A stretch of 64,000 bases of DNA, taken from contig SHZD01000005.1 of assembly GCA_009692465.1 (NCBI GenBank), forward strand, positions 689-64,688, in the 5' to 3' direction. Made by a program: the position numbers and the translations under genes. Positions 1 to 64,000 of the stretch are shown piece after piece (within the stretch, counting starts at the first letter, position 1; each line of letters begins with the position of its first letter). The notes beneath the pieces are model-generated. The model ran no database searches. It was not told the origin of the DNA and saw nothing but the letters and a program-made list of their open reading frames with translations. This stretch comes from Myxococcales bacterium. GTDB taxonomy: Bacteria; Myxococcota_A; UBA9042.

Positions 1-396
1 GCACAAGCGAATTTCGATGGACTGCCCCACGGCGGCTTGTTGTTGTCGCGGGCCACTGTGTTTGGCGTTGGCGAATTCATCGGCAGCAACGTCGTCGATG
101 TGGTGGCGCCCCGCGACAGTGCCTATGGCGAGTTGGCGCTAAACCGCTCGCCGACGGCAAGGTTGCGCGGCAGCGAACTGGCCATTTTGACACCTGAAGA
201 CTTTGTGGTGTTCAAAGCTATCTCCGACCGGCCTGTCGATTTAGAAGACGCGGCGTCGGTGGTGGCCCGGATGGCCGGCGACCTCGACATTGGGGGCATC
301 GCTTTGCAGATCAAAAGGTTGGCGCCGCAAGTGAGTTCGGTCAATGTGCTCGACCGCTGGGCCACCATTCAAATGCGGGCGTGCAGCTTCAGGTAG
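1..396 (+). CDS. hypothetical protein, 5' partial (reading frame open to the window start)
   Basis: ORF 37..396 in the track starts at a TTG, and the same frame has no stop back to base 1. Codon usage looks protein-like. No family recognised. Confidence 0.35.
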   Translation, partial: AQANFDGLPHGGLLLSRATVFGVGEFIGSNVVDVVAPRDSAYGELALNRSPTARLRGSELAILTPEDFVVFKAISDRPVDLEDAASVVARMAGDLDIGGIALQIKRLAPQVSSVNVLDRWATIQMRACSFR

Positions 397-448
397 CGAT
401 CCCCGCCACCCTCGCCAGGCAGCAGTTGGCGCCGCAGCGCGGGTGACC

Positions 449-988
449 TCAACCAAACTCTATCGAAACAATCGTATAATTGCGGACCCCCGCCGGAGTC
501 TGCACCCGCACATCGTCGTCCACTTGCTTGCCCAATAGCGCCGCGCCGACTGGCGATTTGTAACTGATCAAGCCGGCGGCGATATCAATTTCGTCCGGAC
601 CCACCAGCGTCCACGTCCGGCATTGGCCACTGGCATCGGCTGCAGTAATGGTCGCCCCAAAAGCGCAGCGAGTGTGGTCGCGCTGCTCACTAGGCTGCAC
701 CACGACTAGCTGACGCAACCGCGCCTCGAGAAACAGCAAACGTCGGTCAATTTCGCGCAATCGCCGCTTGCCGTAGATGTATTCGGCGTTTTCAGAGCGA
801 TCGCCCATCGCGGCGGCATCGGCGACATCGCGGACGATTTTAGGGCGCTCGCGCCGCAGCAACTCGGTATGCTCGGTGCGCAACTGCTCCATACCGTGAA
901 TGGAAATGTAGGTGGGACCAGCGGCTTGACCGAGCCGGTCAGCTGGGTCGTCGTCATCGTCCAATACGCTGGAGTCGGCGGTGGTCAC
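449..988 (-). CDS. greA: transcription elongation factor GreA/GreB family
   Basis: Conserved GDRSENAEY coiled-coil tip motif, followed by the C-terminal FKBP-like region (ISYKSPVGAALLGKQVDDDVRVQTPAGVRNYTIVSIEF). The ORF start gives a roughly 20-aa acidic (DDDDD) N-terminal extension, so the true start may be internal. Confidence 0.85.
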   Translation of the reverse strand: MTTADSSVLDDDDDPADRLGQAAGPTYISIHGMEQLRTEHTELLRRERPKIVRDVADAAAMGDRSENAEYIYGKRRLREIDRRLLFLEARLRQLVVVQPSEQRDHTRCAFGATITAADASGQCRTWTLVGPDEIDIAAGLISYKSPVGAALLGKQVDDDVRVQTPAGVRNYTIVSIEFG

Positions 989-1032
989 GGCGCTTCACGC
1001 AGGCGCCCACAGCAAACAAGCGCGCCGGTAGT

Positions 1033-2481
1033 GTGCCCATTGCGCATACGCTGTCGAGTTTTGGTCCCAAGCGCCGACGGCCGCCAGTGTTGTTGGTTGC
1101 CACCTTTGCTAAAAAACCCCAGCCGCCCTACCTTCGGCCCATGCTCGAAGGCCGTGCCGCCATTGTCGCCGCCATTTTCGCCGATTTGGTCGACCGTTTG
1201 GGCCGCAACCGGGTGGTGGTGGGCGACGATGCGCGCCGCGCCTGCGGTTGGCCAAGTGGCGGTCGCGACGGCCCGCTGGCGGTGGCCCTGCCCGCCAACG
1301 CCGAACAAGTCGAAGCGGTGGTCCGCATCGGCAAGACTCGCCACGCCCCGTTGCTCCCGCGGCTGCGCTTGCCGGTGCAGTACCCCGACGAAGTCCGCGA
1401 CGTGCTGATCGTCGATTGCAGCGGTCTGCAGGCGCCGCCGATTATCGATATCGGCCGCCGCACCGCCACGGTCGGCGTCGGCACGCCAGCGGCGTTGGTC
1501 GATCGGCAGGCCCGGCAAGCGCGATTGTGTCTGCGCACCATGCCGGCGTTTGACGACGGCGCGCGCATTGGCGCGCTGGTGGCGTGTGGCGATCCGGGCG
1601 ATCTGGGCAGCGGTGCGGGCAGTTTGTTGCAGGACGTGGTCGGCGCCGAAATCGTGACCGGCGGCGGTCGGTTGGTGCAGTTGGGCGCCGCCGACTGGAT
1701 CGGCCAGCAGCCGTGGCTGCCCGTCGGGCTGGGCAATCCGCTGGGCCAACTGTTGGGCAGCGAGGGCCGGTTGGGGATTGTGTGTTCGGTGACCTTGCGC
1801 CTGCACCCGGCGCCCGATACCGCGTGGCTGACCGCGAGCGGGCCGGCCAGTCGCCCAGCGCTGCTCAGTCTGGCCTCGCTGGCTCGACAGGCACTGAGCG
1901 TCCAAGCGTGCGACACGGTGCTGGGCCGCGAGCGCGATGAACTCCTGCAGGTGGATGTGCGCGTCGCGGCGTGGGATGCAGCTGACTTGCCAGCGGCGCA
2001 AGCGCGCCTGCAGCGCCTGGCTGAACAGCACCAACTGCGCCTGACCACTGCTGTTAGCGAAGGACGGCGCGTCAAGTTGGGTATGCAGCAAGGCCAGTGG
2101 CCTGCAGCGGTCGACCATGGCCCGGTCGTCGACGTGCTGGTGGGCTGGCCGGACGTGCCGACGCTATGGGACGTGACCCAAGCGCTGTACGGCGAAGCGG
2201 GGCGACCACCGCAGCGGATTTGGAGCTTTGGCCACGACGGGGCGCGCCTGCGCTGCGTGGTCACGGTCGATGCTGCAGGGGGCCAACGCATCGACACTCA
2301 CCCGATTGTGGCGCGGGCGGGAGCGCTGTTTGACGCCGGCGCCGTGCCGACTCACGTTGGATCGCTGCTGCGACCTGCTGCGCGGGAACGCATGCCGACA
2401 GCGGCCAAGGTGCTGGGCGCGGCCTTACAACGAGCGTGGGATCCTGAAGGTAATTTGGCGGGGAAAACAGGGATCTGGTAG
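1033..2481 (+). CDS. FAD-binding (PCMH-type) oxidoreductase, GlcE/GlcD-like FAD-linked oxidase
   Basis: N-terminal FAD-binding region (LAVALPANAEQVEAVVRIG) and the C-terminal signature of FAD-linked oxidases (LQRAWDPEGNLAGKTGIW). The true start is probably the internal ATG near 1141 (MLEGRAAIV...). Confidence 0.7.
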   Translation: MPIAHTLSSFGPKRRRPPVLLVATFAKKPQPPYLRPMLEGRAAIVAAIFADLVDRLGRNRVVVGDDARRACGWPSGGRDGPLAVALPANAEQVEAVVRIGKTRHAPLLPRLRLPVQYPDEVRDVLIVDCSGLQAPPIIDIGRRTATVGVGTPAALVDRQARQARLCLRTMPAFDDGARIGALVACGDPGDLGSGAGSLLQDVVGAEIVTGGGRLVQLGAADWIGQQPWLPVGLGNPLGQLLGSEGRLGIVCSVTLRLHPAPDTAWLTASGPASRPALLSLASLARQALSVQACDTVLGRERDELLQVDVRVAAWDAADLPAAQARLQRLAEQHQLRLTTAVSEGRRVKLGMQQGQWPAAVDHGPVVDVLVGWPDVPTLWDVTQALYGEAGRPPQRIWSFGHDGARLRCVVTVDAAGGQRIDTHPIVARAGALFDAGAVPTHVGSLLRPAARERMPTAAKVLGAALQRAWDPEGNLAGKTGIW

Positions 2482-2512
2482 GCCAATCAGCGCAGCCAGA
2501 CTCGCTGCGCTG

Positions 2513-2782
2513 GAGAGCCGATCAACTAAGATTTGCTCGGCGTCTCAGTGCTGGCTTTGTGGGTCGCGAGCCCGCGCCCGAGGCGTCAGGCCGCTCCGTT
2601 TTATTTGGGAATTCTTTGAGGTTCGGCGTTAATTGGTCGAGTCTCTAGAGAGCCGATCAACTAAGATTTGCTCGGCGTCTCAGTGCTGGCTTTGTGGGTC
2701 GCGAGCCTGCGCCCGAGGCGTCAGGCCGCTCCGTTTTATTTGGGAATTCTTTGAGGTTCGGCGTTAATTGGTCGAGTCTCTA
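2513..2782. repeat. 135-bp tandem direct duplication (2 near-identical copies, 1 mismatch)
   Basis: The unit beginning gagagccgatcaactaagatttgctcggcgtctcagtgctggc and ending ggttcggcgttaattggtcgagtctctag occurs at 2513-2647 and again at 2648-2782. It sits in the convergent intergenic region between the FAD oxidase and the TSP3 gene. Confidence 0.9.
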
Positions 2783-2791
2783 GCCGTACCG

Positions 2792-5700
2792 CTAGTTCTC
2801 ATCCGCCCGCATACTGGGTCCGCCCAAAATTTTGTCCGGCGGCCCATAGCGAACCATGGCGATCGGACGCACCGCCGGCACTCCCGCGCCGGGCCACAGC
2901 CCCACAGTGGTGCCCGCAGTCAGGTAAATCCCGTCGTCGATTGGAAAATTGAGGGCGAACGCCGCCTCCAGCTTTTCGTCATTGCGATCGCCAAACGGCT
3001 TGAGCAACGGCGTCTCGTGGGTCAGCCCTAAGTCCATCCACACTCCGCTGGGCATCCACGGGTTTTTCCAATTGCCGCGCACCACGGTCGGATTGAGGCT
3101 GCCCGCCACGCTCCAGCGAAAGGCCGGGCCGTCGTCGACCGCAAAAGTAGAGCGAGTGGCCTGCAACCGTGCTGCCGCCGACATGGCAATGCGCCACGGC
3201 CCAAACTGCCCTGAAACCAACGCAGTCGGCGTAAACGTGGGTCCCGGGCGGCCCAGGTATTGCACCGGATCGCCGGCCGGAATGGTCGCCCACAGCATCG
3301 CCGCGTAGCCCCACTCGCCAATGCGGTCGGCACGAAACACATACTTGGCGGCAATGGCAATGTCGGCAATCGCCGGTTCGCTGGGCAGTGGTCCCGAGTC
3401 CGGGCCGAACAGACTGGGCCGCTGACCGACTTGCCACAAGCTGACCGGCACCACCACCCCCAACGTAAAGTGATCGAACACCCGCATCGCCAGTACCGCA
3501 TCGAACTGCATGCGACTTTCGACCAGCGGCCGCAGCACTTTGGACTCGGTGCCGACGACCAGTGGCCGCCACGCAATCTGGCCCTGACCGGCCACTGATA
3601 GCCCGTACAACTCCAGCTCGCGCGCCGACTCCGTTAGCGCGATGCCGGTCCCGTCCAACGTCGGCCGCCCGCTAGTGATATCGGGAGGCTGCAAGGCCAG
3701 CGCCGGAGCCGTTAGCGCCAGCAAGCTCGCAGCCGTCGCCACTACCGCGCGCGGCAACCGCCGTCGAACCACCACCAGCGCCACCAGCACCAGCAAGATC
3801 AACCAGTTGCTGCTGGTGCCGGGACTGGAAGCACTGGCACTGCAAGCAGACAGCGGCGAGGTCCCGCGCAAGTGGGCGCCCTGTTCCAAGGTGTCGAGGT
3901 CGTCGCTGGGATCCAAGGGGTTGGTGTTCAACTCCAGGATTTCAATGCCATCGTTCAGCCCACCGCCATCGGTATCGGGGTTGCGCGGATTGGTGCGATA
4001 CAGCAACACCTCGTCGCCGTCGGGCAACCGGTCGCCGTCACTGTCCGGGTCGCGGTAATCGGGCTTGCCATCGCCATCGGAGTCGAGCGGTTTTTGCAGC
4101 AATCCGGGTACGCTGCCGTTTTCCAACTGATCGGGCACTTGATCGTTGTCACTGTCAGGGTCCAAGGCGTCGATCAGCGTATCGCCATCCGTGTCGAGCG
4201 GCGCCACCGGATTTTGCACCTCGACATTGTCCCAAATGCCATCGGCGTCGGTATCGGCCTTGAGCGGGTCCAAGCCCAACTTGACTTCGATGGCATTGGC
4301 CAACGTATCACCGTCGAAGTCGCCGTCGTTGATGACGTCGTCGGCGGGGTTTTCGGGGTCTGTTTCGCCCTGATCGATGCGCCCATCATGGCTGAAATCC
4401 TCTTTGCCATCGGGCAGTCCGGCATGGTCCGAATCTGGCACTCGCGCCAGGGTGCGCGTCTGCGGATCCTTGTCGGCGATGAACACGTTAGACCCCAACG
4501 CGGTGTATTTCGGCAGCGGCAGCGTCAATTCGGTCAGGCCCAGCTCGGTGCCGTCAAACAAATCGTCACCGTCGGAGTCTTCGTCCAGCGCATCAATTAG
4601 GCCATCCCCGTCGCTATCAAATGCGAAATTGGCCTCGTTGCCGTCGGGCACGCCGTCGTCGTCGCTGTCGCCGTCGCTGATCTTGGTCCCGAGTAACTTT
4701 TCGCCGTCGTCACAAATGCCGTCACCGTCGCTGTCTGGCAGCGCGTTTTTCTTGTCGCCATCGCGCGGGTCGCCCTCATTGGCATCCACGTTGCCGTTGC
4801 GATTGACGTCTTCATAGCCGTCCGCTTGGCCGTCGCCGTCGGAGTCAGGGGCGCACGGAAACGAGCGCGACATCGATTGGGCATCCGGCCGATAAAAGCC
4901 TTTGGCTTCATTAGTTCCGGCTGAACCTGTGCCGGCTTCCACCGGCTTGACGACGCCCATTTCGGTGCCATCCGCCAAGCCGTCGTTGTCGCTGTCCGGG
5001 TCGAGCGCCCCCGGCAAGCCATCGCCATCACTGTCGAAAAGGGCGTTGGGCTCGGCGCCGTCGGCGACGCCATCGTCATCGCTGTCGCGGTCGGTGCTGC
5101 TGGTGCCCGCGCGCAGTTCTTCAAAGTCGCTCAGGCCATCGCCATCGGTGTCGGCAAATTTGGGTGTGCTCAGTGGATCTTCGGGGTCACTTTCGCCACT
5201 GTCGACCTTGCCGTTGCCGTTGAAGTCCTCCAGCCCCTCGCGAAAGCCGTCGCCATCGCTGTCGGCGCGCAGTGGACTGGTGGCGGTGGTCGGATCGGCA
5301 TCGGCGCTGAAGTTGCGACGCAACAGCCAAGTGGCTTTAGCAGTGGCGGCGACATTGCGCTCAGTGCCGTCGGACAGGCCGTCATTGTCGCTGTCGGCGT
5401 CGTTGCCGCACGGGGCGCCATCGCGATCGACGTCGAGACTGAAATTCCACTCGTTGCCATCGAAAATGCCGTCGTCATCACTGTCGGCGTCATAGGGATC
5501 GGTGCCAACCTCGTTCTCTTCGAAGTCGGGCAAACCGTCGCCATCGGCGTCGGCCAATGAACCGGACGAAGTCGACAGTGCTGGATTGGTTTCACCATCG
5601 GCAACCTGCAGTTTACCATCGTGATTCCAATCCTCAGCGCCGTCACGCACCCCATCACTGTCGGTGTCGGCAGCATCGGGGTTGGTGGTGGCACTAGGAT

Positions 5701-8700
5701 CGGCATCGGCCGCAAAGGCACGGCTCAACAAGTCGGTGTCGCTGTCGATCTTATCGGCGGTCTTGCCGGACTCCACGCTGTCCCACACGCCATCATTGTC
5801 GCGATCGGCGTCCAGCGCGCCGATCAGACCGTCGCCATCGCCATCGACCGGCGGTTCCTCGCCGTCGAGCAAGCCGTCATCGTCACTGTCCCGGTCTTTG
5901 GGTCCGGTGCCCAGTTCGACTTCTGGACCGTCCATCATGCCGTCGCCATCGCTGTCTGGCTGGGTGCGGTCGGTGCCGTACTTCTTCTCCGCGGCATCGG
6001 ACAGTTCATCGCCGTCGCTGTCTAAAGCGCGAAAATCGGCCTCGCCATTGCCATCGCTGTCTTTGGGCGCAGTCTTCCAGTCGGCATCGCCGGCTTCACT
6101 GGCGTCGTCCCAGCCGTCATCGTCACTGTCCAAGTCCTTGGCATCTTGCTTGCCGTCGCCGTCCGTGTCGACCGCTTGGCCACCTGGCGCCTCGTGACCA
6201 TCCGCAATGGTGTCGCCGTCACTGTCTGGATTCTTGGGATCCAAACCAATTTTAATTTCAACTGGATTCTTGAGCCCATCGCCGTCCAAATCGCCGCTGG
6301 TGTCATCGGCAGGGTCGAGCGGATTGGTGCCGTCTTGGGTTTCGACGCCATCGCCAGTGCCGCCCTTGTCGGTGTCGGCCTTGTTGGGGTCGGTCTCGCT
6401 GGCGTCGACAGCGCCGTTCTTGTTTTTGTCTTCGCCAGCGTCGAAAAGGCCGTCGCCATCGCTGTCTTTGGAAAGCGGATTGGTTTGGCTGGTGGGATCC
6501 TTGTCGCCGGTTTTGCCCAATTCCAAACCGTCGCCCAAGCCGTCACCGTCGCTGTCGGCCAAGCTGGGGTTGGTCTCGTTGCCGTCCACTTTGCCGTTTT
6601 TGCTGGCATCTTCGACGGCGTCGGTCAAGCCATCGCCATCGGTGTCCGCCGCTTTGGGGTTGGTGGTGGTGCTCGAATCGGCATCGCCCTTCTTGCCCAG
6701 CTCCAGACCGTCAGGCAAGCCGTCGCCATCAGTGTCCACCACCAACGGGTTGGTGCCATGGAAATTGACCTCCAGCCCATCCGAAACGCCATCGCCGTCG
6801 CTATCGGCTGCAGTCGGATCAGTTTCGCCTTTGGTTTTGTCCCACACCCCGTCTTTGTTGGCGTCTTCGCTGCCATCGGCTAGGCCATCGCTGTCGCTGT
6901 CGTCTTTCTTGGGGTTAGACTCGCCATTTTCGACGACGCCGTTCTTGTTCTTGTCCTCGACTCCATCGCTAATTCCATCGGCGTCTGAATCGGCGACATT
7001 GGGATCCGTACCTTGAAAATTAATGAACTTTCCACCGTATTTGGCGTTGACCTCGGTCTTGTCCAGCAACCCGTCACCGTCGCTGTCCTTGGCGCGCGGG
7101 TTGGTGGGGTTGGCGATCGGCAGGCCTTTGTCGTCCGGCTTTTTGACTTGATATTCGCCGATGTTCGTCAGGCCATCGCCGTCGCTATCCAGTCCAGCAT
7201 CGCTGCCGTCCAGGGGCAAAAGGGGCGGGCCTTCGCCAGCCTTGGCGGCATATTTGGATTCCCAGCCATCATCCATGCCGTCGGCATCGGTGTCTTTCTG
7301 GGTCGGATCGGTTTCGCCTAGCGCTGGCTCCCATTTGCCGTTGTGATTGAGGTCTTCCGCACCGTCTGCCAAGCCGTCGCCATCGCTGTCCAAGGTCAAC
7401 GGCGCCGACGTCGTCGCCGGATCGACATCGGCCTGAAACGCAATTTTAGTCGCCTGCGGGTCCTTGGCCGAAATCTGGACTTGGGTTTTGCCCAGTTCAA
7501 CGGCATCGCTGAGGCCATCGCCATCGGTGTCAAATAACAAGGGGCTGGTGCCACCTTCGATGGTAACCCCGGTCCCATCGGTCGCGATCCCGCCCTCGGA
7601 GCCATCCAAGATGCCGTCATCATCGGTGTCGGCATCTTTGGGGTTGGTGACCAACCGGTCTTTGAGCGCAAAAACCTCCTGGCCGTCGCCGATGCCGTCA
7701 CCGTCGCCGTCGCCGTCGTTGGCATTGGTTTTGCTGACCTCGGCTTCGTACTTGGTCGACAAGCCATCGCCGTCCAGATCCTTGCCGGTGTCGTCGGCTG
7801 CCACTTTGGGATCCGTGCCGTCGCTGACTTCGACCGGATCGAGCACGCCGCCGCCATCCGTATCCGCAATTAACGGGTTGATACCCAACTGCACTTCTTT
7901 GCCGTCGCTGAGCGAATCCCAATCGGTGTCCATCACCAATGGATTGGTTTTGTGCAGGTTAACTTCGGGGCCATCGGCCAGCCCATCGCCATCGGTGTCG
8001 GCCTTGAGCGGATCGGTGCCCACCGCTTTGCTCACTTCGCTGCCATCGCTCAGGCCATCGGCATCGGTATCAGCAACGTCGGGTTTGGTCTTGTAGACGG
8101 TCACTTCCTCGCCGTCGGCCAGACCGTCATCATCGGTGTCTTTGTCAAGGCGATCGGTGTTGTACACATTGACTTCTTTCCAGTCCGACAAGTTGTCGCC
8201 GTCGTTGTCCTTCTTGTCGTCGCTGGGATCGGTCGGATTGGTGCCGTCGATCAACACTTCGGCGCCGTCATCGGAAAACCCATTGTCGCTATCGACTTGC
8301 AGCGGATTGCTCTTGGTCACTTGCAATTCGACGTTATCGGGCAGGCCATCGCCATCGGTGTCGACCTTAACCGGCGAGGTCTTGAACTTGGTCACTTCGG
8401 CAAAGTCGGATAAAAAATCACCATCGGTGTCGGTCTTGAGCGGATTGGTGGCGGCGATACCAGCGACCGGTTCCAGCTCTTCTTTGTCCAAAAGTCCGTC
8501 GCTGTCGGTGTCTTTGAGCGTCGGATCGGTGCCAGCGGCCAATTCCTTGTCATTGGCCAGACCGTCGCCGTCCGGATCGCCGGTCGGTCCTTGACCCAAG
8601 TTGCCAAAGTAGCTGACTTCCCAGCCATCATCGAGGCCATCGGCGTCGGCATCTGCGGGCATCGCCCAACTAGTGGTAGCCCCACTTAGCGCCACTACGC

Positions 8701-8827
8701 AGAGCCAAGCCACCGCAACCAAGGCGCGGTGGCGGGAAAGTCGGTCCAAAGTCAGTTTATCAAGATCAGTACGCATGCCTGTATGGTGAACCGCAGCGAC
8801 CGCCGCAGCAAGTGTCAGCCAAGACAT
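2792..8827 (-). CDS. giant secreted calcium-binding repeat protein with about 45 TSP3-like repeats (DxDxDGxxDxxE), an internal MYXO-CTERM-like motif and a roughly 400-aa C-terminal domain
   Basis: A 2011-aa ORF with an N-terminal signal peptide (ALVAVAWLCVVALSGATTSWA) and about 1550 aa of DTDGDGLSDGxE-type aspartate repeats. Near aa 1600 comes LSACSASASSPGTSSNWLILLVLVALVVVRRRLPR (Cys-Ser, hydrophobic stretch, Arg cluster), followed in frame by a second hydrophobic segment and a 400-aa domain of unknown fold. The other five frames give only low-complexity junk ORFs. Confidence 0.85.
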   Translation of the reverse strand: MSWLTLAAAVAAVHHTGMRTDLDKLTLDRLSRHRALVAVAWLCVVALSGATTSWAMPADADADGLDDGWEVSYFGNLGQGPTGDPDGDGLANDKELAAGTDPTLKDTDSDGLLDKEELEPVAGIAATNPLKTDTDGDFLSDFAEVTKFKTSPVKVDTDGDGLPDNVELQVTKSNPLQVDSDNGFSDDGAEVLIDGTNPTDPSDDKKDNDGDNLSDWKEVNVYNTDRLDKDTDDDGLADGEEVTVYKTKPDVADTDADGLSDGSEVSKAVGTDPLKADTDGDGLADGPEVNLHKTNPLVMDTDWDSLSDGKEVQLGINPLIADTDGGGVLDPVEVSDGTDPKVAADDTGKDLDGDGLSTKYEAEVSKTNANDGDGDGDGIGDGQEVFALKDRLVTNPKDADTDDDGILDGSEGGIATDGTGVTIEGGTSPLLFDTDGDGLSDAVELGKTQVQISAKDPQATKIAFQADVDPATTSAPLTLDSDGDGLADGAEDLNHNGKWEPALGETDPTQKDTDADGMDDGWESKYAAKAGEGPPLLPLDGSDAGLDSDGDGLTNIGEYQVKKPDDKGLPIANPTNPRAKDSDGDGLLDKTEVNAKYGGKFINFQGTDPNVADSDADGISDGVEDKNKNGVVENGESNPKKDDSDSDGLADGSEDANKDGVWDKTKGETDPTAADSDGDGVSDGLEVNFHGTNPLVVDTDGDGLPDGLELGKKGDADSSTTTNPKAADTDGDGLTDAVEDASKNGKVDGNETNPSLADSDGDGLGDGLELGKTGDKDPTSQTNPLSKDSDGDGLFDAGEDKNKNGAVDASETDPNKADTDKGGTGDGVETQDGTNPLDPADDTSGDLDGDGLKNPVEIKIGLDPKNPDSDGDTIADGHEAPGGQAVDTDGDGKQDAKDLDSDDDGWDDASEAGDADWKTAPKDSDGNGEADFRALDSDGDELSDAAEKKYGTDRTQPDSDGDGMMDGPEVELGTGPKDRDSDDDGLLDGEEPPVDGDGDGLIGALDADRDNDGVWDSVESGKTADKIDSDTDLLSRAFAADADPSATTNPDAADTDSDGVRDGAEDWNHDGKLQVADGETNPALSTSSGSLADADGDGLPDFEENEVGTDPYDADSDDDGIFDGNEWNFSLDVDRDGAPCGNDADSDNDGLSDGTERNVAATAKATWLLRRNFSADADPTTATSPLRADSDGDGFREGLEDFNGNGKVDSGESDPEDPLSTPKFADTDGDGLSDFEELRAGTSSTDRDSDDDGVADGAEPNALFDSDGDGLPGALDPDSDNDGLADGTEMGVVKPVEAGTGSAGTNEAKGFYRPDAQSMSRSFPCAPDSDGDGQADGYEDVNRNGNVDANEGDPRDGDKKNALPDSDGDGICDDGEKLLGTKISDGDSDDDGVPDGNEANFAFDSDGDGLIDALDEDSDGDDLFDGTELGLTELTLPLPKYTALGSNVFIADKDPQTRTLARVPDSDHAGLPDGKEDFSHDGRIDQGETDPENPADDVINDGDFDGDTLANAIEVKLGLDPLKADTDADGIWDNVEVQNPVAPLDTDGDTLIDALDPDSDNDQVPDQLENGSVPGLLQKPLDSDGDGKPDYRDPDSDGDRLPDGDEVLLYRTNPRNPDTDGGGLNDGIEILELNTNPLDPSDDLDTLEQGAHLRGTSPLSACSASASSPGTSSNWLILLVLVALVVVRRRLPRAVVATAASLLALTAPALALQPPDITSGRPTLDGTGIALTESARELELYGLSVAGQGQIAWRPLVVGTESKVLRPLVESRMQFDAVLAMRVFDHFTLGVVVPVSLWQVGQRPSLFGPDSGPLPSEPAIADIAIAAKYVFRADRIGEWGYAAMLWATIPAGDPVQYLGRPGPTFTPTALVSGQFGPWRIAMSAAARLQATRSTFAVDDGPAFRWSVAGSLNPTVVRGNWKNPWMPSGVWMDLGLTHETPLLKPFGDRNDEKLEAAFALNFPIDDGIYLTAGTTVGLWPGAGVPAVRPIAMVRYGPPDKILGGPSMRADEN

Positions 8828-8884
8828 GTAGTTTATTCAGCCTATTGTGACTCAAACTGAGCAAACCGTGGTTTGTGCGTGCAA

Positions 8885-9080
8885 AGCGACAAGGGGTGGG
8901 CCGCCCAAATTTCCCAACCGAAATTGTGCGCGACCGCCGATTTGGGATGCTAGTGCTCCGTCGCTCGCTGGCGCTCGACAAGGCGCAAGGAGCTGAACGA
9001 TTGAGCCGTACTTGCGTATGGCGATTGAGAGAAGCGCCGCAGCAACGCACAGATGCGCCCAAAGCGGGGGATCGCGGGCC
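8885..9080. repeat. dispersed repeat family 2, copy A (about 190 bp)
   Basis: Shares ccaaattt..accgaaatt...ccgatttgggatgc.agtgc.c.gtcgctcg...cgacaagg.gcaaggagct...cagatgcgcccaaagcgggggatcgcggg with 30897-31085. Confidence 0.7.
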
Positions 9081-9102
9081 GGGGCTGACCTTGCAATGGC
9101 GG

Positions 9103-12100
9103 ATGGCGCGGACCATTCTTGCGCGCCGCGGTCGCCTCAATAGCGAACGCCGTCGAGGCTGCGTGCTGCATCGCGTTATTCCGCTTCTGCTGCTGCTTAC
9201 TGGTGCGACAGGCTTGCTGTACGAAGTCGTGTTGTCGCGGCTTTTGGCGCTGCATTTGGGGTCCTCAGGGTCCTCCCAGGCCATGATGCTGGCTACGTTT
9301 TTGGGCGGTATGGCCGCCGGTGCGTGGCTGGTTGAAAAGCCGTTGCGCAAGCTGGTCATCGCCCTGCCGCGGCCGCTGGTCGGGTATGCAGTGCTCGAAG
9401 GCTTCATTGGCGCTTGGGCGTTGGCGCTGCCAACGGTTTCGTACTATGCCTTTGATCTGTTTACCGAAGTGACCAAAGACCTGCCAACAGGCGGCGTGGC
9501 GGCGACGGCGGCCAAATTGACGCTGGCGGCGGCGCTGGCTCTGCCGCTGACCACGGCGATGGGCGCCACCTTGCCGGTATTGGCGGCGGGCGTGCAGCGC
9601 TTGGCTCCGGCCCACGGCGTGCAATTGGTGTCGCGCTACTACGTGCTCAACGCGCTCGGTGCAGCGATTGGCGCAGCGGTGACCGGTTTTGTCTTGATTG
9701 AAGAACTGGGCATCGTCCAGCCGCTCTATCTAGGCGCAGTGGTCAATGGCGCCGTCGCTGCGGTGGCGTGGCTGGTGTCGCTGCGGGCACCGGCGCCGCA
9801 ATTCCAGTCAGAATCACAGGCCCAGCCAGAATCACAGGCCCAGCCAGAATCACAGGCCCAGCCAGAATCACAGGCCCAGCCAGAATCACAGGCCCAGCCA
9901 GAATCACAGGCCCAGCCAGAATCACAGGCACAACTTGAACCCCAACCGCTGACTGAACCCCTTTCGGTGCCCGAGACCGGCTTGCAACGGGGCCGACCAG
10001 CGGTGACACCAGATCTGCTGGACATCGACGACAACCGCGACCCAAAGCTGGCGTCTACCACCGGTGATACCCCCAAGTCGTTGGTGCTGGCGGCCTTCGC
10101 CACGGGTCTGGTCTCGCTGTGCGCCGAAGTGTTGTGGACGCGAATTGCAGCGCTGGCGCTGGGCTCCTCGGTGTATTCGTTTGCGCTCATGCTCACCGTG
10201 GCCATTGCCGGCATCTCGCTGGGCAGCTGGCTGTCGGCGCGAGCGGTGCGCCATCGCGATCCGCAATGGGTGTTGGCGATTTCGCAAGCGGCGGCCGCGA
10301 CGGCGACAGCGCTGTTGATTTTGCGATTGGACGGCCTGCCGCAGGAGCTTGCGCAAATTCGGCTTGCTATCCATGCCCATCCGGACAACTACCCGGCGTG
10401 GCTGTGGCGTGGCAACCTGTATTTGGCGGCCCACTTGTTGCCCGCAGCAATGGCGCTCGGGGCCTCGTTTCCGGCGCTGTTGGCCAGTGCCCAGGCGCGC
10501 GGCGCGGCGATGGATCGGGCGACAGCGCGCATTTTGGCCGCCAATACGCTAGGCAACCTATGTGGAGCGCTGGGCGGCGGTTTTATCCTGATGCCGGCGT
10601 TGGGCATCGAGGGCTCGCTGTTGGTGACCTTCGTGATTTCACTGGCAGTGGCCCTACTGGTGTTGCCGCGGCCGTGGCAAGGTCACCAATTGCTGCCGGT
10701 GGCAGCGGTGGGGCTGGTGCTGACCCCGTTGCTGCTGGTGGCGTCACCCGATGGTTTTGTGCTGACCCGCGGCCTGTTTCGGTTGCGCGATACCAAGCCC
10801 GAAGACGTCGGCAAGTTCGTGCAGGCCCGTCGCAAGCAAATCCAGGTGCTTTTTCGCCGCGACGGCAAGGACGCCACCATCACCGTCGACAAGTTTCCGA
10901 CTGGCTTTTTGAATTTTCGCACCAACGGCAAGAGCGATGGCGGCACCGGCACCGACGTCATTACCCAAGTCATGCTCGGCCAACTCGGCTTGGTCCACCG
11001 CCCGGCCGCCACCAAGGCGTTCACCATCGGGCTGGGTACCGGCATGACCGCGGCGGCGCTGGCCAGCCACTCCAAAGTCAGCGTACACGTGGTCGAACTG
11101 AGCCCATCCGTTCTCGAAATTGCACCTATTTTCGTCAACTTTAACGGCAAAATCTGGGAGCATCCACGGGTGCACATCACCATCGCCGACGCCCGCGAGG
11201 TGTTGCGCACGCTGCCCGACGGCGAGTTGGACATTGTGGTATCCGAACCGAGCAACCCGTGGGTGGTCGGGGTGGCCGACTTGTTCACCGCTGATAGTTT
11301 TCAGCGCATTTCGCGAAAGCTAAAGCCCAACGGCGTGTTAGTTCAGTGGCTGCAGCACTATGAGCTGTCCGAACACGTCCTGCGCGCGATTTTTTGCACG
11401 CTGCACGGCACTTTTACCCACGTCAAAGTGTACCGCATGTCCTCGGGCGATTTGGCCCTGCTGGCCTCCAATGCCTCACTGGACCTCGATTTTGCGGCGG
11501 CAGCTCAGGCGCTGGCCGATCCGGGGGTGGTGGCCCACCGCACCCTGCTCGCCCGCGCCGATCTGCCGGCCTCGCTGGTGCAAGTGCTGGTAGGTCAACT
11601 GTGCGGCGACAAGACTTTGCGCCGAATGTGTAGGGATTTTGACCAGCCACTGTTGGAATTGCACCCCAAAGTCGAGTACTTAGCCCCGCGCGATTTTTTT
11701 GCACAAACGTCAGCCCGCAACCTGTCGGGCCGCTTGGACACCCGCCGCAGCGACGATCCCTTGGCAGTGGCGGACACCGATCTAGTGCGCTACTTGCACC
11801 AGTGGCCACTGGATGATCAAATCCGAGAACAGCTGCACACCTACCTGATTGAAGTCAATCATCCTTTTGACACAAGTTTGACCTCCGCAACGTCTGCGGA
11901 CGGCAAGTTGCCCAAGACGCTCAGAGCCAAGTTGCAGCAGTTGCCCGAACTGGCCAGTGCGTCGATCGCCCAAAAGGCCATCACTTGCGCGCTGTTACGC
12001 AAAGAGGCCACTTGGTTGATGGATTCACCGTACACCGTTTTGGGCCCAGCCAGCCGCGATCCGCTGGTGATGGCGTGGGTCCAAGCCTGTGAGGCCGCAC

Positions 12101-12105
12101 CATGA
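9103..12105 (+). CDS. fused polytopic membrane domain / spermidine synthase-like (aminopropyltransferase fold) protein, paralog 1
   Basis: N-terminus (LLLLTGATGLLYEVVLSRLLALHLGSS) is homologous to paralog 2. There are multiple TM helices, then a spermidine-synthase-like core (FTIGLGTGMTAAALASH...VVELSPSVLEIA...HPRVHITIADAREVL...DIVVSEPSNPWVVGVADLFTADSF). Start chosen at the ATG at 9103; the track ORF begins at 8875, but that upstream part is occupied by a dispersed repeat. The stop overlaps the next start (ATGA). Confidence 0.8.
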   Translation: MARTILARRGRLNSERRRGCVLHRVIPLLLLLTGATGLLYEVVLSRLLALHLGSSGSSQAMMLATFLGGMAAGAWLVEKPLRKLVIALPRPLVGYAVLEGFIGAWALALPTVSYYAFDLFTEVTKDLPTGGVAATAAKLTLAAALALPLTTAMGATLPVLAAGVQRLAPAHGVQLVSRYYVLNALGAAIGAAVTGFVLIEELGIVQPLYLGAVVNGAVAAVAWLVSLRAPAPQFQSESQAQPESQAQPESQAQPESQAQPESQAQPESQAQPESQAQLEPQPLTEPLSVPETGLQRGRPAVTPDLLDIDDNRDPKLASTTGDTPKSLVLAAFATGLVSLCAEVLWTRIAALALGSSVYSFALMLTVAIAGISLGSWLSARAVRHRDPQWVLAISQAAAATATALLILRLDGLPQELAQIRLAIHAHPDNYPAWLWRGNLYLAAHLLPAAMALGASFPALLASAQARGAAMDRATARILAANTLGNLCGALGGGFILMPALGIEGSLLVTFVISLAVALLVLPRPWQGHQLLPVAAVGLVLTPLLLVASPDGFVLTRGLFRLRDTKPEDVGKFVQARRKQIQVLFRRDGKDATITVDKFPTGFLNFRTNGKSDGGTGTDVITQVMLGQLGLVHRPAATKAFTIGLGTGMTAAALASHSKVSVHVVELSPSVLEIAPIFVNFNGKIWEHPRVHITIADAREVLRTLPDGELDIVVSEPSNPWVVGVADLFTADSFQRISRKLKPNGVLVQWLQHYELSEHVLRAIFCTLHGTFTHVKVYRMSSGDLALLASNASLDLDFAAAAQALADPGVVAHRTLLARADLPASLVQVLVGQLCGDKTLRRMCRDFDQPLLELHPKVEYLAPRDFFAQTSARNLSGRLDTRRSDDPLAVADTDLVRYLHQWPLDDQIREQLHTYLIEVNHPFDTSLTSATSADGKLPKTLRAKLQQLPELASASIAQKAITCALLRKEATWLMDSPYTVLGPASRDPLVMAWVQACEAAP
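9806..9931 (+). repeat. perfect 18-bp in-frame tandem repeat x7 (cagccagaatcacaggcc, encoding QPESQA) inside paralog 1
   Basis: Read directly from the sequence; encodes (ESQAQP)6-7. Paralog 2 has no such linker. Confidence 0.9.
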
Positions 12106-14903
12106 CGACCGCGCTCGCCAGCAGTCCCGTGGATCGGACGCTAAACCGTTTGATTCCAGCGTTGTTGCTGGCCACGGGCGCCACCGGTCTGGTCTATGAA
12201 GTCGCGCTGAGCCGCATGCTCAGCCTGTATCTAGGTTCGTCGGGCGCATCGCAGGCGATCACTTTGGCGACTTTTCTGGGCGGGATGGCGCTGGGCGCAG
12301 CGCTGGCCGGTCGGGCCCAGCGCGGGGTGCTGTCGCGATTGGGGCGGCCGTTGGTGGCCTACGCCATTCTCGAAGCGTTCATCGGCGGGTGGGCGCTGCT
12401 GTTGCCGACATTGACCGACGCGACGATGGGCACGCTACAGGTGTGGCTGACGGGCCGTGACGCCGGCGGCGCGGTGGCGCTGACCGTCAAGCTCGCCGCG
12501 TGTGCGGTGGTGGTGCTGCCGCTGACCGCCGCGATGGGGGCAACGCTGCCGGTGTTGTCGGCCAGCATTGACCGCTTGCAACCGGAGCGCGGCGTTCAAT
12601 TGGTGTCGCGGTACTACTGGCTCAACGCAGCGGGGGCGGCGACCGGCGCAGCGTTGGCTGGGTTTGTGCTGATCGAAGCGTGGGGCTTGGGCGAATCGCT
12701 GGCGGCAGGCGCGCTGGTCAATTTCGCGGTGGCCGCCATCGGTGGGTCGATCGCCAGCCGCCACCCGGCGCCGCCGCGAGTCGATAGCCCTGCCTCTAGC
12801 GAACACGGTTACGACGGCGCGCCGATCGCCAAGCTGGTTGCCGCGGCATTCTTGACGGGCCTAGTGGCTTTGCTGTGCGAGGTGCTGTGGACCCGTACGG
12901 CCGCCTTGTGGTTGGGCGCTTCGGTGCACGCTTTCGCCTTGATGTTGACAGTGACTATCGCCGGGATCGCGCTGGGCAGTGCGTTGGCGGCGCGGGCGAT
13001 CGGTAAAGGTGCGCGGCCAGAAGTGGTGCTGGTGGCCACCCAAGCCGGAGCGGGTCTGTGCGCGGTGGCGTTGGCGGCCCGCTTGGATGCGGCGGCCATG
13101 GACCTGTTGCTCGCCCGCCTAAAGCTAGTGCACGATCCAGATAACTATGGTTTGTGGCTGGTGGTTTCCTCGACTCTGGTGGCGCTGCACCTGCTGCCAG
13201 CGGGGCTGTGTCTGGGCGCAGCCTTTCCGGCGTTGTTGGCAGCGGCGCGGCGTCAGGGGGCGCGCATCGATCGGGCGACCGCGCACCTGCTGTCCGCTAA
13301 CACGCTGGGCAATCTATTGGGTGCCCTGGCCGGCGGCTTTGTGGTCATGCCGACTTTGGGCTTGGACGGAGCCTATTTGGCGGCAGGCGCCGCGTCGTTT
13401 GGGGTCGCAGCCTTGGTGGCCCCCAAACCGTGGACGCGGATGGGCACCGCCCCGATTGCGCTACTGGCGGCGTTGGCCGTGCTGATCGCGCTGCAGTTTC
13501 CCCATCGCGATCAAGCGCTGACCAAAGGCCTGTTTCGCTTGCATGCCCCGCCTGGCCGCATCGATCCGGGAGCGCGACTGTGGGCCACGGTGGCCGGCGA
13601 AGTGGTGTTGCGGCGCGACGGCAAAGACGTTACGGTGACCGTGGAGCGCTTCGCCGGCAATCACTTGATTTACGCCACCAACGGCAAACCAGAAGGCGGC
13701 AGCGGCGACGTTCCGACCCAATTGCTGCTCGGCGTCGATGGTTATTTGGCCGTACCACATGCCAAAGACGTGCTGGTCATCGGCTTGGGCACCGGCCAGA
13801 GCGCGGCGGCGGTGGCGGCCAAAGCGGACGTGCAGGTGCACGTGGTGGAATTATCGGCGCCGGTGCTCGATGCCGCGGCCTTGTTCAAGGATCTCAACGA
13901 CGACGTGCTGCACAACCCGCGGGTGCGGGTGACGATCGCCGACGCCCGCGAGATCTTGCGCTCGTTGCCGCCCGCGAGCTTGGACTTGGTGGTCAGCGAG
14001 CCGAGCAATCCATGGGTGGCCGGTGTCGCCGACCTGTTCACGGTGGAGGCTTTTGAGCGCGTGGCGTCGCGACTGCGGCCCAAAGGCGCGCTAGTCCAGT
14101 GGATTCAACGCTATGAAATGAGCGACCCCACTTTTCGCTCGATCTTGTGCAGCCTGCACAGCGTGATGCCGCACGTCGCGCTGTTTCGGACCATGCCCGG
14201 CGATTTGATAGTGATTGCCAGCAAGACGCCACTCGATTCGCCGCTGGCTGCCGCCCAGGCCACCTTTGCGGCGCCGGACCTTGCGGGCTATTTGAGCCGA
14301 CGCAAAGGCGATTATGTGCCGCAGGACTTTGCGCAGTTGCTAGTCAACCAGCTGTGCGGCTCGGCTACGGTGGCGCAATTTTGCCGTGGTTTTGGCCAGC
14401 CATTTTCCGAAAAGCGACCGCAGTTGGAGTTTTCGGCCCCGCGCGACCTCTTTGCCCATGCCGACGCCACCGCGACGCAGCGCTTGTTGGATACGCGCAC
14501 CACCAAGCACGGCGATACGTGGCTGGCGCAGTGGCTGCTCGATCACCCGCTCGATGCGGCCGGCAAGCGCGCACTGCAACAGTATTTGGAGCGCAGCACC
14601 CACAGTGGCGACGCGGCGTTGCAGTTGGCGCTGGCACAGAACTTGCCAGCGCCGGTCAGCGCGACGGTGGCGGCCTTGCCGGCGGTGCCGTTGGCTGATG
14701 CCAAAGAGGCGGCGCCGTGGTGCGCATGGCTGCTGGCCGGGGTGCCCCAGCTGATCGAGGCCCAGATCACCATTGTCGGCCCGGTGTTGCCCGATGCCAA
14801 AGCCCAGGCGTGGATCGACCGGTGCACCCTCCCCGATATCGCCAACGCCCACCGCGGCGCCGGTTTTGCCCTGCCCGGCCGCGCCTTCGTTCCAGCGCGA
14901 TGA
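12102..14903 (+). CDS. fused polytopic membrane domain / spermidine synthase-like protein, paralog 2
   Basis: Same architecture as paralog 1 (LLLATGATGLVYEVALSRMLSLYLGSS ... VLVIGLGTGQSAAAVAAKADVQVHVVELSAPVLDAA ... NPRVRVTIADAREILRSL ... DLVVSEPSNPWVAGVADLFTVEAF). ATGA start/stop overlaps at both ends. Confidence 0.85.
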   Translation: MTTALASSPVDRTLNRLIPALLLATGATGLVYEVALSRMLSLYLGSSGASQAITLATFLGGMALGAALAGRAQRGVLSRLGRPLVAYAILEAFIGGWALLLPTLTDATMGTLQVWLTGRDAGGAVALTVKLAACAVVVLPLTAAMGATLPVLSASIDRLQPERGVQLVSRYYWLNAAGAATGAALAGFVLIEAWGLGESLAAGALVNFAVAAIGGSIASRHPAPPRVDSPASSEHGYDGAPIAKLVAAAFLTGLVALLCEVLWTRTAALWLGASVHAFALMLTVTIAGIALGSALAARAIGKGARPEVVLVATQAGAGLCAVALAARLDAAAMDLLLARLKLVHDPDNYGLWLVVSSTLVALHLLPAGLCLGAAFPALLAAARRQGARIDRATAHLLSANTLGNLLGALAGGFVVMPTLGLDGAYLAAGAASFGVAALVAPKPWTRMGTAPIALLAALAVLIALQFPHRDQALTKGLFRLHAPPGRIDPGARLWATVAGEVVLRRDGKDVTVTVERFAGNHLIYATNGKPEGGSGDVPTQLLLGVDGYLAVPHAKDVLVIGLGTGQSAAAVAAKADVQVHVVELSAPVLDAAALFKDLNDDVLHNPRVRVTIADAREILRSLPPASLDLVVSEPSNPWVAGVADLFTVEAFERVASRLRPKGALVQWIQRYEMSDPTFRSILCSLHSVMPHVALFRTMPGDLIVIASKTPLDSPLAAAQATFAAPDLAGYLSRRKGDYVPQDFAQLLVNQLCGSATVAQFCRGFGQPFSEKRPQLEFSAPRDLFAHADATATQRLLDTRTTKHGDTWLAQWLLDHPLDAAGKRALQQYLERSTHSGDAALQLALAQNLPAPVSATVAALPAVPLADAKEAAPWCAWLLAGVPQLIEAQITIVGPVLPDAKAQAWIDRCTLPDIANAHRGAGFALPGRAFVPAR

Positions 14904-16558
14904 AGACCGTCGACGTCCAGTTGCCAGCCGTTCATGGCGGCCCGGCACCCGAAGTCGATCCCCAATTGAGGGCGGTAGTGGCGGCGGCGTTGGGCATTTC
15001 GCTAGCGGAATTGGGCGTTTGCTGTGTGCGCCGTCGTTCGCTCGACGTCCGCCGCCGCCATCGACCGCAGTGGGTGCTGCGCGTGGACGCCTATACAGTC
15101 GCTCAGACTCCTATGGACGACAGCCTGCCGCCGCTGATTCGCCCGCAGCGGTTGGCTAAGACGGTCGGCGATCTGCGGCCGGTGATCGTCGGTATGGGCC
15201 CGGCCGGCTTGTTCGCCGCACTCGCTTTTGCCGACGCCGGAGTGCGCTGCACCGTGCTCGATCGCGGTGAGGCCGTCGAGCCGCGCAGTCTCAAAGTGCG
15301 CGATTTGCGTGGTAAAGGCCTCTTGGATCCCGAGTCCAACTTGTGCTTTGGCGAAGGTGGTGCCGGCACCTACTCCGACGGCAAGCTGTTCACCCGCAGC
15401 AAGCACCCGTGGGTGCGTCAGGTGTATGAGCGGTTGGTTATGCTCGGTGCCGATCGCGACATTTTGGTCGCCGCCCACCCGCACGTCGGCAGCAACTACC
15501 TAATTCGAATGATGAAAGCCTTGAGAGCCGCCCTACTGGAGGCCGGCCACGACCTGCGCTTTGGACGGCGGGTCGACGATCTGGTGCTGGACCACCGGGG
15601 CTCGGCACCTCAAGTCGTGGGCGTGCGCTGCGACGACGGCAGCGAACTACTAGATAGTCCTGTCATTTTGGCGGCGGGCCACTCCGCACGCGACACCTAC
15701 GCGATGCTGGCGCGGCACGGGGTGCACATGCAGCGCAAGGATTTTGCGATTGGCGCCCGAGTCGAACATCCGCAGGCGTTGGTCGACGTTATCCAGTTGG
15801 GCGATCTGGCCGGCGACGATACCATTGGCGCGGCCGAGTACTACTTGCAACAGACGGTCGCTTCCGGTCGCGGTACTTACTCGTTTTGCATGTGCCCGGG
15901 TGGCCAAGTGTTGCCGACCTCGACGGCGCTGGGCTGTCTAAACGTCAACGGGATGTCCAATTCGGGCCGCGGCTCGGGGTTTGCCAACGCGGCGTGGGTG
16001 GCACAGGTGCCGGCCCACGAGTTTTTCAACCAGCGTCCGGGTGACCTCGACGACGATGCGCAGTTTGGGCTGCAGGTGGCGGGCGGGGCCTTGCTCGGTC
16101 TCGCACTGCAAACCCGCTTGGAACAAGCCTGTTTCGCTGCCGGTGGCGGCGACCATGTTGCCCCAGCCCAGCGCCTGACCGATTTTGTCCACGGTCGGGC
16201 CTCGGCCGACCTGCCCGATCGTTACACCTATCGGCCAGGCTTGCGTCTGGGTCGCCTCGACCAGTTGTTACCTAGGCGGCTGGTGGCCGATTTGCAGCAA
16301 GGCGCGCGCCAAGTGGAGGCCAAGCAAATGCGCGGTTGGCTGGCCCGCGACGCCGTCATCCAAGGGGTGGAAACCACGACCAGCTCGCCCGTTCGCATCG
16401 TGCGCGGCAGCGATCGGCAGAGTGTTTCGCACCTAGGCCTGTATCCATGCGCGGAGGGCGCGGGCTACGCCGGAGGCATCGTGTCGTCCGCGATCGACGG
16501 GTTGGAGGCGGCTCGCGCAGTCTTGGCGGCGGCAGGCCTGTTGGCAGCCGACGGCTAG
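14900..16558 (+). CDS. FAD-dependent dehydrogenase (COG2509-like NAD(P)/FAD-dependent oxidoreductase)
   Basis: Rossmann dinucleotide-binding start (VIVGMGPAGLFAALAFADAG), TYSDGKLFTRS and FCMCPGG motifs. The ATG at 14900 (MKTVDVQLP...) overlaps the upstream stop as ATGA. The track ORF begins at 14717 but is GC-frame read-through. Confidence 0.75.
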   Translation: MKTVDVQLPAVHGGPAPEVDPQLRAVVAAALGISLAELGVCCVRRRSLDVRRRHRPQWVLRVDAYTVAQTPMDDSLPPLIRPQRLAKTVGDLRPVIVGMGPAGLFAALAFADAGVRCTVLDRGEAVEPRSLKVRDLRGKGLLDPESNLCFGEGGAGTYSDGKLFTRSKHPWVRQVYERLVMLGADRDILVAAHPHVGSNYLIRMMKALRAALLEAGHDLRFGRRVDDLVLDHRGSAPQVVGVRCDDGSELLDSPVILAAGHSARDTYAMLARHGVHMQRKDFAIGARVEHPQALVDVIQLGDLAGDDTIGAAEYYLQQTVASGRGTYSFCMCPGGQVLPTSTALGCLNVNGMSNSGRGSGFANAAWVAQVPAHEFFNQRPGDLDDDAQFGLQVAGGALLGLALQTRLEQACFAAGGGDHVAPAQRLTDFVHGRASADLPDRYTYRPGLRLGRLDQLLPRRLVADLQQGARQVEAKQMRGWLARDAVIQGVETTTSSPVRIVRGSDRQSVSHLGLYPCAEGAGYAGGIVSSAIDGLEAARAVLAAAGLLAADG

Positions 16559-16582
16559 TGCAAGGGTGGCAAGTGACTTTGG

Positions 16583-17974
16583 CTAAGTGGTCTTACGCCG
16601 CTGCCGTTCGGTTCCCGTTGCAATATCAAGCAGTTGCGGCGCCCGCTCACGCACAACTTGCAAGTAGAACTCCGCGGTTTGCAGGGGCGGCAGCTCCTCT
16701 TGCTCACATTGCTGTTCCAGCCACAGTTGAATCCGCCCCAGCCACGGTCCCGCTTGCAGGCCGGTCTGGGCCAAGATGAGGCTCCCCAAGCCCTTGGGCA
16801 GCGGCGGCACCTTGGCATTTTGTTCCACGATGTCAGCGACATGGCCGGCAAGTTGCGTAGTCAGCGTCTTGACTTCCGCTTGGCGACTCGAGCGCTTGGT
16901 GGTGTAGTCTGAGCGCGAAAACGCCAGCACGTCGTCCAAATGCTCGCCCATATCACGGACCAATCGGCGCACCGCACTGTCTGTCCAATTGGCCAAATAA
17001 GCGTTGGCGCGGGCGTGGTGGCCGATCACGTACACAATCCGGTCGCGCACCGCAGGCGGCATGTGAAAGCGCCCAGCCACCCCTTCCATCAGCGACGCCC
17101 CTAGCGCTTCGTGGCCAAAAAAGTGTACCCGCCCCTTCTGCACGGTACGCGTTTGCACTTTGCCGGTGTCGTGCATCAGCGCCGACCACCGCACGACCAA
17201 GCTGTGCGGGCATTTTTCAATGACCTGCAAAGTGTGGTCCCAGATGTCCTTGTGGTGTACGGGGCACGATTTGTGAAAATCGACCAGCGCGGTCACTTCG
17301 GGCACCAGCAACTGCAACACCCCGGCCTGCTGCAAGAAACGCAGCCCCACGGAAGCACGCGGCCCAAGCAACACTGCGCCCAGACCGTCCTGCCAGCACT
17401 GACGGTCCAGTTGCAGGATCAGCACCGCATCGCGCTGCAAGGCCCGCACGATATCGCGATCGGGGTACAATCCCGTGTGGGCCGCGATCGCCGCTACCTG
17501 CAGTGCGCCGCTCAGATCACCGCGCCACAACGCCCTTGGGTCACCGCTCACCCGCAACAGGCCATCGCGCCAGTCTTTTTCGGCGCCGTAGGGGTCGACA
17601 ATTTGACCATTGGCTAGCACCGCGACGGCCAACGCCCGCAGATGGGTGCGCTCAAGCTCGGCGGTTAGCTCGGCAGCCAGTGCATCGGAAAACACAAGAT
17701 GCGGTGGTGCTTTACAAATCTCAACACCAGCTACTTGGACGGCGGCATCGGCACTTGCGGCAACTACTGCGCGCTGCACCTGCAACCCACCGGCCCATTG
17801 CACCAGCGGATCGCGCAGCGGCTGGTCGGCAGCCAACTGCGGTTCAAAGGCTGCGAGGGCCGCCGGTAGGCCCACCAGCGCCGCGCCGGCAAACTGCAGG
17901 TCAAGGTCGCGTAACCACTGAGCAACCGCCACAGGTGAGCGCATCGATTCGGCAACGGGGAGTGCTAATGGCAT
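16583..17974 (-). CDS. cca: CCA tRNA nucleotidyltransferase / poly(A) polymerase family protein with HD phosphohydrolase domain
   Basis: Class-II NTase neck/body motifs (IVDPYGAEKDWRDGLLRVSGDPRALWRGDLSGALQVAAIAA) and an HD domain (HHKDIWDHTLQV ... ALMHDTGK). The head-domain GG...DxD region appears divergent. Confidence 0.6.
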   Translation of the reverse strand: MPLALPVAESMRSPVAVAQWLRDLDLQFAGAALVGLPAALAAFEPQLAADQPLRDPLVQWAGGLQVQRAVVAASADAAVQVAGVEICKAPPHLVFSDALAAELTAELERTHLRALAVAVLANGQIVDPYGAEKDWRDGLLRVSGDPRALWRGDLSGALQVAAIAAHTGLYPDRDIVRALQRDAVLILQLDRQCWQDGLGAVLLGPRASVGLRFLQQAGVLQLLVPEVTALVDFHKSCPVHHKDIWDHTLQVIEKCPHSLVVRWSALMHDTGKVQTRTVQKGRVHFFGHEALGASLMEGVAGRFHMPPAVRDRIVYVIGHHARANAYLANWTDSAVRRLVRDMGEHLDDVLAFSRSDYTTKRSSRQAEVKTLTTQLAGHVADIVEQNAKVPPLPKGLGSLILAQTGLQAGPWLGRIQLWLEQQCEQEELPPLQTAEFYLQVVRERAPQLLDIATGTERQRRKTT

Positions 17975-18226
17975 CGTCGATCAAGCCCAGCGAAGCGGGC
18001 GTGGGTGGCGATGTAGCCTTTGCCGCGCCTTGCGGTCAAGAGCGATGTTTCAAGCCGCAGACGAGCTAGCTGCGCAAGGGCGCACAGTCTTGCACTGGCT
18101 CGGCTGCAAGTTGACATGGCCGGTGCGCGATGGTACTAGCTCTATTGGGAGTTGCTGTGCTGCGGCTTAATCCCCCAGGCGGCAGGCACAGACATGTATC
18201 GAGCGACTCCAAGACTTTAGTGGCTC

Positions 18227-18340
18227 ACAGAATTCAGCAGTGCAATGGCACGAATTCAGCAGTGCACTGGCACGAATTCAGCAGTGCACTGGCACGAATT
18301 CAGCAGTGCACTGGCACGAATTCAGCAGTGCACTGGCACG
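18227..18340. repeat. 22-bp tandem repeat x5 (cacgaattcagcagtgcactgg); each unit holds two palindromes (GAATTC and CAGTGCACTG)
   Basis: Read directly. Lies about 270 bp upstream of the His-rich gene and about 250 bp upstream of the divergent cca-like gene. Confidence 0.9.
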
Positions 18341-18609
18341 ACCGACAGCGAAGTGACGACCCCCCGACACGACGCCCCCAACGACAGAGCTTAGGCAGTA
18401 GAACAGTGTCAGGTACTTAAATAGAATCAGACACTTGCTTGAGAATATTCAGACACTGAGCTAGCGCCAAGCCCTACCCATTGAGCCAGCCCGAGAACGA
18501 CCCACCCGCACGACGAACACCATCCACCCGCACGACGACTGGGCCAATTCTAGAGCCGGAAACAACGATCGAGAATCTGGCGCCGTTTTGGCAGCGACGA
18601 GGGGAACCC

Positions 18610-18924
18610 ATGAAGAAGACGCTTCCGAAACTCAAAAAGACCGCAGCCGATTTCCTGTCGCCTGAGGAAGGCGCGATCAGCGAGAAGCAAGAAGCGCGCG
18701 TGTCGACGTTCCTGACGCTTTCAGGCAGCGACGGCAGCGTGTTGCCCGCTGGCGATGCCAATATGACCGCCGAGCACTGTAGCCACGGTTCGCACGGCAG
18801 CCACGGCTCGCACGGCAGTCACGGCTCGCACGGCTCGCACGGCAGTCACGGCTCGCACGGCAGCCACGGCTCGCACGGCAGCCACGGCTCGCACGGCAGC
18901 CACGGCTCGCACGGATCTTGGTAA
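18610..18924 (+). CDS. small histidine-rich protein with a C-terminal (HGS)n repeat tail, possible metal-binding
   Basis: Strong SD (gaggggaaccc) 6 bp before the ATG at 18610. The 104-aa product is MKKTLPKLKKTAADFLSPEEGAISEKQEARVSTFLTLSGSDGSVLPAGDANMTAEHCS followed by about 16x HGS and then W. GC3-rich codon usage. The track ORF from 18481 is probably a 5' over-extension. Confidence 0.6.
   Translation: MKKTLPKLKKTAADFLSPEEGAISEKQEARVSTFLTLSGSDGSVLPAGDANMTAEHCSHGSHGSHGSHGSHGSHGSHGSHGSHGSHGSHGSHGSHGSHGSHGSW
18781..18918 (+). repeat. 9-bp coding tandem repeat (cacggctcg / cacggcagc) x about 15, encoding (HGS)n
   Basis: Read directly from the sequence. Confidence 0.9.
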
Positions 18925-19040
18925 ACGGCTCGCACGGATCTTGGTAACTGGCTGAGTCCGTTCTGGGCCAGCCTGATCCGTTCTGGGCCAGCCTGATCCG
19001 TTCTGGGCCAGCCTGATCCGTTCTGGGCCAGCCTGATCCG
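18903..19040. repeat. 23-bp duplication spanning the stop codon (ggctcgcacggatcttggtaa x2), then a 20-bp tandem repeat x4 (tccgttctgggccagcctga)
   Basis: Read directly. Immediately 3' of the His-rich gene. Confidence 0.9.
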
Positions 19041-19219
19041 TTCACGCACAGCTTGCCTGTTCAGGGACAACCTGAGTCGGCGTATCCGTTCCACTTGTGG
19101 AATCGGCAGGGTAGTTTTTTCGCCGAAACGCCCAAACCAAGCACCGAACCGTCAAGCGGCGGATCGGTACTCGGTTGGCCTATCCCTGCGCCAGTCTTGC
19201 GTGGCCCCGTTCACGATCG

Positions 19220-19915
19220 TCAGTCGCGCCAACACTTCATGGTAAACAGCGTGTACGGGATCCGGTAGCCGTCATGGCGCAGCGTGGTCTCGATGCGGGC
19301 AAACCGCCGGCGCGCTAGGGTCAGGTATTGCTCGGGCGTGCGGACATGCCGCCCCCGATCGCGGCCAATGATCCAGCGGGCCAGCCGCGACTGTTCTGGA
19401 ACCGAAGCATTGTCGTAGGTCAGCAAAAAGCCACCAGGTTTGCATTGCTGCCACGCGGTATCGACCAACTGCTCGGCCTGGGCATCGTCCAAGTGGTGCA
19501 AGATCGCGTTGGCCATCACCGCATCGCAGCCGGCAGTGGCAACCGGGGTGGCGTCGACGTGGCGGGCAAAAAACTGGGCGCGGTGGCCAAAAGTGGCCTG
19601 AGCGTGAGCGATGTAGCGGGGGTTCATGTCAAAGCCAACGTAGCGCACCCCGACTGGCAAGAAGGGCAGCATGGTACCCGGCCCACATCCGATATCGAGA
19701 ATCGTCATATCCGCGCGGGGTTGTAACAGGGTGTCGATGTACCAGCGGCGATAAGCGTCGCCACCAATCAAGGTCTGAAAGGCGTCATACGCTTGCGGCA
19801 ACGTCAACAGACGGCGCAGGCCACTGTCGTCATGGGCGACGTGCGAACTGGCGGCGGTATCCGGTGGGGGCATGGTTCCTCGGTGTTCGCGCAGACACCT
19901 GAGCAGCGTAGCCAA
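19220..19915 (-). CDS. class I SAM-dependent methyltransferase
   Basis: Motif I ILDIGCGPG and post-I acidic residue pattern. The start may be the internal Met near 19873. Confidence 0.7.
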   Translation of the reverse strand: MATLLRCLREHRGTMPPPDTAASSHVAHDDSGLRRLLTLPQAYDAFQTLIGGDAYRRWYIDTLLQPRADMTILDIGCGPGTMLPFLPVGVRYVGFDMNPRYIAHAQATFGHRAQFFARHVDATPVATAGCDAVMANAILHHLDDAQAEQLVDTAWQQCKPGGFLLTYDNASVPEQSRLARWIIGRDRGRHVRTPEQYLTLARRRFARIETTLRHDGYRIPYTLFTMKCWRD

Positions 19916-20045
19916 ATCACGGCCAATGGACTAGGACCGACCTTGCCGTGGGCGCCCACAATCAGGACGCGCAGCGGACCTTGTGGTCGCGCCCCGTCCG
20001 CCGCTATGCTTGTCGGCCTGCCACCCACTGGCTGGTCCGTACGCG

Positions 20046-20813
20046 ATGAAAGCAGTGATTTTAGCAGGAGGATTGGGCACGCGCCTCAGTGAGGAGACCG
20101 CCCACGCCCCCAAGCCGCTGGTTGAGATCGGCGGCCGCCCGATTCTGTGGCATATCTGTAAGATTTATGCGGCGCACGGCATCACCGAGTTTGTGGTGTG
20201 TTTGGGCTATAAAGGCTATCTTATCAAGGAGTTTTTTGCCAACTATTTCTTGCACACCGCCGACGTGACTTTCGATTTGGCCACCAATAGCGTGCATATT
20301 CATCAGGCCATGGCCGAGCCGTGGAAGGTGACGCTGGTGGATACGGGCGCCGAAACGATGACCGGTGGCCGGCTCAAGCGCGTAGCTAAGTATCTGGGCG
20401 ACGAGACTTTTTGTATGACCTATGGCGACGGCGTGGCCGATATCGACATCACCAAGCTGGTACAGTTTCATCATGCCAAGGGCAAACTGGCGACGTTGAC
20501 GGCGGTGCAGCCACCGGGACGGTTTGGCGCGTTGGTGATTGCCGACGGCGACGTCTCGCGTTTTGTCGAAAAGCCGCGCGGCGACGACAGCTGGATCAAC
20601 GGCGGCTTTTTCGTGTTGTCGCCCAAAGTACTCGACTACATTGCCGGCGATAGCGCCAGCTGGGAAGAGGAACCGCTGCGCAATTTGGCCCGCGACGCTG
20701 CCCTGTGCGCCTACCACCACCACGGCTTTTGGCAGCCGATGGATACCTTGCGCGACAAGCGGCATCTGGAGACCCTGTGGGCCGGCGGCGCGCCCCCGTG
20801 GAAAGTGTGGTAA
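20046..20813 (+). CDS. rfbF: glucose-1-phosphate cytidylyltransferase
   Basis: [18 protein letters not shown]...[16 protein letters not shown]...[16 protein letters not shown] is the diagnostic N-terminus of RfbF/DdhA. The track start at 19983 is an over-extension. Confidence 0.9.
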
Positions 20814-20816
20814 ATC

Positions 20817-21884
20817 ATGGGGCCCGACCCGCAGTTTTGGAATGGCCGCAAGGTGTTGGTCACTGGGCACACCGGCTTTAAGGGCGGTTGGCTGGCGCTG
20901 TGGCTGCGCCAAATGGGTGCCGAAGTGAGCGGACTGGCGTTGGCGCCGCCGACTCAACCGAATCTGTTTGATCTAGCGGCGATCCGCGGCGATCTCGACC
21001 ACCGAATCGGCGACATCGGCGATCCAGCCGCGGTCAGCGCCGCTTTTGCTGCCGCCCAGCCGCAAATTGTCTTTCATTTGGCCGCTCAGGCCTTGGTCCG
21101 ACCGTCCTATTCGCAGCCGGTGGCCACCTTTGCCACCAATGTCATGGGCACCGTTCAGGTGCTGGAGGCCGCGCGTACCTGTGCCAGCGTTGCCGCCATC
21201 GTCGTCGTAACAAGTGATAAATGCTATGAAAACCGCGAGTGGCTGTGGGGCTACCGCGAAGACGAGCCGCTGGGCGGCCGCGATCCCTACAGTGCCAGCA
21301 AGGGCTGTGCGGAAATCGTCACCGCGGCCTATCGGCAGAGTTTTTTTGCCAATGGCCCGTGGTTGGCCAGCGCCCGAGCTGGCAATGTATTTGGCGGTGG
21401 AGATTGGGCGGCCGATCGCCTGATTCCAGATATCATGCAGGCATTTAGTGCGGGCCGACCGGCGCCAATTCGCCGGCCGCTCGCGGTGCGGCCGTGGCAG
21501 CATGTGCTGGAACCGCTCGCCGGCTATCTGACGCTGGCCGAACATCTGGTGCTCCAGGGGTCAGCGTTTGCGCAGGCTTTCAACTTTGGCCCGCCGCCAG
21601 ACAGTGAGCTACCCGTACTGGCAGTGGCGCAGATGCTGCAAAATGTATGGCCGGACGCGCAGTTGGATGTGGCGCACACGCCGCAGGGTCCGCACGAAGC
21701 GGGCCTACTGCGACTAGACGCCAGCAAGGCCAGGGCGCTGCTGCAGTGGCGGCCGCGGCTGGGTCTGGCCGAGGCGCTGGAGTGGACTGCGCAGTGGTAT
21801 CGGCAATTTTCAAGCGATCCTGCACAGATGCGTGAACTAACGCTAAGCCAAATCCGGCGCTACATCGCCATAGGGCGCGGGTAG
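20817..21884 (+). CDS. rfbG: CDP-glucose 4,6-dehydratase
   Basis: FWNGRKVLVTGHTGFKGGWLALWL N-terminus and an SDR YxxxK region (YSASKGCAE). Confidence 0.9.
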   Translation: MGPDPQFWNGRKVLVTGHTGFKGGWLALWLRQMGAEVSGLALAPPTQPNLFDLAAIRGDLDHRIGDIGDPAAVSAAFAAAQPQIVFHLAAQALVRPSYSQPVATFATNVMGTVQVLEAARTCASVAAIVVVTSDKCYENREWLWGYREDEPLGGRDPYSASKGCAEIVTAAYRQSFFANGPWLASARAGNVFGGGDWAADRLIPDIMQAFSAGRPAPIRRPLAVRPWQHVLEPLAGYLTLAEHLVLQGSAFAQAFNFGPPPDSELPVLAVAQMLQNVWPDAQLDVAHTPQGPHEAGLLRLDASKARALLQWRPRLGLAEALEWTAQWYRQFSSDPAQMRELTLSQIRRYIAIGRG

Positions 21885-21888
21885 CGGC

Positions 21889-22815
21889 ATGATCGTGCTT
21901 GTCACCGGCGCCAGTGGTTTTGTCGGCACGGCCGTGGTGCGGGCACTCAGCCAGCGCGGCGATCAGGTGGTGTGCCCATTGCGGCGGCAGGTGCCCGAGC
22001 TGCAAAGCCTGCGGCTGGTGACGTGCATGACCGTCGACTGTCTCGACCCCGTGGCCTTGCGCCAAGCGGTACACGCAACCAAACCCAAAATTGTCATTCA
22101 CTTGGCGGCGTCCGGCGTCCGGCCATCGGAGCGCGATCCAGTGGCGCTGGCCCAAGGCAACGTCGGCACGCTGGCGGCGCTGCTGCAGGCGGCGCAAGAC
22201 TGGCCGCTCACGCGGTTGGTGCACATCGGCAGCGTCGCCGAGTTGGGCGATCCAGGCGCCTTGCCGTGCAATGAAGATACTCCGTTGGCGCCGATTTCGG
22301 CCTACGGTGGGGCCAAGGCGGCGGCGACTACTTTTGGCGGCGGGGTGGCGGCGGCTCTGGGTCTGCCGTTCGTGGTGCTGCGGTTGTTTGGCACCTTCGG
22401 AATCGGCGAGGCTCCGGCGCGCTTGCTGCCGCATTTGTGTCGGCATCTGCTCCGCGGTCAGCCGGTACCGTTGACTTCAGGTGAGCAAATCCGCGATTTT
22501 ACGTGGATCGACGATGTGGTAGCCGCAATCTTGCGCGGCGCCGACGCGGCCTTGCCAGCCGGCTCTCTGTACCACGTCTGTAGCGGCCGCGGGCACAGCG
22601 TGCGCCAAGTAGGTGAGCGCATGGCGCAATTGCTCGGCGCCTCGCCCGATCTGCTGCAGTGGGGCGCCGAGCCGCAGCGCAGCGACGAACCGGCGGTCCT
22701 CATTGGCGATCCGCGGCGGTTTCTAGCGGCGACGGGCTGGCGGGCCACCACGAGTTTGGACGCGGCGATTGAACAGATGGCTGCGCATATGCGGGGGGCC
22801 AATGGCCGAGTTTGA
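21889..22815 (+). CDS. NAD-dependent epimerase/dehydratase family protein (probable CDP-sugar reductase/epimerase)
   Basis: MIVLVTGASGFVGTAVVRAL Rossmann motif and YGGAKAA catalytic region. Position in the rfbFG cluster. Confidence 0.8.
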   Translation: MIVLVTGASGFVGTAVVRALSQRGDQVVCPLRRQVPELQSLRLVTCMTVDCLDPVALRQAVHATKPKIVIHLAASGVRPSERDPVALAQGNVGTLAALLQAAQDWPLTRLVHIGSVAELGDPGALPCNEDTPLAPISAYGGAKAAATTFGGGVAAALGLPFVVLRLFGTFGIGEAPARLLPHLCRHLLRGQPVPLTSGEQIRDFTWIDDVVAAILRGADAALPAGSLYHVCSGRGHSVRQVGERMAQLLGASPDLLQWGAEPQRSDEPAVLIGDPRRFLAATGWRATTSLDAAIEQMAAHMRGANGRV

Positions 22816-23461
22816 CCGCTTTGCCGGCGATTACCGCAGCGTGCTCGACGGCGCCGTCGGCTCGGCACACTACTACGCCCGCGCCAAGGCATTGGCGGCG
22901 GTCACCCAACTCGGCGCCGATTTCGCCGGCAAGGTGCTCGATTATGGCTGCGGAGTGGGGCTGCTGGCGGCGGCATTGCTCGAATTGGTGCCCCGCGTGC
23001 AACTGACCGGCTTTGATGTCTCGGCGCCGTGCTTGCACAGCATTGGCGAGCCCTTGCGCAGCGCGGCAACTTGGAGTTCCGAGCCGACACAGCTGGCAGA
23101 CTGCTATGATTTGATTATAATTTCCAACGTGTTGCACCATGTGGTGCCGGCCGATCGCGACATGGTGCTGGGTGAGTTGGCCAACCGACTGAAGCCGGGC
23201 GGCAAGCTCTTGGTTTTTGAGCACAATCCGCTCAATCCACTGACGCGCTGGGTCGTGGCGCATTGCGCGTTCGACGACGACGCCGTGTTACTGTGGCCGC
23301 GCGAAACGCAAGCGCGGTTGCGCACAGCCGGCCTACACAGCCAAGGCTGCGACTATCTTGCATTCTTTCCCCAAAGATTGGCGCGCTTACAGCCGACGGA
23401 GCGCCATTTGGCCGGTTTGCCTCTGGGCGCGCAGTACATGGCAGTGGGGCACAAACCATGA
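22802..23461 (+). CDS. class I SAM-dependent methyltransferase
   Basis: VLDYGCGVGLL motif I ... LKPGGKLLVFEH. Overlaps the upstream gene by about 14 bp. The track start at 22769 is alternative. Confidence 0.75.
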   Translation: MAEFDRFAGDYRSVLDGAVGSAHYYARAKALAAVTQLGADFAGKVLDYGCGVGLLAAALLELVPRVQLTGFDVSAPCLHSIGEPLRSAATWSSEPTQLADCYDLIIISNVLHHVVPADRDMVLGELANRLKPGGKLLVFEHNPLNPLTRWVVAHCAFDDDAVLLWPRETQARLRTAGLHSQGCDYLAFFPQRLARLQPTERHLAGLPLGAQYMAVGHKP

Positions 23462-24414
23462 GCCGACAACTGCTGACAATTCTGGTGCCCGTCTACAATG
23501 AAGGGCTTAATATTGAACCGCTTTTTCAGGCGCTAGCGCCGGTCCTGACCGAGTTGGAGCACCAATTCGATGTGGAACTGCTGTTTACCGACAACCACAG
23601 TGAAGACAACACGTTTGCCCAGTTGCGCGCCATTGGCGAGCGCGATCCACGGGTCCGGGTGTTGCGGTTTTCGCGCAACTTTGGCTTTCAGCGCTCGATT
23701 TTGACCGGCTATCTGCACGCCCGCGGCGACGCCGCCATCCAAATCGACTGCGACTTGCAGGATCCGCCGGCGTTGATCGTGCAGTTTGTCCAGCACTGGC
23801 AAGCCGGCTACAAGGTGGTGTACGGGGTACGCAAGGGCCGCAAAGAGGGATTTTTCATCACCTTTGCCCGCAAGGTCTTCTATCGGCTGATCGATCGCCT
23901 CAGCGACACGCGCTTGCCATTAGATGCGGGCGATTTTCGGCTGGTTGACCGCGTCGTGCTGCAAGAACTGGGCAAGATGGAGGATTTTCACCCCTATTTG
24001 CGTGGCGCGATTGCGGCGATGGGGTTTGCTCAAATTGGCATCGCCTACGACCGGGCCGAGCGGCTTCGGGGTGAAAGTAAGTTTAATTTCGGCAAACTCG
24101 TCGCTCTGGCCGTCGACGGCATTCTCAACCACAGCGTGGTCCCGCTGCGGTTGGCGACCTACACAGGGCTAGTGGTGTCGGTGCTCACCTTCATCGGCCT
24201 AGTGACCTACACGGCGGCGCGGTTGCTCTTTGGCCAAACTTGGCCGGCCGGCTTTGCCACCCTGACGGTGTTGATCTTGTTGTCGCTGAGCCTGAACGCG
24301 CTGTTTTTGGGGGTGATCGGCGAGTATTTGGGCCGCATCTACCAGCAAGTCAAGAAGCGCCCGATTGCGATTATTGAAGATCGGGTCAACGACTCGCCGC
24401 GCTCAGTTTCCTAA
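23458..24414 (+). CDS. GT2 polyprenyl-phosphate sugar transferase (GtrB/ArnC/DPM1-like) with 2 C-terminal TM helices
   Basis: LTILVPVYNEGLNIEPL ... TDNHSEDNT ... IQIDCDLQDPP (DxD) ... C-terminal hydrophobic helices. ATGA overlap with the upstream MTase. The track ORF from 23263 is an over-extension. Confidence 0.85.
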   Translation: MSRQLLTILVPVYNEGLNIEPLFQALAPVLTELEHQFDVELLFTDNHSEDNTFAQLRAIGERDPRVRVLRFSRNFGFQRSILTGYLHARGDAAIQIDCDLQDPPALIVQFVQHWQAGYKVVYGVRKGRKEGFFITFARKVFYRLIDRLSDTRLPLDAGDFRLVDRVVLQELGKMEDFHPYLRGAIAAMGFAQIGIAYDRAERLRGESKFNFGKLVALAVDGILNHSVVPLRLATYTGLVVSVLTFIGLVTYTAARLLFGQTWPAGFATLTVLILLSLSLNALFLGVIGEYLGRIYQQVKKRPIAIIEDRVNDSPRSVS

Positions 24415-24556
24415 GGAACTGTCCTGAAATAACTCGATCGATCTGGGCAACACAGGAGCGGCGAGTCGGCCTTTGGGGACGCGAGCTTAGCGACTAACAA
24501 AGCAAGCAAACGGAACCAGTCCAAGAATGACTTATTCTGGGACAGTTCCTAAAGGC
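24413..24556. mobile_element. MITE-like dispersed repeat family 1, copy 1, with about 20-bp imperfect terminal inverted repeats (cctaaggaactgtcc / ggacagttcctaaagg)
   Basis: A 111-bp core is about 95% identical to 31166-31276. The TIRs overlap the GT2 stop codon on the left and encode the last residues of the lipB ORF on the right. No ORF inside. Confidence 0.6.
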
Positions 24557-25356
24557 GCTGGCAGCCGCCGCAACCGCGCAGTGAGGCGGGCCGCCAAATC
24601 CAAGGCGACCTCGGCGACGATCGGCACTTGGATCCCACGCTCATGCAATTGCTCAGCTATAGAGGTCAGCCGCACTCCGGCTAGGCCGCACGGCCGCATT
24701 AAGCCAAACAGAGCCAAATTGGGGTCAACATTGAGCGCGAGGCCGTGAAAACTCCAGCCGCGACGCACACCTACGCCGATACTAGCAATCTTGAGGTGGT
24801 CAGCCACCCACACGCCGGTAAAGCCCGAGCGCTGGCGGGCGTGCACCCCAAAGTGCAGGCAACAGGCGATGATCTCTTCTTCTAACGCGCGCACATAAGC
24901 CGGCAGATCGCCCATTGAACCGCGACCGATTGGCGGCGCCAACTGCGCCAACTGCACCACCGGATAGGCCACCAACTGACCGGGGGCGTGCATCGTCACG
25001 TCGCCGCCGCGGGCCACTTGATGCACAGCGATCTGGACCGGCTGTCCGTCGGCGCCGACGAACTGGGTGGCCAACAGATTGGCCAGGCCACCGCGACGGC
25101 CAAGCGTCACAACAGGTGGATGTTCCAGCAGAAAAAGCACATCGCGGGCGGTCGGCGGCCGCTCGACGAGCGCCTCCATCGTTGCCACCGCCAGTCCATA
25201 GTCGACCAACTCTGCCGAGCGTGCCTCAGGGTCGGCAAACTCGCCAGAGGCCACCAGCGCCACGACGGCCAGTGAGTCCGGCCCGCAATCGGCCGCCGCA
25301 TCCGGCAGTTGGCCACGGCCAATGGCGCGCACCACCTCATCGGCTGACGCCACCAC
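24532..25356 (-). CDS. lipB: lipoyl(octanoyl) transferase
   Basis: LLEHPPVVTLGRRG ... VHQVARGGDVTMHAPGQLVAYPVV ... FTGVWV...KIASIGVGVRRGWSFHGLALNV ... LMRPCGL are canonical LipB motifs. The true start is probably internal (region 25180-25270), since the ORF-level product is 274 aa. Confidence 0.8.
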   Translation of the reverse strand: MVASADEVVRAIGRGQLPDAAADCGPDSLAVVALVASGEFADPEARSAELVDYGLAVATMEALVERPPTARDVLFLLEHPPVVTLGRRGGLANLLATQFVGADGQPVQIAVHQVARGGDVTMHAPGQLVAYPVVQLAQLAPPIGRGSMGDLPAYVRALEEEIIACCLHFGVHARQRSGFTGVWVADHLKIASIGVGVRRGWSFHGLALNVDPNLALFGLMRPCGLAGVRLTSIAEQLHERGIQVPIVAEVALDLAARLTARLRRLPAPLGTVPE

Positions 25357-25361
25357 CGCCG

Positions 25362-26774
25362 CTACGACAGCTCGCGCGAAGCGATCAAGGCCTGCATTTC
25401 TTCCAGAGTCGTCATCGGTAGCAGTCCGGTCGCAGCATAAGGTCGCTTGTTTGGGCCAGTCGGGCCCGCACGCGTGCCCGTTGCCGCATGACGATTGGTC
25501 GACGGCCCTTCGGTGCGGCCCACCAGATGAAGGACCCGTGGCATCACGCGCTGGCGCACGCTGGCCACTTGGCGCCCTCGGTAATCTGCGTAGCTGGCAC
25601 GCCCCTCTGTGGCCGCCTGATACGACGCGATATCCATGACTTGCACTTCGTACGGAAAGAAAAACTCGATTTGGGGTGCCACCCCTAGCGTCGACAAGAC
25701 TTCGAGCATTTCTTGCAAAGCGGCGCCTTGCAGGTGCTCGCGCGCCACCACTTGCGCTTGGGTAAGGCGCGCAAACAACGGATTTTCAAAGCGAATCATC
25801 TGACGACAGGTAAACTGAATCGACCGGTACTTGTCGCTAGAGTACGGATTCCAGTCGGTTTGGTCGGCGTTTTCATCGGGTTTTTGCACAAAATCGTGGA
25901 TCGCGCGCACGCATTCCAGTTCGTCGCAGTGCCCAGAGGTATAGCGCAACAGGCATTCGCGGACATGGGCGTCGTAGGCTTCCAAGTCCAGCAAAGTATT
26001 GCGTGACCGCGTGGGCTTGATATTGGGATACATGATCGTGTGTTCTTCGCGCAGCGCCCGTACCGCGAACAAGGCATCCACCGGCGTCTGCACGATAATG
26101 CGCACGCCGATGTGGTCAAACATGTCGTAAGCGACATTTTCTTGTTTTTGCAAGAGCTTAATGACCATCGATCGCAGCGGCTTGGCTTCTTTGACTTCAA
26201 AGCGCACCAGTGGCACTTCAAAGCTTTTGGCGTGCAAGATCTGCGAACCATTAGGCTGGGTGCGGACTTGCGCGATAAAGCGATCGAGAATCCGCGCGCG
26301 GATTTCACGGTAGTAGTTGGTCTGAAAGTAGTTGCCGGCGTGGGCCGTGGTATGCATGACCCGCAAGATCGCGCAGGCCCAGGCCATTTTGAGCTCAAAC
26401 TCGCGGGCCTCCCTGCTGTTGGCCACGGCGGTCGGCCTGCCATCGCCGGCCGCTAGGCACAGCAAGTGCAAGATCGGCATGGTGTCGAAAAACGCTGGCA
26501 GTTCCAAGCCATCCAGACCGGGCAACAAGACGCCGCGGATAAAGCCCAAAGCTTCGACGCGGATTTCCTCTACATCGCGGGCATGAGCGGGCTCGTGCAG
26601 GTCGTAGCCATAGCGCGCCAAAAAGCCGTAGGCCTCGTCAACCCCGGCACCTGCCATGCGCAAATGCGACAAATCGATGGCAGAACGGCCGCCGATAATC
26701 GTGTGCATCGTTTCCCACGAAAACACGTAGCGCTGCAACAGAGGCGGCAGTGGTCCTTGGCGGGGCAACGTCAC
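25362..26774 (-). CDS. hypothetical protein (470 aa); weak resemblance to a RelA/SpoT-like nucleotidyltransferase core
   Basis: Long ORF with protein-like composition, abutting lipB (6 bp gap at ORF level). The segment AKSFE...KLLQK...DHIGVRIIVQTPVDALFAVRAL...YRSIQFTCRQ loosely resembles the synthetase-domain motifs; this is not a confident call. Confidence 0.45.
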   Translation of the reverse strand: MTLPRQGPLPPLLQRYVFSWETMHTIIGGRSAIDLSHLRMAGAGVDEAYGFLARYGYDLHEPAHARDVEEIRVEALGFIRGVLLPGLDGLELPAFFDTMPILHLLCLAAGDGRPTAVANSREAREFELKMAWACAILRVMHTTAHAGNYFQTNYYREIRARILDRFIAQVRTQPNGSQILHAKSFEVPLVRFEVKEAKPLRSMVIKLLQKQENVAYDMFDHIGVRIIVQTPVDALFAVRALREEHTIMYPNIKPTRSRNTLLDLEAYDAHVRECLLRYTSGHCDELECVRAIHDFVQKPDENADQTDWNPYSSDKYRSIQFTCRQMIRFENPLFARLTQAQVVAREHLQGAALQEMLEVLSTLGVAPQIEFFFPYEVQVMDIASYQAATEGRASYADYRGRQVASVRQRVMPRVLHLVGRTEGPSTNRHAATGTRAGPTGPNKRPYAATGLLPMTTLEEMQALIASRELS

Positions 26775-27045
26775 GGCGGGCGATCAACCTAAAGGGGCGC
26801 TAGTTTGGCGCGGCAGCATTTTGGGCATGGGCGGTCGACTTGGCAAGGGCAAATTGCGACCAGAGCCGCAAATGAAGGTCCAAGCCGAGCCGGCAGGGCC
26901 GACATGGTTTCGAGGGCGGGCAGCAATGACCGAATCGATCAAGGCTACAAATGGAGCGACGAGTCGGCTTGCAAAGCCGGCAGGCTGCGACCCATCGCGC
27001 CGACAATGGGCTCAGGGACGAAATCGCCGTGATTTTGGACTGCCC

Positions 27046-27762
27046 TCAGCTACCGCCGATCCACCACAGCCACAGCAGACCGCCGAGCAAGGTCAGCCAA
27101 GCTGTGCGCCGCATCGCCAACGCCGACAAACTATCGCCGCTTTCCGCGGTGCTGTGCCGACGCTGACTAACACCTGCTACTGCCGACCACGCGACCAACG
27201 CGGTGACCAGTCGAGCCGTGCGTTGCCATTCCACCGCCGCCAGACCCGGGTCGGTACTGACGGCAAACCAAGCCACAGCGAGCCACAGCCCGGCGAGCAC
27301 AACCAGCCAACGATCACGGTTGAACTGGGGCCAGCGCAGCATGTTGCGCAAGAGGCCCGGCGGCGAGTTCTGGACGCTAGCGGCGTCGATGGCGGCGGCC
27401 AGCGTCAGCGCCACCACGACGCCCGCCAGCGGTCGCGACGCCGGCCCTTGCCACAGCGGTGGGCAGGCGACGACAGGCAGCGCGCAACCGACTAGACCCG
27501 CCAGCAAGGTGTGCCACGGTTGGCCACTGGGGACACTCAACAGGGCGCCAACGGGCCCGGCGAGGAGCAACGCCTGCACCACCGGCCGCGCTAGACCGTG
27601 GGCTGGCCACAAGTGCACGGTTGGCAGCACCACCATAAACAGCCAAGTCAGCGCCAGCCACAGCAGCAGCCAAGCCTGCGCGGCGTAGCTGCGGCCCATC
27701 GCGGTCAACTGCTTGTGCGCACGCCTGCGCCACGGCACCATAGCAGCGATGGTAGCACGCAA
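27046..27762 (-). CDS. polytopic membrane protein of unknown function
   Basis: Trp/Leu-rich hydrophobic segments (about 6 TM). The start is ambiguous (M1, M8 or M22), because the ORF start overlaps the divergent OMP gene. Confidence 0.4.
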   Translation of the reverse strand: MRATIAAMVPWRRRAHKQLTAMGRSYAAQAWLLLWLALTWLFMVVLPTVHLWPAHGLARPVVQALLLAGPVGALLSVPSGQPWHTLLAGLVGCALPVVACPPLWQGPASRPLAGVVVALTLAAAIDAASVQNSPPGLLRNMLRWPQFNRDRWLVVLAGLWLAVAWFAVSTDPGLAAVEWQRTARLVTALVAWSAVAGVSQRRHSTAESGDSLSALAMRRTAWLTLLGGLLWLWWIGGS

Positions 27763-28537
27763 CGCCCAAGGTGTCGTAGTGGCGAGGACAAAGGTGGCGG
27801 TAGCGCTCGCCCTCGGAATTGCGGCTATGATACCAGCAGGTTATGCCCATGCTCGCGACATGACTGGCAAGGCCGGTTTTGGCGCTATGGCTGCGGTTTC
27901 GGGCATGCCTTTGGCCGCAGTTCGCTATTGGCGTACCAATCTGGCCTTCGAATTCCTGTTTGGCTGGACGGCCTTCGATCGCATTTTGCCGACGGTGCAG
28001 GTCGGCACTGGCACGACCCCAAGCTCGGCGTTGGGGCAAGGGGCGACCCCAGAGCGAATTACCATGTGCAGTACTCAGTTCGCCGCCCTGCCCGCCGCTA
28101 GCCAGTCGGAGGCGAAGCTGACCTGCGATTGGCGACAAGAACTGTCGGTGCGGCGCTTTGCATTGGGCGCATTGCTGCGAATTGCCGATGCCCCGCGCGC
28201 CAGTTTGGCCGTGGGTCTGCGCCCTTGGCTGCAACTGTCCAATCGGGTGGAGACCCCGACTTACGTCGCCACCAAGGCCGGGGTCAAGACCACGGTGCCG
28301 ACGGCGGCGACCCCCGATTCGCTGGCCGCGCGCTGGGGAGTCGAAGTTCCGATGGTGGCCGAGTTTTTTCTTAATGATCACGCCAGTATCAGTGGCCAAC
28401 TGGGTCTGGGGTTTGGCTGGGGCGCTACCCCAGAGTTGTCGACGCAAGCGATCACCCAAACGATGGGCGACGACGATTTGTGGTTGGCGTTGCAAGGCAA
28501 CTGGTCGGGGGGCGTCGGCCTGCTGTTTTATTTTTGA
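27749..28537 (+). CDS. outer-membrane beta-barrel protein (putative)
   Basis: Signal peptide MVARNAQGVVVARTKVAVALALGIAAMIPAGYAHA, alternating hydrophobic beta-strand pattern, C-terminal ...GVGLLFYF ending in Phe. Confidence 0.55.
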   Translation: MVARNAQGVVVARTKVAVALALGIAAMIPAGYAHARDMTGKAGFGAMAAVSGMPLAAVRYWRTNLAFEFLFGWTAFDRILPTVQVGTGTTPSSALGQGATPERITMCSTQFAALPAASQSEAKLTCDWRQELSVRRFALGALLRIADAPRASLAVGLRPWLQLSNRVETPTYVATKAGVKTTVPTAATPDSLAARWGVEVPMVAEFFLNDHASISGQLGLGFGWGATPELSTQAITQTMGDDDLWLALQGNWSGGVGLLFYF

Positions 28538-28555
28538 GCTTTTTTTGGAGTCAGT

Positions 28556-29032
28556 GTGCACATCGCCCTTGTTCAGCCGGAAATCCCGGGCAACACCGGC
28601 AGCATCGGCCGGGTCTGCGTCGGCACCGCGACCACTTTGCATTTGGTGGGCCAACTCGGTTTTTCACTAGACGAAAAATACGTGCGGCGCGCCGGTCTCG
28701 ACTATTGGAAGAACGTGGATCTGCGACTGCACGTCGATCTGGACGCCTTGATCGCGACCCTGCCGGCGAGTCCGTTGCACCTATTTTCGGCCCACGCCTC
28801 GGTGCGCTACGACAGCGTGGCCTATGGGCCCGACGACGTGCTGATTTTTGGGTGTGAAACCAAAGGCTTGCCGGAGGCGATTGTTCGGCGCTTTGCCGAC
28901 CGCTTGCTGTATGTGCCGACTAACGGCCGCATTCGCAGTCTCAATTTGGCCAATGTGGCGACCGCGGTGTTGTTTGAGGCGCTGCGGCAGCAGGACTTTG
29001 GCGGTATGCAACCGCGACCCGATCCGACTTGA
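28556..29032 (+). CDS. trmL: tRNA (cytidine/uridine-2'-O-)-methyltransferase TrmL (SpoU-TrmD class)
   Basis: GTG start with GGAG RBS. MHIALVQPEIPGNTGSIGRVCVGTATTLHLVGQLGFSLDEKYVRRAGLDYW matches TrmL nearly along its full length. Confidence 0.85.
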   Translation: MHIALVQPEIPGNTGSIGRVCVGTATTLHLVGQLGFSLDEKYVRRAGLDYWKNVDLRLHVDLDALIATLPASPLHLFSAHASVRYDSVAYGPDDVLIFGCETKGLPEAIVRRFADRLLYVPTNGRIRSLNLANVATAVLFEALRQQDFGGMQPRPDPT

Positions 29033-29218
29033 AATCGGTAATGCTGGCGAAATGCAGTTGGTTTTGCCATCGGCACCGCGAATCGGCACGCCCCGCTTGG
29101 CGTTGCTGTCACGGTGGCAGACGCATTGACGCGCAGGGTGCGTTGAGCCCACCATTTTGCGGCCTCAAAATGGGATTTTGAGGTTCTCCCCGCGTTGTTG
29201 CGCACCATTGAGGTTCTG

Positions 29219-29881
29219 ATGTCGATCGTTCGCTCGCCAGCTGCCGTTGCTGCTGTATTCACCCTTTTCGCCACCTTAGCGGTTCTACCGCCGAGCTCAG
29301 CGGCGGCGTTGTCCAAGCCGGGCCCAGTGGTGCCCACGCCACCTGCGGCAGCGGCGGATCCCGATGGGAACCATCCGGCGGTAAAGACCATTACCACCCT
29401 GATCGGCGCGGTGAGATACGGAAAGCATGTCATGGGCTTAACCTTCATGGACGGCTCAGCGCAGGGTGCCTTTATGCTGGGCGACAATTGGCTGCGCGGC
29501 GATGACAGGCAGCGCGCTGAGTTCATTACGCTGTTTCACACGGTGTTCGCCAAAGTGGCCTTTCCCAAAATGCAAAAGAATTTCCAGAACATCCAGACTG
29601 CCGTCTACGATCCGCCGGTAGTGACTGGCAATCGGGCGCTGGTCAAGTCGACGCTGGTGGTACTGCACGCGCTTAAGAAGCAGGAGTACAAGCTTAAGTA
29701 TCAGTTGATTCTGCTAGGTGCCGATTGGAAGTTGGTCGATGTCGAGGTGCTTGGCGAGTCGATGTTGACCGGGGTGCGCAACGAGCAGATTGCCCCCATC
29801 CTCAAAGAGGGCGGTTGGCCGAAACTATTGGATTTGTTGCGTCAAAAAGCCAAATCACTCGAAGGTGTTGTGCTCAAGTAG
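29219..29881 (+). CDS. MlaC/Ttg2D-like periplasmic lipid-binding protein (ABC transporter auxiliary component)
   Basis: Signal peptide, then the family region ...KYQLILLGADWKLVDVEVLGESMLTGVRNEQIAPILKEGGWPKLLDLL. Alternative start at 29195. Confidence 0.6.
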   Translation: MSIVRSPAAVAAVFTLFATLAVLPPSSAAALSKPGPVVPTPPAAAADPDGNHPAVKTITTLIGAVRYGKHVMGLTFMDGSAQGAFMLGDNWLRGDDRQRAEFITLFHTVFAKVAFPKMQKNFQNIQTAVYDPPVVTGNRALVKSTLVVLHALKKQEYKLKYQLILLGADWKLVDVEVLGESMLTGVRNEQIAPILKEGGWPKLLDLLRQKAKSLEGVVLK

Positions 29882-29919
29882 CCGCAGTGGCTAGCGATTC
29901 GCGGCCAAGGCGTTCGGGT

Positions 29920-29980
29920 GCATTTGGTCCCGCGAATTTGGCCCGCGAATTTGGCCCGCGAATTTGGCCCGCGAATTTGG
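29920..29980. repeat. 13-bp tandem repeat x about 4 (cgcgaatttggcc)
   Basis: Read directly. Sits 3' of the mlaC-like gene. Confidence 0.9.
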
Positions 29981-30262
29981 ACAAAGCGGATCATCCTCCG
30001 AAGTTTATCCAATGTAATTATAGTGTTGAACCCGAACTTTTGGGGCCGACACCATTGCGCTCGGCGCGGTGGTTGGGGCAAACTGGAGTGAAGTCGAATG
30101 CAAAGCGAAGTGGTGCCACTTCTGGTCGGCTTGGACGGCGGTCAGCGCTGGTCGTCGATGCGGCGCATGTGGGGCGCAAGTAGTACCCGTCTCGGGCTTG
30201 GCCCGTTGACTAGGGTCATAGTTCAGTTTGTGCGGCAGGCCGGGCTGAACTCAGCGGCGGCA

Positions 30263-30898
30263 ATGGCCAGGCAGACAGGGGCAGCGCTGCTACTGGCGGC
30301 GATCGCTGTTGGCGCCCAAGGCTGTGGCGGTACGCTTGGACAAACTTGGACCGTGGACAACTACGCGGCGAGCGATCAGGCCCAGACCAAGCGCTTGGCG
30401 GTAGCGGTAACGGTCAGCACCCACGGCGTGACGGCCGGTGCCACCCAAGCGGTGCAGCAGTTGTGGGCCAACGTCGCCCGCCGCTATGCCAATCAACACC
30501 GCGATTTCTTGGTGAGGGGTGCGGTAGTCGCCGCCTCAACCCAGACGGCCTTGGCCATGGCTTGCGGACTAGGCACGGCGGATCGGCCGATCCAAGGCGC
30601 GATCGTGGTGGTCGGCGCGCAGACAGCGGTCGGCGACGGGGCCCAAGTAGCGGTGCAGGCACAGTTGGTGCGCTGCGCCGACGCCAAAGTCATTTGGAAG
30701 GCGAGCGGCGAGAATCGGTTTGCCAGTGACGATCCCACCGTCGCCGAGTTGACCCAGTTCTACATGCGTGAACTCGGTGCCGGTGTGCAACCGTGGGTCG
30801 CGCCGGTTTTCCACTTATTGCGCACGGTGTTAGAGACGATGCCCGCTCCAGTGCTCAGCGACGCGGAGACCATGGAGAAGATCGATTTGGGCGAATGA
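30263..30898 (+). CDS. putative lipoprotein (lipobox LLLAAIAVGAQGC)
   Basis: Signal peptide with an AQG-C lipobox at the internal start MARQTGAALLLAAIAVGAQGCGG. The track ORF begins at 30098. Confidence 0.5.
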   Translation: MARQTGAALLLAAIAVGAQGCGGTLGQTWTVDNYAASDQAQTKRLAVAVTVSTHGVTAGATQAVQQLWANVARRYANQHRDFLVRGAVVAASTQTALAMACGLGTADRPIQGAIVVVGAQTAVGDGAQVAVQAQLVRCADAKVIWKASGENRFASDDPTVAELTQFYMRELGAGVQPWVAPVFHLLRTVLETMPAPVLSDAETMEKIDLGE

Positions 30899-31085
30899 CG
30901 CGGACACCCAAATTCACCACCGAAATTCCCCGCGGCCCCCGATTTGGGATGCCAGTGCCCTGTCGCTCGACAAGGAGCAAGGAGCTTTTCTGTCAGGGGC
31001 GTACTCTCGTACGTCCCTGACAGAAAAGTGACGCAGTGACGCCCAGATGCGCCCAAAGCGGGGGATCGCGGGACACCAGTGGCCT
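30897..31085. repeat. dispersed repeat family 2, copy B, with an inserted perfect 14-bp-stem hairpin (cttttctgtcaggg...ccctgacagaaaag)
   Basis: Aligns to 8885-9080 apart from the hairpin insertion. Confidence 0.7.
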
Positions 31086-31159
31086 TGACTTGGTGACAGT
31101 CTGGCTGGATTCCGTGGCTAATTTGTCGGTGGTCCGCGACTCAAGTGAGTTGGGCTGCT

Positions 31160-31280
31160 TGGATTAGGAACTGTCCTCAAATAACTCGATCGATCCGGGC
31201 AACACAGGAGCGGCGAGTCGGCCTTTCAGGACGCGAGCTTAGCGACCAACAAAGCAAGCAAACGGAACCAGTCCCCTAAT
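31160..31280. repeat. MITE-like dispersed repeat family 1, copy 2 (3'-truncated or degenerate)
   Basis: About 95% identical over 111 bp to 24415-24522. Confidence 0.7.
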
Positions 31281-31290
31281 GGATCTGGGC

Positions 31291-33291
31291 TCAACGCCCG
31301 CCGGCGAGCGCCAGACTGCCCTCGCCAGTGTCGAACACGACCTCGTCGTCAGTAGTCGCCGCCGTGCTCACTTCACCCGCGCGCAACGCCGCCAGTGCCG
31401 CCAGCCGCTGCCGCAGCCCGACCACGCTCCACTTGACTCCGCCGCCGTGGTCATCAGGTTCCAGGCCCAAATCAAGCAGCATCGCCTCGATCTCGCGCTG
31501 CAAGTCCTTGGCGCTCCAGCTAGTTTTGAGCTTGCTCAGCGAAAACGCTGCCGTCCCCGCCAGTTCGGCCGCGTTGATGTGATTGCCGGCTTGATCGAGC
31601 TGGCGGCGCAGAGAATGAATGGTAAAGTGCCGAATATCCCGAAGAATTCCGACCAACGCGCCCTGACGCACCGCCCGGTCCGTCACCGCCGCCAGCACCA
31701 AGGTCCCGGGGGCCAACAGACAAAACAGCGCACTTAGGCTGGCGTCGAGACCGCGAACCGGCAAGTCTGGGGACTCGGTGGCGATAGCGGCGGCCAGCAC
31801 CACCAACGTCATCCATGGCCCGCCGGCCAAGCGCATGGCGCCACCCAGGTGATCCAGCGCCAGTCCCGGCACGTTGACAGCCAGGGCTTTGGGTTGCCGC
31901 AAGCGTTGGTCGGCCCGCCCCAGGTACTCCAAAGCGCACTCCGCGGGCAGGTCTGCGGCATGCTGCCACGCCTCGATCGGCAGCGCAAAGTCGATATCGC
32001 CAGCCGTAGTCACCGCCATGTCACCGCCGTGCAGCGCCAGCAAGCGGGCGCCGACATCGATCGCCTCGGGCAAGTCCAGACCGGCATCCATGGCGATTTC
32101 TAGGGCCGACAGGCGTCCATGTTGCCGTTTGGCTCGGGCCATGAGCCGCGGCGCCAAGTGATCGTCGCCAGGTCGGCCGAGCAGCAGGCGCCGCAGCGCT
32201 CGCACCAGCCGCAGGGCTAGGTCGTTGGTCGGCAGCCAGCGCTCCCACTTACTCGCCCGTTCGCCGCGTTGCAACCAGTACAGCGGCGCCATGTCGCGGT
32301 CGGGCTCGCCCAAGCGTTTGACCGCGCGCCACAAACCAAACAGCCAAATGCCGACCACCGCCAAGCTGCCGGCCACAAGCGCGATCAAGATCGCGACCGC
32401 GATGATTAGCAGGACGACCAGGCAGCCTTCGCCGTCGACGTCGAATGAGGTGGGCATCCAGGAACTCATCGAGCTAGAACCATCTGACTCTTCAGACGAT
32501 TGCTGCTTTTTCGCCATTCGGTCTTGCCGCCTGCGTTGCTTGTCGCCGGCCGGACCCTCTGCCGGGACTAGGCTATCCAGCGGCGGTTGCGGAGCCAGCT
32601 TGGGCCCACCGGTGTGCACCGTCAGTGCCACCAGCCACGCCCCGACCTGAGCAGCCAAGTACACGCCGGCAAACTCGACGATGCCCATAAGGGCCACGCC
32701 GAGTTGGTTTTGGGTGCCCTCTGCCTGCGACACCTCGCGCAGGGCTTGGATGCCGACCAGCAGGCCAACCACGACCCACCACAACGCGCCCAGATTGGCC
32801 AACATCGCGATCACGAAGAGCAACAGTCGCTGTGGCCACGCGTGCCAGGCCTGACGCACCGCGCTTTGCAGCGCCTGAACGGAAAAATCATGCAGCAACA
32901 AGCCGTTGCGGGTCACGCGCAACCGGCATGGCAGGCGCGAGCGCCAGTCTGCCAGCAGCGCGGTGGTGACTTCGACGGGGACGGCCAATTGGGTAGCTAG
33001 TTCGTGCGCTTGCAGCCCGCAAACTTGACCATTTTGGGCGCGAGCGAGGACCAGCGGCACGGCGCGGGCCTGGGCGCTGCGAACCGCGGAATCGAAGCGG
33101 CGCGCCGCAGTGGTCGGATTGGCCGAACCGTCCGCGTTGTGGCTAGTCAACGGCAGCGATGGCATATGCTTGCGGGCTTGGCCGGGAACGGCATCGACCC
33201 ACCGCCCCAGCCGCCAAGCCGCCAGTCGGCCGAGGACCGGAGCGGCGATCAACGTGATCAGCAGCAGCGGCAGAAGGTCGCGGTCGTGCAT
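31291..33291 (-). CDS. large membrane protein of unknown function (666 aa)
   Basis: Long ORF with several hydrophobic helices (LLLFVIAMLANLGALWWVVVGLLVGI, LVVLLIIAVAILIALVAGSLAVVGIWLF). No family recognised. Confidence 0.5.
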   Translation of the reverse strand: MHDRDLLPLLLITLIAAPVLGRLAAWRLGRWVDAVPGQARKHMPSLPLTSHNADGSANPTTAARRFDSAVRSAQARAVPLVLARAQNGQVCGLQAHELATQLAVPVEVTTALLADWRSRLPCRLRVTRNGLLLHDFSVQALQSAVRQAWHAWPQRLLLFVIAMLANLGALWWVVVGLLVGIQALREVSQAEGTQNQLGVALMGIVEFAGVYLAAQVGAWLVALTVHTGGPKLAPQPPLDSLVPAEGPAGDKQRRRQDRMAKKQQSSEESDGSSSMSSWMPTSFDVDGEGCLVVLLIIAVAILIALVAGSLAVVGIWLFGLWRAVKRLGEPDRDMAPLYWLQRGERASKWERWLPTNDLALRLVRALRRLLLGRPGDDHLAPRLMARAKRQHGRLSALEIAMDAGLDLPEAIDVGARLLALHGGDMAVTTAGDIDFALPIEAWQHAADLPAECALEYLGRADQRLRQPKALAVNVPGLALDHLGGAMRLAGGPWMTLVVLAAAIATESPDLPVRGLDASLSALFCLLAPGTLVLAAVTDRAVRQGALVGILRDIRHFTIHSLRRQLDQAGNHINAAELAGTAAFSLSKLKTSWSAKDLQREIEAMLLDLGLEPDDHGGGVKWSVVGLRQRLAALAALRAGEVSTAATTDDEVVFDTGEGSLALAGGR

Positions 33292-33467
33292 GGGTAGGCT
33301 CTCAGTGGGCGCGCAACCGCGGTTGCCGGAGCGACAACTCTACGCTTCAAATCTGCTATTGAACCACGGACCGCCTAGAGACCTAGCCAATTATCGCCGA
33401 TCCTGCAAGAAATTCCCCAACAAAACCGGAGAGGCGTGACGCCAAGCCGCAGGCAATTGAATGAGTG

Positions 33468-33665
33468 CCGCACGCTCGCGACCCGCGCAACAAGCAAGGA
33501 GACGCCGAGCAAATCCCATTTGCTCGGCTCTCAGAAACCGGACCAACTACCGCAGACCCGCAGTACACTCCCGAACAAAAACGGAGCGGCGAGACGCCCT
33601 TGGCGATCGCTCGCGACCCGCGCAACAAGCAAGGAGACGCCGAGCAAATCCCATTTGCTCGGCTG
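33468..33665. repeat. two copies of an about 57-bp repeat, each containing a perfect 8-bp-stem hairpin (gagcaaat-ccc-atttgctc), immediately 3' of rpoC; T-runs nearby on the minus strand
   Basis: ctcgcgacccgcgcaacaagcaaggagacgccgagcaaatcccatttgctcggct occurs at about 33468 and about 33606. The minus-strand transcript has cgtttttgtt after copy 1. Candidate terminator or REP-like element. Confidence 0.5.
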
Positions 33666-33666
33666 T

Positions 33667-38235
<4,569 letters not shown>

Positions 38236-38349
38236 GATTGACCTTCCTGTTTTGGGGCAGCGCGGCTTTTGGGGTCAGCGCTGTGGTGATTTCGAACGGG
38301 TATCTGGAGGGTAGGGGTGAGCGGAGCAGAGCGAACTGCAGGCCGCAAC

Positions 38350-43260
<4,911 letters not shown>

Positions 43261-43509
43261 ACTCCCGGGCGCGGTCGATGACGGCGGCGGCCCCTTAGCG
43301 AAAAGTGGAAACCAAAACTAGGTGGAGGCGCGGTGCAACGCGCCCAGAACACGGGCAAGCGCAGGCGCCGAGATCCATTTAGACCCCTGCGCCTGCGTCG
43401 CCTATTGCCAGTTGCTGCGCCCTACCGACCACAGTCCAGACGACGGCGCACGGCCGTCGAGCGCAAGAACACAAACCCTGCTAGAAGATCAACCAGTTAC
43501 ATCTAGGTG

Positions 43510-43899
43510 TTACTTGATTTCGATCTTGGCGCCGGCTTCTTCCAGCTTCTTCTTGATGCCTTCAGCGTCGGCCTTGGAGACAGCTTCCTTGATCATGCCG
43601 CCGGCCTTTTCGGAAAGCTCTTTGGCTTCCTTGAGACCCAGCGCGGTGATTTCGCGAATCGCCTTGATCACGTTGATCTTGCTGGCGCCGGCTTCGAGGA
43701 TGACGACATCGAACTCGGTCTTTTCTTCGACCTTGGGGGCTTCGGCCGCAGCCGCACCACCACCGGACATGGCCATCATCGGCATGCCGGCGGAGGCTTT
43801 GACGCCCCACGCTGTCTCGAGTTCTTTTGTTAGATCAGCCAGTTCCAATACGGTCAGGCCATTGAGGTAGCTGACGACGTCAGCGCGATTGAGAGACAT
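43510..43899 (-). CDS. rplL: 50S ribosomal protein L7/L12
   Basis: [33 protein letters not shown]...[68 protein letters not shown]. Confidence 0.97.
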
Positions 43900-44093
43900 G
43901 TTCGGTACTCCTGCAGAAAATTAAGCTTGCCATTGCAGAGCAAGTGCCCAAGCCCCACCTAGAGCTTGAACGGGCAATGGACGCTGCGGCAGTGGGCCAG
44001 CTGGTGGGCTGGCACTCGAATCCGGAACCTTTCCGGTCGTTTGCCGCGATTGGCTACAGCAGCGCAAGGCTGCTTTGGTCGAAACCCCGGTTG

Positions 44094-44615
44094 CTAGGCA
44101 GCTTCTTTGAGCTGCTCTTCGCGCTGAGCCAGCACGCTGAGGAAGTCGCGCGGCGCTGCCGCTAACGTCCCCACGAACTTTTGGGCCACAGCGGTCAGAA
44201 CACCCAAGAACATCGCCTTCAGTTCGTCTTTACCGGGCAATTCAGACAACATCTTGATGCCGTCGGCATCGATGACCTTGCCCGAAATTGCGCCGCCTTT
44301 GACGACCAGTTTCGGCATATCCTTGGCTACCTTGAGAATCGCCTTGGCTGGACCGACAATGTCGGGACCAAAAGCAATCAACACGGGCCCTACCAGCCTG
44401 TCGCTGGCCACCTCCAAAGAGGTGCCTTTGACCGACAAGCGAGCAAGGGTGTTCTTGACAACGCGAACTTTGCCGCCGGCCGCGCGCACCGCACCGCGCA
44501 GAGTCTGCATCTCGGTGACCGAAATGCCTTTATTCTCTGCGATGATAACGCTGTCGATGCCGTCAAGTTCGCGTCGCAGGGTGTCGACCCGAACGTGCTT
44601 TTGTTGCTTGTTCAT
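44094..44615 (-). CDS. rplJ: 50S ribosomal protein L10
   Basis: Family-wide match and its position between rplA and rplL. Confidence 0.95.
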   Translation of the reverse strand: MNKQQKHVRVDTLRRELDGIDSVIIAENKGISVTEMQTLRGAVRAAGGKVRVVKNTLARLSVKGTSLEVASDRLVGPVLIAFGPDIVGPAKAILKVAKDMPKLVVKGGAISGKVIDADGIKMLSELPGKDELKAMFLGVLTAVAQKFVGTLAAAPRDFLSVLAQREEQLKEAA

Positions 44616-45081
44616 GGTCTTTCTCCTTGCAACGCCTGAGATTCCGAAGGTGGCGACACCGCGTCGCTGCCTTCACGCAAGAACCGTCGCGCTTGGACCC
44701 TGTGCGAACCCCGCTGCCGGGTACTCGCACGTGGTCGCCGCGCGTTTCGCTGGCAGACCGGCTCGGCCGATTTGCCAAACGAAACCTGTCGGACTCCTCA
44801 CGCCTCCGCCGGACTTGCTGGGCGTCGATTGCTCGAACGCTCACGCCGACTTCTCAGACGCGACCCCTTGCGGGGTCAGTTCCTGCGACTCGGGTTGAGT
44901 CGGCAGGGGTCGCCTGCGCTTGAATTGCTTCAGCCGCAGGCCACGTTGGGTACTTCCGATGCCGCGGAAGCGCGGTTGCCTTCACTGTGGCCGGACAGGC
45001 TACCGAGTCTGGCGCTGGTCCATGGCCACTGGCCCTCGGGGCGCCGACTGCCAGTCGGGCTTGAGCCAAAGTGTGGATCTG
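44616..45081 (-). promoter_or_regulatory. rplJ leader region, about 465 nt (expected L10(L12)4 autoregulatory leader)
   Basis: A long untranslated spacer between rplA and rplJ, as in other bacteria where the L10 leader sits. The structure was not verified. Confidence 0.35.
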
Positions 45082-45789
45082 CTAGTGCTTCGCTTCGCCG
45101 GCCAAGGCCACCGCGTCGACGCGCACGCCGGGCGAGTGGGTCGTCGCCACCGTCACTGATTTGACGTAGGTCCCCTTGGCGGTCGCCGGCTTGAGCTTGA
45201 CTAAGGCATCAATCAAAGCGTGAATGTTTTCGCTCAGTTTAATGGCCTCAAACGAACGCTTGCCGACTCCGACGTGGATAATCCCGGACTTTTCGGCGCG
45301 AAATTCGATCTTGCCCGCCTTGGCCGCCTTGACCGCCGCGCCCACTTCAAAGGTGACGGTGCCCACTTTGGGGTTGGGCATCAGACCGCGCGGCCCGAGC
45401 AGTTTGCCGATCTTGCCGACCGCGACCATCATATTGGGCGTCGCCACGCAGGTGTCGAAGTCGAACCAACCGGCTTTGATTTTGTCGATGAGCTCGTCGC
45501 CACCGGCGTAGTCGGCGCCAGCGTCGAGCGCCTCTTTTTCCTTGTCGCCGCGGGCAAACACCAGCACGCGATTGACTTTGCCGGTGCCATTGGGCAGCAC
45601 GACCGCGCCACGGACCATTTGGTCGGCGTGCTTGGGGTTGATGCCCAGATTGATTGCGACTTCAATCGACTCGTCGTACTTGGCGGCGCCAATCGACTTG
45701 ACGATGCCACAGGCTTCTTCAAGGGAATAGCGCTTCTGGCGGTCAAACTTGGCCAGAGCCGCGCGGTATTTTTTGGAATGGGTTGCCAT
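45082..45789 (-). CDS. rplA: 50S ribosomal protein L1
   Basis: [26 protein letters not shown]...; a canonical L1. Confidence 0.96.
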
Positions 45790-45982
45790 GATGTGCTCCG
45801 ATGGATGGACTCAGGTTGGCGGTGCCGATGGGCCATGGGATCTGCGACCCCGCTGTGGATTTGGCACCTGGATGTGGATCTCGACGTGCTAGGTGCTTGC
45901 CGGTGGGCCAGCAGGTTGCCGATGGTCAAACCAGTGCCAACAGCCGCGAATGCGTTGCGTGCACTGACCAGGCCGCGGGCCG

Positions 45983-46408
45983 CTAGCCGATGACGTCGAT
46001 GCCCATGGAACGCGCGGTGCCGGCAATGGTTGCCGCTGCGCCTTTCATGTCGACCGCATACAGGTCGGGCATCTTGATCTTGGCGATTTCGTCGACCTGT
46101 TCCATGGTCACTTTGCCAACCTTGTCGCGGTTGGGAACCGCGGAGCCTTTGTCCAACTTGGCGTATTTAAGCAACAACCGCGAGGCCGGCGGCGTTTTGG
46201 TCACAAAGGTGAACGACCGGTCCGAGTAAACGGTAATGACAACCGGAATGATCATACCCGCTTGTGGGGCAGTTTCTGCGTTGTAAGCCTTGCAAAACTG
46301 CATGATGTTGACGCCGTGCTGACCCAAGGCCGGCCCGACCGGTGGCGACGGCGTCGCCTTGCCAGCAGGCAATTGCAGCTTGACATAACCCGTTATTTTC
46401 TTTGCCAT
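45983..46408 (-). CDS. rplK: 50S ribosomal protein L11
   Basis: [44 protein letters not shown]... with the conserved PPVGPALG motif. Confidence 0.97.
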
Positions 46409-46594
46409 AACTTCCTCCGAGCCGCCGACTCACTGGCCGCGGCCCTTGGGTGAATTGCCTGCAGTGGCCTGCGCCATCCCACCGACACCGTGCTGATTGC
46501 GGCGCCAATTCGGCCTCCGTGGCCGACAGCGCCTCGCACCTACCAGTTCGCGCAGGCAGCCAATTGGCAGCACTACCCGACCTGAACCGCGGAC

Positions 46595-47284
46595 TTAGCC
46601 GCCGATTTTTTCAACTTGCATAAAACCCAGCTCAACTGGCGTGGCCCGGCCAAAAATCGAGACCAACACTTTGAGTTTCTGCTTGTCGGCCTGCACTTCC
46701 GCCACTGTGCCCGAGAAGTTGGCGAACGGTCCATCGATCACCCGAACCTCAGTCCCCTCGTTAAAGGACACCACCGGCTTGGCGGCCACTTCGCTTTGTT
46801 CCAGCTGACCCAAGATATGGTCGACTTCGCGTTGCGGCACCGGGGCCGGCATCTTCATCTTCTCCTTGTCAGATCCGACAAAGCCGATGATCTTTTGGGT
46901 GTTCTTGACTAAATGCCAGGTGGCGTCGTTGAGCACCATGTTCACTAGCAAGTAACCAGGGAAAAACTTGCGCTGCGACTCGCGACGCACACCTGAACGC
47001 ACCTCAGCGACTTTTTCTGTTGGAATCAAGACTTCACCGAAAAACTGCTCCAGATTCTCGTCGCGAGCACGCTGCATCAAGCTGGTCTTGGCCAGATTCT
47101 CTGAACCAGTATAGGTATTGACGATGTACCACCGCATGCGCAAGGCGCGCGGCACTACTGCTGGCGCATCCACGGCTTGTGCCGCTGAGGCCAAGTCAGC
47201 AGTCACTGCCAATGGGTCAATGACGGCGTCGGCTGACGGCGCGCTAAGTTCTTGGGACATCATGGGGCACCTCTGGGCAGCCAT
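46595..47284 (-). CDS. nusG: transcription termination/antitermination factor NusG (with a roughly 50-aa N-terminal extension at the ORF level)
   Basis: NGN domain [13 protein letters not shown]..., and a KOW domain [46 protein letters not shown]. The conserved part starts near 47137. Confidence 0.93.
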
Positions 47285-47363
47285 CGCGGTCCGCGTAGGC
47301 TGGCGGTTTGTCTAACTCGGCGTGTCGCTGCGTTTATCGAGCGGCGACGGCGGTTACCAAATC

Positions 47364-47774
47364 TCAGATCTTGTAGACAAAGCGACTGACGAAAGCGAAA
47401 ACGGTGTCGTAGGCCCACAGTACGCACGCCACCAGCACGGTTGTGATCATCACGACTACTGTCGACAGGCGCACCTCTGGCCACGACGGCCACGAGACTT
47501 TGCGCAATTCTCCAGCAATTTCATGGGCCTGCCCAAACAACCAGCTATTTCGCCACAACAAAATGCCACCAGCGACGCCGAACGCGACGCCGAGCAGATT
47601 GCTCAGGCGAAATTCCCGGCCAATGATGTAGGCATCCCATTGCCAGCGATCGCCACTGGACGCATTGAGCGGCGGCAGGGCGTCCAGCAGCGTGCCGAAC
47701 AGGTTGGCGCTGACAAACCACAGCACCAGCGCGATTGCGACAAATGCCATGTTGACCATGCGTTCTTGACTCAT
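47364..47774 (-). CDS. secE: preprotein translocase subunit SecE (3-TM form)
   Basis: C-terminal conserved region EIAGELRKVSWPSWPEVRLSTVVVMITTVLVACVLWAYDTVF. Start chosen at MSQERMVNM, preceded by GGAAAAGGA. The track ORF extends into the upstream repeat array. Confidence 0.85.
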   Translation of the reverse strand: MSQERMVNMAFVAIALVLWFVSANLFGTLLDALPPLNASSGDRWQWDAYIIGREFRLSNLLGVAFGVAGGILLWRNSWLFGQAHEIAGELRKVSWPSWPEVRLSTVVVMITTVLVACVLWAYDTVFAFVSRFVYKI

Positions 47775-47793
47775 TGCGTCCTTTTCCTTCGCC

Positions 47794-47873
47794 GTGCTGG
47801 TTCTGGGTGCCTGCTGGTTCTGGGTGCCTGCTGGTTCTGGGTGCCTGCTGGTTCTGGGTGCCTGCTGGTTCGG
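47794..47873. repeat. 17-bp tandem repeat x about 4.7 (ctgctggttctgggtgc), 20 bp upstream of the secE start codon
   Basis: Read directly. Not a multiple of 3, so it is noncoding 5' UTR or promoter sequence. Confidence 0.9.
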
Positions 47874-48361
47874 GCCAGGTTTGGGCAATTCAGGTCGGAG
47901 CTAGGAGCGTGTCGGAGTATTCCAACCCGCTCCTAGCGCCGTCTGGCTAGACGGCGGCAACTGTCCGAAACTGCACGGATTCACTCCGGGCAGTTCTCGG
48001 ACAGTTGAGAATAGTTGACTGGCTAGGAGCCTGTCAGATCGTAATAGATTCATCGTGTATAACCTGATAGACATTTCACAACCGATTGATTTCCGACAGG
48101 CTCCTAGCGCGGCACGTGGGTCAGCCGTCCTGTGTTTCTGCCAGCTACCCACGCAATGCGGCGGTTCGATTGCGGTCCAGTACTGAGTCAAGTCTGGGCC
48201 CCAGTGCGAGGTCAAACTTAGGCGGTTACAGACTCAAACTCGGGCCACCACAGCGTCAAACTTGCGGTTGCTCCAACCGTTCGCCGCTGAACCGTGAACG
48301 GCACAGGCTCGCCCTACCAGCGGCAACCGAGGCCTTGGCAAATTCGCCAGCGTTTTCGCCG

Positions 48362-48437
48362 GCAGGCCAGGCGGGATTCGAACCCACAACCCGCAGATTT
48401 GGAGTCTGCCGCTCTACCGTTAGAGCTACTGGCCTGC
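48362..48437 (-). tRNA. tRNA-Trp (anticodon CCA)
   Basis: The minus-strand sequence gcaggccagtagctctaacggtagagcggcagactCCAaatctgcgggttgtgggttcgaatcccgcctggcctgc folds as a cloverleaf. Canonical position between rpmG and secE. Confidence 0.9.
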
Positions 48438-48526
48438 GGATGGCCTGCTGCATGGAGCAGGCCGACGACCGCACCGCAAATCGCGAGAACGCAACGCCGA
48501 ACGGCGCCAATTCCTCACCGACTGGG

Positions 48527-48706
48527 CTACTTGGTTTCCTTGTGGTCCGTGTGCTTGCGCTCAAAACGACAGTACTTCTTGAACATCAGTCGACCAGGCT
48601 TGGTCTTCTTGTTCTTGCTAGTCGTGTAGCGCGAAACGCCGGGCACACCGCTTGAGCGGCAGCTTTGGCATTCCAAGTGGATGATGGAGCGATTTGATTG
48701 AGCCAT
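48527..48706 (-). CDS. rpmG: 50S ribosomal protein L33
   Basis: Translated by hand: MAQSNRSIIHLECQSCRSSGVPGVSRYTTSKNKKTKPGRLMFKKYCRFERKHTDHKETK (59 aa). Absent from the ORF track because it is under 60 aa. Confidence 0.9.
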   Translation of the reverse strand: MAQSNRSIIHLECQSCRSSGVPGVSRYTTSKNKKTKPGRLMFKKYCRFERKHTDHKETK

Positions 48707-48877
48707 TTTGCCTCCGGCGCGGTGGCCGCTACCAGGATATCAGCGGGGTGCGCCGATTGGGGGCGCTCTGCGAGAGTGTCAACGCTGAGCGCCGCAAGCA
48801 GCGCCGCCCCAGCCGGGGTAGCGTTGCCTGCGGCAGTCAGCGCCCAATTGTCGCCCACCGAAGCGGGCGCAGGGCGG

Positions 48878-50071
48878 CTACTTTTCCTTGCTGATCTCAG
48901 CCACGACGCCGGCGCCGACGGTGCGGCCGCCTTCGCGAATGGCAAAGCGCATACCAGTTTCCATGGCCACCGGGTGGATGAGCTTGACCATCAACTCCAC
49001 TTTGTCGCCCGGCTTGACCATCTCAACGCCTTCGAGCAAGTCGATGTCGCCGGTGATGTCGGCGGTGCCGAAGTAGAACTGCGGCCGATAGCCCTTGAAG
49101 AACGGCTTGTTGCGGCCGCCTTCGTCTTTGGACAACACGTACACCGAAGCCTTAAAGGTGGTGTGCGGGGTGACCGAACCCGGCTTGCACAAGGACTGAC
49201 CGCGCTCGACGTCGTCGCGCTTGACACCGCGCAACAGCGCCCCGAGATTGTCGCCGGCTTGGCCCTGCTCCACAACTTTGTGAAACATTTCAATGCCGGT
49301 AACCACGGTCTTGATGGTCGGCTTGATACCGACAATCTCGACTTCCTCATTGAGCTTGATGGTACCGCGATCGACGCGCCCGGTGACCACGGTACCGCGG
49401 CCCGAAATCGTCATCACGTCTTCAACCGGCATCAGAAACGGCTTGTCGAACTGGCGCACCGGCTCGGGGATGAAGGTGTCGAGCGCCTCCATCAGGGCGT
49501 CGATCGACGCCGAACCGAACTTGCTGTTGACCCCGTTGAGGGCCTCCAGAGCTGAGCCCTGCACGATCGGCGCATTGTCGCCGTCGAACTCGTACTTGCT
49601 CAACAATTCACGCAGTTCCATGTCGACCAATTCGAGCAGGTCGGGATCGGCGGCGTCGCATTTGTTCAGGTAGACCACCATCTTGGGCACGCCAACCTGC
49701 CGAGCCAGCAGCACGTGCTCCTTGGTCTGCGGCATCGGGCCGTCGGTGGCAGCGCACACCAGAATCGCGCCGTCCATTTGCGCCGCGCCGGTAATCATAT
49801 TCTTGATGTAGTCGGCGTGGCCGGGACAATCGACGTGGGCATAGTGGCGCTTGATGGTCTCGTATTCCACGTGTGCGGTCGAAATCGTGATGCCGCGCGC
49901 CTTTTCTTCAGGCGTCTTGTCGATCTCGTCGAACGACTTTGCCTTACCCAGGCCTTTTGCAGCTTGGTGCTTGGTAATCGCCGCCGTCAGCGTGGTCTTG
50001 CCGTGGTCGACGTGGCCGATGGTTCCCACGTTGACGTGGGGTTTGTTGCGTTCGAATTTGGCCTTGGCCAT
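48878..50071 (-). CDS. tuf: elongation factor Tu
   Basis: [33 protein letters not shown]... is a full-length EF-Tu. Confidence 0.98.
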
Positions 50072-50229
50072 GACGAAAATCCTCCCGCCAACAGGTGGCG
50101 TATGCTAAAGAAACCGAAAACTTCAACTACGAACATCGGAAACTGACGATTCGCAACGGCGCCTTTGGCAATTGCCCAAGATCACTCCCGAGCATCGCCT
50201 CAGTTTGCCGGACAGCAGGGCACCCGCCC

Positions 50230-50305
<76 letters not shown>

Positions 50306-50595
50306 AACACCGCGTCGGCCGCGGCGCTCGCATTCGCACTCCACTTCAGCGGTCCCCTAACTGGCGTTCGAGGCACTGGCAACCTGTGCGCGAAGCACTG
50401 GCCGCAGGGTGAAATGAAGGCCCCATCCTTGGCTAGACAGGTGATTTGGACCCAACCAGACACCAGCGCAGCTGCGACCCACTTGCCAGCATTGCTGCTA
50501 GGTCGCTGGCGAGGGTTGGCCGCCACTTTTGGCACCGATTGTCTCCGCGAAGGCGACAGTGTTGGTGCAAGCACTGAGAATTATTGAGCACCACG

Positions 50596-50669
50596 GAGCG
50601 GGAAACGGGGTTCGAACCCGCGACATTCAGCTTGGAAGGCTGACGCTCTACCAACTGAGCTACTCCCGC
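50596..50669 (-). tRNA. tRNA-Gly (anticodon TCC)
   Basis: gcgggagtagctcagttggtagagcgtcagccttCCaagctgaatgtcgcgggttcgaaccccgtttcccgct on the minus strand. Confidence 0.9.
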
Positions 50670-50702
50670 AAACCGAGTTACGGTGCGCGACAGGGTCACG
50701 CG

Positions 50703-50786
50703 GTGGAGGGTGGTGGATTTGAACCACCGTAGGCTAATGCCGGCAGATTTACAGTCTGCTCCGATTGACCACTCCGGCAACCCTCC
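50703..50786 (-). tRNA. tRNA-Tyr (anticodon GTA), long variable arm
   Basis: ggagggttgccggagtggtcaatcggagcagactGTAaatctgccggcattagcctacggtggttcaaatccaccaccctcca on the minus strand. Confidence 0.9.
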
Positions 50787-50868
50787 TACGAGTCTTGGTC
50801 TCTCAATGTGTGCGGCGGCGCGCAAGTCAACCCCAGAGCCGAGCTGGCACCCGTGTGCGACCTGAACT

Positions 50869-50908
50869 GCACCCGACTCTCACCCGACTCTCACCCGACT
50901 CTCACCAC
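50869..50908. repeat. 12-bp tandem repeat x3 (cacccgactct-) in the tRNA-Tyr / tRNA-Thr spacer
   Basis: Read directly from the sequence. Confidence 0.85.
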
Positions 50909-51066
50909 AACAGAGGCTTGTTCGTGACTGGCCGTCATCATGATTGGCGCCAGGACCAGCGAAGGCGACGTGTGCAACGGCCAATGCCCCTGCCCGCGCC
51001 GGACCCAACGAGTCTCGCCGGTTACGCGCCGGCCGCCGAGCCGCAGCCGTTTGGTCGGTGTGGGCC

Positions 51067-51143
51067 GGAGCTGGCGATGGGACTTGAACCCGCAACCTGC
51101 TGATTACAAATCAGCTGCTCTGCCAATTGAGCTACGCCAGCGC
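51067..51143 (-). tRNA. tRNA-Thr (anticodon TGT)
   Basis: gcgctggcgtagctcaattggcagagcagctgatttGTaatcagcaggttgcgggttcaagtcccatcgccagctc on the minus strand. The Thr-Tyr-Gly-Thr-tuf order matches E. coli thrU-tyrU-glyT-thrT-tufB. Confidence 0.9.
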
Positions 51144-51174
51144 TGGAAAGCCAACAGAATCATGAGCTTGGCCG

Positions 51175-51446
51175 CTTGCCCTGCCCTGCCTTGCCCTGCG
51201 TTGCCATGCTCAGCCTTGCGACTGTCATTTTTGCAACTGTCGAGATAACAGTCGAGGTCGCTCTTGCCCAGACCCAATTTAGTCCGAGTCCTGCCAGATT
51301 TAGTCCGAGTCCTGCCAGATTTAGTCCGAGTCCTGCCAGATTTAGTCCGAGTCCTGCCAGATTCAGTCCGAGTCCTGCCAGATTCAGTCCGAGTCCTGCC
51401 AAAATGCGCCTAGATCCGGCCAGAATCAGTTTAAGTCCTGCCAGAA
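51175..51446. repeat. pentamer repeat (ttgcc/ctgcc x7, 51175-51210), then a 21-bp tandem repeat (tttagtccgagtcctgccaga) x6 plus 2 degenerate copies (51278-51446), upstream of the tRNA-tuf operon
   Basis: Read directly. Located between the rlmB 3' end and the first tRNA of the operon. Confidence 0.9.
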
Positions 51447-51567
51447 TCTGTGGTTGTATGGTGCCAAAACCGGTGACCGCGCACGGCGGGCCAGTTCGGG
51501 GCCGCGGATTTTACAGGAGGTCACGCGCAAGGTCAACGCGATTCGCCCAAGTTTTGACCCGTCGCCC

Positions 51568-52866
51568 TCAACGCTGGGCGCGCGCCAGATGCAACGCCAG
51601 AGTCGCGAACGCCGATACATTAAGCGATTGCATGTCGGAACTACCAGAAAGCTTAACGACTTCGTCACAACGCTTGCGGACCAGAGGACGAATTCCTCCG
51701 CCTTCAGCCCCAAGCACCAGCGCCGTGATCGGGGCGAACCGGTAGGTGGCCAGATCGATACTCGAAGCATCCAGGCCTGTGCCGACCACAAACACCCCGC
51801 GCTCCTGCAATATCTGAAGAGTTCTCGCTAGATTGACCACGCGAACGACCGGCACACTGGCCGTGGCGCCGCGCGAAATCCGTTCGACCACGGGCGTCAC
51901 TCCGGCGGCACGATCTTGTGGAATAATGACACCGTGCACGCCAAAAAAGGCCGCTGAGCGCAAGATCGCCCCCAGGTTGCGCGGGTCCGTGATCGAATCG
52001 AGCACCAGCAACAAAGTTCCATCGGCACAGCCCTGCGGCGGCGCGATCGCGTCGAGATCGGCATAGTGAAATTCGACAACTTGCGCTGCAACTCCCTGAG
52101 GATTAGCTGGATCATCAAAAGCTGGCGGTTCGCGCTCAACTACGGCCACTTTCTTGGCTGCGGCAACGGTGTGAATTTGTGCGCAAAGGCGCGGATCGCG
52201 CGACCACAAGATGACTTGCAGAACGCGCTGGGGGGCACGCTCGACCAACGCCAGCACCGCGTGGATACCGGTCACCCAGTCCGCGGGTGGCCCATTGTGT
52301 TCGCGGGGGCTGGTCAAGTGGGGACTGTGGCCGCGATCGTTGTGGTCGCGACTGGGCCCACCACGGTCGCGCCAATCCCCGCCGCCTGCTCCGGGCCTAG
52401 AGTTTGGACGCCACGGGCCACGGTCGCGATCGCTGCGCTGGCGGTCGTGGCTATCACTACTTGAGCGGTCCGGGCTGTTACCGCGTTCTCGATCCGGGCT
52501 GTTACCGCGTTCTCGATCCGGGCTGTTACCGCGTTCTCGATCCGGGCTGTTACCGCGTTCTCGATCCGGGCTGGCACTGCCGGGGCGATCACGGCGGTCG
52601 CGATCGTTGCGGTCGCGGTCAGCGGAACCGCGGCCTGGTGAGGCGCTGCGGCGCTCATCGGGACCCGCACTGCCCGCGCGATCGCGGTCAGCGCCCCGAG
52701 GCGGCACCGGCGGATGTCCAGAGCCCTGCGGCGGATGTCCAGGGCGCTGCGGCGGATGTCCAGGGCGCTGCGGCGAGCGGTCGAATCGATTCGCCCCACG
52801 GCGATCGTCAGGGGGCCGATCCATGGCTGCCTCCGGTGCGTGCGGCATCTCGAGCCGCGTTTTCAA
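51568..52866 (-). CDS. rlmB: 23S rRNA (guanosine-2'-O)-methyltransferase RlmB (SpoU family) with a roughly 185-aa Arg/Asp/Pro-rich N-terminal low-complexity extension
   Basis: SpoU core TLLLVLDSITDPRNLGAILRSAAFFGVHGVIIP...LVLGAEGGGIRPLV. The N-terminal tail contains 4x DRERGNSP, encoded by a 24-bp tandem repeat at about 52440-52575. Confidence 0.8.
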   Translation of the reverse strand: MKTRLEMPHAPEAAMDRPPDDRRGANRFDRSPQRPGHPPQRPGHPPQGSGHPPVPPRGADRDRAGSAGPDERRSASPGRGSADRDRNDRDRRDRPGSASPDRERGNSPDRERGNSPDRERGNSPDRERGNSPDRSSSDSHDRQRSDRDRGPWRPNSRPGAGGGDWRDRGGPSRDHNDRGHSPHLTSPREHNGPPADWVTGIHAVLALVERAPQRVLQVILWSRDPRLCAQIHTVAAAKKVAVVEREPPAFDDPANPQGVAAQVVEFHYADLDAIAPPQGCADGTLLLVLDSITDPRNLGAILRSAAFFGVHGVIIPQDRAAGVTPVVERISRGATASVPVVRVVNLARTLQILQERGVFVVGTGLDASSIDLATYRFAPITALVLGAEGGGIRPLVRKRCDEVVKLSGSSDMQSLNVSAFATLALHLARAQR

Positions 52867-53548
52867 TCATTTCCAAAATCTCAAGTGCTGCTTGCCGGGG
52901 GTCCGCGGCGGCGACAATCGGCCGACCCACCACCAGAATCGAGGCACCGCGGGCTAGCGCATCCACCGCCGATAGCGTGCGCACTTGATCATCGCCTGCA
53001 GTTGCGCCGCGAATGCCCGGCGTTACCCGCAGGAATTCGGGTGGCAAATCGTGCACGAGCGCCAACTCGCGCGCGGACAGGACGGCGCCATGCAAACCAC
53101 AGTCGCGGGCCAACTGGCAGCGCTGACGAACAATGTCCGCAAGTTGGCCGCCATGACCCGACTGGTCCAAGTCGGTCTGTTGCAGGCTGGTCAGCACCGA
53201 AACGGCGACTAATTTTGTCTGACCCCGGGCCGCATCCGCAGCGGCTTGCAACATCGCCGCCCCACCGGCGGCATGAACCGTCAGCAACGCCGCGTCCAAT
53301 CGGTTGATTGCGCGGACCGCAAGCTGCACTTGATGGGGAATATCATGCAACTTCAGATCGAGAAACACCGGCAACCGCGCCTGATGCAAGTGGTATACCA
53401 CCGCTGGGCCGACGGCGCAGAATAGGGACAACCCGACCTTGGCCAAAATGGGCAGGCCGTCCAAGGCGTCGATGATCGGCTCCAACGGTTCAAGCGCCGG
53501 AGCGTCGAGCGCCACCGCTAACCGCGGCAAACCGTGAGTGAAACTCAC
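52808..53548 (-). CDS. pyrF: orotidine 5'-phosphate decarboxylase
   Basis: LAVALDAP...FLDLKLHDIPHQV...ILVVGRPIVAAADP are PyrF signatures. Confidence 0.8.
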   Translation of the reverse strand: MSFTHGLPRLAVALDAPALEPLEPIIDALDGLPILAKVGLSLFCAVGPAVVYHLHQARLPVFLDLKLHDIPHQVQLAVRAINRLDAALLTVHAAGGAAMLQAAADAARGQTKLVAVSVLTSLQQTDLDQSGHGGQLADIVRQRCQLARDCGLHGAVLSARELALVHDLPPEFLRVTPGIRGATAGDDQVRTLSAVDALARGASILVVGRPIVAAADPRQAALEILEMIENAARDAARTGGSHGSAP

Positions 53549-55296
53549 GGCAGCAGACTTGAAGAGGACAGAGCCGAGCCGGCACGAGCGATCGTCAATG
53601 CAGCGGCGAGGCGGTCAATCAGGCCGTCGATCGCGACCTCGAACTTGTCGCCGCTATGGCGCAGCTTGAGCTCGACCACCCGCTCGGCGGCGCGTTTGCC
53701 GACGATGACCTGCACGGGATAACCGATGAGATCGGCGTCGTTGAACTTGATGCCAGGCCGCTCATCGCGGTCATCGATCACGGCTTGGACACCCGCCTGC
53801 AGCAACTCGGCATAGACCTGCTCGGCGATCTCGGCGGCCGGACCTGCGATCGCCATGGGCAGCACCGCGACTTCATACGGAGCCAGCGCGACTGGCCACC
53901 GGATTCCGCGGGCGTCGTGGTTCTGCTCGATGGCGGCAGCCAGAATTCGGGTGACCCCAATTCCATAGCAGCCCATTTCGAAAACGGCTTGCTTGCCGGA
54001 CTCATCCAGAAACGTCGCCTGCATGGCCTCAGAGTACTTGGTGCCCAAATAGAAGACGTGACCGACCTCTATCCCGCGAAAGCTGCGCAACCGCCCGCTG
54101 CAGCGCGAACACGGGTCGCCGGCGACAGCCATGCGCAAATCCGCAAACTGCACATGCCGCAAATCGCGGCTGGGCACCACGTTGACTACATGGTGCTGCT
54201 TGCGGTTGGCGCCACATGCAGCTGTCGGCATGGCCTTGATTTCGCTGTCCGCAACCATCTTGACCGGCGTTGGGTCGAGCGCGCCAACGTAGCCCGGCGG
54301 CAGGCCGGTGGTCTGAGCGAACCATTGGGCATCCGCCAATACCAAGGCCTTGCAGCCAAGGACCTTCTTAATCTTGATTTCGTTCACTTCGCGATCGCCA
54401 CGGACGAAAGCGACCGCGGGCTGGTCATCGGCCATGTACAACACAGCCTTAATGGTCTGGTCCGCCGCGCAACCGAGGAATTGACAAAGACTTTCAATGC
54501 TTTTTGCCCCAGGGGTCTCCACCAATTTGGCCGGACCTACCTGTGGGGCGCCGTCAATAGGCACCCAAAACCCCGGATCGGACAGTGGCGCTTTCTCGAC
54601 ATTGGCCGCAAATTCACAGGTGTCACAGGCGACAATGGCGTCTTCGCCCGCTTCCGCTAGCACCTGAAATTCATGGGACATGGAACCACCGATATTACCG
54701 GTGTCGGCTTCCACGGGTCGAAAATCCAGGCCCAACCGCGAAAAAATTCGGTTATAGGCAGCGAACATCTTCTGGTAGGACTGATGCGCGCCAGCCACGT
54801 CGGCGTCAAACGAATAGGCATCTTTCATGACGAATTCGCGACCGCGCAGTAGCCCCGCGCGCGGGCGCATCTCATCGCGAAATTTGGTCTGAATCTGATA
54901 CAGATTGACGGGCAATTGCTTGTAACTGCGAATATCCTTGCGGGCCAGGTCGACTACAACTTCTTCGTGGGTCGGGCCGACGCAATAATCCGCCTGCTTG
55001 CGATCCTGAAGCCGAAGCAATTCAGGACCATAGACTTTCCAGCGCCCCGACTCTTGCCACAACTCGGCTGGAATGATGGCCGGCATAAAAACTTCGTGGG
55101 CCCCAGCGCGGTCCATTTCCTCGCGGATAATCGCTTTGACTTTCTTGAGGCTGCGCACGCCCAAGGGCAGAAAACTGTAGATGCCGGCGGCAAGGCGTCG
55201 AATGTAGCCTGCGCGCACCAACAACTGATGCGACACCGTTTCAGCGTCCTTGGGCGCCTCGCGCAGAGTTGGAACGTGTAAACTCTTGATACGCAT
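53545..55296 (-). CDS. proS: proline--tRNA ligase
   Basis: The N-terminus MRIKSLHVPTLREAPKDAETVSHQLLVRAGYIRRLAAGIYSFLPLG is canonical bacterial ProRS, with class II motifs and an editing insertion. Confidence 0.93.
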   Translation of the reverse strand: MRIKSLHVPTLREAPKDAETVSHQLLVRAGYIRRLAAGIYSFLPLGVRSLKKVKAIIREEMDRAGAHEVFMPAIIPAELWQESGRWKVYGPELLRLQDRKQADYCVGPTHEEVVVDLARKDIRSYKQLPVNLYQIQTKFRDEMRPRAGLLRGREFVMKDAYSFDADVAGAHQSYQKMFAAYNRIFSRLGLDFRPVEADTGNIGGSMSHEFQVLAEAGEDAIVACDTCEFAANVEKAPLSDPGFWVPIDGAPQVGPAKLVETPGAKSIESLCQFLGCAADQTIKAVLYMADDQPAVAFVRGDREVNEIKIKKVLGCKALVLADAQWFAQTTGLPPGYVGALDPTPVKMVADSEIKAMPTAACGANRKQHHVVNVVPSRDLRHVQFADLRMAVAGDPCSRCSGRLRSFRGIEVGHVFYLGTKYSEAMQATFLDESGKQAVFEMGCYGIGVTRILAAAIEQNHDARGIRWPVALAPYEVAVLPMAIAGPAAEIAEQVYAELLQAGVQAVIDDRDERPGIKFNDADLIGYPVQVIVGKRAAERVVELKLRHSGDKFEVAIDGLIDRLAAALTIARAGSALSSSSLLP

Positions 55297-55690
55297 TACT
55301 AGTTCACCAATCGCTTCTTGAGGTCTAGGCCATTGTCAACTGGCCGACAGGCGTTGCCCAACCGAATCAAAGCTTGATAGCGGGCTATGCTAGTCGAACT
55401 GCACTTGGGCTCGGCTTGCACACGCGGCCAAACGTCGGGTCGCCAGCTTGCAGCGCGTTGATCGGACCAGCACCGTCTTGACCGGCAACTGCAGGGCCCA
55501 AGCGGTGCTCGATCGGCTGATATCCCGGTGGAGAACGGGCCGAGCGCAGCGATTCAGGCGGCACAAGAGAGCCCTTCTGAATGCCGAGTGAGCCCGCGTG
55601 CGCAAAGTACCCACTTTTGCCAGTGAGCCAAGTGTGCCGTTTCGCTGGCTGTGCAGCATTGGCGGGCTGCCTCTGCTCGACCAATTGCTG

Positions 55691-58600
55691 CTAGTTATCA
55701 AACACTTCGTGCATCGTGCGCGTAATATCCAGCAGCGACACCCGAAATTGGTACTCGGAGAAAAGGTAGTTGTCCTGCAACTGGGCCAACTGCTTCCATT
55801 TCTTCAACTCGGCCTCCGCCAACTGCACGGCGAGGAACCCCGGATTGAGGGTGTCTTTGGCCACCCGCGGCGCAATGTAGGTCTTGCCCGACAACGGATC
55901 CGTAAAGGTAGCGATGTCTTCGGGAGCCAAGCTGGCCGGCAGGTCGACTTTGGCATGGTGACCGTCCAAGAACACCCGCGACACATCCAAGTACGAGCGG
56001 CTAAAGCCCTTATACAACACGGCCATCCCGTAATAGGCAGCCTGAAGCGGCATGCGGAAGCGACTGGACGGGAATGTCGGCCGGCCATCGGGGAACACGT
56101 CGTACTTGAGACAGCCTTCTTTTTCCGCATCTGTCGCCGCCGCGGCAAACGTCGAACAGGCCTTGGCCGTGTTGGCCACGCCGGTGCCTACCCAATTGCG
56201 GCGCTTGAGCGAGTCGCTCTTGCTATCCTTGCCGCGCACGATTTGCCAGCCGTAATAGGTGGCGTCTTCCACCGAAATCGCCGCCAGCAAGTTGGTCAGT
56301 TGGCGCGGAAACACGTTGTAATAGCTGACTAGAAACCGGCGGGTATCCTCGGATTCATTAAAGCCGATACGCCCGTACATGGTCGGGTCGGCCAACATCG
56401 TCAGCGCAGCCAAGCGATCGTAAATCTGGCCACCGCTCTCGGGCCGAGTGACGTAGCCGTTGTAGTCCCAGCTCGGGTACAGCGGCCGGCAGCCCATGCG
56501 CTCGTCAATCAACCGCGTATCGGTGAACTGGGCTTGGTCGACGTTGGTGTACGGTTCAAAGCGGCCCTTGGTCGAATTAAACCCGTAGTAGCCGCAAGAT
56601 GGCCGCGCCATGACCTGAGCCAAGGTGTTGAAGCCGAGCAATGTCGAGTAGGCACCCGGCAAGCCGCCGTTGATATCCGCGTTGTAATCTTGGCCAAATT
56701 TCTTGGTCCACCAGTCGTTTTTCTCGTACATGGAGAAGTCGACGGCCCAGTACTGGAACTGGCGCGTGACCCGCCAAAATGCGCCCTGTACGCGGGACGA
56801 ATAGGTCTGCGGATGGAACGTCTCGCTGTCGCGGCTGTAGCCGTAGAACCACCAGTAATTCTCGTAGTCATCCAAGGCATTGCGAGTGATTTCATAGGCG
56901 TCCGCGCCCTCGTCACCAGTCGCACAGGACGGCGTGTAGCCGTTGTATTCGTCGGAGCAGAACCGATACGGCACCTCAACCACACTGTCGTCGCGGCAAA
57001 ACTTGTCGTCACCAAAGGGCAGACACTTCTTGCCACCGGTGCATTGATTATCTGCGCTGCAGCGATCCCCGTGCAATTGGCTCCACGGCACATCTTTGCG
57101 CTTGTGGATCTGCTCCACGCCGCCAAAGTAGGCAGGTAGCGCCGACCAGTGCAACCGCCGGTTGAGGATATTGACATCGGTATTGCCGTCGTGGCGGACC
57201 ATCTTGAGGCCCGGGGTGGTCATTTCTGGCGTCTCCAGGTACTTGCTTGCGGCAACCAGCGGACCCGCGCCGTCCGGATCAGCCGTCAGTTTGGCTGGGG
57301 CCAAACCGTCAAAAACCTCGATCAGATTGCCGTAGCCGAACTTGATCGCAGCGCGGTCATAATAGCCGACCCCGGCGTCGCGCCCATTGAATTTGGCGGT
57401 ATAGTCCATCACCGACGCCAACTGCATCTCGCGAACTCCGCCCAGCGCCTGCTCAGGCGTGTCGGGCATCAAAGCGTGAAAGTCGTCCGGCGTCTCGGTC
57501 TTGGCATTGGGCTTGCGCTTGAGATTCCAGTAGTTCTTGTGGAAGTTCATCGCGTCAGTGGAAGCCTCAAAATTGTGGCGCAGACCCAAGGTGTGGCCCA
57601 CTTCGTGCTCCTGGGTGCCGAGGTAAATCCGCTTCCACAGCGCCAACTTGAACTTCTCACGCAGTTGGAACGTCAGGTCGCGCCCCAACTCTTGAGTCTT
57701 GCGCAATCTGGCGTCGGCGGTTGCCGTGTACAGCGGCCCGGGCAACTGGTTGACCTGCTCCAAACCAGGGTAGTTGGCATTGGCCACATTGAGCGCCAAC
57801 CGAATTTTTTGCATCAGCACCGGAGTGGCGCAGTCCGCCCACTGGGCTTTGCCGGAGCTGGCTTGGGCACAAACTCGGCCCTTGCCAGCGCCAAACGATT
57901 GGAATTCACCTAATTGAGCGCAATCACCACCGGCCGCAGCGGCGAAGTGGTCGGACAACGTCGTGTCTGGCTCCTTGGCGTACATTTGGCAAAACGCTTG
58001 GTCGTATTGCACGCCGTACTGAGCCGCCAATCCAAGCAAGGCATTGTCCGCAAAATCGGCAAAGTGGATGGTCTTGGTCCCCAGATCATGGATGGCCTTC
58101 TCGCGGCTGGCGATCGCAGCCTTATGATTCCACGACGCCAAGCTGAACTGCGAAAGTTGGTCCTTGGTCAGCTTCTTGGGGGTCTTGTCCTTGCTGAACA
58201 TCGCGCGCGGATCGCGAAACAGCGCGGCAATTGTATGGCCGTCGTCGTCGCCAGCGAGCATGGCGTCGAGCTCAGGCGCTTTCTTGATCATGTTGAAGCG
58301 CGACTGCGCCCAAAAGCCGCCGTTGTCATCGTGAGGCAGCCCGGTGGTCAGCAGAGTTTGGCGCACGTCGGGATCGACCATGCCCTTGACCGCGGCCCGG
58401 ACCTGCTCCAGAGACTGCGGTTCGTCCTTGCGTGGAGTGGGAGCGTCCAAAGTCGCCGCGATCAACTTGGCTGAATGAAAGGTCTTTTCAGCGGCCCGCC
58501 GCACATCATTGACGTCCTTGACGCCGCTGAGGAGCTCGATCGTTTGCAACGCGGACTCGGCGCCCAATTTCATCACGCCGACGTAGGCATGGGCACTGGC

Positions 58601-60274
58601 GGAAACAATTTCGCCGCTGATCGGGTCTGCCGCCGAGGGTCCGTAGCCATACAGACCAGCCTGAATCGGATTGGGCACGGCGTGCATCACGCTCCAGCGC
58701 AGGTCACCAAAGCGGTGGGGACGGTCCATTTCCTTGCAATACTTGGCGGCTGGCGATTTGCTGCCCGACCACTCGGCGACATCAAGTCCTTTCGAGATCG
58801 CATCTTTGGCGGCGGCATTGGAGTTTTCGCACAACACAAACATCGGGTGGCCCGGCTTGGCGCCCTTGGTGGCAAGCACAACGGCTTCCAAGGGTTCCGA
58901 CCACTTGCGCGCAATTTCCTTCGACTCGGGGACCAACTCGCGGGGATGGTTTTCGTTCATGTAGTACACAATCGGCACGGGCGTCATCTTGGTGTAGTCG
59001 AAGTCGCCGCGCCAAACCGTGGTGGTCGATTCCGGTACGCACTTGAGTTTGCCCTCAGCGCTGCCATCGTCTGCCGGATTCACCTGACACTTCACGTACT
59101 TGTCCCACACACGGTGGCGCTCCATTCGCCGCAATGCGCCGGGGTGGGTGCTGCCAAACTGCAAGTCGTAGGTCGGACGTTCAGTGCGAAAGTAGCCAAA
59201 CTTCTCAAATTCGACGTCGTTGGAATCGCGAGCGACGTACTGGCGCTCAGGTTCTTTTTCAAATTTGGGCACTTGCAGAAAGGAATAGCGAATCTTGAGT
59301 TCTTCGGAAGCGCAATCGTAAACGCCACCGACGTACCACGGGTAAAAGAAGCAAATCGGAATTTCGCCAAACCCTTCAAGCATGGTGGTCGGCGGACTGG
59401 TGACGGCGCGTATGGTGTAGTTGAACCAGCGCTGCGCGACGCTGTCATTGAGCAGGCTGTCGCCTTTCTCGAATTGGTCCTCACTAGGAGCATTGTCGCC
59501 CTCGTAGATGATGGCCGCTCCGCCGGCAGCGACGGAACCGGCCAGCACGTCGTGGTCGAAGCTCATGACCTTTTGGCTACCCCAAGCGACCCGAATAAAT
59601 TCGCGGTCATACCAGTGGCGATCGGACGTATTCTCTTCCTCAACGTTGGTCTGCTCGCCGGTGGCGGCGCTGTAAGCGTGGGTCTTGTCAAAGTGAGAGG
59701 TCACCGGGTAGGCCAAAACCGGGGCCCCGCGGTAGATGTACTTGGTCGCCTTGAGCACGCAAAAGCCGTGGTGGCTGCCCTCGCCGTTCCACTTGTCCTT
59801 TTGGCGCCAACGGTCGGCACAACGGGCACCGGCGTGGCAATCGGCATCCGCTTTGCAGGTCAGCTGCTGGTAGTCCTGCGGTACAGCCTGCTCGACAATC
59901 TTGCCGTTCTTGTCTTTGAGGGCGATGTCGGTGTCGGACTTTTGGGCATAGGCCTCTGAGCCAGCCATGAACTCATAAGTGCGGTAGAAGTACAGGCCTT
60001 TTTCCTGAACATCGAACACGCCGCGGACCATTTTCGACATCTCGCCCGGAAAGCTCGACGCCACGGTAAACTCGGTCTGCACGACCGTGCTGCGCATGTA
60101 CCACTCGATGTTGCCGACCCCGGAACTCTTGCCGGTGTCGCCCAAGAGATGGGTCTTGGCGAGGTAGTTAGGCTGGACTCGGCTGATTTCAGGCCGATCT
60201 TGAGCACAGGCCCCCACAGTGCCGACGAGGGCAAGGGCGAAGCCGAAACTAGAGAGGCGGTAGGACTGCATGGT
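55691..60274 (-). CDS. giant secreted lipoprotein zinc metalloprotease, Met-zincin-like (HEVGHTLGLRHNF ... SVMDY), paralog 1
   Basis: Lipoprotein signal MQSYRLSSFGFALALVGTVGAC at the internal start. HExxHxxGxxH zinc site plus a Met-turn about 65 aa downstream, and Cys-rich modules. The track ORF extends 47 aa further upstream, to 60415. Confidence 0.8.
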   Translation of the reverse strand, partial: TMQSYRLSSFGFALALVGTVGACAQDRPEISRVQPNYLAKTHLLGDTGKSSGVGNIEWYMRSTVVQTEFTVASSFPGEMSKMVRGVFDVQEKGLYFYRTYEFMAGSEAYAQKSDTDIALKDKNGKIVEQAVPQDYQQLTCKADADCHAGARCADRWRQKDKWNGEGSHHGFCVLKATKYIYRGAPVLAYPVTSHFDKTHAYSAATGEQTNVEEENTSDRHWYDREFIRVAWGSQKVMSFDHDVLAGSVAAGGAAIIYEGDNAPSEDQFEKGDSLLNDSVAQRWFNYTIRAVTSPPTTMLEGFGEIPICFFYPWYVGGVYDCASEELKIRYSFLQVPKFEKEPERQYVARDSNDVEFEKFGYFRTERPTYDLQFGSTHPGALRRMERHRVWDKYVKCQVNPADDGSAEGKLKCVPESTTTVWRGDFDYTKMTPVPIVYYMNENHPRELVPESKEIARKWSEPLEAVVLATKGAKPGHPMFVLCENSNAAAKDAISKGLDVAEWSGSKSPAAKYCKEMDRPHRFGDLRWSVMHAVPNPIQAGLYGYGPSAADPISGEIVSASAHAYVGVMKLGAESALQTIELLSGVKDVNDVRRAAEKTFHSAKLIAATLDAPTPRKDEPQSLEQVRAAVKGMVDPDVRQTLLTTGLPHDDNGGFWAQSRFNMIKKAPELDAMLAGDDDGHTIAALFRDPRAMFSKDKTPKKLTKDQLSQFSLASWNHKAAIASREKAIHDLGTKTIHFADFADNALLGLAAQYGVQYDQAFCQMYAKEPDTTLSDHFAAAAGGDCAQLGEFQSFGAGKGRVCAQASSGKAQWADCATPVLMQKIRLALNVANANYPGLEQVNQLPGPLYTATADARLRKTQELGRDLTFQLREKFKLALWKRIYLGTQEHEVGHTLGLRHNFEASTDAMNFHKNYWNLKRKPNAKTETPDDFHALMPDTPEQALGGVREMQLASVMDYTAKFNGRDAGVGYYDRAAIKFGYGNLIEVFDGLAPAKLTADPDGAGPLVAASKYLETPEMTTPGLKMVRHDGNTDVNILNRRLHWSALPAYFGGVEQIHKRKDVPWSQLHGDRCSADNQCTGGKKCLPFGDDKFCRDDSVVEVPYRFCSDEYNGYTPSCATGDEGADAYEITRNALDDYENYWWFYGYSRDSETFHPQTYSSRVQGAFWRVTRQFQYWAVDFSMYEKNDWWTKKFGQDYNADINGGLPGAYSTLLGFNTLAQVMARPSCGYYGFNSTKGRFEPYTNVDQAQFTDTRLIDERMGCRPLYPSWDYNGYVTRPESGGQIYDRLAALTMLADPTMYGRIGFNESEDTRRFLVSYYNVFPRQLTNLLAAISVEDATYYGWQIVRGKDSKSDSLKRRNWVGTGVANTAKACSTFAAAATDAEKEGCLKYDVFPDGRPTFPSSRFRMPLQAAYYGMAVLYKGFSRSYLDVSRVFLDGHHAKVDLPASLAPEDIATFTDPLSGKTYIAPRVAKDTLNPGFLAVQLAEAELKKWKQLAQLQDNYLFSEYQFRVSLLDITRTMHEVFDN

Positions 60275-60371
60275 GGGCTCCGAAGCAGGTTGCTGCTGCT
60301 GGGCGTCAAGGATCGTAAGGCGTTGAATACTCGATTTCAGGCTAACGGATTGGGTTAGCGCGGCTAGGATG

Positions 60372-63300
60372 CTAGTTGCCGGAGCCGATGCTGCCGTACA
60401 GCGCGTACAGTTCACGCAGGCGGTCGAGGATTTCGATCTCCTGTTTCATTTGCTGGCTCATCATTTCTTTGTCAGCGCCCTGGGCCTTGGTCCACCAAGT
60501 ATCGCCGCGGCAGGAGGAACTGTCGGTGCAAGTGCCGGTGGCGCAACCGCTGTCGCCAGCGTTGCACGGCTGGCACTGACTGCCGTCGGCGCAACCGGTC
60601 TTGAGCATGTTGAGTTTCTTGCATACCGTAAACGCTGGCGAGTAGCGACTGACGCTGTAGTTGGGCCGCGGCGCCACGTAGGTCTTTTTGCCAAACGGGT
60701 CTTCAAACTCGCAAGTCGCGATGACGACTTCCTTGTTGTCGACCTTGGCTTTGCCCAAGGTAAACTGCTCGCCGTGACCCTTGATCCACACGGCCATGGC
60801 GTCGGTGTAACTGGGGTCAAAGCCGGCGGGAAGATTGGCGATGGACTGCCAAGCGGCGAACAGTCGCAAGCCATGATTGATGACGCTGGGGGCGACCCGG
60901 GTCGCGGTGGTGTCGACAGGTTTGAAGGGATCGACGGTGCGATAGGCCAGCTTCTTGGTCGTCGGATCGGGGGCCGCGGTGCCGGCAAACTGTTGAATGT
61001 CGCCGGCGATCAACCCGCCGAGCACCCGCATGAGTTCATTGGGATAAATAGTGTTGTAGCCGATCGCGGTAGCGCGAAACACCGGCAACTGCTCGCCAAC
61101 GTATTCCGACAGAAATCCGGTGGTCGAGTTGGTCAGCGCCTGCAAAGCCGCGACTTTGTCCCAGTACGCGCCGATCCACAGCGGATGGTCGAACTGGTAG
61201 TAGCCTTTTTGGGTGGCGAAGGTCGTGTACGGAAATTTGCCGGTGCCCAGCGGAATGTCCAGCACCGAGTTTTGACGACCGGTCTCATAGTCAATGTTGG
61301 TATAAGTATTCGATTTCTTATCCAACACATACGAACCTGGCGCCGGCGTGGCCAACATATTGGTCAAAACCCGGAAGCTGTTTTCGCAGGCACGACGCAG
61401 AGGCGCAAAGAAGCGCTCGCTGGTGTCGCGGTAAGCAAAGCCGGGGTAGACCCGATAGATATTGTTGTAGATCGCGTAGTAGCGACCGGCGGAAATGATC
61501 GGCGTCAACCAACGGTCTCGGATGCGCGCCATGTAGCTCAGGTAGCTGCCACCGCGGCCGAACCACAGGCGCTCGCGCTTGAACGCGTCGAATATATAAT
61601 ATTCTTCGAGTGCTTCGGCCGCATGGTGGACGATTTCTTCCATGTTGTGACCGGTATCGAAGTAGTAGCAGCCCATCGAACCGCCGCGGTATTCGTCCGA
61701 GCAGTACTTGTAGGGCACTTCGTGGAAAGTGCGATCCATTTCGGACCGGAAGAAGTTGTCAGCCATCGACCGCTCCGCTTGCACGAAACGATCCGGCACC
61801 GCGATGCGTTTTACGTTGTATTCTGGCGGCATCCAGTCATTAATAAACGAGAATTGCTGCATTTGATACTTGTTGTATTCAGTGGCGCCAAAACCGGAAG
61901 CGTCGGCGATGCTGTAGCCGGTGTTCTTGGCCCACGCGCGCACGCGATCGGTCAAGAACTCGGTGTCTTCATAGACTTCAGTCAGTTCGCCGTAACCGTA
62001 TTTGATGGCGGCGTAATCGTATTTGCCCAGCCCCCACACGTCGGCGTTGATTTTTTGGCCGTAGTCCATGACGGACGAGTACTGGTACTCCGTGCGCCTG
62101 CCCTTGGATTCTGCCGCGGTCAGGCCGGTTCGCGACATGTACTTGCGCGCGTCGCCGACCTTGGGTGTAAACTGGACCGAGGTGCGCGGCAGTTTGTTGC
62201 GGGCATTGATGCAAAAGCTTGCCGTGCACAGCTCGCCAGCTTCGCACTCCTCAGCCTTGGTGCAGGTCACCTTGTCATGGCAAATGTCACCGACGCAGGC
62301 GCCGGCGCCACCACAAATATCGGCCGTGGCGGCTGTACACGGGGTGCGCACTTCGATGTGTTGCTGACAAACACCGACTACTTTGGCGTTGGCGTCGACG
62401 CATTGTTTGGCCTTGTCCGCACAAGCCGTGTTGGTGGGACAATCGTCATCTGATTCGCAGGCGTGCTTGAGGTCGCACGACTCGCCCAAGGTGCCCGCTT
62501 CGCAGAAGCTGTCGGCGGTGACGGTAACGCCATTCCAGATGATAGTGCCGCAAGCGACCAGTTCGCGGGTTCGACCGCCCTTTTGCTCGTCAAAGTAGGG
62601 GTCGAAATAGTTCACCAAGTCGGTTGACGCCGAAAAGTTGTGGCGCAAACCGACGGTGTGGCCAACTTCGTGCTCCATCGTGGCCTTGTACAGGGCCACT
62701 GAAATCGCAGTGCGCAAAGCGTCGCCCTTGTAGCAAATGTTCTTGCCAATGCCGTCGCCCACATAGACCTCGGTCGGCGTTTCGCCGTCGTCGCACTTCA
62801 TGCGCTGGGCCAAGCCCAAGATGGCCGGATCTTGAAACTCGGCCAGCTCAATCGAGTTGATGCCCAAGAACTGCATGCGGCGCTTTTCGTCCATCGCGCC
62901 GCGCGGCGAGGCAAACCCAAGCGGGCTAATACTCTCAATCATTTCTGGATTGACGGCCTGACCGGGCTGGGACTGGCCCTGACTGCCGACCAGCACCATT
63001 TCATCATTGATCATCGCCGCCTCATAGGCGGACCCCTTGATCTTCTCCGCGCGCATCTGCAGAGCATCCAAATCGACCGCGGGCAGGTTGTCCACCAACC
63101 ACTTGTTCAGCGCTTTGGGGCTGGTTTGTTGCGCAATCTCGCGGGGTGTCAACTCTTTAGCCTCACCGCCAGAAGTGGCTGCGGCTGCGGCGGCGCGGTC
63201 GGTCAGGCTAAACGAGGCTCGCTCGGCGGCGAATTCGAGAGACTGCTGCGCTGAGAGTTCCGGCAACTTATCCGAAATGGCGCCAAACAGGGTTTTATTC

Positions 63301-64000
63301 TTGCCTTCCGCAGACTTGCGCAACACATAGTCCTTAATGTACTTGCCCGAGGCGAGGTCTTTGCCGTCCAAGTCACCGTTGATGAGGTCAATGACGTCTT
63401 TGGCGTACTGCGAATAGGTCAACTGTGAGGCGCCGTAGACATTGGCGATAGCAAAGAAGGTCTCGCCGGTGTCCGGATCCTGAGCCGATGGGCCATAGCC
63501 GAGCGGCGAAGCGGCGTGGACTTTGGTAACCCAGTACATGTAGTTGTAGCGGGCATCGCCATGAATTTTCAGTTTGGCTGCTTCGGCAACTTCGCCGCCG
63601 TCCTTGCGGTCAGCGCAAGGGTTGTAGGCTTTTCCGGGTTTGCCATAGGTTTTGCCGTCGGCTACCCAATTGCGGCAGTCGTTCATGGCGTCCTTGCTGC
63701 CGAGTTCCTTGCTGGCCTTGCATTGGGCAAAAGTGCGCGCGAACTTGTTTTCGCACACCACAAAAGCGGCAGGCAAGCTGTCTTTGATGGCCTTGCGGCG
63801 GGCGACGTCGCTAGCGTTGAGCTTTTGCTGCCAACCGTAGCACTGGCTGACGCCTGCGTGGGTGCCACAACTCACATCGGCACGATGGCCGGGCACAACC
63901 AGAGTCACGTGGGCCATATCGCCGGCCTGGAACAGAAACTCAGTCCCTTGGGCGTAGGGCAGACCAGCCGACATCCGCACGCCATTGATGCCGACTTCGT
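60372..64000 (-). CDS. giant zinc metalloprotease, Met-zincin-like, paralog 2 (N-terminus beyond window end)
   Basis: HEVGHTVGLRHNFSAST ... SVMDYG, with a roughly 180-aa Cys-rich insertion between them. Many blocks are colinear with paralog 1 (AAIKYGYG, YKYCSDEY). The frame is open to the window end. Confidence 0.8.
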   Translation of the reverse strand, partial: EVGINGVRMSAGLPYAQGTEFLFQAGDMAHVTLVVPGHRADVSCGTHAGVSQCYGWQQKLNASDVARRKAIKDSLPAAFVVCENKFARTFAQCKASKELGSKDAMNDCRNWVADGKTYGKPGKAYNPCADRKDGGEVAEAAKLKIHGDARYNYMYWVTKVHAASPLGYGPSAQDPDTGETFFAIANVYGASQLTYSQYAKDVIDLINGDLDGKDLASGKYIKDYVLRKSAEGKNKTLFGAISDKLPELSAQQSLEFAAERASFSLTDRAAAAAATSGGEAKELTPREIAQQTSPKALNKWLVDNLPAVDLDALQMRAEKIKGSAYEAAMINDEMVLVGSQGQSQPGQAVNPEMIESISPLGFASPRGAMDEKRRMQFLGINSIELAEFQDPAILGLAQRMKCDDGETPTEVYVGDGIGKNICYKGDALRTAISVALYKATMEHEVGHTVGLRHNFSASTDLVNYFDPYFDEQKGGRTRELVACGTIIWNGVTVTADSFCEAGTLGESCDLKHACESDDDCPTNTACADKAKQCVDANAKVVGVCQQHIEVRTPCTAATADICGGAGACVGDICHDKVTCTKAEECEAGELCTASFCINARNKLPRTSVQFTPKVGDARKYMSRTGLTAAESKGRRTEYQYSSVMDYGQKINADVWGLGKYDYAAIKYGYGELTEVYEDTEFLTDRVRAWAKNTGYSIADASGFGATEYNKYQMQQFSFINDWMPPEYNVKRIAVPDRFVQAERSMADNFFRSEMDRTFHEVPYKYCSDEYRGGSMGCYYFDTGHNMEEIVHHAAEALEEYYIFDAFKRERLWFGRGGSYLSYMARIRDRWLTPIISAGRYYAIYNNIYRVYPGFAYRDTSERFFAPLRRACENSFRVLTNMLATPAPGSYVLDKKSNTYTNIDYETGRQNSVLDIPLGTGKFPYTTFATQKGYYQFDHPLWIGAYWDKVAALQALTNSTTGFLSEYVGEQLPVFRATAIGYNTIYPNELMRVLGGLIAGDIQQFAGTAAPDPTTKKLAYRTVDPFKPVDTTATRVAPSVINHGLRLFAAWQSIANLPAGFDPSYTDAMAVWIKGHGEQFTLGKAKVDNKEVVIATCEFEDPFGKKTYVAPRPNYSVSRYSPAFTVCKKLNMLKTGCADGSQCQPCNAGDSGCATGTCTDSSSCRGDTWWTKAQGADKEMMSQQMKQEIEILDRLRELYALYGSIGSGN

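Follow-up and report, generated by a model that had tools for sequence, protein, structure and literature searches.

The 64-kb stretch of Myxococcales DNA analyzed here (the window) carries on its minus strand the 2,011-aa open reading frame (ORF) claimed by the first-pass annotation. The gene is monocistronic, with a convergent neighbor on its 3' side and a divergent one on its 5' side; these neighbors encode spermidine-synthase-like and FAD enzymes. The gene is genuine and conserved among myxobacteria. In a single chain, it encodes a giant Ca-binding surface protein and its outer membrane barrel partner, and this chain is apparently cleaved into the two parts within the inner membrane. Its features are listed in Table 1.

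Table 1. Features of the fused gene, with positions in the window
Feature	Residues	Position (nt)	Strand	Basis
Whole ORF	2011 aa + stop	2792..8827	-	ATG-to-stop
N-terminal Sec signal peptide region (...RALVAVAWLCVVALSGATTSWA / MPADADADG)	1-55	8663..8827	-	Hydropathy and ortholog AxA site
Passenger, acidic bacterial TSP3 (thrombospondin type 3) Ca-binding repeats	56-1658	3854..8662	-	Pfam and motif counts
Internal MYXO-CTERM-like sorting signal	1659-1693	3749..3853	-	TIGR03901 and invariant Cys/Arg
Cysteine of the sorting signal	Cys1662	3842-3844	-	Invariant in orthologs
TM1, WLILLVLVALVVV	1675-1687	3767-3805	-	
Arg cluster, RRRLPR	1688-1693	3749-3766	-	
TM2, signal-peptide-like h- and c-regions, AVVATAASLLALTAPALA	1694-1711	3695..3748	-	-3/-1 rule in orthologs
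Predicted C-terminal TraB-like 12-stranded outer membrane beta-barrel, 300 aa, ~32 kDa	1712-2011	2795..3694	-	

At the N terminus, the mean hydropathy of a 15-aa window exceeds 2.0 at aa 34, and orthologs have an equivalent AxA site immediately ahead of a conserved AD.D.DGL.D.WE stretch. This signal peptide is presumably cleaved, and translation may in fact begin at Met18 (nt 8776). Once mature, the passenger (predicted as aa 56 to 1662) would have a mass of ~166 kDa and a pI of 4.05; 21% of the passenger is Asp. Pfam TSP3_bac (PF18884) matches it in 20 stretches, and between aa 59 and 1582 we counted 42 strict DxDxD[GN]xx[DNE] motifs, or 54 with a relaxed pattern, so the earlier estimate of about 45 repeats was fair. 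CglD, MtsD, and MtsC of Myxococcus are likewise bacterial TSP3 repeat arrays. The CglD profile (NF033765) scores 562 bits (cutoff, 400), MtsD gives 133 bits, and the MYXO-CTERM protein MtsC matches weakly near the junction. We rejected the assignment as a CglD ortholog: the 562 bits are built from 13 repeated TSP3 stretches, Pfam finds no VWA domain in the protein, and the N terminus has no lipobox.

The passenger leads into Cys1662, TM1, and the Arg cluster, which follow one another in the order typical of MYXO-CTERM tails. Both strings quoted in the first-pass annotation are present, LSACSASASSPGTSSNWLILLVLVALVVVRRRLPR as this sorting signal and AVVATAASLLALTAPALA as the segment that follows it. 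The motif had been placed at aa 1590 to 1630, in the middle of the ORF; its actual position is at 82% of the length. The proposed search with the MYXO-CTERM model TIGR03901 yielded borderline scores just above the curated cutoff of 20 bits, 21.4 bits on a 72-aa segment (aa 1640 to 1711) and 20.1 bits on a 105-aa segment, and the model is absent from the listed matches when the full-length protein is scanned. Conservation is clearer. All 29 fused representatives and 17/17 orthologs retain the Cys and two of the Arg residues, and among the junctions of those 29 representatives, 17 match TIGR03901 and 8 match TIGR03382 (E <= 0.01). The motif in the window has a single Cys (SAC or LSC), in contrast to the generic GCGC, and it does not lie at the extreme C terminus, since 318 residues follow the Arg cluster. 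A crude pattern search of the 64-kb window found no myxosortase gene, CPBP-type ORF, or other MYXO-CTERM tail.

Directly after the Arg cluster, which would serve as its n-region, TM2 resembles a signal peptide, with a predicted signal peptidase I site between Ala1711 and Leu1712. Position -1 is Ala in 17/17 orthologs, position -3 is A, S, G, or V in 17/17, and a Pro lies upstream of the site (at about -3 to -7) in 16 of the 17. The predicted site stands 3 to 5 residues ahead of a conserved xD[VIT]T[GS] motif, and the region aligns with the cleavage region of a stand-alone barrel protein (P0005/L020) whose signal peptide is genuinely N terminal, since that gene starts with an ATG of its own, downstream of a stop. 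In most of the stand-alone relatives, the signal peptide is canonical and finishes in an AxA-type site such as AQA. Between strongly conserved flanks, the hydrophobic sequences of the junction and their lengths vary freely, as expected of a discarded linker. TM2 itself is Ala rich and moderately hydrophobic; its 15-aa Kyte-Doolittle mean never reaches 2.0. An AlphaFold2 model of the junction plus barrel has low confidence (pLDDT, 58), shows the two helices weakly, and does not inform on docking.

The domain beyond the AxA site has 300 residues rather than the 400 first reported. Structure prediction, as had been proposed for this domain, confidently yields a 12-stranded outer membrane barrel, and the profile of TraB (NF033763) identifies it as a homolog of the TraB barrel (E = 2.9e-4, profile positions 59 to 185). 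All 12 aligned relatives match the same profile, with a best E value of 1.4e-24. The window barrel scores 19 bits, compared with a full-length cutoff of 700, and is thus a distant paralog rather than TraB. Its match to PF13557 (Phenol_MetA_deg), at 12.9 bits, is below the gathering score of 22. The first strand begins only about 30 non-barrel residues after TM2. The ORF stops ~18 aa past the last strand, with no Pfam match to an OmpA domain, and the close orthologs (L006 to L019, L021, and L022) likewise end at the barrel; more distant fused relatives retain an OmpA domain.

The open frame across this junction is not a chance feature: a stop-free run of 349 codons past the Cys has a probability of ~1.5e-4 at the local GC content, and the downstream domain has clear homologs (E = 6e-103). 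The same uninterrupted frame, of ~2,000 to 2,110 codons, occurs in 16 species-level Myxococcota metagenome-assembled genomes (MAGs), 4 of them cut at a contig edge, with barrels 44 to 84% identical to that of the window. Full-length orthologous ORFs of 2,005 to 2,113 aa are found at L006, L007, L009 to L015, L017, L019, and L022, and three metagenome proteins (P0002, P0003, and P0004) have the same fused layout. The 17 genome loci compared are GTDB species representatives, all MAGs and mostly labeled Myxococcota or Myxococcales; three carry the older labels Deltaproteobacteria or Proteobacteria, and one is labeled Enterobacteriaceae, probably wrongly. In 16 of the 17, a single frame with no runs of N spans passenger, junction, and barrel. 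The first-pass annotation had counted two observations together as grounds against its reading, a uniform single-protein layout among orthologs and no MYXO-CTERM HMM match; the first is what we find, while the second is not, since a match exists.

The layout extends beyond this clade. About 32 of 140 barrel-family representatives, roughly one in four, carry this junction, and the passengers ahead of it (TSP3, DUF11, VWA, and Cys-rich) are unrelated. This suggests that the fused layout is a common one and not a rarity. Fused members are scattered across a rough neighbor-joining tree that implies at least 17 state changes, and the layout seems to have originated on many occasions. This recurrence behind unrelated passengers argues for a general functional coupling of MYXO-CTERM surface proteins with TraB-like barrels, beyond TraAB kin recognition. 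Many Myxococcota from lakes and groundwater conserve the version that ends at the barrel; with no OmpA domain present, it is a minimal system for studying what the barrel contributes. For annotation, the layout matters in that fused proteins escape searches for C-terminal tags. Gene callers sometimes split such proteins (P0001).

We favor, with a probability of roughly 0.65, a two-in-one precursor of a TraA/TraB-like surface pair that is split by myxosortase and signal peptidase I. The N-terminal signal peptide would route the ~1,600-aa acidic TSP3 passenger across the inner membrane via Sec. TM1, the MYXO-CTERM helix, would then halt transfer, leaving the Arg cluster in the cytoplasm, and TM2 would resume translocation like a signal peptide, with the shared Arg cluster as its positive n-region, so that the barrel domain would also reach the periplasm. 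There, signal peptidase I cleavage after Ala1711 may release the 300-aa domain for placement in the outer membrane by BAM, and the ~49-aa hairpin peptide would be thrown away. The probable outcome is a Ca-binding adhesin, lipid anchored after the myxosortase cut, and a barrel partner with which it may interact, both supplied 1:1 by a single monocistronic gene. The TraB-homologous barrel, a junction in which a MYXO-CTERM tail meets a signal peptide, and the existence of a stand-alone barrel support one alternative raised in the first-pass annotation, the fusion of an adhesin with a barrel-like partner. If this processing holds, the protein would also be a natural test of C-terminal sorting signals working at an internal position.

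The same processing could serve a different purpose for the barrel, and its role is all that separates the two readings. The barrel could be a dedicated translocator or anchor that, after separation, secretes or retains the TSP3 chain in its unfolded, Ca-free state, a self-contained display independent of the type II secretion system (T2SS). We regard this as unlikely. The 12-stranded barrel does resemble FapF and autotransporter barrels, but this fold does not imply translocation, since the COG4313, KdgM, and NanC channels match it about equally well, and the protein contains no Pfam autotransporter domain. Known pathways also speak against it: MYXO-CTERM proteins of Myxococcus xanthus go via the T2SS (PMC11980579), and TraA and TraB arrive at the outer membrane independently (PMC12045341). 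It is similarly doubtful that the fused layout is in general a widespread self-contained surface-display module in Myxococcota, in which one gene would provide a cargo and a 12-stranded outer membrane partner that exports or docks the lipidated cargo, both released by a sortase-like intramembrane protease and signal peptidase I. Such a module would use the Arg cluster twice, as the positive-inside determinant of the sorting tail and as the n-region of the internal signal peptide, and would represent a new secretion and anchoring route, akin to type V secretion and to the MYXO-CTERM pathway through the T2SS but identical to neither.

Two further models are each quite improbable, to a similar degree. 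Two neighboring hydrophobic helices with an Arg loop between them make an ordinary membrane hairpin, which could persist uncleaved in an inner membrane protein, with the TSP3 region and the C-terminal domain both periplasmic. This model sits poorly with a C-terminal domain that is confidently predicted to be a 12-stranded outer membrane barrel and whose stand-alone homologs have cleavable signal peptides, as well as with the small residues at -3 and -1, which persist in 17/17 orthologs despite drift in the remainder of TM2. Moreover, the residues between TM2 and the first strand are probably too few for a tethered barrel to reach the outer membrane. A permanent form of the helical-hairpin anchor suggested by the first-pass annotation is less likely than a hairpin that exists transiently in the precursor. 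Alternatively, the barrel could be made separately from an in-frame GTG or ATG in TM1 or the Arg cluster, which would render the locus functionally two overlapping genes. In the window, a GTG at aa 1685/1686, just ahead of the Arg cluster, would give a product with a textbook signal peptide (M-VRRRLPR-AVVATAAS...ALA), and traA and traB are translationally coupled. Yet no start codon is positionally conserved in the ortholog junctions, two of them (L011 and L018) contain no ATG, GTG, or TTG at all, and Shine-Dalgarno-like sequences are absent from them save for one weak case. The full-length chain is produced in any case, as the junction has no stop codon.

The artefact envisaged in the first-pass annotation, two genes that look joined because a stop codon or frameshift between them was lost, has virtually no chance of being correct. 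In its favor, the gene is repeat rich, the data are of MAG type, and in one related assembly (L001 to L003) a scaffold gap falls precisely on the junction. However, 16 independent assemblies from different species keep the frame open, L009 bridges that gap in frame, junction lengths among orthologs differ by whole codons only, and barrel identities spanning the range given above make an error common to all assemblies implausible.

The closest known counterpart, compared here by its published description, is MXAN_5598 of M. xanthus, in which an internal MYXO-CTERM motif is followed by a barrel and then an OmpA domain (Sah et al., mBio 2025, PMC11980579). Its authors propose an origin by gene fusion, a likeness to TraA plus TraB, and processing and surface anchoring of the N-terminal part; the same work describes MrtX and the T2SS pathway of MYXO-CTERM proteins. 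In both proteins, one ORF runs from a large adhesin-like N-terminal part through an internal MYXO-CTERM motif to an outer membrane barrel, so the layout is already in the literature and is not a new architecture in kind, as had been suggested for the window protein; the window clade is a variant without the C-terminal OmpA cell-wall-binding domain. The genes also differ in context, as MXAN_5598 adjoins ftsA and ftsZ. Sah et al. accept internal motifs as rare variants, and their paper is silent on the second hydrophobic segment as a signal peptidase I substrate.

TraA and TraB similarly comprise a MYXO-CTERM surface protein and a signal-peptide-bearing outer membrane barrel partner, the barrels being homologous, although they are encoded by two genes and the TraA passenger consists of a PA14-like variable domain and Cys-rich repeats rather than TSP3. 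In TraB, a cleavable signal peptide precedes the N-terminal barrel; the signal-peptide-like segment of the window protein is internal. Given the 4-base overlap of traA and traB (PMC3325183), a small indel could join the two genes. Each protein gets to the outer membrane alone, and the two form 1:1 complexes (PMC12045341), a stoichiometry that a single precursor would enforce. Lipidation of TraA is still a proposal (PMC11980579). Neither the TSP3 linker nor the OmpA domain of TraB follows the window barrel, and the analogy is incomplete because TraB requires OmpA for outer membrane exchange.

Other systems share single elements. COG4313/PF13557 channels (Pput2725, PDB 4rl8) and FapF (PDB 5o65) are 12 to 13% identical to the barrel and stand alone, with no fused adhesin. 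In type Va autotransporters, a pore-spanning alpha-helix links passenger and barrel; the window protein instead has a TM-RRR-TM inner membrane hairpin with a sorting signal and a signal-peptide-like cleavage site, lacks the Pfam domain of that group, and is expected to send its parts separately. Only the fold class is similar. In viral glycoprotein polyproteins, such as bunyavirus Gn/Gc and flavivirus prM/E, a stop-transfer helix is followed by an internal signal sequence, and a cut by host signal peptidase yields two membrane or secreted products. These share the proposed logic without homology, although they operate in the eukaryotic endoplasmic reticulum, whereas the first cut in the window protein would be made by a sortase-like intramembrane protease. 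If the processing holds, the window protein is a bacterial membrane-inserted precursor that two different membrane proteases split into an adhesin and a barrel.

The 2011-aa ORF, with Cys1662 in an internal sorting region, is best explained, at a probability of roughly two in three, as the precursor of a TraAB-like pair, an adhesin and a barrel. In its passenger, a Pfam scan matched PF18884 in 20 stretches, the Ca-binding motif occurs 42 times by strict and 54 times by loose matching, and Asp accounts for 21% of residues. Orthology with CglD was rejected because the match was driven by the repeats. The sequence strings quoted in the first-pass annotation are exact, but its position for the motif (residues 1590-1630) and its 400 aa for the C-terminal domain give way to the values in the table.

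Layout of the fused ORF (slash, putative cleavage site)
Feature	Position	Strand	Details
Whole ORF	2792-8827	minus	2011 aa
N-terminal signal-peptide-like region			ends ...ALSGATTSWA/MPADADADG
Bacterial TSP3 repeats	next after signal-peptide-like region		about 1600 aa; Pfam PF18884
Sorting region	Cys = residue 1662		...RGTSPLSAC(1662)SASASSPGTSSN-WLILLVLVALVVV-RRRLPR
Second hydrophobic segment (TM2)	last residue 1711		AVVATAASLLALTAPALA
C-terminal domain	1711 site to stop codon		300 residues

AlphaFold2, given a 12-sequence alignment, modelled the C-terminal domain with 12 long strands (pLDDT 82.3, pTM 0.82). With the TraB model NF033763, the window barrel scored E 2.9e-4 and each of the 12 aligned relatives also gave a match, the best at 1.4e-24; by profile similarity, the domain and the TraB barrel are distantly related. 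PF13557 is below threshold in the window domain and above it in relatives, and searching PDB sequences with a profile yielded chance matches only.

The first-pass annotation had considered that a stop codon or frameshift might be missing. By chance alone, the frame would stay open this far past Cys1662 with a probability of about 1.5e-4. Our first homology search found a homolog, P0002, with the same in-frame junction on a contig free of gaps, and another, P0001, called as a 300-aa gene that is in truth the last part of an ORF of 2124 codons; it was split off in gene calling because a 100-N scaffold gap falls within an 18-nt (LLLAGE)n repeat located at the junction. A scan for related loci, with a 6-sequence alignment as the query and one genome per species, gave 17 loci; almost every one belongs to a Myxococcota MAG of freshwater or groundwater origin. 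Sixteen carry the TSP3 repeats, the junction and the barrel in one unbroken frame that contains no Ns, which disposes of the missing stop or frameshift; the fused ORF is real and not an artefact. Twelve of these ORFs are complete (2005-2113 aa) and four are cut by a contig edge, and their barrels are 44-84% identical to that of the window. The remaining locus, L020, is a stand-alone paralog; its MAG also carries the fused L019. A profile search with the 12-sequence barrel alignment returned P0001 as the sole protein.

The 18-nt tandem repeat lies in the internal signal-peptide region of one orthologous species (L001-L003, about 9790-10010; L009 junction). It broke three independent metagenome assemblies (L001-L003), leaving 100-N scaffold gaps with unequal copy numbers on the two sides; L009 closes this gap in frame. 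A full-length ortholog with a junction near-identical to that of P0002 also occurs in L013 (CAYHHL010000008.1), labelled "uncultured Enterobacteriaceae bacterium"; since this MAG carries a Myxococcota-type gene, the label is probably wrong.

The motif had been likened to a MYXO-CTERM tail, to be checked by HMM; scanned alone, the junction segment narrowly passes TIGR03901 (21.4 and 20.1 bits; cutoff, 20). All 17 orthologs share an anatomy that starts with RG[TS][ST]PL[STG](A)C and a short spacer, followed by a hydrophobic helix of about 12-17 residues, 3-5 Arg/Lys, and a second hydrophobic stretch closing with [A/S/G/V]-x-Ala, after which comes Leu, Ala or Glu. This site is 3-5 residues upstream of a conserved xD[VIT]T[GS] motif; all 17 orthologs have Ala at position -1, and 16 of the 17 have a Pro a few residues upstream. 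The two helices vary in sequence and length between strongly conserved flanks, a drift that is the pattern of discarded targeting peptides. The stand-alone P0005 has its own ATG, an in-frame stop upstream, and the signal peptide MFLSVPTEIWRARSTAALLASSLMVAAVAPASA/AEIGQPDVTG, which aligns with ...RRRRLLALAVVSVVSGLGASAAVAAA/EVGQPDVTG of its fused paralog. At the sequence level, these features are evidence for a conserved signal-peptidase-type signal in the second helix, with the Arg cluster shared between it and the sorting motif.

Alternatively, the barrel could be initiated internally. The ortholog junctions contain no conserved internal start codon or Shine-Dalgarno sequence, which argues that the barrel is translated within the long chain; in two orthologs, ATG, GTG and TTG are all absent from the junction. 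Modelling junction and barrel together from 5 sequences gave a poor result (pLDDT 58), with weak TM1 and TM2 helices and no docking information.

For the adhesin-barrel precursor, the topology can be read from the sequence; that the chain is cut at both sites, that the passenger is lipidated, how it is exported and that adhesin and barrel interact are all inferred. The N-terminal signal peptide would put the passenger into the periplasm, TM1 (the helix of the sorting motif) would stop transfer with the Arg cluster kept in the cytoplasm, and TM2 would re-initiate export, leaving both large domains periplasmic and linked by a hairpin. An outer membrane barrel tethered in this way could probably not reach the outer membrane; the conserved AxA site may be its release point, and the MYXO-CTERM pathway would free and lipid-anchor the passenger. 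For TraA and MXAN_4924, that pathway comprises Sec export, proposed Cys lipidation, cleavage by the myxosortase MrtX, and T2SS export (PMC11980579). The predicted products are a passenger of 166 kDa (pI 4.05), a barrel of 32 kDa and a hairpin remnant of 4.9 kDa.

In an exhaustive HMMER search, the barrel matched 140 representative proteins at E < 1e-3, most of them 500-650 aa long with the TraB layout of signal peptide, barrel, TSP3 linker and OmpA. The barrel is internal in 28 full or partial proteins, three N-terminally truncated fragments and P0001, and Cys...helix...RRR(R)...helix...AxA stands immediately upstream of each internal barrel. The passengers are mutually unrelated (TSP3 arrays, DUF11, VWA, Cys-rich repeats). 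Among 29 junctions (the window and 28 representatives), TIGR03901 matches 17 and TIGR03382 matches 8. Fused members are scattered over a rough NJ tree of the barrels, with at least 17 state changes; this estimate is crude, since identity between the sequences is low and some of the "unfused" assignments come from gene-caller artefacts. Overall, this survey of sequences shows the fused layout to be frequent and apparently polyphyletic within the TraB-like barrel family. There is no MYXO-CTERM gene upstream of any of three stand-alone barrels (P0051, P0015 and P0005); thus, the two-gene precedent rests on the TraA/TraB literature. At locus L024, the P0015 gene (1534-3462), encoding a stand-alone TraB-like barrel plus OmpA, overlaps by 4 nt a downstream gene (3459-6462+) for a giant 4116-aa protein with a signal peptide, an order opposite to traA-traB.

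The gene is monocistronic; a promoter and terminator scan yielded nothing above shuffled expectation, and an exact-sequence look-up of the protein gave no match. Synteny supports orthology of the loci: a divergent spermidine-synthase-like gene is kept in L006, L007 and L017, and an FAD-dependent neighbour in L012, L013, L014 and L022. No secretion or sorting gene is among the neighbours conserved across related loci, and a crude pattern search of the 64-kb window found no other MYXO-CTERM tail or CPBP/myxosortase ORF. Divergent from the adhesin gene, in an arrangement kept in L006, L007 and L017, are two tandem paralogous genes (8875-12105 and 12102-14903, plus strand) with a stop/start overlap; their products are large polytopic-membrane proteins that carry a fused spermidine-synthase or methyltransferase domain, the first with an (ESQAQP)n low-complexity run. 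Directly 3' of the adhesin gene's stop, between two convergent genes, a 135-bp unit is directly duplicated in tandem (2513-2783; 2.0 copies, 1 mismatch), with no Rfam match and no further copies within the window. Minus-strand ORFs 985-2118 (377 aa) and 1128-2297 (389 aa) overlap an FAD_binding_4 gene (1033-2481, plus strand) and look like high-GC shadow ORFs, not genes.

Internal MYXO-CTERM motifs are rare in ORFs according to Sah et al., who describe MXAN_5598 as an adhesin, an internal MYXO-CTERM, an outer membrane barrel and OmpA, suggest that it is a gene fusion resembling TraA plus TraB, and propose that its N-terminal part is processed (mBio 2025; PMC11980579). The layout is therefore already known, but solely as a remark on one protein, where it is a proposal. 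The Haft myxosortase preprint has no mention of internal MYXO-CTERM cases, and when the literature was searched for bacterial polyproteins that contain internal signal peptides, only viral and T9SS work came up. What is new here is a conserved clade of freshwater Myxococcota proteins that join a giant TSP3 passenger to a barrel without OmpA, the reading of the second helix as a putative signal-peptidase-type signal that uses the same Arg cluster, the evidence against internal initiation of the barrel, and the family survey. The finding would be of greater interest if the barrel were its cargo's own translocator or anchor. Whereas proteins with the TraB layout carry a TSP3 linker and OmpA after the barrel, the window clade ends at the barrel, with no OmpA domain behind it in the window protein or its close orthologs. 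The traA and traB genes overlap by 4 bases (PMC3325183), and their products function as a 1:1 complex, each getting to the outer membrane independently (PMC12045341); a single precursor would hard-wire the 1:1 stoichiometry seen in TraA-TraB.

Follow-up and report, generated by a model that had tools for sequence, protein, structure and literature searches.

The window, a 64,000-nucleotide stretch of DNA from a Myxococcales bacterium, carries two long neighbouring genes whose relatives bear the name 'fused MFS/spermidine synthase' in NCBI records. Do their products make spermidine, as that name implies, and if they do not, what might a transporter-like domain and an enzyme domain do within one polypeptide? 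The features on which the answer depends are as follows.

9103 to 12105, forward strand: ORF1, fused MFS/SpeE-like protein of the M-type (motif GLGTGMTA), 1000 aa from ATG 9103
9804 to 9929, forward strand: 18-bp tandem repeat in 7 copies within ORF1, from TRF and the sequence itself
12102 to 14903, forward strand: ORF2, second fused MFS/SpeE-like protein, 933 aa
12138 to 13415, forward strand: predicted 12-helix MFS-fold domain of ORF2 with 6+6 pseudo-symmetry, residues ~13–438
13437 to 13496, forward strand: predicted 13th transmembrane helix (TM13) of ORF2, residues 446–465, from Kyte-Doolittle hydropathy and the positive-inside rule
13596 to 14231, forward strand: SpeE-fold domain of ORF2, residues ~499–710, from Foldseek, profile comparison with the PDB and residue mapping
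14232 to 14900, forward strand: predicted helical C-terminal tail of ORF2, residues 711–933
14900 to 16558, forward strand: ORF3, COG2509/FAD-depend_C flavoprotein, 552 aa

The three co-directional genes at 9103–16558 are joined through ATGA stop/start overlaps, read directly in the sequence at 12102–12105 (ORF1/ORF2) and 14900–14903 (ORF2/ORF3), with no terminator-like site found between them. A related locus, L001, has 4-bp and 1-bp overlaps at the corresponding junctions. The shared strand and overlapping stop and start codons point to an operon with translational coupling, and the gene sizes (about 1000 and 933 aa) and ATGA coupling given in the first-pass annotation were confirmed. NCBI lists ORF2 as MSQ81522.1, 'methyltransferase domain-containing protein', and ORF3 as MSQ81523.1, a hypothetical protein.

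ORF1 and ORF2 both match Pfam PF01564 and belong to NCBIfam NF037959, 'fused MFS/spermidine synthase', scoring 104.4 and 61.2 bits, respectively, against a cut-off of 40. This model has 480 positions, approximately 270 of them before the enzyme domain; in both proteins its membrane part is matched twice (three stretches in total), and a 13th helix and a 220-aa tail with Cys residues come in addition to it. The family yields at least 600 genome matches to the pattern SEPSNPW and 1,521 clusters at 50% identity (E ≤ 1e-30), and spans many diderm phyla, including Myxococcota, Bacteroidota, Verrucomicrobiota, Acidobacteriota, Nitrospirota and Planctomycetota. We found no biochemical or genetic data on any member in the literature, and the first-pass annotation was right to call its function not established. 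Within this large uncharacterised bacterial family, ORF1 and ORF2 are members that diverged long ago.

The active site of the SpeE-like domain

The architecture first proposed for these proteins, a multi-helix membrane domain joined to a spermidine synthase fold and a C-terminal extension, is right. The ORF2 domain has the two-subdomain SpeE/PABS fold, with an N-terminal beta-hairpin subdomain and a Rossmann-like domain. It aligns with SpeE structures at Foldseek TM-scores of 0.65–0.70, and profile comparison with the PDB retrieves SpeE at E 1e-22 (70–83 bits). Its motifs are NGK (528–529), TQ (539–540), GLGTG (561–565), E583, D614, SEPSNPW (632–638) and QW..Y (666–671). Unlike SpeE and SpdS (PF01564; PDB 6QMM, 1INL, 2O06), it is fused to 13 transmembrane helices and predicted to be periplasmic.

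Residues were mapped against solved SpeE structures, in which Asp173 is reportedly catalytic, Asp176 is said to bind the distal amine of putrescine, and Tyr79 also has an assigned role (attributed to Wu et al. 2007). In ORF2 these positions are Glu633, Asn636 and Thr539. The LDGxxQ motif of SpeE corresponds to NGKxD in the family, with Gln80 kept. The dcSAM motif GGGDG reads GLGTGM in ORF1 and GLGTGQ in ORF2, and is GLG(T/S)G across the family; SpeE needs the D or E of GxG(D/E)G to bind dcSAM (PMC10349129). The adenosine contacts are preserved, the ribose-binding E124 as E583 and the adenine-binding D155 (the GDG Asp) as D614, both invariant in 67 aligned sequences. All mapped active-site positions vary little or not at all in this alignment, which includes TPR-tailed relatives of other phyla, and invariance extends to S632, E633, P634, N636, P637 and W638, the equivalents of the acceptor and catalytic site. 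K529, W638 and Q666–W667 are invariant additions relative to SpeE. Among the 120 matches listed in a motif scan, 106 carry EPSNP or EPTNP and 96 carry GxG(T/S)G.

These observations show that the contacts to the adenosine of SAM or dcSAM are preserved in the enzyme domain, and that both the dcSAM-selecting acid and the putrescine-positioning residues are lost; a GLG(T/S)G ... SEPSNPW active site, invariant across the family, takes their place. Because of these losses, we infer that ORF1 and ORF2 are not canonical aminopropyltransferases or spermidine synthases. The activity implied by the name of NF037959 is thus at odds with the active-site residues. Scores against curated models fall far below their cut-offs for ORF1 and ORF2, respectively: 46.5 and 35.4 bits for TIGR00417 speE (cut-off 249.55), 60.8 and 49.7 for PRK00811 (260) and 108.2 and 95.2 for PRK03612 (472).

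The first-pass annotation had suggested that the pair are membrane-bound aminopropyltransferases using dcSAM to make polyamines or to attach aminopropyl groups to a lipid, and that together with the FAD dehydrogenase they form a dedicated pathway. We consider this unlikely. SpeE is the nearest characterised family in both sequence and fold, beta-hairpin included, and it shares Gln80, Glu124 and the GDG Asp with the present domain; the acidic residue retained at the catalytic position would still allow aminopropyl or aminocarboxypropyl transfer. At locus L005 a relative seems to share an operon with an AdoMet decarboxylase gene, but this is a single case among 85 loci, and no polyamine genes were found in the 64-kb window. 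Against such chemistry, both copies have Thr in place of the acid that contacts the amine of dcSAM, the 96 matches noted above have Thr or Ser there, and Asp176 and Tyr79 are replaced by Asn and Thr. The annotation had proposed to judge its suggestion by the dcSAM-binding and catalytic Asp residues, and the first half of its refuting condition was that catalytic residues be missing from both copies; neither Asp is conserved, and this half is essentially what was found.

The nearest functional precedent is fungal NHMT (AN4663), a 7-TM protein auto-annotated as a spermidine synthase that is in fact a SAM methyltransferase of secreted proteins, acting on the N-terminal histidine of LPMOs; it lacks the acid in GxGxG (I322), and its catalytic part has been called an ectodomain (PMC10349129). 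NHMT and the present family are alike in the order of a multi-helix membrane domain, a beta-sheet region, a SpdS-like Rossmann domain and a helical C-terminal extension, in the missing GxG(D/E)G acid, in an odd number of transmembrane helices and in their automatic annotation. Residues 234–450 of NHMT align with the family enzyme domain in hhalign (probability 96.5%, E 8e-10; only the catalytic domain aligns), sharing GLGxGxT, VE(I/L)xP, DAR and LFT.EF. The two differ in that the family has no homologue of the NHMT 7TM domain, and SEPSNPW occupies the place of the conserved NHMT segment 389–394 (read as within HDVFTGG). NHMT scores 15.7 bits against the family profile, true SpeE being far nearer at 70–83 bits, and METTL13 was not found at E ≤ 0.1. 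Since SpdS-like enzymes without that acid, namely NHMT and the C-domain of human METTL13, use SAM itself, the family domain most likely does likewise and would alkylate an amine nitrogen, probably by methylation.

Membrane topology and a candidate periplasmic reaction

In the AlphaFold2 model of ORF2 (pLDDT 92.9, pTM 0.92), the membrane domain adopts an MFS fold, with 12 transmembrane helices in two homologous 6-helix bundles. The predicted total for the protein is 13 helices, which corrects the roughly 12 first described. Neither ORF1 nor ORF2 matches Pfam MFS_1 (PF07690) at E ≤ 0.01, although PF07690 is among the precomputed Pfam matches of some relatives. Structurally, the domain comes closest to cationic-amine and drug antiporters, and close known systems are the MFS cation/amine antiporters VMAT2, VAChT and NorA together with plant Golgi SAM transporters (GoSAMT). 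R38 and E91 of ORF2, charged residues embedded in the membrane, are invariant, and E260 and R265 nearly so.

Both termini of an MFS fold are cytoplasmic. TM13, a conserved helix predicted to take the chain across to the opposite side, follows TM12 after a 7-residue loop and is very hydrophobic (Kyte-Doolittle 2.08 in ORF2, family median 2.12), usually with no TM-like segment downstream. Lys and Arg residues number 12.5 on the predicted cytoplasmic side versus 1.9 on the other, and the predicted periplasmic loops are short and better conserved than the cytoplasmic ones (0.57 versus 0.44). The clade has four invariant, widely spaced Cys residues, with no CxxC: C683 belongs to the enzyme domain and C761, C874 and C908 to the tail. 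The tail itself is predicted to be helical and matches no known fold; most relatives have TPR tails, and in another type of tail a Cys pair likewise stands at the end. From the MFS fold, TM13, the positive-inside rule and the four Cys, we infer that the SpeE-like domain and Cys-bearing tail would lie on the periplasmic side.

If this topology were wrong, the enzyme domain would be cytoplasmic and the MFS-like domain an anchor or lipid-presenting module, with methylation or alkylation of a lipid head group or another substrate at the inner leaflet from cytoplasmic SAM. All bacterial class I SAM enzymes known to us work in the cytoplasm, where SAM is, and the SAM-contact residues are invariant. 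The cytoplasmic MFS termini, the agreeing charge count, the single very hydrophobic helix after TM12 and the spacing of the Cys residues all argue against a cytoplasmic domain, and we hold this arrangement to be quite improbable.

A further alternative is that the proteins are primarily MFS transporters whose periplasmic, SpeE-derived domain has no catalytic role and instead serves to bind a ligand or to gate transport (of adenosyl compounds or polyamines, for instance), much as a fused substrate-binding protein or sensor would. The genuine MFS fold, its antiporter likeness and its invariant charges would suit a transporter, as would its conservation, equal to that of the enzyme domain (mean column identity 0.60 versus 0.62); the genes also occur alone, without pathway partners, and we know of no SAM supply on the predicted periplasmic side. 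Nor do we know of any fused SpeE-fold binding domain, and the invariance reaches beyond the adenosine contacts to the SEPSNPW residues, a pattern expected rather of a catalytic site. NHMT, the precedent, is an active enzyme (PMC10349129). Such a non-catalytic role thus seems rather improbable.

The reading we prefer, at a probability of approximately 45%, is that ORF1 and ORF2 are not spermidine synthases but SAM-using periplasmic amine alkyltransferases supplied by their own MFS domains. Each protein would comprise four parts: a complete 12-helix MFS fold, the 13th helix, the spermidine-synthase-fold domain and the helical tail, with the catalytic domain and Cys-bearing tail facing the periplasm. 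Because of its conserved embedded charges and its likeness to cationic-amine antiporters, the MFS domain may bring either SAM or the acceptor through the membrane to the enzyme domain. Plant Golgi SAM transporters, which supply methylation inside the Golgi, have been sought among MFS members (bioRxiv 10.1101/2021.07.06.451061). The target would be an amine carried by some exported component of the envelope, perhaps the N-termini of proteins, and the TPR tails of most relatives would fit a protein or polymer partner. Several observations count against periplasmic alkylation: SpeE is nearer in sequence than NHMT, Glu is kept at the catalytic position, the L005 operon hints at dcSAM use, and the family loci have no conserved gene neighbours pointing to a substrate. 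Moreover, we know of no SAM pool or SAM-dependent enzyme in the bacterial periplasm.

A more specific form of the preferred reading, in which the MFS domain exports SAM itself to the fused domain and this self-supplying enzyme N-methylates amines of exported envelope proteins or polymers, is doubtful. If it were true, no earlier SAM-dependent enzyme would be known to work in the bacterial periplasm, and the family would be a bacterial counterpart of NHMT and a Golgi-type SAM transporter in one polypeptide. Should the predicted topology alone hold, a catalytic domain that binds SAM would lie beyond the cytoplasmic membrane, fused to its own transporter, raising the testable question of SAM-dependent modification in the bacterial periplasm. 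The label 'spermidine synthase' or 'fused MFS/spermidine synthase' is attached to at least 1,500 clusters (50% identity) from many diderm phyla; because their active site is not that of a spermidine synthase, metabolic reconstructions based on these names will wrongly predict polyamine synthesis.

The flavoprotein neighbour and the two copies

The third gene is, as first annotated, a COG2509 FAD-dependent flavoprotein. ORF3 scores 182.6 bits against PF21688 (cut-off 27), carries FAD-binding motif matches with an N-terminal GxGxxG at residues 95–126, and over residues 92–542 matches PDB 3NLC (Vibrio parahaemolyticus VP0956, uncharacterised) at E 1.9e-99. The COG2509/PF21688 family is itself uncharacterised, and a single myxobacterial lineage has it linked to the fused gene. 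COG2509 genes follow only ORF1-type genes, at six loci (the window, L001, L002, L008, L086 and L087), through overlaps or 10-bp gaps. Such tight linkage would favour the pathway of the aminopropyltransferase proposal; however, the whole neighbourhood is syntenic at these loci (MetH, a CglD-like gene, an HD gene and dnaN), so adjacency has little weight. No COG2509 gene was found within 10 kb of approximately 80 other family loci or, by precomputed Pfam annotation, in three further contexts. The fused protein and COG2509 thus co-occur at the six syntenic loci and not at the other family loci searched, which leaves a dedicated pathway unsupported. The predicted periplasmic site is also hard to square with a cytoplasmic flavoprotein partner. 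ORF3 is best described as a putative cytoplasmic flavoprotein, probably co-transcribed with ORF1-type genes only in a narrow myxobacterial lineage; the interest of the two paralogues and this neighbour is local.

ORF1 and ORF2 align end to end, tails included, at 45–57% identity. ORF1 is nearer to unlinked single-copy genes of other genomes (54%) than to ORF2 (47%), and its orthologues P0017, P0026 and the L008 gene, 68–75% identical, occupy the same syntenic position. Three related loci have ORF1 and the flavoprotein gene without ORF2, and the ORF2-type paralogue is present only in the window's lineage and in L001/L002. By these comparisons ORF1 is the conserved orthologue and ORF2 an old extra paralogue; the duplication is therefore not recent. 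Nor is ORF1 the diverging copy, as had been thought from its repeat, the two copies having similar evolutionary rates.

The start of ORF1 is ambiguous between ATG 9103 (1000 aa) and GTG 9163 (980 aa); orthologue N-termini (MLHRLIPLL) correspond to GTG 9163 and favour it. The repeat was described as a perfect 18-bp unit encoding (QPESQA)7. Its seven copies stand (7.0 copies, 99% matches in TRF), whereas five are perfect and the two edge copies have one mismatch each, the peptide reading QSESQA followed by (QPESQA)6. Its predicted place is the central loop of the MFS domain, a cytoplasmic segment linking helices 6 and 7 that is 100 aa long in ORF1 versus 27–37 aa in orthologues.

The operon and its protein family

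Three co-directional ORFs occupy positions 9103-16558 of the forward strand:

ORF1: 9103-12105 (+), 1000 aa from ATG, or 980 aa from GTG at 9163
ORF2: 12102-14903 (+), 933 aa
ORF3: 14900-16558 (+), 552 aa

Both junctions, read directly in the sequence, are the ATGA stop/start overlaps described in the first-pass annotation, and a promoter and terminator scan found no terminator-like site between the three genes. ORF1 and ORF2 are likewise confirmed as large paralogues with C-terminal extensions, aligning over their full length, extensions included, at 45-57% identity. ORF2 is identical to NCBI MSQ81522.1 ('methyltransferase domain-containing protein') and ORF3 to MSQ81523.1 (hypothetical), both from an uncultured Myxococcales MAG. 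The start of ORF1 is ambiguous, because six of its orthologues begin with MLHRLIPLL, which corresponds to the GTG at 9163. An exact look-up in the protein collection finds ORF1 in neither its 1000-aa nor its 980-aa version, which means that its annotated start lies elsewhere. The window belongs to the core chromosome: it carries rpoB/rpoC, proS, pyrF, sugar-nucleotide genes, and tuf together with a cluster of tRNAs. Polyamine genes are absent from its 64 kb.

Pfam Spermine_synth matches ORF1 and ORF2 weakly (44 and 32 bits), and both score far under all speE equivalog cut-offs. NCBIfam NF037959, 'fused MFS/spermidine synthase', gives 104.4 bits for ORF1 and 61.2 bits for ORF2 against a curated cut-off of 40. 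The two genes are members of this already catalogued family, their window-specific features are ordinary, and their products are putative membrane-integral transferases resembling spermidine synthase (SpdS). As had been stated, the function of the family is not established: no member is characterised, and full-text searches for MFS-fused or membrane-bound spermidine synthases found none. The family is large, with at least 600 genome matches to its SEPSNPW pattern and 1,521 clusters at 50% identity (E <= 1e-30). Most relatives bear TPR tails, and nearly all of the best 80 genome loci come from MAGs that carry the label of a diderm phylum. ORF2 was modelled with AlphaFold2 from 67 aligned homologues, with high confidence along the whole chain (pLDDT 92.9, pTM 0.92).

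A conserved, non-canonical active site

The enzyme domain had been proposed to act as an aminopropyltransferase. Following the principal check suggested in the first-pass annotation, both ORFs and the family profile were aligned to solved structures of spermidine synthase (SpeE) for residue mapping, with the correspondences listed below.

Active-site residues of SpeE (human SpdS numbering) and their counterparts in the family (ORF2 numbering)
LDGxxQ: NGKxD, with a new invariant Lys529
Tyr79-Gln80: Thr539-Gln540
GGGDG: GLGTG
Glu124, ribose-binding: retained, E583
Asp of GDG, adenine-binding: retained, D614 (in ADA)
Asp173, catalytic: Glu633
Asp176, putrescine-anchoring: Asn636

The same pattern is found in ORF1, in ORF2 and family-wide. 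Compared with SpeE, the family departs at every substrate-specific residue: neither copy, nor the family at large, keeps the acid responsible for preferring dcSAM to SAM or the residues for positioning the diamine, which speaks against aminopropyltransferase activity. An acid in GxG(D/E)G is needed for dcSAM binding (PMC10349129). The retained residues suggest that the domain still binds an adenosyl cofactor. Across 67 aligned sequences, which take in TPR-tailed relatives at ~30% identity, no variation occurs at G561, G565, E583, D614, D628, S632, P634, N636, P637, W638, Q666, W667 or Y671, and almost none at E633. Among the matches listed in a motif scan, EPSNP or EPTNP occurs in 106 of 120 and GxG(T/S)G in 96 of 120. 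A site that is different, strongly conserved and still adenosyl-holding is therefore not that of a decayed enzyme. We consider it highly probable (roughly 85%) that ORF1 and ORF2 are not canonical spermidine synthases but NF037959 members with an active site of their own; the name of the family is misleading.

A precedent exists in the fungal N-terminal histidine methyltransferase NHMT (AN4663), which combines a seven-TM domain, a beta-sheet region, an SpdS-like Rossmann domain and a helical extension (PMC10349129). Automatically annotated as a spermidine synthase, with Ile replacing the GxG(D/E)G acid, it proved by experiment to be a SAM methyltransferase for His1 of secreted LPMOs, located in the ER and requiring its TM domain for activity (PMC10349129). 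Its 558-aa sequence was reconstructed from the supplement of that paper, with OCR errors corrected. The catalytic domains of NHMT and the family align with 96.5% probability (hhalign, E 8e-10) and have GLGxGxT, VE(I/L)xP, DAR and LFT.EF in common. The family profile gives true SpeE enzymes 70-83 bits and NHMT 15.7 bits. The TM domains fail to align, and strand 4 is followed by HDVFTGG in NHMT as against SEPSNPW in the family. The relationship is remote, and we therefore treat NHMT as a guide to the family's possible mode of action and not as one of its members.

Paralogue history and gene neighbourhood

The third coupled gene was correctly recognised as a COG2509 FAD protein (ORF3, PF21688, 182.6 bits). 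It matches PDB 3NLC, the uncharacterised Vibrio protein VP0956, at E 1.9e-99, and a literature search on COG2509 found nothing pertinent. The further suggestion of a dedicated pathway with this dehydrogenase is not supported by co-occurrence. A flavoprotein gene lies next to a fused gene in six loci only, namely the window and the family loci L001, L002, L008, L086 and L087. When ORF3 was searched by tblastn against 85 loci, no COG2509 gene was found in the ~80 other family loci within flanks of up to 10 kb, and the flavoprotein neighbour is absent in L003, L005, L088 and two contexts known from precomputed Pfam annotation. Co-occurrence is confined to the lineage carrying ORF1-type genes, which rules out a general link. 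Because the whole neighbourhood is syntenic wherever the flavoprotein gene is present, the linkage points to co-transcription in one lineage and does not demonstrate a shared pathway.

In L008, L086 and L087, an ORF1-type gene sits in the same syntenic block as in the window, as the only fused gene. In order, the block contains MetH, an oppositely oriented CglD-like gene of ~2000 aa, the fused gene followed by the COG2509 gene, and then a gene for an HD-domain protein; dnaN and recF lie farther along. The window and L001/L002 have an extra ORF2-type gene between the fused and flavoprotein genes, with overlapping stop and start codons. A neighbour-joining tree groups the ORF1-type genes with many unlinked single-copy genes and places the ORF2 clade outside that group; ORF1 has 54% identity to the single-copy genes versus 47% to ORF2. 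Comparison of the window with the L001 lineage shows equal divergence of all three genes (identity 70-75% for ORF1, 70% for ORF2 and 74% for ORF3). Tree, identities and even divergence therefore identify ORF1 and ORF2 as an old paralogue pair. The recent tandem duplication that had been proposed is ruled out by the tree, by the identity matrix and by the loci that have ORF1 and the FAD gene without ORF2. Nor is ORF1 the diverging copy, as the first-pass annotation held: with its syntenic orthologues, which share the motif GLGTGMTA, and its greater identity to the single-copy genes, it is the conserved one. Decay of ORF2 is likewise ruled out, since it diverges at a rate like that of ORF1 and ORF3 and has all the invariant residues. 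A third family member, P0018 (EXR77_10355; 854 aa, 50% identity to ORF2), lies on another contig of the same MAG; its locus-tag prefix, EXR77, is that of ORF3, so the genome carries at least three paralogues.

The repeat within ORF1, described earlier as a perfect (QPESQA)7, does have seven copies of an 18-bp unit (9804-9929; Tandem Repeats Finder, 7.0 copies, 99% matches). Perfection holds for five of them, the two flanking copies having one mismatch each, and the array encodes one QSESQA and then six copies of QPESQA. The repeat is part of the variable central loop, predicted to be cytoplasmic and measuring 100 aa in ORF1 versus 27-37 aa in orthologues, and looks like neutral slippage in a linker.

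Clustering of neighbours from crude ORF calls at 88 loci gave no informative conserved neighbour and no substrate lead. The largest cluster besides the fused gene is a ~510-aa family in 13 loci, whose sole annotated member is a PAS/histidine-kinase/receiver protein, and every other cluster covers at most seven loci. At one locus (L005, 6015-10778) the fused gene, encoding P0032, is last in an apparent operon after an AdoMet decarboxylase (PF02675), a TP_0789-like protein and a 110-aa ORF. This single observation hints at dcSAM use; the adjacency is one case in 85 loci by tblastn, does not occur in sister contexts, and was set aside as too rare. Other genes of the window include:

2792-8827 (-): 2011-aa protein with bacterial TSP3 repeats, 562 bits on the model of CglD, an adventurous gliding motility lipoprotein; divergent from ORF1, with a ~2000-aa gene at the same place in L008, L086 and L087
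16583-17974 (-): 463-aa HD-domain protein resembling CCA-adding enzymes (136 bits, far under the 438.8 cut-off); convergent with ORF3 across a 24-bp gap and syntenic in relatives
19220-19873 (-): small class I methyltransferase (217 aa), a short distance downstream of the operon; L086 and L087 have a similar gene at the matching position
55691-63980 (-): two giant proteins encoded side by side (1574 and 1202 aa), whose sole Pfam match is a short Met-zincin (DUF4953) motif

Predicted topology and a proposed mechanism

The architecture comprises an MFS fold, a 13th helix and a SpeE fold with the non-canonical, conserved adenosyl-binding site. Both termini of MFS folds are cytoplasmic. Family-wide, a positive-inside count gives 12.5 Lys and Arg residues on the side of the N-terminus and even loops versus 1.9 on the opposite side. 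Helix 12 is followed by a 7-residue loop and then by a helix of strong hydrophobicity (residues 446-465 in ORF2; median hydropathy across the family 2.12), downstream of which there is usually no TM-like segment. Taken together, the MFS termini, the charge bias and the single helix 13 imply that the SpeE-like domain and tail should be periplasmic. Consistent with this placement, the predicted periplasmic loops are short and more conserved than the cytoplasmic ones (0.57 vs 0.44), and the clade has exactly four invariant cysteines (C683, C761, C874 and C908), widely spaced and without a CxxC pattern. The relatives P0146, P0152, P0183 and P0217 have a different, short, non-TPR tail, likewise closing with a conserved Cys...Cys pair; this would suit an oxidising compartment outside the cytoplasm and agrees with a periplasmic domain.

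We propose that the enzyme domain uses SAM instead of dcSAM and would alkylate, most likely methylate, an amine. N-directed class I methyltransferases and SpeE have an Asp or Asn after strand 4, which Glu633 would replace. The C-terminal domain of METTL13, like NHMT, acts on protein N-termini; this, together with the TPR tails of most relatives, points to exported proteins or polymers as the possible target. The reaction would take place on the periplasmic side, with SAM or the acceptor delivered by the MFS domain. Among the membrane-embedded MFS residues, R38 and E91 are invariant and E260 and R265 nearly so, and the domain's closest resemblance is to cationic-amine antiporters. A precedent comes from putative SAM carriers of MFS type that supply methylation inside the plant Golgi (bioRxiv 10.1101/2021.07.06.451061). 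The complete scheme, a SAM-using periplasmic alkyltransferase with MFS delivery, is tentative, and we rate its chances at somewhat below even. Its interest lies at the level of the family, which adds to an ordinary MFS transporter a fused, probably extracytoplasmic, enzyme domain and may represent a periplasmic SAM-dependent enzyme supplied by its own transporter.

In a search for forms of the enzyme domain that are soluble or held by a signal anchor, the short family matches resemble truncated gene calls. At L089 (2882-5767) the MFS part (363 aa, ending just past helix 12) and a part with helix 13, the SpeE-like domain and TPRs (588 aa) are encoded by two ORFs with 27 nt between them, either a natural gene split or an assembly frameshift. 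NCBIfam PRK03612, a short membrane-bound 'polyamine aminopropyltransferase' of 522 positions, matches one six-helix half of the MFS domain (ORF1 residues 25-228). Proteins of that type would have 6+1 helices, and the same topological logic would place their SpeE domain, which presumably has the canonical residues, outside the membrane too.
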